Below are positions 1-34,007 of a stretch of 34,007 nucleotides of DNA, in pieces. Position numbers and translations under genes: made by a program. The notes beneath the pieces are model-generated. The model was not told the origin of the DNA and searched no databases. It saw only the letters and a program-made list of their open reading frames with translations. Origin of the DNA: a bacterium (lineage in GTDB: Bacteria; Hydrothermota; Tepidihabitantia; Tepidihabitantales; Tepidihabitantaceae); contig JAWOHG010000249.1 of assembly GCA_046485245.1 (NCBI GenBank), positions 1 through 34,007 of the forward strand. The letters are read 5' to 3'. Position 1 is the first letter of the stretch; each line of letters begins with the position of its first letter.

Positions 1-2
1 TG

Positions 3-1766
3 GGCAGCGGGCCGTGCGCGCTGACCTTCAACGCCGCCGACAACAAGGTCTACGCGGCCTGCTACGGCGGCAACCGGCTGGCAATCATCGACGCGACGCG
101 CGACAGCCTGCGCGTCCTGCTGCCGACTGGCGAGGGTCCGGTAGCGCTGTGCTGGAACCCAACCAATGACAAGGTCTACTGCGGCGTAGAGGAGGGGGAA
201 TCCACGCTCGTGGTCGACGGGGCGGGCGACACCGCGGTCGCCGCGCTGGCGGCGGGCTCCGTGACGAGCCTGCTTCACGGGCCGAGTGTCAACCGCGTGT
301 ACTTGGGCGGTTACGGCGGGTTGACCGTCGTCGACGGCGCAACCGACAGCGTGCTGGGGTACAGCGGCTACGACGTGGCCGCGCTGTGCCACGCTGCGGC
401 CGTAGGGATGGTCTGGTCCGGGGCTGGCGAACAAGTGATGGCGCGCGACGACAGCACGGCGCAACCGCTGTACCGCTGCCTCACTGACTTCTACCCGCAG
501 AGGCTTTGCTGGAGCCCGGCGTCGGGGAAGCTGTATTGCTCGCCGACCGAGGCCGACGCGGTCGTGGTCGTGGGCGGCAGCCCGCCGTGGCCGTCGCGCG
601 AGCTGTTCGGGCTGGCGAACCCGGGCGCGCTGTGCTGGGATGAGGATGACGACCGGGTGTACGCCGCGGCGGACGACGGCTTCGGCGGCGTCCCGGCGGT
701 CTTCGGCATCGACTGTGCCACCGACAGCGTCGGGCCGCCGGTTCATCTGGCGCTCCGGGCTGAGGAGCTGGCGTACGGCTCGGTCGGCAACCGGGTTTAT
801 GCCGGGCACGGGTTCGAGAGTCGTCTCTCGGTGGTCGACGCCGGGGCAGATTCGTTGGTCGCGACGCTGGCGCTGCCCGGGTTCTCAATGGCGCTCTGCT
901 ATGTCGAGGGGTACGACCGGCTGTACTGCTTCGGCGGCGAGGTGCTGAGTTCTGTGAACGGCGGCACGCTCGTCGTGGACTCGGTGCACGGCTGTCTCAT
1001 CACCACGGCGGCGCTGGTCTATGCCGGGTTGCCCCAGGACAAGCTTTACATCGTGCCGAACGGCGGCAGTTGGATGCATGTCATCGACGTCGCGCAGAAC
1101 TCATTCCTGCGGGTCGTGCCCGGTGAGCAGATGGCCGGGTTGGCCTGCCTGAACACGCGCAGCCGCCGGCTGTACTGCGCCGGCAGCAGCAACAATCTCG
1201 TGGTCTTTGACTGCGTGACCGACACGTTTGTCGGCCGAGTCGCGCTGCCGCCTGGCGCGTGGCCCAAGGCGCTGGCCTACGATTCGGTCAACAATCGGGT
1301 GTACAGCATCGGCAACAACGCCCGCAACGTCAGCGTGGTCGACTGCGCCCGCGACAGCGTGGTCGCAGTGATAGCAGTCGGCACCGCCGAGGCGCTGGCG
1401 CTGGACCCGGCGAACCTGCGCACGTTCGTGGCCAACCGCTACGAGGCGACGCTGTCGGTCATCCGTGACAGCCTGCGGGTGGGGGTTGCGGAGAGGAGCC
1501 TGACGCCCAATGCTTCGCGCATCACGCCGGCGGCCACGGTCATCCGCGGCATCCTAAGGCTACCGGAACCCGGCGTATTGCCTCAGGCGTCAAGCGTTCT
1601 GCTCGACGCGACGGGACGTCGCGTCGCTGACCTGAAGCCGGGGGAGAACGACGTGAGCCGCCTCGCGCCGGGGGTCTATTTCGTGCTCACCCCTCACCCT
1701 TTCCCTCTCCCGCAAGGGGAGAGGGCACGGCCGTCGGCCGTGACTAAGGTCATCATCACGCGGTAA
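3..1766 (+). CDS. YVTN/YncE-type beta-propeller repeat protein with T9SS-like C-terminal sorting domain (5'-truncated by window)
   Basis: The frame of ORF 210..1766 is open back to base 3 (GSGPCALTFNAADNKVYAAC...). Repeated blades such as ALCWNPTNDKVYC, ALAYDSVNNRVY and VSVVDCARDSVVAVI. C-terminus LLDATGRRVADLKPGENDVSRLAPGVYFV...TKVIITR resembles a type-A CTD. Confidence 0.85.
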   Translation, partial: GSGPCALTFNAADNKVYAACYGGNRLAIIDATRDSLRVLLPTGEGPVALCWNPTNDKVYCGVEEGESTLVVDGAGDTAVAALAAGSVTSLLHGPSVNRVYLGGYGGLTVVDGATDSVLGYSGYDVAALCHAAAVGMVWSGAGEQVMARDDSTAQPLYRCLTDFYPQRLCWSPASGKLYCSPTEADAVVVVGGSPPWPSRELFGLANPGALCWDEDDDRVYAAADDGFGGVPAVFGIDCATDSVGPPVHLALRAEELAYGSVGNRVYAGHGFESRLSVVDAGADSLVATLALPGFSMALCYVEGYDRLYCFGGEVLSSVNGGTLVVDSVHGCLITTAALVYAGLPQDKLYIVPNGGSWMHVIDVAQNSFLRVVPGEQMAGLACLNTRSRRLYCAGSSNNLVVFDCVTDTFVGRVALPPGAWPKALAYDSVNNRVYSIGNNARNVSVVDCARDSVVAVIAVGTAEALALDPANLRTFVANRYEATLSVIRDSLRVGVAERSLTPNASRITPAATVIRGILRLPEPGVLPQASSVLLDATGRRVADLKPGENDVSRLAPGVYFVLTPHPFPLPQGERARPSAVTKVIITR

Positions 1767-1784
1767 GAGATTGGTCCGATAAGT

Positions 1785-1813
1785 GAGCCGCCGGGCAGAC
1801 TGCCCGGCGGCTC
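1785..1813. terminator. Hairpin between convergent genes, probable bidirectional terminator
   Basis: gagccgccgggca-gac-tgcccggcggctc is a perfect 13-bp stem between the stops at 1766 and 1829. No strong U tract. Confidence 0.6.
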
Positions 1814-1828
1814 GGTATTGGGGAAGAG

Positions 1829-2914
1829 CTACTGCGGCAGGATGCGGTTCATCGTCTCGCGGGCGACGGCGAGACGCAGGAGGTCGCCGGATTCCTCGTC
1901 GGCACGGGCGCGGGCCAGCCATTGCTGGATGGGCGGGATGGTGCCGCCGTGGATGCGGACCGAGCGGTTGATGCCGTCGGAGAGCACCCGCGCGGCCTGC
2001 ATCTTGACCAGCAGCGACTCGTACTCGGCTTTCTTGCCCTGTGCGAGGTGCCACGCCGCGTGGTAGACCGCCCAGCGCAGGGCATCGACGTCGGCGGCCA
2101 GTTCGGCGAGCGTGCGCTGGATGGGCCGGCGTTCGGAGACGTTGCGGCCGAGCGAGGTCCAGTCGTGGGCGTACTGGGCCGTGACTTCGAGCAGGCGGTC
2201 GCAGGTGCCGAGCGTGGCCGCGGCGCGCACGATGCGGGCGAGGGCGGACCACTCGCGGCCGAGGCCGATAGCCTTGCCCGGTTCGCCGATGACGCGGTCG
2301 GCTGAGACCGCGCAGTCTTTGAGGTCCAGCAGCAGGCGCTCGCCTTCGGTGCGCACGGTTGCGCCCGGCGTGTCGCGGTCGACGACGAAGCAGGTCGGGC
2401 CCTGCGGGGCGCGGGCGAACACTAGCAGGAAGTCGAACGCAGAGCGGTTCAGTTCTTTGGTGCCGGCGAGCTTCCAGCCGGAGTCGGCCGGCTCGGCCGT
2501 GGCGCGCATCTCGTCGGGCTTGGTAAAGGGGAGCGGCTCGCGGAAGGCGATGGCGTAGCGTTTGTCACCGGCGACCACGGGGGCGAGGTAGCCGTCTTTG
2601 AGCGCGGGCCCGGCTTCGTAGAGTATCGGGGTCGGCTCGCCCCATTCGACCGGGATGATGGTGGTGCCGAGTTCCTCGGCAAGGCAGCAGGTTTCGATTG
2701 GCCCCAGTCCGCCGCCGCCGAACTTCTCGGGCACGCCGGCCGAGTACATCCCCATCTCTTTCAGACCCGCGGTTGCCGCGTCGGCAATCGCATGCCGGGC
2801 GGCCGGGTCCTTGGCGTTGATGAAGGACGGTTCCTTGGGCACGAGGTCGCGGCGCACGAACTCGTGCGCGGTCTGGCGGACCATGTCCGCGTCTTCGCCG
2901 AAGCTGAAGTCCAT
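1829..2914 (-). CDS. Acyl-CoA dehydrogenase family protein with degenerate motifs
   Basis: N-terminus MDFSFGEDADMVRQTAHEFVRRDL, VPEKFGGGGL, AFREP, GWKLAGTK, IGEPGKA, IQRTLAE and RIHGG follow the ACAD fold. The C-terminal IxEGT motif is not recognisable. Confidence 0.85.
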   Translation of the reverse strand: MDFSFGEDADMVRQTAHEFVRRDLVPKEPSFINAKDPAARHAIADAATAGLKEMGMYSAGVPEKFGGGGLGPIETCCLAEELGTTIIPVEWGEPTPILYEAGPALKDGYLAPVVAGDKRYAIAFREPLPFTKPDEMRATAEPADSGWKLAGTKELNRSAFDFLLVFARAPQGPTCFVVDRDTPGATVRTEGERLLLDLKDCAVSADRVIGEPGKAIGLGREWSALARIVRAAATLGTCDRLLEVTAQYAHDWTSLGRNVSERRPIQRTLAELAADVDALRWAVYHAAWHLAQGKKAEYESLLVKMQAARVLSDGINRSVRIHGGTIPPIQQWLARARADEESGDLLRLAVARETMNRILPQ

Positions 2915-2928
2915 TTGCTAGGTTCCTG

Positions 2929-3180
2929 AGATTGTCGATTGTCGATTGTCGATTGTCGATAGCACGGAACTATGACAGTTGGCCAAGCGGGAGCGCAGGG
3001 AGGAGGCGGAGCCGATTGCCAATTGTCGATTGTCGATTGTCGATAGCATCGAATCACCGCAGTTACCTGAGCGGTAGCGCGGCGAGGAGGGGGAGGCGAT
3101 TGTCGATAGACCGGCAGGGCGCGGCCTTCCCGGGTTACTCAGGAGGAATCGAAAATCGGAAGTCGTCATTCGTCATTCCT
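2929..3180. repeat. Heptamer (GATTGTC)n arrays within an imperfect ~84-bp tandem duplication
   Basis: GATTGTC x4 at ~2930-2960 and x3-4 at ~3014-3044, one more at 3098. The blocks starting gattgtcgatagca at 2951 and 3035 share cagtt/agcgg-agcgc/gaggagg. Degenerate (aatcgaa/tcgtcat) heptamers at 3147-3180. Confidence 0.85.
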
Positions 3181-4777
3181 TCCGCGTGTAGTCGGGCAGA
3201 AGCACAGGCGAGCAGCCGGCCGGCTTGACGCCCTTGGAGTCGAGCTCGGCCTGCCAGCGGTCGACGTGCGCAAGCGTGAGGTCGAGCGCGCCGGTGCGTG
3301 ACTTCGCGGTCGTGGCGGCCGAGGCGCCGGCGCGCCGCCCGAACACGATGACGTCGAGCAGGGAGTTGCCCATCAGCCGGTTGCGGCCGTGGACCCCGCC
3401 CGAGGCTTCGCCCGCGACCAAGAGGCCGGTGATGCCGGTTTGGCAGTCGGCCTTGATGTCGACGCCGCCGTTCTGGTAGTGCAGCGTGGGGTAGATGAGG
3501 ATAGGCTCGACCGCGATGTCGATGCCGTGGCGGCCGAACTGGCGCACCATCGCGGGCAATTCGCGTTTGACCGAGCCGGCGCCGCGCCGGGTTTCGATCA
3601 TCGGGGTGTCGAGCCAGACCGCGTCGACCCCGGCCGGGGTCTTGACCCCGCGGCCGGCCTTGCACTCGCGGATGATGGCCGAGGCGACCACGTCGCGGGT
3701 CTCCAGGGGGAAGATGAACTGCTCGCCTGAGGCGTTGACGAGCTGGGCCCCGAGCGAGCGGACCTTCTCGGTGACGAGCTGTCCGAGTATCTGCTGGGGG
3801 AAGGCCGCGCCGGTCGGGTGGTACTGCATCGTGTCGACAAACGCGAGCCTGGCCCCGGCGCGGTAGGCGAGCACGAGGCCGTCGCCGGTCGCACCGTAGT
3901 GGTTCGAGGTCGGGAAGTTCTGGTAGTGGAGCCTTCCTGAGCCGCCGGTCGCGATGACCGTGACGCGGGCGCGGACCACGACCTTGCGGCCGATGTTGAG
4001 GTTGGACAGCACCGCGCCGTTGACCGCGCCGGATGAGTCGGTGAGCAGTTCGACCGCGGGGCAGAACTCCAGCACGGCGATGCCGGGCCGGGACCGCACC
4101 TCGTCGCGCAGGGTGCGCATTATCTCGGCGCCGGTGTAGTCGCGGGAGGTGTGCATCCGCTTGCGCGAGGTGCCGCCGCCGTGGATGGTCTTCATCGAGC
4201 CGTCCGGGTTCTTGTCGAACATCGCGCCGAGTTTCTCGAGCCAGGCGATGGATGCGGGCGCGTCCGTGACCAGCGCCTCGACCAAATCAGGGTTGTTGTG
4301 GAAGTGGCCGCCGCCGACAACGTCGAGGTAGTGGATGGCCGGGGAGTCGGTTGCGCTGTCTGCGGCCTGGATGCCGCCCTGGGCCATCATCGTGTTGGCG
4401 TCGCCGAGGCGGAGCTTGGTCGCGACGAGCACCTTCGCGCCGGTGGAGTCGGCGGTGATGGCCGCGGCGCAGCCGGCCCCGCCGCCGCCGATGACCAGCA
4501 CGTCGACCTCGTGGTCGGGATGCGACAGGTCGGGTCGGTCAGAGGCGAGCAGGGACGAGGCTTCCAGCACGGCGGCCAGTTCGCGGGGCGTGCGGCCGCC
4601 GGCGTTGGCCCCGACGCGCAGTTCGGCAAAGGCGTCGGCGTGGTAGTCGGGGTGGTTCTCCTTGAGAACCTGTTCCTTCTGCTCGGTCGTGGCGCGGGCG
4701 AACTCCTGCGTGTAGCGCGCGGCGCGGGTGGCGATGCAGCGGTTCAGGGAGTCCTGCAATTGCTGGGGATAGCTCAT
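3173..4777 (-). CDS. Soluble fumarate reductase/succinate dehydrogenase-type flavoprotein subunit
   Basis: VLVIGGGGAG, AQGGI, IATGGSG, ATGDG, QYHPTG, TRDVVA, HYQNGG, AGEASGGVHGRNRLMGNSL. The ATG at 4777 follows GGAG, so it is preferred over the TTG at 4783. Confidence 0.88.
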   Translation of the reverse strand: MSYPQQLQDSLNRCIATRAARYTQEFARATTEQKEQVLKENHPDYHADAFAELRVGANAGGRTPRELAAVLEASSLLASDRPDLSHPDHEVDVLVIGGGGAGCAAAITADSTGAKVLVATKLRLGDANTMMAQGGIQAADSATDSPAIHYLDVVGGGHFHNNPDLVEALVTDAPASIAWLEKLGAMFDKNPDGSMKTIHGGGTSRKRMHTSRDYTGAEIMRTLRDEVRSRPGIAVLEFCPAVELLTDSSGAVNGAVLSNLNIGRKVVVRARVTVIATGGSGRLHYQNFPTSNHYGATGDGLVLAYRAGARLAFVDTMQYHPTGAAFPQQILGQLVTEKVRSLGAQLVNASGEQFIFPLETRDVVASAIIRECKAGRGVKTPAGVDAVWLDTPMIETRRGAGSVKRELPAMVRQFGRHGIDIAVEPILIYPTLHYQNGGVDIKADCQTGITGLLVAGEASGGVHGRNRLMGNSLLDVIVFGRRAGASAATTAKSRTGALDLTLAHVDRWQAELDSKGVKPAGCSPVLLPDYTRKE

Positions 4778-4788
4778 TTTCAATCTCC

Positions 4789-4885
4789 GATTTGCGATTT
4801 TCGATTGTCGATCGATGCCAGGGCCGAGGGTGGTTCGTGGACCGCAGTGTCGCAGGCGAATCGGAAATCGTCAATCGTCATTCGT
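4789..4885. repeat. Two degenerate heptamer arrays in roughly opposite orientation
   Basis: gatttgc-gattttc-gattgtc-gatcgat at 4789-4816 and gaatcgg-aaatcgt-caatcgt-cattcgt at 4858-4885. Confidence 0.7.
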
Positions 4886-4894
4886 GGATTCCTC

Positions 4895-5578
4895 TCACTC
4901 CGGTTCGATGTCGCGGGTGGCGTAGCGCTTCCTGAGTTCGTCCTGCGACAGCTTCTTGGACGCGGCGAGGTCGCCTGCGTACTTGCCCGATTCGACTTCG
5001 GCACAGCGGGTCGCGAGGTGGGCCGAGCGGGGCAGCAGCTTGCGGCCGCAGATGCGGCGCGAGAGCAGGGCGGCGTGGTGCTTGACCAGCTCGGCCGGGC
5101 AGCGGGAGACGCACAGGCCGCACATGATGCAGTCGAACGAGATGTCGGCCGCGGCCGCGGTGTCGCCCCGGACGATGGCCGAGACGTAGCCGAGCACGTC
5201 GATGTCCTGCGGGCAGGACTTGGTGCAGGTGTTGCACCCGAAGCAGCGCAGCATCTCGGGGTAGAGCCGGAGCACGTCCTGGCCCGTGCCTTCGAGTTCC
5301 TCGAGCCGGTAGTCGGCGCGATGGGCCGGGAAGAAGGGCAGCATCGCGATGGACATCCCGGGCTCGACCCTGGTCTGGCAGGCGAGCGCGAACTTGAGGT
5401 GGTAGTCGCCGGGCAGGCGATAGACCGTGGCGCAGGCGCCGCAGAACCCGCCGCGGCACCCGACCCCGCGCACCAGCCGGTAACCGGCATATTCCATCGC
5501 CTGCAGGACCGTGAGCGAGTCGGGCACGACGTGGTGCTCACCCATCACGTAGAAGTCAACAAGATTGGTGTCAGGCAT
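4895..5578 (-). CDS. FrdB/SdhB-like iron-sulfur protein ([2Fe-2S] + 2x[4Fe-4S])
   Basis: GCRGGFCGAC...ACQ, CFGCNTCTKSCP and CIMCGLCVSRCP. ATG at 5578 follows GGAGG and overlaps the upstream stop. Confidence 0.88.
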   Translation of the reverse strand: MPDTNLVDFYVMGEHHVVPDSLTVLQAMEYAGYRLVRGVGCRGGFCGACATVYRLPGDYHLKFALACQTRVEPGMSIAMLPFFPAHRADYRLEELEGTGQDVLRLYPEMLRCFGCNTCTKSCPQDIDVLGYVSAIVRGDTAAAADISFDCIMCGLCVSRCPAELVKHHAALLSRRICGRKLLPRSAHLATRCAEVESGKYAGDLAASKKLSQDELRKRYATRDIEPE

Positions 5579-6023
5579 TGTCGCCGACCTCCTCGATGAA
5601 GGCGTCAAGGTAAGTGTCGTCGGTCGGGGCCAGCTTGTCGAGCAGGTGCTCGAGCTGCTCGATGGTGCGGGTCCGGATGATGTAATGTTTGAGGGTTGTG
5701 TCGACCTGGGGGCAGGCCATCACGCAGTTGTAGCAGCGGTCGCAGTCGGTGCCGACCATTGTCTCGAGCGCGAGCGAGGTGCGCTGGGCGGTTTTCAGCA
5801 GCCGGGCCGGCTCACGGGCAAGAAGCGAGCAGATGTCGACGCAGCTGCCGCAGCCGAGGCAGGCGCGGGACCCGGCCAGGGCGTCCCCGGTCTTGAGCAT
5901 GTGGGACGGCCCGAACCCGGAGGAGAGCAGGCGGCAGCGCGCCACCGGCGCCTCCGAGATGTCCAGCACTCGCTCGAGCGACTCGAGCACGGATTCGATG
6001 TCGGTCTGGATGGTGTTGGGCAT
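5571..6023 (-). CDS. Small 4Fe-4S dicluster protein
   Basis: CLGCGSCVDICS and CDRCYNCVMACP. Overlaps the next gene by 8 nt. Confidence 0.8.
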   Translation of the reverse strand: MPNTIQTDIESVLESLERVLDISEAPVARCRLLSSGFGPSHMLKTGDALAGSRACLGCGSCVDICSLLAREPARLLKTAQRTSLALETMVGTDCDRCYNCVMACPQVDTTLKHYIIRTRTIEQLEHLLDKLAPTDDTYLDAFIEEVGDNA

Positions 6024-6035
6024 GGGCTAGACGCA

Positions 6036-6066
6036 GGGGCCGGGGACCAGGGGCCAGGGACCGGGG
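6036..6066. repeat. Degenerate heptamer array (GGGACCA-like)
   Basis: ggggccg-gggacca-ggggcca-gggaccg between etfA and the Fe-S gene. Confidence 0.6.
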
Positions 6067-6076
6067 AAGAATCGCA

Positions 6077-7054
6077 TCACGATTGGGCCTTGAGTTTGCG
6101 GAACGCCTCGGTGAGCAGCGGCACGACGGTGAACAGGTCGCCGACGATGGCGTAGTCGGCTACCTTCATTATGTTGGCCTCGGGGTCTTTGTTGACCGCC
6201 ACGATGCACTTGGATGAGGACATCCCGACAAGGTGCTGGATGGCGCCGGAGATACCGCAGGCGATGTAGAGCTGCGGGGCGACGGTCTTGCCGGTCTGGC
6301 CGACCTGGAACTGGTGGTCGCGCCAGCCCGCGTCCACCGCGGCGCGCGAGGCGCCGACCGCGGCGTTGACCGTAGCGGCCAGGTCTTCGAGGATGGCATA
6401 GTTCTCCGGCCCTTTCATCCCGCGGCCGCCCGAGATGATGATGTCGGCCTCGGTCAGCTCGACGGTCTTGGTCACCGCTTTGACCACTTCGGCGACCTTG
6501 GAGCGCAGTTCGGCCGGGCCGAGTTGGGCCGCCACGACCGTGCCGTCCTTGTCGGTTTCCGATATCGGCGCAACGGCGCGGGGCCGAACCGAGATGACCA
6601 GCGGCCCGGCGGCGGACGCCCTGATTTGCGATAGGACTTTGCCGGCGTACACCGGCCGGGTGAACAGCGGCTGGCCGTCGTCGGCGAATTCGATGGCCGT
6701 GACGTCGGGTACCAGCGTGGTCTCCAACCGGGCGGCCAGGGTCGAGGATAGGTCCTTGCCGAGGGTGGTCGCGCTCATCACGACCGCGCCGGGCTTGTGC
6801 TCGGCGACGAGGCCGGCGAGGGCCGTGCAATAGCCGTCAGGGGTGTACCGTTCGAGGCTCGGGTCGTCGACCACGAACACCCGCGCTGCGCCGAACCGGC
6901 GCAGCCCCTCGGCTAGCCCGGCAATGCCGGACCCGAGGACGGCGGCGGCCAGTTCTTCGCCGCGCCGTTCAGCCAGCTTGAACCCAGCGAGCAGGGCCTC
7001 GAAGGTTACCTTCTTGAGTGTGCCTTCACGTTGTTCGGCAGATACGAGTACCAT
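6077..7054 (-). CDS. etfA: Electron transfer flavoprotein alpha subunit
   Basis: RPVYAGK, LTEADIIISGGRG, GASRAAVDAGW, QVGQTGKTVAPQLYIACGISGAIQHLVGM, AVNKDPEANI, DYAIVGDL. Confidence 0.95.
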   Translation of the reverse strand: MVLVSAEQREGTLKKVTFEALLAGFKLAERRGEELAAAVLGSGIAGLAEGLRRFGAARVFVVDDPSLERYTPDGYCTALAGLVAEHKPGAVVMSATTLGKDLSSTLAARLETTLVPDVTAIEFADDGQPLFTRPVYAGKVLSQIRASAAGPLVISVRPRAVAPISETDKDGTVVAAQLGPAELRSKVAEVVKAVTKTVELTEADIIISGGRGMKGPENYAILEDLAATVNAAVGASRAAVDAGWRDHQFQVGQTGKTVAPQLYIACGISGAIQHLVGMSSSKCIVAVNKDPEANIMKVADYAIVGDLFTVVPLLTEAFRKLKAQS

Positions 7055-7101
7055 ATTCGGGTTTTCACTCCTTGGGCACGGTTCTTGCGTTCGGTCCGGG
7101 C

Positions 7102-7130
7102 ATTCTATTCGGCCTGCTCGGCCAAGTCAA
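7102..7130 (-). promoter_or_regulatory. Sigma70-type promoter for the etfA cluster
   Basis: Minus strand TTGACT-N17-TAGAAT, followed by an AAGGAG RBS before ATG 7054. Confidence 0.7.
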
Positions 7131-7188
7131 TAAGCGGGCGATACATCGGTGAGGGTGGAGGCACAATGCGGATTGTCGCACCGGCAGT

Positions 7189-7217
7189 TTGACCAAAAGG
7201 GTGTTTTGGAGTATAAT
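7189..7217 (+). promoter_or_regulatory. Sigma70-type promoter for the large surface protein
   Basis: TTGACC-N17-TATAAT. Confidence 0.75.
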
Positions 7218-7310
7218 TATCGCGGGTGGATTGATGAGCTAGGACTGACCAACGTCCAGCCCGGTGTTACTGGTGAACCGGGCGGGGCGCAGGGACAAAA
7301 AGGAGCGCAC

Positions 7311-10300
7311 ATGCTCAGTCTTAGTTCGATACTGGTTCTGTCAGCGCTGCTGACGGCGGCGCCGGTCGGAAACGAACCGGTGACCGCTTCTCCGCTTTCT
7401 CTGGTCGGTGCCGCAGGGGCGACCGAACTGCCGGCCTTGCGTACCGCATTCTCGCGCACATACGACCTGCACAACGGCCAGTACCTGGCCGAGGTGTTCC
7501 CGGTCAATGTCAACGAGCAGTCGCCGGGCGGACCCTGGTTCCCGGTCGACTCGGACACGACCGACTCGATGTTCCCGGCAATCTCCGACTGGTGGACCGG
7601 GCACGTGCAGAGCCAGAACACCGTCGGCACCGTGAAGCAAAACAACGACATGTACTTCCGAGGCGGCGGAGCTGCCTCGCACGACAAACGCCAGGCCTGG
7701 ATGAAGTTCGACCTGTCGGCCATCCCGGATAGTGGTGTCCTGAACGCGACCGGGCTCGTGTACTACTGCTACTCGATTGACGCGGCCGGCGGCCCCACGA
7801 CTTTCATCCGCGTGGTCAACGTCGAACCGGTCCAGGCGACCGCTGCCACCCTATGGACAGCGATAACCACGGGTGATTCGGCCTCGAGCCAGGCAAGTCA
7901 CGGCACGGGCTGGGTCCTGCGGCCTCTGAACACGACCGGCGTGACCGCGGTCCGCACAAGCCTCACCCGGAACTGGGTGTGCTTCGGCATCCACGAACCG
8001 GAGAGCGACAACAGCCGCTGGGGTCACGCTTACGGCTACTACCCGCGTTCGACCGCGCCGCGGATGTACGTGACCTACACGCCGCCGCCGCCGCCGCCGG
8101 ACATCGGCGTCACCGCGCTGCTCGCGCCGACCGGTTCGCTGGACACCGGCGCCATGGTGGTCCCGCGGGCGACGTGGCACAACAACCACACGGCGCCGTA
8201 CGGGTTCAGCGCCTGGTTCATCCTGACCAATCCATCCAACCAGCGGGTATACTCGGAGTTGGTGTCGGTCTCATCGCTGCGCGCCGGCGCGGACACGACC
8301 ATCACCTTCACCGGGTTCAACGTCGGGACGGCGTCAGGCACCTGGACCGCCAAGTGTTCGACATTTGCGTTCAGCGACACGAACTGGCGTAACGACACGC
8401 TGCAGCGGTCCTTCACCGTGTTCCCGCGCCACGCCGACATCGGGGTCGCGTCCATCGTCCAGCCGGCCGGGACCATCGACACGGGCGCGACCGTGGTGCC
8501 GCGCGCCATCTTCCATAACTATCACCCGCTGCACCCGGCCAACTTCGAGGCGTGGTTCATCCTGACTGACCCGGCAGACCAGCGGCAGTACAGCCATTCG
8601 ATATCGGTCGTCGGCCTTGCGGCCGGGGCTGACACGGCGCTGAACTTCCCGGGTTACTACTTCGGCCAGGGCATCGGCCAGTGGATTGCGCGGTGCTCGA
8701 TATACTGTGCCATCGACACGACGCCGGGTAACGATATCCGGCAGGGCACGTTCACGGTCACACCGTGGACGGTCCATTCGGACATCGGCGTGGTGCAGAT
8801 TACCGCGCCGACCGGGTGCCTGGACACCTCCGCGCCGGCCCAGCCCGCCGCCATCTGGAAGAACTACCTGACGAATGCGACCGGGTTCGAGGCCTACATG
8901 TTCGTAGCGAACCCGCGCGGGGAGCGGATCTACACCGCCTCGACCGTCGTCGCCAGCCTTGCGGCCGGGGCCGAGACCACCGTCGTGTTTCCGCTGTTCT
9001 ACATCGACACGATGCAGGGCCAGTGGTCGGTGCGGTGCTCGACGTACCTGACTTTCGACGTCGACAACAGCAACGACACTCTCAACTCATCCTTCTTCGT
9101 CTACTTCGGCGGACAGGTCCCGGCCCAGCCCGGCTGGAGCGAGATGGAGCCGATGCCGGTGGAGCCGTCGGGCAAGTCGATCAAGCACGGCGGCTGGCTG
9201 GCGTGGATGCAGTCCGACAGCAAGCTGTACGCGGGCAAGGGCAACAAGACCGCCGACTTCTACTCCTACGACGTGGCCACGAACCGCTGGGAGCGCCGGG
9301 CCCAGATACCGAGCGGCCTGTCGGGCAAGCTCCCGGCCAAGGGCGGGTACGGCTGCGCCGACGGCGAACGCTACGTCTACTTCACCAAGGGCAACAACAC
9401 GGCCGAGTTCTGGCGCTACGACATCGCCGGCGATTCGTGGAGCCAGCTGGCCGACGTGCCGCTCGGGCCGAGCAACAAGCGCGTCAAGGGCGGCAACGAC
9501 ATGGTGTTTGTCCACGGCACGGGCGATACCGGGTTCGTGTACCTGATGAAGGGTCAGAAGACCGACTTCATGCGGTTCAACACCGGCACTGGGCAGTGGG
9601 ACATCCTGTCCTCGGTGCCGATTATGGCCCGGCCCAAGGTCGACCGCGGCTCCTGGCTGGTATATGACGGCGTTGACCGGATATACGCCCACAAGGCCAA
9701 GGTCCACGAACTCTGGGCCTACCACGTCGCGGCCGATTCGTGGGGCGCGCAGCTGAGCGCGATGCCTTTCACCCGCTACACGCCCGGCAAATCGAAGAAA
9801 GCCAAGGACGGCAGTTCGGCCGCCTGGCACGACGGCGGCATCTACACGCTCAAGGGCGGCAACACGGTCGAGTTCTGGCGCTACCACACGGACGGCGATA
9901 CCTGGACCGGGCTCGACTCGATGCCTTCGTTCGGGTCCACGGCCAAGAAGCGCCGCGTCAAGGAAGGCGCGGACATCGCCGCGACCGGCGGCGACAGGTT
10001 CTACGCGCTGAAGGGCAAGAACACCCGCGAGCTCTGGCGCTACCAAAACCCTTGGACCTTCGGCGCAGCGCCCAAGCCCGCGCCGGGCGGCGTGGCGGCA
10101 GCGCCGACGTTCGCCGCAGTACCGTCGCTGTCGGCCAGCATCGCGCCGAACCCCGCGATGGGTGGCCTCACCCGGCTGTTCTACAGTCTGCCGGTGGGCG
10201 GGCGAGCCCGCGTGACGGTGCTGGATGTCACGGGCCGAATCAGGCAGAAGTACGAGTTCGCGGCGAACCGGAACGGCGCCGTCCAACTCAACGTTGCCGG

Positions 10301-10376
10301 TCTTGCCGCCGGAGTCTATCCGGTCCGGCTCGAGGCCGGCGGTGCAGCAGCGACGGTCAAGCTCATCCTCAAGTAG
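7311..10376 (+). CDS. Large secreted/surface protein: signal peptide, DNRLRE-like domain, three CARDB/Ig-like repeats, Kelch-like propeller, T9SS-like CTD (1021 aa)
   Basis: AAAGGAG RBS then MLSLSSILVLSALLTAA. QAWMKFDLSAIP...APRMYVTY. Three DIGV...PxG...W..(K/R)CS...NDxx repeats. Six K(G/A)xxx..(F/L)..(Y/F) blades. SIAPNP...VLDVTGR...LAAGVYPVRL...KLILK. Confidence 0.85.
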   Translation: MLSLSSILVLSALLTAAPVGNEPVTASPLSLVGAAGATELPALRTAFSRTYDLHNGQYLAEVFPVNVNEQSPGGPWFPVDSDTTDSMFPAISDWWTGHVQSQNTVGTVKQNNDMYFRGGGAASHDKRQAWMKFDLSAIPDSGVLNATGLVYYCYSIDAAGGPTTFIRVVNVEPVQATAATLWTAITTGDSASSQASHGTGWVLRPLNTTGVTAVRTSLTRNWVCFGIHEPESDNSRWGHAYGYYPRSTAPRMYVTYTPPPPPPDIGVTALLAPTGSLDTGAMVVPRATWHNNHTAPYGFSAWFILTNPSNQRVYSELVSVSSLRAGADTTITFTGFNVGTASGTWTAKCSTFAFSDTNWRNDTLQRSFTVFPRHADIGVASIVQPAGTIDTGATVVPRAIFHNYHPLHPANFEAWFILTDPADQRQYSHSISVVGLAAGADTALNFPGYYFGQGIGQWIARCSIYCAIDTTPGNDIRQGTFTVTPWTVHSDIGVVQITAPTGCLDTSAPAQPAAIWKNYLTNATGFEAYMFVANPRGERIYTASTVVASLAAGAETTVVFPLFYIDTMQGQWSVRCSTYLTFDVDNSNDTLNSSFFVYFGGQVPAQPGWSEMEPMPVEPSGKSIKHGGWLAWMQSDSKLYAGKGNKTADFYSYDVATNRWERRAQIPSGLSGKLPAKGGYGCADGERYVYFTKGNNTAEFWRYDIAGDSWSQLADVPLGPSNKRVKGGNDMVFVHGTGDTGFVYLMKGQKTDFMRFNTGTGQWDILSSVPIMARPKVDRGSWLVYDGVDRIYAHKAKVHELWAYHVAADSWGAQLSAMPFTRYTPGKSKKAKDGSSAAWHDGGIYTLKGGNTVEFWRYHTDGDTWTGLDSMPSFGSTAKKRRVKEGADIAATGGDRFYALKGKNTRELWRYQNPWTFGAAPKPAPGGVAAAPTFAAVPSLSASIAPNPAMGGLTRLFYSLPVGGRARVTVLDVTGRIRQKYEFAANRNGAVQLNVAGLAAGVYPVRLEAGGAAATVKLILK

Positions 10377-10395
10377 CTCCGTCACTGTCCCTGAG

Positions 10396-10427
10396 GCGGT
10401 GCGCCCTTGCCGGGCGCACCGCTTTTT
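10396..10427 (+). terminator. Rho-independent terminator
   Basis: gcggtgcgccc-ttgcc-gggcgcaccgc followed by ttttt. Confidence 0.85.
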
Positions 10428-10441
10428 GCGGCCACGTTTGC

Positions 10442-10469
10442 TTGACTGGGCAGGGGGCCGAACTAGAAT
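10442..10469 (+). promoter_or_regulatory. Sigma70-type promoter for the barrel/nucleotidase operon
   Basis: TTGACT-N16-TAGAAT just after the terminator. GGAGGA RBS at 10494-10499. Confidence 0.6.
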
Positions 10470-10504
10470 TGCCGCAAGCTCGAGGCTTTACCTGGAGGAC
10501 AATC

Positions 10505-11335
10505 TTGCAGGCACGAAGTTGTCGCTTGTATGTGTTGGTGTTTGCCTTGCTGGCTGCGCTCCCGGCGCAGGCGGCCTTCGAGGAGAATCTGTCCGGCGTC
10601 CGGGCCGACGGCCTGGCCGGCGCGTTCACGGCGGTGGCCGACGACGTGTCGGCAGTCGATTTCAACCCGGCCGGGCTCTTCCAGGTCGAGGGCGCCCAGT
10701 TCGCCGGGTTCGGCCGCCTGCTCTACGGCGGCGTCGGGGTGGGCCTGCACACGGCCCAAGCCGCGGTCTGCCTGCCGGTCAGGAGGGCGGGGACTTTCGG
10801 CCTGCGATTCCAGGAGACCGGGTTTGAACTCACGTCGCAGCGGTCGCTCAAGCTGGCGCACGGCATCCGTCTCGCCGACGGGCTGGCGGTCGGGTACGGC
10901 CTGAACGGCTACAACCTGAGCCAGGGCGGCGGATACGGCAGCGGGTTCGCGGTCGGCGTCGACGTCGGCTTCTTCGGCCGCATCTACAAGATGTGGACCG
11001 TCGGGTTCCAGGCCCACAACCTGAACGGCCCGAAGATGGGCAGTTCGAAGCTGCCCCAGGTCCTGACGTTCGGCCTCGGCTTCTCGCCGTCCCCGGGCAT
11101 CAACTCGGCGGTCGACATCAGCAAGGAGCCGGGCCTGCCGACCCGACTGTGCGTGGGCCAGGAGTTCCGGATTGTGCAGGATTACCTGACGTTGCGCGCC
11201 GGGGTCCAGACCGAGCCGGTCCGGTTCGCGGCCGGGTTCCGGACCGGGCTGCAGCAGGTTCACCTCGACTACGCGCTCAAGACCCACCCGGCGCTGCCGC
11301 TGACGCACACGCTCGGGCTGGCCGTGGAGTTCTGA
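10505..11335 (+). CDS. PorV/FadL-like outer-membrane beta-barrel protein (276 aa)
   Basis: TTG start after GGAGGA. Signal peptide ...LLAALPAQA. GVRADGLAGAFTAVADDVSAVDFNPAGL is the PorV/FadL-type N-terminal motif. Alternating beta strands and a terminal Phe (GLAVEF). The ORF-track start at 9740 is spurious. Confidence 0.8.
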   Translation: MQARSCRLYVLVFALLAALPAQAAFEENLSGVRADGLAGAFTAVADDVSAVDFNPAGLFQVEGAQFAGFGRLLYGGVGVGLHTAQAAVCLPVRRAGTFGLRFQETGFELTSQRSLKLAHGIRLADGLAVGYGLNGYNLSQGGGYGSGFAVGVDVGFFGRIYKMWTVGFQAHNLNGPKMGSSKLPQVLTFGLGFSPSPGINSAVDISKEPGLPTRLCVGQEFRIVQDYLTLRAGVQTEPVRFAAGFRTGLQQVHLDYALKTHPALPLTHTLGLAVEF

Positions 11336-11336
11336 G

Positions 11337-13751
11337 GTGGGTGTCCTGCTTCTGCTGCTGGCGGCATACAGCAGCGACAACCAGCTCGACATCAACCGGG
11401 CCACGCTGGCGCAGGTGCGGGAGCTGCCGGTCGATTCGGCGACCGCCCGGCGCATCCACGAGCGGGTCGAGTTGTTCGGCCGCCTGAACAGCGTCTATGA
11501 CCTGTTGCGCGTGCCCGGCGTGACGCCCGAGAGATTCGCCGACATCAAGCCGCTCGTCTACGTGTCCCAAGTCGCGTGGGAGGACATCCGGCTGAACAAC
11601 ATCCAACGCATCCAGCGCCGGCTGGCGTCCGAGGAAGGGCCGACCGCGGCGGCGGTCGAGCAGTGGCAGGACCTGCTGTTGACCCCGATCAACGTCAACC
11701 GGGCGTCGATTGACGACCTGCTCGTGCTGGACAACGTCTCGCTGGTCGACGCCGTGTCGGTTGCCCGCTTCACGGGCGCGGGCGGCAAGCTCAGCGGTCG
11801 GCGCGACCTGGCCGGGCAGGTGCCCGGCCTGTCCTCGTACGGCTATCGCAGCATGAGGGACTTCGTCACGTACGAGGACGCCAAGGGTTTGGCGTTCGGA
11901 GGCAACTACCGGGCGAGCTACGAGGGCGACCCGAACTGGTTCACATCCGTCGGCACGACCGAATTCGACCAGGCGCTGGCCGTGCTCGAGACGGACACTG
12001 CCCAGTTCCGCGAGGGCGGGTACACGGCTGAAGAGGTCGAGTTCTTCCGAGGGCGTCTGCTCGCATCGCGCGAGTTCCGTGGCGCGATGACCAACGAGGC
12101 GAGCGCCCGGCACCGGCTGCGCGTGCGGGCCGGCGACTACGTGCGTGCGGGCGCCTGGGCCGTGCAGAAGCTGTACACCGACCGGACGATTGACGAGTAC
12201 AAGGTGTTCGCGTCGGCGCAGAACGTCGGGCCGGTGCGCAAGGCGGTCGTCGGCGACTACCGGCTGACCTTTGCCCAGGGGCTGCTGCTGGACAATAACT
12301 CCGAGCTGATGGCGCGGGTGCACGAGCGCACGGTCGGGTTGTACAGCGACATGTCGGAGAACCCGGGGTTCGGGTTCCGGGGCGGCGCAGCCGAGCTGGG
12401 CACGGGTCGGTTCGGCCTGGTCGGGTTCTATTCGCGCAGCAAGCGTGACGCCATCCTGAACCCGGACAGCTCGGTCAACTACTACATCGTCTCGACGCCG
12501 CGCTACCCGGTGTTCCGCAACAACCTGACCGAGTCAGACTTCGGCGGCAGCGCCCGCGTCGACCTGTCCTCGCTGGGCTTTTTGCCCGTGGGCACGCGGC
12601 TCGCCTTCAACGGGCTCGCCATCAGCTATGACCGGCCGTTCCGGCCGATGGCGCGCTACCTGGATTTGCCCGGCGACGCCGACACGCTTGACGACCCGAA
12701 TTACACGGCACTGGACACCGGCACGAGCCGGCTGTACTACGGGGCGGATTTCCGCACCGTCATCGAGAACGTCTCGCTGGAGGGCGAGCTGGCAATGAAG
12801 CCGGGCACGCAGGACGAGACCTGGCGTCGATACGTCCCGGCCAGCGCAACGCCCAAGGCCCTGGTGCTGAAGGGCCGGACCCAGTTCGACTACCTGTACG
12901 TGACGGCGATGTACCGGCGGTACGACGTCGGCTACGACAACCCCTACAACCGTGGCTTCTCGGAGCAGTCGCGGTTCGAGGACACGCCGCTGGAGAAGCC
13001 GTACCGGCTCATCGACCCGGCCTTCGCCGCCTTGCAGGAGTTCCCCATGCCCAAGGCCGAAGAGGGTTTCTTCGTCGACACGCGCTACCAGATCGGCCGC
13101 CAGGTGACGTTCACCCGCGTCTACCTCGACGCCTGGCGCAACCTGGCCTGGGGAGCGGACAATGTCCGGTTCCAGGGCGAGGTGGAGTACCAGCCGGTCT
13201 ACCCGCTGCGCCTGCGGTTCAAGCAGAAGCTGCAGTCGAAGGAACTGCCCAAGCTGGCCGAGGCGACGCGCTCGTTCACCACCGAGACGTCGATCCGGGC
13301 GATGGCGAGCCTGACGAACTGGGATTACCTGACGGGTGAGGTCCGGCTGGGCAAGGTGCTGCTCACGCCGACCCTGCGCTACACCGACCAGTCGAGCATG
13401 TCGGGCGACTTCGTGGCGGTGCAGTGGGAACACAACTTCTCGGACGACCTGCACGGCGAACTGGGCATCGCCGCCTGGCTCACGCGCGGCATGTCGCAGT
13501 GGGCGTTCGAGGACGACGGGATAGACTTTCTCGACGGGCAGGGGCTGCGCTGGTATGCCGCCGTGTCCGACCGCATCTCGGACAACCTGCTGGTGTATTT
13601 CAAGGTCCGGCACAAGGTGAGCGAGTACCCGCACACCGGGCTCGGCGCGGGCGAGGGCCTGCACTACCGCGGCAGCACCGAGCCGGTGCGCGATTTCGTG
13701 ACCCGCGAGGAGGGCCTGACGATGGCCCTGCAGATAGACCTGCTCTGGTAG
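11337..13751 (+). CDS. Helix-hairpin-helix (ComEA-like) domain protein fused to a predicted outer-membrane beta-barrel
   Basis: LDINRATLAQVRELP...YDLLRVPGV and PINVNRASIDDLLVLDNVS...QVPGLS are two HhH_3-type modules. VVGDYRLTFAQGL and many amphipathic strands follow. Terminal aromatic residue (LQIDLLW). Confidence 0.8.
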   Translation: MGVLLLLLAAYSSDNQLDINRATLAQVRELPVDSATARRIHERVELFGRLNSVYDLLRVPGVTPERFADIKPLVYVSQVAWEDIRLNNIQRIQRRLASEEGPTAAAVEQWQDLLLTPINVNRASIDDLLVLDNVSLVDAVSVARFTGAGGKLSGRRDLAGQVPGLSSYGYRSMRDFVTYEDAKGLAFGGNYRASYEGDPNWFTSVGTTEFDQALAVLETDTAQFREGGYTAEEVEFFRGRLLASREFRGAMTNEASARHRLRVRAGDYVRAGAWAVQKLYTDRTIDEYKVFASAQNVGPVRKAVVGDYRLTFAQGLLLDNNSELMARVHERTVGLYSDMSENPGFGFRGGAAELGTGRFGLVGFYSRSKRDAILNPDSSVNYYIVSTPRYPVFRNNLTESDFGGSARVDLSSLGFLPVGTRLAFNGLAISYDRPFRPMARYLDLPGDADTLDDPNYTALDTGTSRLYYGADFRTVIENVSLEGELAMKPGTQDETWRRYVPASATPKALVLKGRTQFDYLYVTAMYRRYDVGYDNPYNRGFSEQSRFEDTPLEKPYRLIDPAFAALQEFPMPKAEEGFFVDTRYQIGRQVTFTRVYLDAWRNLAWGADNVRFQGEVEYQPVYPLRLRFKQKLQSKELPKLAEATRSFTTETSIRAMASLTNWDYLTGEVRLGKVLLTPTLRYTDQSSMSGDFVAVQWEHNFSDDLHGELGIAAWLTRGMSQWAFEDDGIDFLDGQGLRWYAAVSDRISDNLLVYFKVRHKVSEYPHTGLGAGEGLHYRGSTEPVRDFVTREEGLTMALQIDLLW

Positions 13752-13766
13752 AGGAGAGAACAGACG

Positions 13767-14927
13767 ATGAACTTCAAGAGAGTTGCAGTCTGCCTGGCGC
13801 TCGCGGCGAGCGCCGGCCTGGCCCAGTTGCCGGTGCGCGACTACTGGGGCGAGGAAGTCCGGTTCGCCTCGGCGCGGACCCTGGCCGCGGTCGGCACGAC
13901 CCTGCACGAGTCGAAGCCGGCCGCGCTCTTCGGCAACCCGGCGCTTTTGTGGACCGGTAACCGGGTCGCGTTCGAGCTGACTTACGGCCTGCGGGTGAGC
14001 GCCGAGCAGCGGACCCGCATCGTCTACGACAACTTCGAGAACGCGGTCGGCGAGATAGCGTTCGCGGACAACTACGGCGCGAGCGGCCTTGCCGGCCCGA
14101 TGGCAGTGGCCGGCCGGCTCGGACCGGTAACGGTCGGCGCCGGCGCGACGCCGGTGCGCGACTTCGACTACCGGTACCTCAAGGAGTACCGCGACGACTT
14201 CTACGTGAAGATCGGTGAGGACCGGGTGAGCCAGACCGGCAACCTGTACGCGGCGGGCGCGGGCGCGGCCTGGCGCCCGTTCGACTGGCTCGGCGTCGGC
14301 GCGGCAGGCAGTTACGCCTTCGGCACGCGCCGGCTGGAAGCCTGGTACATCGACGGTTACGACACCATCCATTCGCTGGAGGCCGGCAAGCCGGCGGGCC
14401 TCGGGTATTCATTCGGCCTGGCCGGCCGGCCGATGGACCGGCTGTCCCTGGCCGCCGATTTCCGCGGGCCGACCGAGCTGGCCGACTGGCGCAGCGGCGA
14501 CAGCGTCCTTGCGGCCGAGTCGCGCACGCTCCCGGCCTCGGGCGGGCTGTCGCTGGCTTACCGCGCGCCGGGCAGCCTGCCGTCCACGGTCACGGCCGAG
14601 GGGCGCTACGCGCTCTGGTCCGCAGCCGACTCGACCTACAAGAACACGCTCCAGTTGCGGGCCGGGGTCGAGCACACGCTGCTCAATCTCGTCCGCCTGC
14701 GCTACGGTTTCGGAGTCGAACCGCTGGCCGCCAACCCGTCGGTGCAAGCCGTGGATGTCGGTCTCGGCGTCGGCTTCGATGCCGGCGTCGCACAGATCGA
14801 CGTCGGCCTGATGCACGCGCGCAGCATCATCGGTCCGGGCGATTTCACGGTGCCACTGGCCGGGGATGACGTGAAGGTCTATGAAAACCGCACGGCGATT
14901 GCCGTCACATTCAGCCGTGGCTTCTAG
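13767..14927 (+). CDS. FadL-like outer-membrane beta-barrel protein
   Basis: GAGGAG RBS. Signal peptide MNFKRVAVCLALAASAGLA. SARTLAAVG...ALFGNPALL motif, LRAGVEH, LRYGF, terminal Phe (VTFSRGF). Confidence 0.75.
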   Translation: MNFKRVAVCLALAASAGLAQLPVRDYWGEEVRFASARTLAAVGTTLHESKPAALFGNPALLWTGNRVAFELTYGLRVSAEQRTRIVYDNFENAVGEIAFADNYGASGLAGPMAVAGRLGPVTVGAGATPVRDFDYRYLKEYRDDFYVKIGEDRVSQTGNLYAAGAGAAWRPFDWLGVGAAGSYAFGTRRLEAWYIDGYDTIHSLEAGKPAGLGYSFGLAGRPMDRLSLAADFRGPTELADWRSGDSVLAAESRTLPASGGLSLAYRAPGSLPSTVTAEGRYALWSAADSTYKNTLQLRAGVEHTLLNLVRLRYGFGVEPLAANPSVQAVDVGLGVGFDAGVAQIDVGLMHARSIIGPGDFTVPLAGDDVKVYENRTAIAVTFSRGF

Positions 14928-16431
14928 GCTGCTGCTGACTCTGCTGGTCGCGGCCTTGCCGGCCGGGGCTGCAATCCAGCATCTCTACATCGTCCACACC
15001 AACGACATCCACGGCGCGCTCCTCCCCGGCGAGGCGTTCTGGATGAACCGCAACTTCCCGCCCCCGCTGGCCAATGCGCCCGGCGCGCTGACGGTCATCC
15101 GCGACCTGCGCGAGGAAGCGGCGAGCAAGGGCTATGGCTTCCTGCTGCTCGACGGCGGGGACGTGTTCAAGGGCGAGCCGATCGGCGACTTTACCAGGGG
15201 GCAGGCGGTAATCGACTACTTCGAGCGGGCCGGGTACGATGCGGTGGCGGTCGGCAACCACGATTTCGACTTCGGCTGGCCCGTGCTCAAGGCGATGGCG
15301 GACAGCTCGAGCATGCCGTGGATATGCTCGAACGCGAAGGTCACGGGAACCGACACCGCCCCCGGCTTCCTGCGGTCGAGCGCGGTGTTCGAGCGCGGCG
15401 GGCTGAAGGTCGGCGTGTTCGGCGTCATCACCAAGTACCTCAGCGGCATGGTCAGCGACTCGGCGCGCGGCGACCTCGACATCCTGCCCTACGAGGACGT
15501 CGTGCGGCGCGAGCTGGCGGAACTGCGGCGGCAGGGCGCCGACATCACAGTCGCGCTGAACCACGTCGGTCACCGGCACGACCAGCGGCTGGCCGATTCG
15601 ATCCGCGGCATCGACGTCATCGTCGGGTCGCACAGCCACACCGGCGTGCGGCCACCCTACGAGGCCCCGTCCAGCCATACGATCATCCAGCAGGCGTACA
15701 GCAAGCTGACGTCGGTCGGGTTCCTTGACATCAGCTTCGACACCGAGACCCGCCAGGTCGTCGGCTACGAGGGCAAGCTGATCGACCTGCAGGGCGAGGC
15801 CATACCCAAGGATTACGAGTACCTCGCGCAGCTTGACTCGGTGCGTGTCATCGCCGAGCAGGGCTATGACGAGGTCCTCGGCTACTCGAAGCGTGAGCTG
15901 ACCCGCGGCGGTGCCGCCGAGAACCCGGCCGGCAACCTCATTACCGACGCCCTGCGCGAGGAGTTCGGCGCCGACATCGCATTCCATAACTCGGCCGGCA
16001 TCCGGGCCAACATCCCGGAGGGCGAGGTCACGTACCGGGATGTTTACAAGGTGGACATCTTCAACAACACGGCGGTCGTCGGGTTGTTCACCGGGCGGCA
16101 GATACGCGAGATATGCGAGGTGTCGATCAACGGACACCACGCGATATTCCAGGTTTCGGGCATGAAGATGGTCTACACCCAGGCGAAGCCCATCGGCCAG
16201 CGGGTGATTTCCGTCGAAGTCAACGGCGCACCGCTGGAGCCGGACCGCAAGTACAAGGTCGTCACCAATTCGTTCCTCGCCTCGGGCACGGGCGAGTACG
16301 GCGTGTTCACCGAGGGCGAAGACATCGAGGATTCCTACCTGCCCCTGCGGGACGTCATCGCCCGCTACATCCGGCGCCACTCGCCGGTCGATGCCCGCGT
16401 CGAGGGGCGCATAGTGCTCGTCGACCGCTAG
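14917..16431 (+). CDS. Secreted bifunctional 5'-nucleotidase/UDP-sugar hydrolase (UshA family)
   Basis: GTG start overlaps the upstream stop. Signal peptide. HTNDIHG, DGGD, GNHDFD, GSHSH; C-domain GNLITDA, NSAGIRA, QVSG, VTNSFLASG. Confidence 0.92.
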   Translation: MASRLLLTLLVAALPAGAAIQHLYIVHTNDIHGALLPGEAFWMNRNFPPPLANAPGALTVIRDLREEAASKGYGFLLLDGGDVFKGEPIGDFTRGQAVIDYFERAGYDAVAVGNHDFDFGWPVLKAMADSSSMPWICSNAKVTGTDTAPGFLRSSAVFERGGLKVGVFGVITKYLSGMVSDSARGDLDILPYEDVVRRELAELRRQGADITVALNHVGHRHDQRLADSIRGIDVIVGSHSHTGVRPPYEAPSSHTIIQQAYSKLTSVGFLDISFDTETRQVVGYEGKLIDLQGEAIPKDYEYLAQLDSVRVIAEQGYDEVLGYSKRELTRGGAAENPAGNLITDALREEFGADIAFHNSAGIRANIPEGEVTYRDVYKVDIFNNTAVVGLFTGRQIREICEVSINGHHAIFQVSGMKMVYTQAKPIGQRVISVEVNGAPLEPDRKYKVVTNSFLASGTGEYGVFTEGEDIEDSYLPLRDVIARYIRRHSPVDARVEGRIVLVDR

Positions 16432-16433
16432 CC

Positions 16434-18053
16434 TTGACCGTGTGGCCGCTACACCCGGCTGACGAATCGGCCGTTGCCGCCCTGGCGCATGACTGCGGCC
16501 TCGCGCCGCAGGTCGCGCGCGTCCTCTGGCTGCGCGGCGTGCGAAACGCAGCCGCGGCCGAGGAATGGCTCAACCCGTCGCTCGCGCAGCTGCACGCGCC
16601 CGCGCTGCTGCCCGACTTCGCCGCCGCCGCCGAGCGCATCCACGCAGCGATACGCCGGCACGAGGCGGTCCTCGTCTGGGGACACGATGACCTCGATGGG
16701 ATGACCGCGACCGCGATACTGGTCCGGCTGTTCCGCCACCTGCGCCTGCCCACCCGGCACTACATCCCGGCCAAGGGCCGCGAGCGTCACGGGCTGAACG
16801 CCGAAGTGGCACGCGCAATCCTGCCCGGCCCGGGCGGCCTGGTGGTCACGGTCGACTGCGGCATTACCAACTCAAGACAGGTCGAGGAATTGCGTGCCGC
16901 CGGCATCGATACGGTCGTGACCGACCACCACGAGGTCGTGGGCGACCTGCCCGCAGCTGCGGCCAACGTCGATGCGAAACGGGTCGACTCGCGCTACCCG
17001 TACCGCGGCCTGGCCGCGGCCGGAATCGCCCTGAAGGTGGGGATGGGCATCGTCGAGGCCGAGGTTGGGCTGACGCCGCGGCATCTCCTCTCGGTGCTGC
17101 CCGAGTTGGTCGCGCTGGCCGTGCTGGGCACCATCGCCGACCGGGTGCCGCTGACCGGCGAGAACCGGTCGCTAGTGGCCGGCGGGCTGCCCCTGCTCGA
17201 GGAGTGCCGCCTGCCCGCGGTGAGCGCGGTGCTCGCGCGACTGCGCAAGGAGGCGGGCCGGCTCACCGTCGCCCGGTTCGTCGCGGAGTTGCTGCCGCTG
17301 TTCGCCGCGGCCAACGGCAATGACGGCGTGCAGAAGCTGCTCGATGCGACCCCGGCCGAGGCGGCGGTGTGGGTCGACGAACTGGCGGTGAGGCGGCAGG
17401 AGTGGCGTGGCGAGGTCGAGCGGTCGTACGAGGTCGCCGAGCGGGTGATGAGCGCCGGCGACGGCATCGTCTTCGCCCGCAGCCGCGAGTTCTCGCTGCG
17501 CGCGCTCGGCTCGTGCGCCGGGAGGCTCAAGGACCGCCTGCAGGTGCCGGCGATACTGCTCGGGTGGCGCGGGGACGCGTGGGTCGGGGAGGGGCGGGGG
17601 ATGGAGACCGCCAGCCTCATCGACCTGCTCAAGGCCCACGCCGGGTACTTCATCGACTATGGCGGGCACCGCAAGGCCGGCGGGTTCACCATCGCGGACG
17701 AGCGGGTCGAGGAGTTCGTGGTCAGCGCCGAGCGCTACGCGCACGAGCACTTCGCCGGCCGCATCAAGCGCGAGGACACGCAGAGCGCGGACGCGGTCCT
17801 GCCCCTGGCCGAGCTGACCGATGTCGTCCGGCGGCTCGGGCCGTTCGGCGACGGCAACCCGCAGCCGGTGTTTCTGTCCGGGCCGACCGAACTGAGGTTG
17901 GCCGGCCACCTGCGCTACGCGGCGGAGCGGCCGGACATCGAACTGCGGCCGGCCCGCGCCGGGGTCGCACTGGAGCCGGGTTTGCCGCTGGAACTCGTTT
18001 ACACGGTCGATGACCTGGGCCGGGTGGGCGTGCTCGACAGCCGCCCGGCCTGA
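16434..18053 (+). CDS. recJ: RecJ-like DHH/DHHA1 single-stranded DNA exonuclease (divergent)
   Basis: Probable TTG start 2 nt after the upstream stop. VARVLWLRG, LHAPALLPD, WGHDDLDG, TVDCGI, TDHH, LGTIADRVPLTGENR, GGHRKAGGF, PFGDGNPQPVF. Confidence 0.8.
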   Translation: MTVWPLHPADESAVAALAHDCGLAPQVARVLWLRGVRNAAAAEEWLNPSLAQLHAPALLPDFAAAAERIHAAIRRHEAVLVWGHDDLDGMTATAILVRLFRHLRLPTRHYIPAKGRERHGLNAEVARAILPGPGGLVVTVDCGITNSRQVEELRAAGIDTVVTDHHEVVGDLPAAAANVDAKRVDSRYPYRGLAAAGIALKVGMGIVEAEVGLTPRHLLSVLPELVALAVLGTIADRVPLTGENRSLVAGGLPLLEECRLPAVSAVLARLRKEAGRLTVARFVAELLPLFAAANGNDGVQKLLDATPAEAAVWVDELAVRRQEWRGEVERSYEVAERVMSAGDGIVFARSREFSLRALGSCAGRLKDRLQVPAILLGWRGDAWVGEGRGMETASLIDLLKAHAGYFIDYGGHRKAGGFTIADERVEEFVVSAERYAHEHFAGRIKREDTQSADAVLPLAELTDVVRRLGPFGDGNPQPVFLSGPTELRLAGHLRYAAERPDIELRPARAGVALEPGLPLELVYTVDDLGRVGVLDSRPA

Positions 18054-18059
18054 AGCGCG

Positions 18060-19226
18060 ATGCCGGACAAAGCGATCGAGGTCGCGCGCAAGCGCAGCCG
18101 GGCCCAGCACGCCTGGGTGTTCTCCAACGAGGTGCAGCGCGTCCAGGGCGACCCGGGGCCGGGCGACACGGTCCTGGTTTACGAGCGCAAGCGCCTGCTC
18201 GGCTCCGCGGTATACAATCCCTTCTCGCTCATCCGGGCGCGGCTCTACTCCAACGTCGACGAGGACCTCGACGAGGGATTCATTCGGCGGCGAATCGAGG
18301 CGGCGCTTGAGTTCCGGCGCGAGCGGCTGCCGGGCGAGGAGGACTTCCGCCTGGTGTACGGCGAGAGCGACGGCCTGCCCGGCCTGGTCGTGGACAAGTA
18401 CGGCCGGCACTTTGTCGTGCAGGCCTACTCGGTGGCGATTGACCAGCGGCTGGAACTGGTCGCCGCGGCGCTGCGGGGGGTGTTCGACGTCCAGGCGGTC
18501 ATCGAGAAGGACAACTTTCGCCTGCGCGACGCCGAGGGCCTGCCGCGCCGCGAGTCGGTCCTGTGGGGCGAGCCCGAGCCGCGCATCACAATTTCCGAGA
18601 GCGGCGTGCGCTATCGCGTCGACATCACGGCGGGGCAGAAGACCGGCTACTACTTCGACCACCGCCTGACTCGGCGCAAGGCGCGCGAGGCAGCGGCCGG
18701 TCGGCGGAGTCTCGACGTTTTCTCTTACACCGGTTCGTTCGCCATCAACGCCGCACTGGGCGGCGCGTCGTGGGTGCTGGCGGTCGACGCGTCGAGCGCG
18801 GCCGCGGCCATCGCCGGCGAGAACGCGGCGCTGAACGGGGTCGGCGAGCGCTGCCGGTTCGAGGTCGGCAACGCGTTCAACTTCCTGGCCGAGCTGGGCC
18901 GCACGGGCGAGCGGTTCGGCCTGGTCTGTCTTGACCCGCCCGCGTTCATCAAGGCGCAGAGGGAGCGCGCGGGCGGCCTGCGCGGGTACCGACAGGTCAA
19001 TGCCCTGGCGATGCGCCTGCTCGAGCCGGGCGGCATCTTCTTCAGTTCGTCCTGTTCACATTACCTGTTCTGGCAGGAGATGCTGGACATGCTCGTCGCG
19101 GCGGCCGGCGACGCCGGGCGCAGCTTCACCATCCTCGACCGCGCGACGCAGGGGCCGGACCACCCGGTGCTGTTGTCGATGCCCGAGTCCGAGTACCTGC
19201 GTTGTTTTGTCCTGCGGGTGAACTAG
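18060..19226 (+). CDS. rlmI: RlmI-like class I SAM-dependent rRNA methyltransferase with PUA domain
   Basis: HAWVFSNEV, RLVYGESDGLPGLVVDKYG, GQKTGYYFDHR, LDVFSYTGSF, LDPPAF, SSSCS, QGPDHP, ESEYL. Confidence 0.88.
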   Translation: MPDKAIEVARKRSRAQHAWVFSNEVQRVQGDPGPGDTVLVYERKRLLGSAVYNPFSLIRARLYSNVDEDLDEGFIRRRIEAALEFRRERLPGEEDFRLVYGESDGLPGLVVDKYGRHFVVQAYSVAIDQRLELVAAALRGVFDVQAVIEKDNFRLRDAEGLPRRESVLWGEPEPRITISESGVRYRVDITAGQKTGYYFDHRLTRRKAREAAAGRRSLDVFSYTGSFAINAALGGASWVLAVDASSAAAAIAGENAALNGVGERCRFEVGNAFNFLAELGRTGERFGLVCLDPPAFIKAQRERAGGLRGYRQVNALAMRLLEPGGIFFSSSCSHYLFWQEMLDMLVAAAGDAGRSFTILDRATQGPDHPVLLSMPESEYLRCFVLRVN

Positions 19227-19253
19227 CCAAGGCAGAAGGCGGAGGCGGTCACG

Positions 19254-19298
19254 AGGCCAAGTCAAAGGCCAAAAGCCAGAAGTCAAATGTCAAAGCCG
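19254..19298. repeat. Degenerate heptamer array (AAGCCAA/AAGTCAA-like) between convergent genes
   Basis: ...agtcaa-aggccaa-aagccag-aagtcaa-atgtcaa-agcc. Confidence 0.6.
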
Positions 19299-19317
19299 CC
19301 CGAGGGGCGAGGGCGGC

Positions 19318-20646
19318 CTAGCGGGTCAGCCGGGGTGACCAGGCCGGGGAGTAGGCGCCGGCGGTGTTGGTGATGCGTCGCACGTTCGTCCCGTTCCAGT
19401 CCATCGTGTAAATCTCGTAGCGGCCCGAGCGGTCCGAGCTGAAGGCGAGGTGCAGGCCGTCGGGCGACCAGCACGGGTCCTCGTTGTTGCGCCCGCTGGT
19501 CAGCCGCGTGTACGTGTCACCGCTGAGGTTGGTGATGCAGACCTGGTTCGAGCCGTTGGGCTGGCGCTGGACAAAGGCGATAAGGTCGCCGCGCGGCGAC
19601 CAGGCCGGCGACGTGTTGTAGCTGCCCTCGAAGGTCAACCGTCGCAGGTCGGTGCCGTCGACGTTGGCGACGTAGACCTGGGGTGCGCCGGTGCGGTCGG
19701 ACACGAACGCGAGCTGGCGGCCGTTGGGGGACCAGGACGGCGATATCTCGATGGCACGGCTGGAGGTGACACGGCGCAGGTTGCGGCCGTCGGCATCCAC
19801 CACGTACAGCTCGGACTGGCCCTCGAAGCTCATCGACAACGCGACCGTGCGGCCGTCGGGCGAGAACGCGGCGGTCGTGTTCAGGCCGTTGCGCTCGCTC
19901 AGTGCCCGCACCTTGCGCGAGGCGATGTCCATCACGTAGGCGTTGAGCGAGAGTGCCCCGTAGGCCGAGTAGGCGATGCGGCCGCCGTCAGGGGACCAGT
20001 CGGGGTAGAGCTTGAGCCCGCCGGTCGTGGTCAGGCGGCCGACGTTGTGGCCGTCGTAGTCGACCCAGGCCAGCTCCTTGCTGTCCTTGTCCAGCCGCAG
20101 GGAGAAGGCGATGCGGGTGCGGCTGACGCCCTCTTCACCCGTGAGCTGGGTGATGATTTCGTCGGCGATACGGTGGCCGAGCCAGCGCAGGTTGCCGTCG
20201 ATGTTGTAGGTCTTGCTCGCGATGCGCCGACCGGCGACGATGTCGTGCAGCCCGATTTCGAGGGCCTGGGCCGAGCGTCGAGCGGCGACGCGGCCGGACA
20301 GGAGTACCTCGGCGCCGGTCGTGGACCAGCCCTTGTAGTCGGGCTTGTCCGGGCCGGGCGCGAAGGTCCACGATTTGCCCGGTTCCGGTTCCTCGAAGGT
20401 GAAGTAGAGCGAGAAGCGGAGGTCGTCGGCGATTATCTCGCGCAGGCTGTCGGCGCGGGCCCTGCTGCCGCCCTGGGCGGTCGTGAACGGCGCGATGACG
20501 AGGTCGAGCTTCTTGCGGCCGCTGGACGCGGTGAGCCTGAGCCAGAGCTCGTCGGCGGGTATCTCGGCGCTGGGTTGGGTCGTGTCGGGCGCCTGGGCCG
20601 GGGCCGCGCCCAGTGCAACCACAAGGAGCAGGACGACGTGGCGCAC
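19318..20646 (-). CDS. tolB: TolB-like periplasmic beta-propeller protein
   Basis: Signal peptide. TolB N-domain (IIADDLRFS, HRIADEII..LTGEEG..TRIAF, DYDGHN). PD40 repeats PDWSPDG, SPSWSPNG, SPAWSPRG, PCWSPDG, SPAWSP. Confidence 0.88.
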   Translation of the reverse strand: MRHVVLLLVVALGAAPAQAPDTTQPSAEIPADELWLRLTASSGRKKLDLVIAPFTTAQGGSRARADSLREIIADDLRFSLYFTFEEPEPGKSWTFAPGPDKPDYKGWSTTGAEVLLSGRVAARRSAQALEIGLHDIVAGRRIASKTYNIDGNLRWLGHRIADEIITQLTGEEGVSRTRIAFSLRLDKDSKELAWVDYDGHNVGRLTTTGGLKLYPDWSPDGGRIAYSAYGALSLNAYVMDIASRKVRALSERNGLNTTAAFSPDGRTVALSMSFEGQSELYVVDADGRNLRRVTSSRAIEISPSWSPNGRQLAFVSDRTGAPQVYVANVDGTDLRRLTFEGSYNTSPAWSPRGDLIAFVQRQPNGSNQVCITNLSGDTYTRLTSGRNNEDPCWSPDGLHLAFSSDRSGRYEIYTMDWNGTNVRRITNTAGAYSPAWSPRLTR

Positions 20647-20650
20647 GCGG

Positions 20651-21277
20651 CTAAGGGATGACCGCCAGCCAGTCGTGCAGGAGGAAATAGAAGCGGCCGA
20701 TGAGCAGGGAGATGCGGGCCATCACCGTGTATCCGAACGACGCCCCGAAGGCAATCATTATGAAGACGATGCCGACCCGCGAGGTGGCGCCGAGCGCGCC
20801 CTTGTGCTCGCGCGAGAAGTAGAAGTAGATCAGCGTCGAGATGACGCCGACGTAGAGAACGATGTTGTTGACCGTCACCAGCGGGCGCAGGGTGGCCGAT
20901 ATCTGGGGGAGCAGGTAGCCCTGCACCGACGCGACCAGGCCGAGCCCGGACCCGATGCCGATGGTGAAGGCGATGGGCCAGCGCGACACCCAGGCCAGCT
21001 TGGGCACGGACCGGGCGAGCATCAAGAGGCCGAGGAAGGCCGGCACCGCGAGAATCCAGGCCTCGACGTAGTTGCGGGAGGCCAGGTTGTTGCGGAAGGC
21101 CTCGATGAGCATCGGGTAGACGTCGAACGACCAAGCGTAGATGACCGCGAACCCGGCCGAGATGCCGACGTAGATGTGCTCGGCCGCCTTGTAGAGCGGG
21201 TTGTCCTTGTACAGGAACGAGAGGATGGCGATGGTCAGCGTGGCCGCGACCCAGGTGCCGATGACGTTGAGAATCAC
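20651..21277 (-). CDS. Uncharacterised multi-pass membrane protein (about 6 TM)
   Basis: Hydrophobic throughout. SFLYKDNPLYKAAEHIYVG and MIAFGASFGYTVMARIS look like family motifs. GTGA overlap with the upstream gene. Confidence 0.85.
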   Translation of the reverse strand: MILNVIGTWVAATLTIAILSFLYKDNPLYKAAEHIYVGISAGFAVIYAWSFDVYPMLIEAFRNNLASRNYVEAWILAVPAFLGLLMLARSVPKLAWVSRWPIAFTIGIGSGLGLVASVQGYLLPQISATLRPLVTVNNIVLYVGVISTLIYFYFSREHKGALGATSRVGIVFIMIAFGASFGYTVMARISLLIGRFYFLLHDWLAVIP

Positions 21278-22104
21278 GGTTTGCCCTTCCGGCCGCGAGA
21301 GAGCAGGAACCCGATGTTGCCGATGACCAGCAGGACGATGATGAGGCCGTGGGCCGAGGACTGGGCCGGCATCCCGAGCGAGGCCGAGCCCGGCTGGCCG
21401 ATGAGCGCCTCGTATTCCGAAGCGCCCTGCAAACCGCCGATGAGGCCCTTGATCTGGCCGGCCTGCAGGTACTGGTACATGTTGGGTGCGTTCACGCCGG
21501 TGACGCCGGCGATGATGGGCTGGTTGAAGCGGCCGCCGACGAACTGTATCCAGGCGTCGGCCACCGCGCCGTGCGCGAGCGTGACCAGCAGGCCGATGTC
21601 ACGGTAGGTGTGGACCGAGCGCATGAACTCGAAGCTGTCGATGGGCACGCCGCGGTAGTCGGTGCGGAAGAAGTCGCGGATTTCCCGGCCGATGCCGACC
21701 ATCATCGCCGAGTAGCCGGGCCGGTACCCGATGTTGACGTAGTCGGTGCCGTAGACCTTGCCGTACTCGGGCGGCACCTGGTTGAGCGCAATCTCGGCCA
21801 GGGGCAGGCCGAGCGCGAGCTGGCCGGTGACGATGACCTTGAGGTCCTTGGAGAAGCAGTGGCGCAGGATGGCCAAAAGCATCGGCTGGACCTCGGGCGC
21901 CGAGGAGGGGTCGTAGTCGATGGAGATCATCACGACCGACCCGGCGGGCAGTTCGTCCACGGTGCGGTACGCGCTGCGCACCGGCTCGGACACGCGCACC
22001 GGGGTCTTGGGCCGGAGGATGAGCGGCAGGGCGACCGACAGGGCCAGCAGCACGTAGAGGATGCGGCGGTCGACCCCGGCCAGCAGTTCCCAGAACCTCG
22101 TCAC
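21274..22104 (-). CDS. Uncharacterised membrane-anchored protein (N- and C-terminal TM, soluble alpha/beta core)
   Basis: VDRRILYVLLALSVALPL, YGTDYVNIGYRPG, YLQAGQIKGLIGGLQGASEYE, QSSAHGLIIVLLVIGNI. GTGA overlaps on both sides. Confidence 0.85.
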   Translation of the reverse strand: MTRFWELLAGVDRRILYVLLALSVALPLILRPKTPVRVSEPVRSAYRTVDELPAGSVVMISIDYDPSSAPEVQPMLLAILRHCFSKDLKVIVTGQLALGLPLAEIALNQVPPEYGKVYGTDYVNIGYRPGYSAMMVGIGREIRDFFRTDYRGVPIDSFEFMRSVHTYRDIGLLVTLAHGAVADAWIQFVGGRFNQPIIAGVTGVNAPNMYQYLQAGQIKGLIGGLQGASEYEALIGQPGSASLGMPAQSSAHGLIIVLLVIGNIGFLLSRGRKGKP

Positions 22105-22802
22105 GACATGTACGTCCGTTCGATGCCGAGGATGATGCGCAGGGACATTGCGATGCCGCCCAGCGCGATGCCCAGCCCGATGCCGCGGCCGGCCGCGGCC
22201 TGGGGCACCGACATCAGCCAGTCCTTCACCGCGGCGAAGCCCTCCCAGGCCGCGATGCGTTCAAAGCCGATGCCGGGCGCGACCAGGTGGATGATGCCGG
22301 CGACGCCGCGCCAGAGCGCGCCGCCCAGCGGGACGTTGCCGACCATCACCAGCACTGCGGCGACCAGGAGCAGCGTCGCGGCGAAGTTGCGCACGCGGAA
22401 CGCCCGGTACGCGGCCGAGACGATGAAGAAGGCGAGGCTGGCGAACATCGTCGACTGGAGCGGGATGATCATGTAGGTGTAGAGCCACATGAACGGCGCC
22501 TGGAGCGCGAAGGGACTGCGGAACCGGACCCACGAGTACAGGCCGAGCGCAATGGTCGCGAAGAGGCTGAGAATCAAGAGCAGGCTGTAGCCCCAGCCGC
22601 CGACGCGGCGGAACACTCTCGTCAGGTGGTGCCGGGTGAGCGAGTCCAGGCCCAGCAGGAACGTGAACCCCGAGATGATGGCGTACCAGTTCAGGAACCG
22701 CGCCTCGAGGTCGCCGAACGGCCGGTGCGGGATGAAGAAGGTGACGATGATGAGCAGCGCGGTGACGAAGACGATGACCAGCGGCAGCGTGCGCTTGAAC
22801 AT
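22101..22802 (-). CDS. Uncharacterised multi-pass membrane protein (about 6 TM)
   Basis: Hydrophobic segments. PLQSTMFASLAFFIVSAAYRAFRVR and RGIGLGIALGGIAMSLRIILGIER. TGATG overlap with the upstream gene. Confidence 0.85.
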   Translation of the reverse strand: MFKRTLPLVIVFVTALLIIVTFFIPHRPFGDLEARFLNWYAIISGFTFLLGLDSLTRHHLTRVFRRVGGWGYSLLLILSLFATIALGLYSWVRFRSPFALQAPFMWLYTYMIIPLQSTMFASLAFFIVSAAYRAFRVRNFAATLLLVAAVLVMVGNVPLGGALWRGVAGIIHLVAPGIGFERIAAWEGFAAVKDWLMSVPQAAAGRGIGLGIALGGIAMSLRIILGIERTYMS

Positions 22803-23953
22803 CAGTAGGCCGGGGTGAGCCAGCTGGCCAGGGTGTCAACGACCGTTTGCAGGGCCGGCGACTTGACGATGCTTGCCGCCGTGCCGAGGCCGGCGATGAT
22901 TAGCGTGATGACGACCAGCGTTATCTTGAGCAGGTCCTCGCCCTTGAGGCTGCCGAGCATTATCGGCTCGGGCTTGAGGTAGCAGGACGCGGCGAAAATC
23001 TCCTCGCCGATCATCGTGTAGTCGCAGGCCGCCACGAAGAACGGCAGCTGGGTCGTCTCGGTCGTGCCGGCAATCTGGATGGCGCCGACCGAGTGGCCGG
23101 TCTCGGCCATGATGAGCGACTCGGCGTAGAAGTAGCCGAGCCAGAAAATCGCGCCCGGCTTGTCGCGCACTATGATGCCGTCGACGCCCGCGGCATAGCC
23201 GAACTGGTCCGACGTCAGGAACGATACGTTGTCGGCGTTGTAGAAATCGGGCCGGCCCGCCTCGGTGTAGGCTTCCTTGACCGTTTCCTGCGCCGCGGTC
23301 ATGACGATGGGGTCGGAGTTGGGCACGATGAGCCGGGTCGAGTACTCGGCCGACTTGGCCGCTATCTTGCGTAACAGCGGCAGGGCGGCGATGACCGGCA
23401 GGTCGGTGATGTAGCCGAGGCCGAAGCTGAACAGGATCGGCCGACCCATCTCGGTGGCGCGGCCGAGCGCGTCGTCGATGGCGTCGAGCCCGGCAATCTT
23501 GCGCACGAACATCTTCGCGCCGCGGCGGGCGCGGATGAAGTAGACGATGAACACGGCGCAGATGATGACCAGCGCGACCAGGACGTTGAGTTGCGGCGTG
23601 CGGAACCACTGGGCGCTGGACTTGACCGGGCCGGCCGGTTCCGCGGCGGCCGAGTCGGCAGGGTAGAGCGCCACGACGCGGTAGTAGTAGGGCGTGTTGT
23701 CGCGGGTGTCGCCGTCCTGGTATTCAAGCGACGTGGCCGGTTCGAGGCTGACCTCGACGAAGCCCGAGTCGGGCGAGGTCGAGCGCAGCACGCGATAGCC
23801 GGAGGGCGCGACCGACTCGGCGGCCGGCGCGGTCCAGGTCACGTTGATTGCGCGGCCGGCGTCGTTGGGCGCGTCCAGTACCGTCACCGCACCGGGTGGG
23901 GCGAACGAGAGCAGCAGCGCGGCCAAGGCGGATGTGAGGGAGATGCCAGCCAA
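22802..23953 (-). CDS. Fibronectin type III domain + DUF6754-like membrane protein
   Basis: Signal peptide. DAPNDAG..INVTW...GYRVLRS...YYYRVVA is Fn3-like. TM, then RKIAGLDAIDDALGRATEMGRPI, FYAESLIMAETG, QLPFFVAACDYTMIGEEIFAASCYL. The DUF6754 name is from memory of the family. Confidence 0.8.
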   Translation of the reverse strand: MAGISLTSALAALLLSFAPPGAVTVLDAPNDAGRAINVTWTAPAAESVAPSGYRVLRSTSPDSGFVEVSLEPATSLEYQDGDTRDNTPYYYRVVALYPADSAAAEPAGPVKSSAQWFRTPQLNVLVALVIICAVFIVYFIRARRGAKMFVRKIAGLDAIDDALGRATEMGRPILFSFGLGYITDLPVIAALPLLRKIAAKSAEYSTRLIVPNSDPIVMTAAQETVKEAYTEAGRPDFYNADNVSFLTSDQFGYAAGVDGIIVRDKPGAIFWLGYFYAESLIMAETGHSVGAIQIAGTTETTQLPFFVAACDYTMIGEEIFAASCYLKPEPIMLGSLKGEDLLKITLVVITLIIAGLGTAASIVKSPALQTVVDTLASWLTPAY

Positions 23954-23959
23954 GGACTG

Positions 23960-23987
23960 AGCATAACCGTGGGCCGGTCGAAGTCAA
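23960..23987 (-). promoter_or_regulatory. Sigma70-type promoter for the Fn3/DUF6754 operon, possibly leaderless
   Basis: TTGACT-N16-TATGCT. The -10 box ends 6 nt before the TTG at 23953 and there is no RBS. Confidence 0.55.
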
Positions 23988-24001
23988 CGCGCGGACTGCG
24001 C

Positions 24002-24029
24002 TTGACTCGGGCAGGGGGGCGTCTATGCT
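24002..24029 (+). promoter_or_regulatory. Sigma70-type promoter for the kinase-porX genes
   Basis: TTGACT-N16-TATGCT, back-to-back with the divergent promoter. Confidence 0.55.
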
Positions 24030-24049
24030 TTCCATGACACATAACGTCT

Positions 24050-25339
24050 TTGAACCGCTCTCGCTTCAAGTTCGGCCCGCGGCTGCTCCAGCTGTACTTC
24101 ATCGCCGGACTCCTGGTCCTGGCAGGAGTCTGGTTCTTTTACTCCCAGGTCGTGCTCCTCCGCCTGTCCAAGCTCTGGGATAACTACGCCCGCACGCTCT
24201 CGGCCGAACTGGAGAGCGACACCCAGCTTCGCTCGCGGCTGTACGCCAAGTTCATGAGCCGGGCGACCGAGCCGTCCGAGTCCGGCTCGCCCGAACTCGA
24301 CATCATCTTCGAAGAGGTCATCAAGAAGCTCGACTTCCCGGTCGTCATCACCGACGCGGCCGGGGTCCCCTCGTCGCACCGTAACCTGCCGGTCGAGGAC
24401 CCGGACTCGGCCCAGCTCTGCGCCATCGTCGTCGCGCTGGACTCCGAGCACGCGCCGGTGCCGCTGTCGGTCACCGACGGCGACTCGGTGCGCCACCTCG
24501 GCGAAATCCACTACGGCGTGTCGGCCTCGACCCTGATCCTGCGCCGCATCAACGCCGACCTCGCATCCTCGGTCCGGTCGGTGCGGCTGTTCTCGGTGTT
24601 CCAGCTCCTGCTGCTGGTCGGGTTCATCATCGTCGGGGTTTGGGGCATACTCGCCTACAAGCGGCGCGAGCAGGAGCACATCTGGACCGCGCTGGCCAAG
24701 GAGACCGCCCACCAGATGGCGACCCCGCTGTCCTCGTTCGCGGCCTGGCTCGACCTCATCCGGGCCAAGGGCGGCGGCGAGGTGGTCGACGAGATGGAGA
24801 ACGACCTCGGCCGGATGCGGGTCATCCTCGACCGGTTCAGCCGCATCGGCCTGCCGCCCGAGCTGGCGCCCCAGCGGCTCGGCGCGGCCATCGAGCGGTC
24901 GGTCGCCTTCGTCAAGCGCCGCTCGCCCAGGACCGTGCGCTTCGCGGTCGAACTGACCGCCGACGAGCCGGTGCGGGTCGACGAGGTGCTGTTCACCTGG
25001 ATGCTGGAGAACCTGCTGCGCAACTCGGTCGACGCCATCGGGTCGCGCGGCGGCGAGGTGCGGGTGCGCACCGCGCTCACCCCGGACCGGCGCCAGCTCG
25101 AAATCGAGGTCACCGACTCGGGCGAGGGCGTGAAGCTCGACCGCCTGTTCGAGCCGGGCGTGACCACCAAGAAGCACGGCTGGGGCGTGGGCCTGACCCT
25201 GGCCAAGCGCATCGTCGAGAGCTACCACGCGGGCAGTCTCATCCTGAAAGAGACCCGGCCGGGCCGCACCGTGTTCTCCATCTACCTGCCGCTTGCGGCA
25301 GGCGAGCCAGTTCAGCAAGTGACAAGGACAAAGGACTAA
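24050..25339 (+). CDS. Membrane sensor histidine kinase (2 TM)
   Basis: H-box WTALAKETAHQMATPLSS, N-box ENLLRNSVDA, G1 DSGEG, TTKKHGWGVGL. Confidence 0.92.
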   Translation: MNRSRFKFGPRLLQLYFIAGLLVLAGVWFFYSQVVLLRLSKLWDNYARTLSAELESDTQLRSRLYAKFMSRATEPSESGSPELDIIFEEVIKKLDFPVVITDAAGVPSSHRNLPVEDPDSAQLCAIVVALDSEHAPVPLSVTDGDSVRHLGEIHYGVSASTLILRRINADLASSVRSVRLFSVFQLLLLVGFIIVGVWGILAYKRREQEHIWTALAKETAHQMATPLSSFAAWLDLIRAKGGGEVVDEMENDLGRMRVILDRFSRIGLPPELAPQRLGAAIERSVAFVKRRSPRTVRFAVELTADEPVRVDEVLFTWMLENLLRNSVDAIGSRGGEVRVRTALTPDRRQLEIEVTDSGEGVKLDRLFEPGVTTKKHGWGVGLTLAKRIVESYHAGSLILKETRPGRTVFSIYLPLAAGEPVQQVTRTKD

Positions 25340-25460
25340 GCAAGTGCGGAAGGGACAAAGGCCCGACCAGGCCCGCGTTCGGTCCGGCGACCTCATCCGA
25401 CTTCGTCCTTAGCCATTCGTCCTTGTTTAGTCATTTGTCCTTAGTACTTCGTCCTTGTCC
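25320..25460. repeat. Degenerate heptamer arrays (GGACAAA / TTCGTCC) in inverted orientation
   Basis: gacaaggacaaaggactaag at 25321-25340 and ttcgtcc-ttagcca-ttcgtcc...ttagtca-tttgtcc-ttagtac-ttcgtcc at ~25402-25455. Confidence 0.65.
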
Positions 25461-25477
25461 TCACAAGGAGGTGCCGT

Positions 25478-26986
25478 TTGAGGATTCTCTGGATTGACGA
25501 CGAAATCGATATGTTCCGGCCGTTCATCTACGCGCTCAAGGACAAGGGCTACGAGGTCGAGACCGCGACCAACGGCCCGGACGGCATCGAACTGCAGAAG
25601 ACGCGCGACTTCGACCTGGTCCTGCTCGACGAGATAATGACCGGGATGGACGGGCTGGAGGTGCTGTCGCGCCTGAAGGCGGCCGACCCCAACCTGCAGG
25701 TCGCGATGGTCACCAAGTCGGACGAAGAAGTGCTCATCAACGAGGCCTACGGCAAGCTCGTCGACGACTTCATCATCAAGCCGTTCACGCCGGTCCAGCT
25801 CCTGGCCGTGGTCAAGCGCCTGCTGGAGAAACAGAAGATAGTGGGCGGGCGCATCGGCACCGAGTACATGACCGCGTCGGGCCGGGACCGCGACGCGCGC
25901 GACTGGCCGGGCTGGATCACGGTCTACCGCAGCATCCTGCACTGGCAGCGCCTGCTCGGCCGGTACGGCGACGCGGGGCTGCAGGACGTGCAGGCCGACC
26001 GGCGGCGCGAGGCCAACGAGCAGTTCTGCCGCTACGTCGAGGAGAACTACCGCGACTGGCTGGCGGGCAAGGGGCCGGTGATGTCCAACCGGTTCATGGA
26101 GACCTTTGTCCGGCCGCAGTGGGAACAGGCGCCGACGTACCTCGTGATATTCGACTCGATGCGGCTGGACCAGTGGGACGCGCTCGTGCCGCTGCTGCGC
26201 GACTACTTCTCAATCGACACGCAGGAGTACTGCGCGATACTGCCGACCGCGACGCCCTACGCCCGCAACGCCATCTTCAGCGGGATGCTGCCCCACGAAA
26301 TCTGGCGGCGCTATCCCAAGTACTGGGTGTTCGAGGAGACCGGCCAGAACCGCCACGAGGCCCAACTGCTCGACGGCCTGCTCGAACGCCTGCGGTTCGG
26401 CGGCCGCTCGGCCTACGTCAAGATTGCCCACGGCGACGAGCTCGAAGGGGCGCGTTCCACCCTGCTGGACCGCGGCGTCCGGTTCACGGCCGTGGTCATC
26501 AACTTCCTCGACCTGCTCATCCACGCGGTGCGCCAGACGCGCCTGCTCGACGAGATAGTGCCGGACGACGCGGCGCTCGTGGGCCTGACGCGGGTCTGGT
26601 TCGCCTCCTCGCCGGTGTTCGAGTTTCTCAAGACCCTGGCGCGGCGCGGGGCCCGCGTTGTCATCACCTCGGACCACGGCTTCATCCGCGTGCGCCGGCC
26701 CACGCTCATCTACGGCTCCCGTGAGATATCGGCCAACCTGCGCTACAAGTACGGCCCGGCCCTGCGGGCCGAGGAGCGCGAGGCGGTCGTGCTCAACCGG
26801 CCCGAGGACTGGCAGTTGCCCATCGAGATGCCCACCAGCAAGTTCGCCATCGCCAAGTCCGACCACTACTTCATCTACCCGACCAAGCCGCGCGAGTACG
26901 AGAAGACCTACAAGTACACGCTCCAGCACGGCGGGTTGTCGATGGAGGAGATGATAGTGCCGGTGGCGACGCTGCGGCCCCGCTAG
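25478..26986 (+). CDS. porX: PorX-family response regulator (receiver + PglZ/alkaline-phosphatase-superfamily domain)
   Basis: AAGGAGGT RBS and TTG start. ILWIDDEID, LLDEIM, MVTKSDEE, KPF. PglZ motifs DSMRLDQW, LPTATPYARNAIFSG, SDHG, QHGGLSMEEM. Confidence 0.88.
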   Translation: MRILWIDDEIDMFRPFIYALKDKGYEVETATNGPDGIELQKTRDFDLVLLDEIMTGMDGLEVLSRLKAADPNLQVAMVTKSDEEVLINEAYGKLVDDFIIKPFTPVQLLAVVKRLLEKQKIVGGRIGTEYMTASGRDRDARDWPGWITVYRSILHWQRLLGRYGDAGLQDVQADRRREANEQFCRYVEENYRDWLAGKGPVMSNRFMETFVRPQWEQAPTYLVIFDSMRLDQWDALVPLLRDYFSIDTQEYCAILPTATPYARNAIFSGMLPHEIWRRYPKYWVFEETGQNRHEAQLLDGLLERLRFGGRSAYVKIAHGDELEGARSTLLDRGVRFTAVVINFLDLLIHAVRQTRLLDEIVPDDAALVGLTRVWFASSPVFEFLKTLARRGARVVITSDHGFIRVRRPTLIYGSREISANLRYKYGPALRAEEREAVVLNRPEDWQLPIEMPTSKFAIAKSDHYFIYPTKPREYEKTYKYTLQHGGLSMEEMIVPVATLRPR

Positions 26987-26994
26987 CGCGGGCC

Positions 26995-27570
26995 GGGGAC
27001 ACGGACAGGGTTCAGGGTAACGGGTCCAGGGCTCAGGGTCAGCCGCAAGCCGCCAGCCGAGAGCCGGAAGGGCGAATGCAGAAGTCAGAAGGCAGAATGG
27101 CGCCGCGAAGCGGAAACTCCAAATCCCAACGTCCAATGTCCAAGGTCCAGTGTCCAATGTCGGCCCTGTCGCTGCAAGCCGTCAGATGTGGAACGCTGTG
27201 CTATCGACAATCGGCAATCGTCACTCGACAATTCCCGCGCCGTCAGCCGTAAGCCGTGAGCCGGAAGGGTCCCGGGTGTCGCCTTGCCGCAAGCCGTCAG
27301 CCGAGAGCCGTTAGCTCGTTCGTCATTCCGGCAACGGCGCGGCGGGAGGAGTGGGGGAAGTGTCCCGCCATCTCCTTAAGAACAACTTGCCGCGGCCAGT
27401 TACAGTTGCGGGCGGAGGCTGCTGCCTCCGCCCGCCTTGCTGTCTGCTGTCGACTAGCTACTGCTCACTCGGCCTTGCCGTCGGCCGTGGAACGCTGTCC
27501 TATCGACGATCGGCAATCTGTGGTCCAGCGTCAGCAGGCCGCCGTTCATCGCTCATCATTCATCGTTCAG
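26995..27570. repeat. Mosaic of many different heptamer tandem arrays plus a 32-bp direct repeat
   Basis: Consecutive arrays of GGGTTCA-, AGCCGCA-, GCAGAAG-, TGTCCAA-, ATCGACA-, AGCCGTA-, CTACTG-like and TTCATCG-type units. gtggaacgctgt(g/c)ctatcgac(a/g)atcggcaatc occurs at 27188-27219 and 27487-27518. Confidence 0.8.
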
Positions 27571-27615
27571 CGTTGCTGTTGACGATGCGTCCCCGGGTTT
27601 CTCGATGCCAGGACC

Positions 27616-27981
27616 TCAGGGTGAGTGCAGGGCAATGCGGTTCCCTTCGACATCCTGGAACTCGGCAACCCAGCCGAGGTCCCCGACCGATGTCTTGGGA
27701 TACAGGACGTTGCCGCCGTTCGACAGGACCCGGGCGAGCGTTTCATCGATGTTGTCGGTGTTGAAGTAGACGCGCGTACCCGCTGTTGCCGGGGTGTAGC
27801 TCTCTCCCTTGGCCAGGGCACCGGTGATTCCCGGGGCCTGGTCGTGCGACGGGAACAGGGCCATTGGATGCCCGTCGATGACGGTCAGCACCAGCCTGAA
27901 GCCGAATACCGACTCGTAGAAGCGCACTGCCCGGTCGAGGTCATCCACCGGGATCTCGAAGTAACCGACAGGGTTCTTCAT
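27616..27981 (-). CDS. VOC/glyoxalase-bleomycin-resistance family protein
   Basis: NPVGYFEIPVDDLDRAVRFYESVFG, VYFNTDNID, GGNVLYPKTSVG, AEFQDVEGNRIALHS. GAGGAG RBS. Confidence 0.92.
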   Translation of the reverse strand: MKNPVGYFEIPVDDLDRAVRFYESVFGFRLVLTVIDGHPMALFPSHDQAPGITGALAKGESYTPATAGTRVYFNTDNIDETLARVLSNGGNVLYPKTSVGDLGWVAEFQDVEGNRIALHSP

Positions 27982-29270
27982 TCCTTGCCGCTCCTCATCC
28001 TATCCGACGACCTCAGGTCCGCCGCCGGGAAACCCGGAAAGACCCCGGATACGTCTGGATTCTCGTACTTCGGACTGCAGTCCGGTTCGCGGCCGGGCAG
28101 GAAGCAGCCGGGCGGGGGAGTGGAGTGCAGCGCGCCTGTTGTAGTGTCGGACTGCCATACTACGGTTCCGTGTTTATCAATGTAACCCCAGCCGGGGGTG
28201 AATATCACAACCGCGAGTCCGCCATCGAAAGCATATGCCCCATCATAACGTGGGTTGATGGCAAAGCGACCTTCAGTATCGATGTAGCCGAAACTGTCGC
28301 CGACAGCCACGACAGCCAGCCCCTCTGAGAAGGCATAGCCCCAGTCAAACTGAGGTGGTATCGACACTGCGCCGTTCCTGGAGATGTACCCACACCTGTC
28401 GTCGACTCTCACCACAGCCAGGCCTTCTGAGAACGAACCCGCCCCGTCGTATTCAGCGTCGATAGCGAACGCCCCATGTTTGTCAATATAGCCGTACTTG
28501 GTGCTCTCGCGCGCGCATGCGAGTCCCTCACTGAATGGCCTGGCATCTCTGAATCTCAGAGGGATAGCAGTAGCGCCGGCCTTGTCAATGTAGCCCCATC
28601 GCCATTCGGCCAGGTCAAGGACACATGCAAGTCCGTCGGCGAAGTCGTCGGCATAGAAGAACTGGCCGGGGATGGCCGCACGCCCCGCCCTGTCAATGTA
28701 GCCGACGCTATCTCTGCTGGACTCGTCCTTTACCCAGGCCAAGCCCTCAGAGAAGTTGCCGACCTCATGGTACTTCGCCGCAATCACCGCAGTCCCAGAC
28801 CTGTCCAGGAACCCAAGCTTATTGGGGACCCAGAACGCGGCCCGGCCCTCATGGAAGTCGGCTACGTATTCAAACTGAGGGTCGATCACGAATTCGCCAT
28901 CCTCGTCAATGAAGCCCCATCCGCGAGAAGAGATGCAGACAGCGGCCAGTCCTTCACTGAAAGGCCGTGCCTCGGAGAACTGCGGCTCGATTACTACGAC
29001 ACCATGCTTGTTCATGTAGCCCCAGAAGCCGCCCTCGTTAATCAGGTACAGCCCGGAGTGTCGAGTGTTGCCCCACAGGTCGCAACTTAGGAAGATGAGC
29101 ACCAGCACAATCGCCAGTCCCGGGAGCCACGACAGCGCTCTCGGGCATCGGCATCGCGGGCTATGGGTTGTACTGGGTGCTTCCGGATTCACGCTATTCG
29201 GACTGCAGTCCACGCCGCAGCCGGGCGGGATGCCGCCGGCCAGGGGACCTTGTACGCCTTCGCGTTCCAC
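27978..29270 (-). CDS. WG-repeat (KWG Leptospira-like) putative lipoprotein; both termini uncertain
   Basis: About 9 repeats of (W/Y)G(Y/F)IDxxGxxxIxPxFxxAxxFSEGLAxV. Hydrophobic stretch ending LIFLSC is a possible lipobox. Codon usage is visibly less GC-skewed than the flanking genes. Confidence 0.85.
   Translation of the reverse strand: MEREGVQGPLAGGIPPGCGVDCSPNSVNPEAPSTTHSPRCRCPRALSWLPGLAIVLVLIFLSCDLWGNTRHSGLYLINEGGFWGYMNKHGVVVIEPQFSEARPFSEGLAAVCISSRGWGFIDEDGEFVIDPQFEYVADFHEGRAAFWVPNKLGFLDRSGTAVIAAKYHEVGNFSEGLAWVKDESSRDSVGYIDRAGRAAIPGQFFYADDFADGLACVLDLAEWRWGYIDKAGATAIPLRFRDARPFSEGLACARESTKYGYIDKHGAFAIDAEYDGAGSFSEGLAVVRVDDRCGYISRNGAVSIPPQFDWGYAFSEGLAVVAVGDSFGYIDTEGRFAINPRYDGAYAFDGGLAVVIFTPGWGYIDKHGTVVWQSDTTTGALHSTPPPGCFLPGREPDCSPKYENPDVSGVFPGFPAADLRSSDRMRSGKE
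28057..28119. repeat. Imperfect direct repeat, copy 1 (core palindrome GGACTGCAGTCC)
   Basis: Aligns without gaps to 29185-29247: 36/46 identical over the first 46 nt, including an exact 15-nt ttcggactgcagtcc. Confidence 0.75.
29185..29247. repeat. Imperfect direct repeat, copy 2
   Basis: See copy 1. The two copies bracket the WG-repeat core. Confidence 0.75.
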
Positions 29271-29314
29271 GTGGCGATTCTAGGTCGACCGGACACCCTG
29301 TCAAGGGGAGGAGA

Positions 29315-29386
29315 GACGATAGACGATGGACGATGGACGCTAGACCGGTCGGACAGTGATGAACTATGAGTGATGAATGATGAATG
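29315..29386. repeat. Two heptamer arrays (GACGATR and TGATGAA)
   Basis: gacgata-gacgatg-gacgatg-gacgcta and tgatgaa-ctatgag-tgatgaa-tgatgaa. Confidence 0.7.
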
Positions 29387-29825
29387 GCCGGTGCCGGACG
29401 GTGGACTCAAGGCTCTGGCCCGCGGTCATCGGAAAAACGAGGCGGGGGGCGATTCGGTCGCGGGCGCGTGACGAAGTCGCTAGAGCGAGCGAGAGCGGTG
29501 GTCCGCCGCTGGCCGGACGCTCGCTCCCCGAGGTCGCGGAGGCCGTGCGCTGGTTGCAGGGCCTGTTGAACAGGCAGCCGGAACTGTCCGCGGTCAGCCG
29601 CAGCTTCCGCTGAAAGCCCACTTGGAGCCAAAAGGCCTGGGTCATTGTCAGCCTGGGTGATTGGGTCACTCTCGGCTGAATGGCCTGGCTGACTTCCTCG
29701 CCAATGGCCCGGTCCAGTTTACGGTTCAGTCTCCGGTCGATTGCACGGCACAGTTCGTGGTCGATTGACCGTTTCAAGGCCCGGTTCGAGTCCCGGCTCA
29801 CTTTCCGGCTGGTTTCATCGCTCAT
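29364..29825 (-). CDS. Possible hypothetical protein with tetrapeptide periodicity (may instead be a non-coding 12-nt array)
   Basis: AGGA 5 nt before ATG. MSDE TSRK VSRD SNRA LKRS IDHE LCRA IDRR LNRK LDRA IGEE VSQA IQPR VTQS. The C-terminal half is featureless and runs into heptamer repeats. Confidence 0.35.
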   Translation of the reverse strand: MSDETSRKVSRDSNRALKRSIDHELCRAIDRRLNRKLDRAIGEEVSQAIQPRVTQSPRLTMTQAFWLQVGFQRKLRLTADSSGCLFNRPCNQRTASATSGSERPASGGPPLSLALATSSRARDRIAPRLVFPMTAGQSLESTVRHRPFIIHHS

Positions 29826-30041
29826 AACTTTCCTGAAATCCTCGCTTTAGGCCCGGTCTGAGGCCTCTTTTGTGGCCCGAGAGGAGGCCGGCCCCGGGGC
29901 CGCTGGCAGGCCTATGGCAGGCCGCTGGCCCTACGGGAGGACGCAGCCCGCTCGCATCGGGCCGGCGTAGCGCAGGTCTGCGCGGGAGGTGTCACGGCGG
30001 GGTCAGGGAACGGCGAGATGACACTACAGGTAGAGGGGGGA

Positions 30042-30269
30042 GTGAGTCCCGGGGTCAACCTGTAGACCAGCAGTGCGGCGAACTTGGTGACGAGCCCGAT
30101 GACGACGTCGATGGCCAACCTGCGGGCAAGCGACGGCGTGAGCGTGGGTCCAAGCGTGGGCCTGAGCCCGGCCGCAAGCCGCGCGGAGAGGTAGTTGATG
30201 AGCCGTGTCTTGAGTCTTCGGGCGACAGCGGCGGCGAATCCGATTCTGACGAAGGCGGTCAGGAGTGAT
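30042..30269 (+). repeat. Degenerate 12-nt periodic array (19 units)
   Basis: Units gtgagtcccggg, gtcaacctgtag, accagcagtgcg, gcgaacttggtg, acgagcccgatg ... ctgagcccggcc, atgagccgtgtc. A is invariant at position 4 of every unit. Confidence 0.65.
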
Positions 30270-30325
30270 GCGACGGCAGGCCCAAGAGCCGCAGTCGCCT
30301 TGCGCCAGGCGCCTGCGTCGCTGCA

Positions 30326-30458
30326 CCCCTCACCCTAACCCCTTCGGCAAGCCCAGGGCAGGCTCTCTCCCGCGAGGGGAGAGGGAACGGCGTAATCCAT
30401 CGGCCTGACTGACACGCGATCACCCCTTGCCCTGGCTCTATCCCGCAAGGGGAGAGGG
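30326..30458 (+). repeat. Two REP-like CCCCTCACCC...CTCTCCC-n-GGGAGAGGG elements, the first with a 24-nt nested insert
   Basis: 30326-30385 contains ccttcggcaagcccagggcaggct. 30423-30458 lacks it. Related copies at 1690-1725, 32898-32956 and (inverted) 32984-33019. Confidence 0.8.
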
Positions 30459-30479
30459 ACGCCCGCGCGGTCCGGCGCT

Positions 30480-30508
30480 TTGACCGGTATGTCGTTTTCT
30501 GCTATAAT
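30480..30508 (+). promoter_or_regulatory. Near-consensus sigma70 promoter with no credible downstream CDS
   Basis: TTGACC-N17-TATAAT, same hexamers and spacing as 7189-7217. Confidence 0.75.
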
Positions 30509-30514
30509 TATTGC

Positions 30515-30624
30515 GTTCGAGAGTGTTGGTGATGGCGGACTCGGCCGGGGCGCAAAGCCCTGGCTCTAGTGAGCGAGTTCCTCCTACACCGACGAGCCGT
30601 CCGGCTTGCCGGACGGCTCCTTTT
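30515..30624 (+). ncRNA. Candidate structured small RNA 1 (~110 nt), family unknown
   Basis: Lies between a promoter and an intrinsic terminator. gttggtg/caccgac, gga/tcc, ctcg/cgag and gccggggc-GCAAA-gccctggc form nested stems, with a possible side hairpin gctc-tagt-gagc. Confidence 0.55.
30594..30624 (+). terminator. Rho-independent terminator
   Basis: gagccgtccgg-cttg-ccggacggctc followed by ctttt. Confidence 0.8.
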
Positions 30625-30694
30625 ATGCCGGCTTGGGGTTTGGGACTTGGCGTTTGGGGTTTCCGCGCGAAGCCGGCTGCATCGGTTTTTCCGC

Positions 30695-30722
30695 TTGACA
30701 ATGACAGGACGCAAGTTACAAT
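30695..30722 (+). promoter_or_regulatory. Sigma70-type promoter with no credible downstream CDS
   Basis: TTGACA-N16-TACAAT. Confidence 0.7.
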
Positions 30723-30727
30723 CCAAT

Positions 30728-30789
30728 CGGACGCGGCAAATCTGTCCACAAGGTCGTGGCCCGGAGAAACTCCGGGCCACTCGTTTTTT
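30728..30789 (+). ncRNA. Candidate small RNA 2 (~60 nt), family unknown
   Basis: ggacgcg-GCAAA-tctgtcc hairpin, a short linker, then a terminator. Confidence 0.45.
30756..30789 (+). terminator. Rho-independent terminator
   Basis: gtggcccggag-aaa-ctccgggccac followed by tcgtttttt. Confidence 0.8.
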
Positions 30790-30855
30790 GCCCAGACCGA
30801 GGCACAGGTCTCAAGGGCGAGGACCAAGCAACGCTGAAAGGCCAACGGCAGGCCC

Positions 30856-31156
30856 GAGGGTCAGGGTTCAGGGGCAAGGTTCAGGGCCGGGCCATCAGCC
30901 GTAAGCTGCAAGCTGTCAGCCGGAGCGCCGCGGTCGCCCTGCGGCCTTACAATGACCACCGCCCTGCTGCGAGCCGTCAGCGGAGGGGACGCGATGTCAG
31001 ATGTGAGACGACACGGAGTGTCGCCCTGAGGCTTGGCGAAGGGTCGCCGGTGCGGACGAGTGCTGGCTCGCGGACGCGGCGTCAGATGAGTGATGTCAGA
31101 TTCGAGATGTCAGACGTATCCTGCCGTGAGCCGTTGGCTGTAAGCCGTGAGCCGTT
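30856..31156. repeat. Second mosaic of heptamer arrays
   Basis: GGGTTCA-type (~30858-30885), AGCCGTA/AGCTGCA-type (30897-30921, 31124-31155) and GATGTCA-type (30992-31010, 31080-31115). Confidence 0.7.
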
Positions 31157-31171
31157 TGCGGCACGATTCTG

Positions 31172-31429
31172 TTGACAAGGAATGGCGCGGGATTAGTCTT
31201 GCACAACGGCTCTACGGCGAGGAGGCGCCGGGAGGCACTAACCCTGCCAACCAGACTGACTTTGAACCCGCCGGAGCCTGTCAAGCCTTACCGAAGGCAG
31301 TATACCAAAATCTGGATTGTCCGTTTGTAACGGCGGGTGCGGCATTCGCACGGGCCCTGGGCCGGCGGCGTCGGCTTAACGCCACCGGCTTCGGCACGGA
31401 TGCGCGCCTGCGAAAGGGGTGGCTGAGAA
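31172..31429 (+). promoter_or_regulatory. Probable promoter and long structured 5' leader of rmuC
   Basis: TTGACA-N16-TAGTCT at 31172-31199, then ~225 nt with several GC-rich stems and alternative pairings. Confidence 0.5.
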
Positions 31430-32791
31430 ATGAGCCTGCTGGTAGTGTTCGGGGCAGTGGCACTGGTGGGAGTCGCCGCGTGGATGTGGTCGGGCGCGGT
31501 CACGCGCTCGCGCATGCAGCGCGTGATGATGCAGGTGGAGATGAAGGCCGAGAGCCTGCAGGCCGCGAACGAGGCGCTGCACGGCCAACTCGACAAGCTG
31601 GACCTCGTCAACGAGGAGATGCGGCGCCAGCTCGACAAGGAGAAGGAGTCGCGGGTGCAGGCGCAGACGCGCCTCGAGGAGGCTTCGCGCGGCATCAAGG
31701 AGCAGAGGAAGCTCCTCGATGAGGCGACCGAGAAGCTGAAGGGTTCTTTCAACCGGATGGCCACCGGGGTTCTCAAGAGCAACAACGAGATGTTCATCGA
31801 CCTCGCCCGCCAGGCGCTGGAGAGCGTCGTGGGCAAGGCCGAGGGCGGCATCGACCGCCAGCACGCCGAGATGAAGAACCTCGTGGGGCCGATTGCCGAG
31901 GCCCTGCAGAAGTTCGAGGCCCGGGTCGACGAGCTGGAAGCCGAGCGCCAGACGGCCTACGGCAGCCTCGAGTCGCAGATGGCCGGGCTGTCGCGGACGA
32001 GCGAGACGCTGCAGCGCGAGACCGCGGCGCTGGTGTCGGCCCTGAAGCGGCCGCACGGCGGCGGCGCGTGGGGCCGCGTCTCCCTGCGCCACGTGGTCGA
32101 GATGGCCGGGCTGGCCGAGTTCTGCGAGTTCAGCGACCTGACGCCTGCCCCCGAGGGCGAGCGCGCCCGGCCCGACCTGCTGGTGCGCCTGCCCGGTGGC
32201 CGGTCGATCGCGGTGGACGCGCGCGTGCCGCTGGCCAGTTACGTCGAGGCGATGGAGGCCGGCGACGATTCGACGCGCGACGCCAAGCTGGTCGAGTACG
32301 CGGCGGCCGTGCGCGAGCACCTCAAGGGCCTCGGGCCGAACGGCCACGGCGACGCGGGCCGGCCCGACGTGTCGGTTATGTTCCTGCCGGGCGACGCTTT
32401 CCTTTCGGCCGCGGTCGAGCAGGACCGCGAGCTGGTGGACGACGGCCTGCGCACCAGGGTCGTGATGGCTACCCCCGCGACACTGGTGGCGCTTTTGAAG
32501 TCCGTCGCGCTGACCTGGCAGCAGGAGAAAGTGACCGTGCGGTCGGAGGAAATCCGGGCCGCAGGCAAGGACCTGTTCGAGCGCGTGTCGCGGTTCACCG
32601 ACCACCTCGAGGAGGTCGGCGAGGGCCTGCGCCGCGCGTCCAAGTCCTACAACGATGCGGTGGCGAATTGGAACACGCGGCTGGTGCCGGGCGCGCGCCG
32701 GATGGGCGAGCTGACCTCGGCGACGAGCGAGCCGGTCGAGCAGGCCGTACCCCAGCCGGTGGAGCAGGTCATCCAGGCAGTCAGAAGTTAG
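31430..32791 (+). CDS. rmuC: DNA recombination protein RmuC
   Basis: N-terminal TM and coiled coil. GAWGRVSLRHVVEMAGL, RPDLLVRLPGGRSIAVDARVPL, VMFLPGDAFL, MATPATLVALLKSVALTWQQE. Confidence 0.93.
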   Translation: MSLLVVFGAVALVGVAAWMWSGAVTRSRMQRVMMQVEMKAESLQAANEALHGQLDKLDLVNEEMRRQLDKEKESRVQAQTRLEEASRGIKEQRKLLDEATEKLKGSFNRMATGVLKSNNEMFIDLARQALESVVGKAEGGIDRQHAEMKNLVGPIAEALQKFEARVDELEAERQTAYGSLESQMAGLSRTSETLQRETAALVSALKRPHGGGAWGRVSLRHVVEMAGLAEFCEFSDLTPAPEGERARPDLLVRLPGGRSIAVDARVPLASYVEAMEAGDDSTRDAKLVEYAAAVREHLKGLGPNGHGDAGRPDVSVMFLPGDAFLSAAVEQDRELVDDGLRTRVVMATPATLVALLKSVALTWQQEKVTVRSEEIRAAGKDLFERVSRFTDHLEEVGEGLRRASKSYNDAVANWNTRLVPGARRMGELTSATSEPVEQAVPQPVEQVIQAVRS

Positions 32792-32815
32792 TCCTCAGGC
32801 GAGTAGGTCATAGCG

Positions 32816-33125
32816 AGCGGCGGGGCAACCCGCCGCTTCGCTTCGGTGCCGTGCAGAGAGCAAAGTGCAAGATGCGGAGGGCTGCGCGGCGGCGTCACCC
32901 TCACCCCGACCCCTTCGACAAGCTCAGGGCAGGCTCTCTCCCGGCAAGGGAGAGGGAGGATGCGCCGGAGGCGGCTCTGACTTCCTCTCCACTCGCGGGA
33001 GAGGACTGAGGTGAGGGGGTCGGCCTCGGGTGCCTGAGGTCGCTGTGTCGGTCTGAGGCAATCGGCAATGCATCGTTGCCGGACGCTGTGAGCCGCAAGC
33101 GGCGGGGCAACCCGCCGCTTCGCTT
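32816..33125. repeat. Composite REP cluster: exact 28-nt hairpin repeat flanking an inverted pair of CCCTCACCC-type elements
   Basis: agcggcggg-gcaa-cccgccgcttcgctt at 32816-32843 and 33098-33125. REP-like copies at 32898-32956 (with insert ccttcgacaagctcagggcaggct) and 32984-33019 (inverted). Confidence 0.85.
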
Positions 33126-33140
33126 GTCTGTCCGGTCATC

Positions 33141-33170
33141 TTGACACCCCGACTCCCTGCGGGGCATTAT
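33141..33170 (+). promoter_or_regulatory. Possible promoter for the last gene (leaderless?)
   Basis: TTGACA-N18-CATTAT, ending 5 nt before GTG 33176. Confidence 0.4.
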
Positions 33171-33175
33171 GGGTA

Positions 33176-34007
33176 GTGCATCGCTTCAACGCGGATGGCC
33201 GGCACCGGGTCGCTGGTCCTGTCCTGGCCACGTTCCTTCTTCTGCTGACCGCAATAGTCCCTCACGCCGCCTACGCTCTGCCGACATTCGAGCGCACCTT
33301 CAACTTCAGCGGGAACGACTACGGCAGTCGGGTCGTGGCCCTGGACGACGGCGGATGCGTCGTGGCTGCTGCCGTGACGCTCGCGGCCGGTCCGTACGGC
33401 ATGGCGCTGATGAGATTGGACACGCTGGGCGACACGCTCTGGATGACTCACTTCGCTGAAGAGCAAGGAGGTGTAGCCTGCCAGGCACGGGATGGAGGCT
33501 TCGTTACCGCGGCCTCGGTTCACCGCTCAGGTAGCTGGACCGACATCATCTTGCACAAGTTGAATGGCGGCGGCGATTCGCTCTGGAGCACGACCTTCGG
33601 TACCGCTGGATTCGACGAGCCGTATGACATCTCCGCGACTGCGGATGGCGGGGTCATCGTATCCGCGTGGTATTGCGACTCGCCGGGCGGTAACGGCGGT
33701 ATCATCAAGTTCGACTCGGCTGGCGCGCTTCAGTGGTCGCGTTACCTGAGTGATAGCTTGGAAGTGGAACCGTATTCCATCAGCCAGTTGCGCGACGGCG
33801 GATACGTCGTGGGCGGACGTGCCGCCGACAGACCAGCAGCGTCCCTGTTCTATCTGGCGAGGTTGGACAGCAGCGGCACTACCGCGTGGAGCCTGCGTGG
33901 CGACACGTCGTATCGAATGGCCGTCTGCGCCGATGTTTTGGAAGCGCGGAGCGGGGGCTATGCGGCGTGTGGGATTGGCCTTGACAGGAACGCGGACCGC
34001 TATCGGG
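33176..34007 (+). CDS. Secreted beta-propeller-type repeat protein (3'-truncated; not in the ORF track)
   Basis: Hand translation is open to the window end: MHRFNADGRHRVAGPVLATFLLLTAIVPHAAYA-LPTFERTFNFSGNDYG. Repeats LDDGGCVV/RLDTLGDTLW, DGGFV/KLNGGGDSLWSTTFG, DGGVIV/KFDSAGALQW, DGGYVVGG/RLDSSGTTAW. Confidence 0.8.
   Translation, partial: MHRFNADGRHRVAGPVLATFLLLLTAIVPHAAYALPTFERTFNFSGNDYGSRVVALDDGGCVVAAAVTLAAGPYGMALMRLDTLGDTLWMTHFAEEQGGVACQARDGGFVTAASVHRSGSWTDIILHKLNGGGDSLWSTTFGTAGFDEPYDISATADGGVIVSAWYCDSPGGNGGIIKFDSAGALQWSRYLSDSLEVEPYSISQLRDGGYVVGGRAADRPAASLFYLARLDSSGTTAWSLRGDTSYRMAVCADVLEARSGGYAACGIGLDRNADRYR

Follow-up and report, generated by a model that had tools for sequence, protein, structure and literature searches.

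The window, as we call the whole 34,007-nucleotide stretch of DNA analysed here, carries four tightly packed genes, designated A to D, on its minus strand (Table 1). As the first-pass annotation of this DNA had described, the genes are joined by overlaps: read from the sequence, the stop of A and the start of B have 1 nt in common in a TGATG junction, and the B/C and C/D junctions are both GTGA, each with a 4-nt overlap. Hydropathy assigns 6-7 hydrophobic segments to each of B and D (6 to each of their paralogs in the same genome) and a soluble part flanked by transmembrane (TM) segments to each of A and C, which agrees with the earlier description of two proteins with about six TM segments and two with TM-flanked soluble parts. 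The reported lack of ATPase, Fe-S and heme motifs is also borne out, with no Walker A, CxxC or CxxCH found by a motif scan of A-D; Pfam scans detected no ATPase among the genes of the A-D operon and no ABC gene in the flanking open reading frames.

Table 1. Features at the A-D locus, with positions counted in the window (starts and lengths of A-D from the list of open reading frames)
Feature	Position	Strand	Remarks
Gene A	22802-23953	minus	TTG start, 383 aa
A, exported Fn3	23618..23896	minus	residues 20-112
A, TM helix 1	23525..23599	minus	residues 119-143; helix in AF2 model
A, Rossmann-like alpha/beta core of DUF6754	22958..23524	minus	residues 144-332
A, long C-terminal TM helix	22865..22957	minus	residues 333-363
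Gene B	22101-22802	minus	ATG start, 233 aa
Gene C	21274-22104	minus	GTG start, 276 aa
Gene D	20651-21277	minus	GTG start, 208 aa
tolB	19318..20646	minus	442 aa; start 4 nt past D stop
Sigma-70-like promoter match	23960..23987	minus	TTGACT, 16 nt, TATGCT; ends 7 nt before A TTG start
Histidine kinase gene	24050-25339		divergent from A
Response_reg-PglZ protein gene	25478-26986		divergent from A

The product of tolB scores 350.5 bits against TIGR02800 (cut-off 343) and is the sole match above that cut-off in the genome. No terminator-like site occurs from A through the end of tolB, the D/tolB gap included, and tolB is probably co-transcribed with A-D. The unit extends beyond position 20651 into tolB, a continuation that the first-pass annotation had missed. 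A TolB gene also follows D in the related loci L034 and L037, and the linkage is seen in the window and these two close loci only. At the other end of the unit, the position of the promoter match (2 sites found against 0.4 expected, by consensus match only) hints that the leader may be very short or that A may start elsewhere, and a mirror-image sigma-70-like match serves the divergent histidine kinase gene.

Protein A combines a signal peptide, an Fn3 domain, a TM helix, the Rossmann-like DUF6754 core, a second TM helix and a short amphipathic helix. Its earlier assignment to DUF6754 holds, with an E-value of 6.3e-108 and 360.2 bits to PF20539 across profile positions 2-243 of 257, where membership calls for more than the curated cut-off of 27 bits over the length of the profile; A belongs to this Pfam entry at full length, and the entry covers A only and names no function. 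In the AF2 model (pLDDT 93.4), beta strands occupy residues 21-112, and the exported Fn3 domain proposed in the first pass is recovered both by PDB profiles (titin and Fn3 domains, best E 1.7e-14) and by structure comparison with Foldseek and VIA, the highest VIA Z being 14.4, to a contactin Fn3. The core is predicted to be cytoplasmic because a basic stretch (RARRGAKMFVRK, read from the flanking residues) follows TM helix 1; the positive-inside rule is used to assign membrane side, and the topologies given here for the module proteins derive from it. The C-terminal helix spans residues 330-363 in the model, with a hydropathy peak at 341-357. Mean pairwise identity within the family is 65% for the A core, the most conserved region of the entire module, 47-48% for B and D, 41% for the soluble domain of C and 30% for Fn3, the least conserved part of A.

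Modelled alone with AF2 (pLDDT 91.6, pTM 0.89), the 189-residue core holds 33 invariant columns in a 95-sequence alignment in which indels are nearly absent; the invariant residues include E168, E278, E284, T297, D311, E317 and E318, and C310 is nearly invariant. Fold searches returned generic Rossmann-like matches only, with VIA Z values in a flat range from 10.1 to 8.4 among the 50 matches listed and no family prominent, and Foldseek gave no match at E <= 1e-3. As a Rossmann-like alpha/beta domain at a membrane, the core is reminiscent of RCK/KTN domains and transhydrogenase domain III. VIA Z values of 8.5-8.9 to KtrC, TrkA-N, the MthK RCK domain and transhydrogenase domain III, with 8.5-8.8 for the RCK/KTN domains, are equalled by dozens of unrelated Rossmann folds, and Foldseek yields TM scores of 0.41/0.36 against the MthK RCK domain and an RCK/KTN match at E 2.4e-3. 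Set against this likeness, sequence identity to the A core is 4-13%, and the nucleotide-binding glycine-rich loop (GxGxxG) is not seen after strand 1 in the core alignment. Because the core has no specific fold relative, the docking or coupling role that we propose for it is a guess.

The other three proteins (family alignments of 90 B, 84 C and 80 D sequences) matched no Pfam or NCBIfam family. Member-by-member Pfam scans of the 90 B and 80 D sequences at E <= 1 produced only hydrophobic noise among the first 25 families listed per scan, with no resemblance to a known transporter family, and no outright match of the module to a characterised transporter family appeared in Pfam, NCBIfam or PDB scans. 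B is a polytopic membrane protein with a conserved SAAYRAFR motif after its fourth hydrophobic segment. C, for which PDB, Pfam and Atlas gave no named relative, consists of a TM helix, a soluble domain of about 210 aa that is probably periplasmic, a second TM helix and a basic tail; in the only longer C relative found, a zinc ribbon at the N-terminus and a long stretch of low complexity precede the C part, which fits a cytoplasmic N-terminus of C. D is polytopic, and its relatives carry inserted domains at one single loop, near residues 132/133 (among 75 long relatives, HHH_3 in 15, EF-hand in 3 and CheB-like in 3). With FG-GAP repeats inserted in some B relatives, and BamB-like PQQ_2 propellers (13/47) or extra Fn3 (3/47) in the outer part of long A relatives, the earlier suggestion of a swappable outer domain is supported. 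The six charged motifs that the first pass had singled out (AEH, MAR, YRAFR, GIER, GEE and EYE) are all present and lie on invariant or nearly invariant columns, such columns including D E33 and R188, B R133 and E228/R229, A G316-E317-E318 and C Y231/E232.

The order A-B-C-D is kept on the same strand after 81 of the 83 A genes of related loci with at least 2400 nt downstream, and a second A-B-C-D set, in the same order and with 36-45% identity per protein, lies on another contig of this genome. Because of these two observations, the arrangement is far beyond chance, and the co-occurrence elsewhere that the first pass had proposed to check is found. A-D are supported as a conserved, co-inherited four-subunit membrane module. 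Related loci occur in records titled WOR-3, Zixibacteria, Fermentibacteria, Poribacteria, Coatesbacteria, Eisenbacteria, Edwardsbacteria and others, with one carrier MAG titled Bacillota; the first-pass statement that such clusters occur unannotated in uncultured lineages is supported, for many of them. Tandem arrays are common, with up to three modules and more. The module's family comprises 2147 representative clusters at E <= 0.001 and 908 at E <= 1e-30; a literature search found no paper naming DUF6754 or PF20539, and no published study of the module.

The presence of the module tracks that of a GlmL/MutL-type ATPase of the ASKHA group, which has the actin fold (PF13941). Among 201 genomes of the window's phylum, DUF6754 occurs in 185 and PF13941 in 180; both are found in 179, neither in 15, the module only in 6 and the ATPase only in 1, and all 15 genomes with neither belong to one genus, approximately one loss event. 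DUF6754 matches number 1-7 per genome and PF13941 matches mostly 1, these being matches and not copy numbers. In a second small phylum (n=12), both occur in 9 genomes and neither in 1, with 2 discordant, and PF13941 is present in all five carriers examined from loci titled otherwise (Zixibacteria, Poribacteria and others). The ATPase lies in 17 of 78 related loci, and a 375-aa partner protein likewise in 17; as a rule they stand immediately upstream and on the same strand. This genome, with its DUF6754 cassette, has both as well, encoded elsewhere and not linked to the module: the ATPase at G000:C340 (416 bits to PF13941), the partner at G000:C102 (E 7e-122, 53% identity) and, at C116, a 933-aa protein in which an ATPase paralog is naturally fused to a partner-like part. 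The third member of the set, a small protein of about 105-160 aa, is likewise encoded elsewhere. Weak matches to RnfC_N, NqrA_N and biotin-lipoyl barrel-sandwich families, all under curated cut-offs, were obtained for 11 of 16 partner members (best E 2e-5). In the operons of coenzyme-B12 glutamate mutase, GlmL/MutL is an accessory protein of the ASKHA group. The module-tracking ATPase matches its family at E ~1e-125, but it is about 600 aa long against a profile of 450 positions and is flanked by the small conserved protein and the 375-aa partner, or by membrane modules, rather than by mutase genes.

We tentatively favour, at somewhat less than even confidence, the reading that A-D form the substrate-specific membrane unit of an undescribed transport machine driven by the GlmL/MutL-type ATPase set. 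In its favour count the conservation of the module, the tracking of the ATPase, the strongly conserved A core, the swapped outer parts and a TonB-dependent receptor with ExbB/ExbD that comes after the module in 3 related loci. The module would hold one copy each of A, B, C and D. B and D, together with the TM helices of A and C (four in all), would make up the membrane path, and a ligand would be bound on the periplasmic side, by A through its Fn3 domain, by C through its soluble domain and by B and D through their outer loops. The cytoplasmic engine would consist of the actin-fold ATPase, the NqrA/RnfC_N-like 375-aa partner and the small protein; this shared set may dock on the Rossmann-like A core, and ATP turnover would then move the ligand across the inner membrane. 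ECF S-components and the ABC permeases served by MsiK share ATPases. As a working analogy, the several diverged modules of a genome could share one ATPase set in the same manner, and a conserved cytoplasmic face combined with a variable outer face in A-D would fit such sharing. Unlike the ECF and ABC systems, A-D contain no ABC ATPase, Walker A, EcfT/S or ABC permease family, and the tracking ATPase has the actin fold; an ABC transporter was rejected as a candidate on the lack of ABC_tran, a permease family and Walker A in A-D. Against a transport function stand the adjacency of the ATPase set in just 17 of the 78 loci, the seven discordant genomes among the 201, and the nature of the outer domains (Fn3, propellers, FG-GAP), which are of scaffolding or adhesion types, none being a classical solute-binding fold. 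GlmL-type ASKHA proteins serve enzymes as accessory proteins and are not known to act as transport motors.

A broader version, which we regard as doubtful, would make A-D the membrane half of primary translocators that belong to a new class, with an ASKHA engine in place of an ABC, P-type, V/F-type or AAA+ one. Several diverged A-B-C-D units would rely on a single set of ATPase, partner and small protein, and the swapped outer domains of each (Fn3, propellers, EF-hand, ComEA-like HhH) would determine its cargo; the ComEA-like HhH of some units would indicate DNA or nucleotides as cargo. In the WOR-3-like lineage of this genome, predicted co-transcription with tolB would connect one unit to Tol-Pal.

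Two further membrane systems invite comparison. Like Na+-NQR and Rnf, A-D have two subunits of about six TM segments together with TM-anchored soluble subunits, and the weak RnfC_N/NqrA_N matches of the partner add to the likeness; however, no paralogy of the kind that joins NqrD and NqrE is detectable between B and D. An Rnf/Na+-NQR identity was rejected: no Rnf or Nqr family was among the first 25 families listed per B or D scan, C had no FMN_bind match, and A-D carry no Fe-S or flavin-attachment motifs. MotA/ExbB-TolQ motors with ExbD/TolR were rejected likewise, PF01618 and PF02472 being unmatched in A-D.

Among the alternatives, an envelope-maintenance or assembly machine, in which A-D would act as a trans-envelope tether or force transducer beside Tol-Pal and anchor or energise periplasmic and outer-membrane partners such as TolB, Wzi, beta-propellers and TonB-dependent receptors, with no solute moved, fares best, though it is unlikely. 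The placement of the genome's only above-cut-off TolB 4 nt past D, repeated in L034 and L037, speaks for it; A-D match no TolQ, TolR or TolA family, however, and the three MotA_ExbB (PF01618) genes of this genome are found on three contigs other than that of the window. A gene for a Wzi-like outer-membrane protein directly follows the second module of this genome and the module at L070, and ExbB occurs within the fetched flanks of 8 of 78 loci. Together with tolB and the Wzi-like gene, the BamB-like propellers fused to A would also suit a role in envelope assembly, and the FG-GAP repeats in B also speak for an envelope role. Each such neighbour, however, is limited to a few related loci and no envelope gene is constant; the constant partner is the cytoplasmic ATPase set, and a carrier titled Bacillota would be without an outer membrane.

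The first-pass annotation had suggested a possibly ion-driven transporter or signal-transducing complex in a 2+2 arrangement. Taken as a secondary transporter or channel that is self-contained, ion-driven and made of two pseudo-symmetric pairs, A/C and B/D, this reading we consider improbable, and no positive evidence for ion drive emerged. It would suit the ATPase-free operon, the invariant charged residues in or beside membrane segments (D E33 and R188, B R133) and the six genomes with the module in which the PF13941 gene went undetected. The paralogy of the pairs was not detectable, as the profile-profile comparison by hhalign gave probabilities of 1.9-2.2% for A/C, where the aligned part was only a TM helix and basic tail, and 0.8% for B/D; a single weak BLASTP match joins C and A of the paralog module (E 8.6e-4, 97 aa). 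Furthermore, no secondary-transporter family was matched, the best-conserved part is a soluble cytoplasmic domain, and presence of the module tracks the ATPase. Very improbable, in our judgement, is a membrane-bound enzyme whose catalytic or nucleotide-binding A core acts on, for example, a lipid-linked or envelope substrate, with B, C and D as membrane scaffold. The extreme conservation of the core, with its invariant acidic and polar residues, and its matches to GT-B half-domains (MurG, LpxB, WaaC), Sir2, SDR and methyltransferases (Z 8.6-10.1) would agree with catalysis, but the flat match list, the lack of a Foldseek match at E <= 1e-3 and the missing dinucleotide loop argue against it, and multiple diverged copies with swapped outer domains would be unusual for a housekeeping enzyme. 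A trans-membrane signalling device, with outer domains that sense and an A core that relays, has least to recommend it: the outer domains are variable, the kinase and Response_reg-PglZ genes diverge from the same 96-nt intergenic region and might participate, CheW lies downstream in L063 and 3 D relatives carry the CheB-like insert, but in L034, L036 and L037, the related loci closest to this one, the genes upstream are not kinase and regulator, which are also missing from the recurrent neighbour clusters, and four subunits with at least 12 TM segments exceed usual signalling needs.

An ATP-driven machine with an actin-fold engine, if that preferred reading is true, would extend the short list of designs for membrane energy coupling by a new class and would partly explain how uncultured heterotrophs with small genomes handle their surroundings. 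The module is almost universal in one uncultured phylum and present in many more, and the 33 invariant positions of the A core show strong constraint; three of its four proteins are without a family name, and the set is not known to have been studied. Whatever the mechanism, the module offers a well-defined target that can be tested: its four subunits and their partner set are known, its key domain is modelled with confidence, and domain swaps that occur in nature give hints of its ligands.

The clustering of A, B, C and D exceeds chance. With one genome scanned per species, at least 601 confirmed relatives of A were found, from which 78 loci were kept, and in these B, C and D follow, in that order and on the same strand, 81 of the 83 A genes that have at least 2400 nt downstream (19 A genes near contig ends were left out of the count). 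The two exceptions are a solo A (locus L102) and an A-B pair (L086), and arrays of two, three or more modules are common (L071, L076, L088, L075, L097, L104). Among the matches listed, module loci are titled candidate division WOR-3, Stahlbacteria, Zixibacteria, Edwardsbacteria, Eisenbacteria, Fermentibacteria and relatives, Coatesbacteria and Poribacteria, with single carrier MAGs titled Ignavibacteria, Planctomycetota or Bacillota; the closest loci, at 64–70% identity, are titled WOR-3 or 'bacterium'. This order, kept under many phylum titles, bears out the first-pass annotation, which had placed similar unannotated clusters in several uncultured anaerobic lineages. Within the window's phylum, DUF6754 was found in 185 of 201 sampled genomes (one to seven matches each), and a profile of the core had, among 1.84 billion, 2147 matching representative clusters (E ≤ 0.001), of which 908 reached E ≤ 1e-30. 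The window's own genome holds a second, diverged and also tightly packed set, whose members share 45, 39, 36 and 40% identity with A, B, C and D, respectively.

The junctions within the window's module are TGATG for A/B (1 nt in common) and GTGA for both B/C and C/D (4 nt each). The overlaps described for a four-gene unit are thus real, but the unit does not end with D, as tolB, starting 4 nt past the D stop codon, adds one gene. Consensus scans found no terminator-like site from the start of A to the end of tolB and a sigma-70-like match (TTGACT, 16 nt, TATGCT) ending 7 nt before the A start, which makes a single transcription unit A-B-C-D-tolB likely. The genome's sole match above the TolB family cut-off is the window's tolB, and the gene also follows D in L034 and L037, the two nearest loci whose sequence reaches this far; it seems to have departed any tolQRA cluster and joined the module operon. 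Short contigs from two metatranscriptome runs of one study match parts of A–D at 97–99% identity, as well as parts of tolB. One of them spans the B/C junction (21895–22150, 3 differences), and a contig of a 92%-alike relative spans D/tolB. Gaps in the coverage by these contigs carry no meaning, and the matches are a mere hint of expression because of possible DNA carry-over.

Positions of the module genes, their genomic surroundings and the ATPase set (window coordinates unless a contig is named)
Feature	Position	Strand	Remarks
A	22802-23953	-	383 aa, TTG start
B	22101-22802	-	233 aa, ATG start
C	21274-22104	-	276 aa, GTG start
D	20651-21277	-	208 aa, GTG start
tolB	19318-20646	-	TolB equivalog TIGR02800, 350.5 bits vs cut-off 343
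Histidine kinase + response regulator with PglZ (alkaline-phosphatase-like) output domain	24050-26986	+	divergent from module
Nucleic-acid-related gene run	11337-18053	+	3-9 kb from module; 804-aa protein with N-terminal ComEA-like HHH_3, 5'-nucleotidase/metallophosphatase, DHH (RecJ-like) protein
Kelch-repeat protein, 1075 aa	7149-10376	+	type IX secretion C-terminal sorting domain, weak: 25.4 bits vs cut-off 27
Second A-B-C-D module of the window's genome	L003 (G000, the window's genome, contig C88) 9087-13739		then Wzi-like (capsule assembly, outer membrane) gene to contig end
ATPase of the window's genome	C340		adjoins small protein and gcvPB
gcvPB, 105-aa conserved small protein, ATPase in a row	L120 (C340) 7692-11213	-	
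Partner of the window's genome	C102		
ATPase-partner fusion ORF, 933 aa	L121 (C116) 3005-5806	-	PF13941 paralog, 326 bits

Neighbour clustering identified a ~610-aa PF13941 protein (E about 1e-127) and an unnamed 375-aa partner as the commonest neighbours in the 78 loci. PF13941 is the MutL/GlmL family of ASKHA or actin-fold ATPases. With all ORFs counted, the ATPase and the partner each occur in 17 of the 78 loci and a small protein of ~105–160 aa in 11, typically on one strand in the order small protein, ATPase, partner, A-B-C-D, with divergent or downstream placements too; besides this ATPase set, the 78 loci have no constant neighbour. The partner is very strongly conserved (mean column identity 64% among 16 sequences drawn from several phyla); 11 of these 16 give weak matches to barrel-sandwich families (Biotin_lipoyl, RnfC_N, NQRA_N), all below curated cut-offs, and a sequence-profile search of the PDB found no relative below E 0.06. 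The order gcvP, small protein, ATPase is found in seven loci of other phyla and in the window's genome. On contig C116 of that genome, a protein whose partner-like part has weak RnfC_N/NQRA_N matches is a natural fusion of an ATPase paralog with a partner-like part, which elsewhere are separate neighbours.

PF13941 was found in 180 of the 201 genomes of the window's phylum, of which 179 have both it and DUF6754, six the module only and one, a 77%-complete genome, the ATPase only; the 15 genomes with neither all belong to one genus and therefore amount to about one loss event rather than 15 separate ones. In a second small phylum (that of genome G201), nine of 12 genomes have both, one has neither and two are discordant, and all five carriers from loci with other titles (Zixibacteria, Poribacteria, others) have a strong PF13941 gene, which on a 6.3-Mb Poribacteria chromosome is unlinked to the module. 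Most genomes have one PF13941 match, whereas DUF6754 matches reach seven per genome, although matches are not strict copy numbers. The four-gene module is co-inherited, is nearly always present in a genome alongside the ATPase set and adjoins it in about one-fifth of loci; its cytoplasmic face is constant and its outer faces vary. In the reading that we tentatively favour, A–D would form one inner-membrane complex that acts as the cargo-specific unit of a machine run by a shared ATPase set; B/D would supply the path, and the set would dock on A at the Rossmann-like core.

An envelope tether or assembly device, which we consider unlikely, is backed by the tolB link and by links to Wzi-like proteins and beta-propellers. 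A gene for a Wzi-like outer-membrane protein follows the module in L070 as it does on C88. The core of A lies near the C-terminus in all of the best 150 representatives, after a part of ~60 to more than 1000 residues, and among the 47 representatives of at least 700 aa a PQQ_2/BamB-like beta-propeller was recognised in 13, Fn3 in three and nothing in 31. Other neighbours are lineage-bound (ExbB in eight loci, GcvP in seven, DUF4388 in four, LplA and a TonB-dependent receptor in three each). Three Fermentibacteria-type loci have a TonB-dependent receptor and ExbB/ExbD after the module, while in the WOR-3 loci L048, L055, L056 and L059 the module is followed by DUF4388 (PATAN-like), four unnamed genes (~220, 195, 120 and 116 aa), ExbB and one or two ExbD. 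The window's genome carries three MotA/ExbB/TolQ-type genes on other contigs, apart from tolB.

Sequence searches with the membrane subunits bear on a further reading, a self-contained ion-driven transporter, after the first-pass annotation, which had proposed a possibly ion-driven transporter or signal-transducing complex in a 2+2 arrangement. B and D each have six to seven hydrophobic segments (six in their paralogs), and C is a ~210-aa soluble part with one TM segment at either end. All three are without a match in Pfam or NCBIfam, and when the members of the B and D families were scanned one by one against Pfam, only hydrophobic noise came up (TMD0_ABC in 25 of 90 for B, best E 1e-4; DUF3704 in 29 of 80 for D, best E 4e-3). 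For C, a sequence-profile search found no PDB relative and an ESM Atlas search returned unnamed clusters only, with no named match. Walker A, CxxC and CxxCH patterns are absent from A, B, C and D in a pattern search, and every charged motif that had been picked out near the TM segments was found, on invariant or near-invariant alignment columns. In Pfam/NCBIfam scans, A–D have no match to ABC, Rnf/Nqr, MotA/ExbB or secondary-transporter families, nor to any characterised transporter family, a match that the annotation had named as refuting; the self-contained ion-driven transporter appears improbable to us. The suggested paralogy was not detected for either pair of subunits: profile–profile comparison of C with the DUF6754 core gave 1.9% (16 A sequences) and 2.2% (95 sequences) and aligned only the TM helix and basic tail, and hhalign gave 0.8% for B against D. 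The paralog's C has a weak BLASTP match to A (E 8.6e-4, 97 residues), and a very distant C–A relation is conceivable since both soluble parts are alpha/beta-like by sequence pattern. Complex prediction of A (residues 113–383) with B, C and D scored 0.66, 0.66 and 0.61 with A as partner. Replacing A in the controls brought the score to 0.00 both times, but a control with C replaced reached 0.70, so the scores speak neither way on binding.

A matches Pfam DUF6754 at E 6e-108, and its AF2 model (mean pLDDT 93.4, built on a 95-sequence alignment) consists of a short hydrophobic N-terminal helix, a beta sandwich (residues 21–112), a TM helix (119–143), an alpha/beta domain (154–326) and a long helix (330–363). 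The sandwich is Fn3 (PDB profile search E 1.7e-14; Foldseek E 2.7e-7; VIA Z 14.4), and a PDB sequence-profile search of A gave Fn3 matches only. Since Fn3 swamped the Foldseek and VIA lists for whole A, the core (residues 144–332) was folded by itself, giving a six-strand alpha/beta fold with pLDDT 91.6 and pTM 0.89. Foldseek found nothing for it in the PDB at E ≤ 1e-3, the best matches being a molybdenum-cofactor carrier protein (1.5e-3) and the MthK RCK domain (2.4e-3). VIA, which does not depend on Foldseek, returned from 48,161 chains a flat list (Z 10.1 to 8.4 across 50 rows) including Sir2, short-chain dehydrogenases, GT-B half-domains, methyltransferases, RCK/KTN domains and transhydrogenase domain III, which marks the core as Rossmann-like and points to no more specific family. 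No other part of the module is so constrained: 33 of 189 columns are invariant among 95 sequences, nearly every segment has identical length and the mean pairwise identity is 65%, compared with 48% for D, 47% for B, 41% for the C soluble domain and 30% for Fn3. A membrane enzyme built round this core is a still less probable reading. A signalling device is the least probable of all, and the kinase/Response_reg-PglZ pair, which in the window is separated from the module by a 96-nt spacer with mirror-image TTGACT/TATGCT promoter-like sites, does not adjoin the module upstream in the closest loci L034, L036 and L037.

Topology was assigned by the positive-inside rule, without a dedicated predictor. 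The core of A is read as cytoplasmic because Fn3 follows a signal-like segment and RARRGAKMFVRK comes after TM1, and the soluble domain of C as periplasmic because of its conserved DRR start and the SRGRKGKP tail after the second TM segment. In the single longer relative of C that was found (P0001, 1316 aa), a zinc ribbon lies at the N-terminus and ~1000 residues of proline-/glutamate-rich low-complexity sequence precede the first TM helix and the C part, an architecture that fits a cytoplasmic N-terminus. FG-GAP repeats occur in B relatives of two Zixibacteria-type loci and in the single longer B match. Among 75 longer D relatives, HHH_3 (ComEA type) was found in 15, each above cut-off and three of them also with a CheB-methylesterase-like domain, and EF-hands in three others, whereas 57 have nothing named. 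The aligned D inserts (HHH_3, alone or together with the CheB-like domain, and EF-hand) all enter at one loop, between residues 132 and 133 of the window's D, where the paralog of the same genome has 37 additional residues, and from the positive-inside rule we infer that this loop faces outward. These inserts and variable parts indicate that all four subunits show a variable outside and a constant cytoplasmic face.

The Pfam DUF entry that covers A is the module's sole database handle. Searches of open-access literature and bioRxiv found no publication on DUF6754, PF20539, PF13941 or GlmL with ASKHA, and a paper in a subscription journal is possible. The sorting domain of the Kelch-repeat protein hints that the window's organism has a type IX secretion system, and the HhH-bearing D units (P0211–P0227) might bind extracellular DNA. 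We class the predicted DUF6754 four-gene machine as categorically new in kind.
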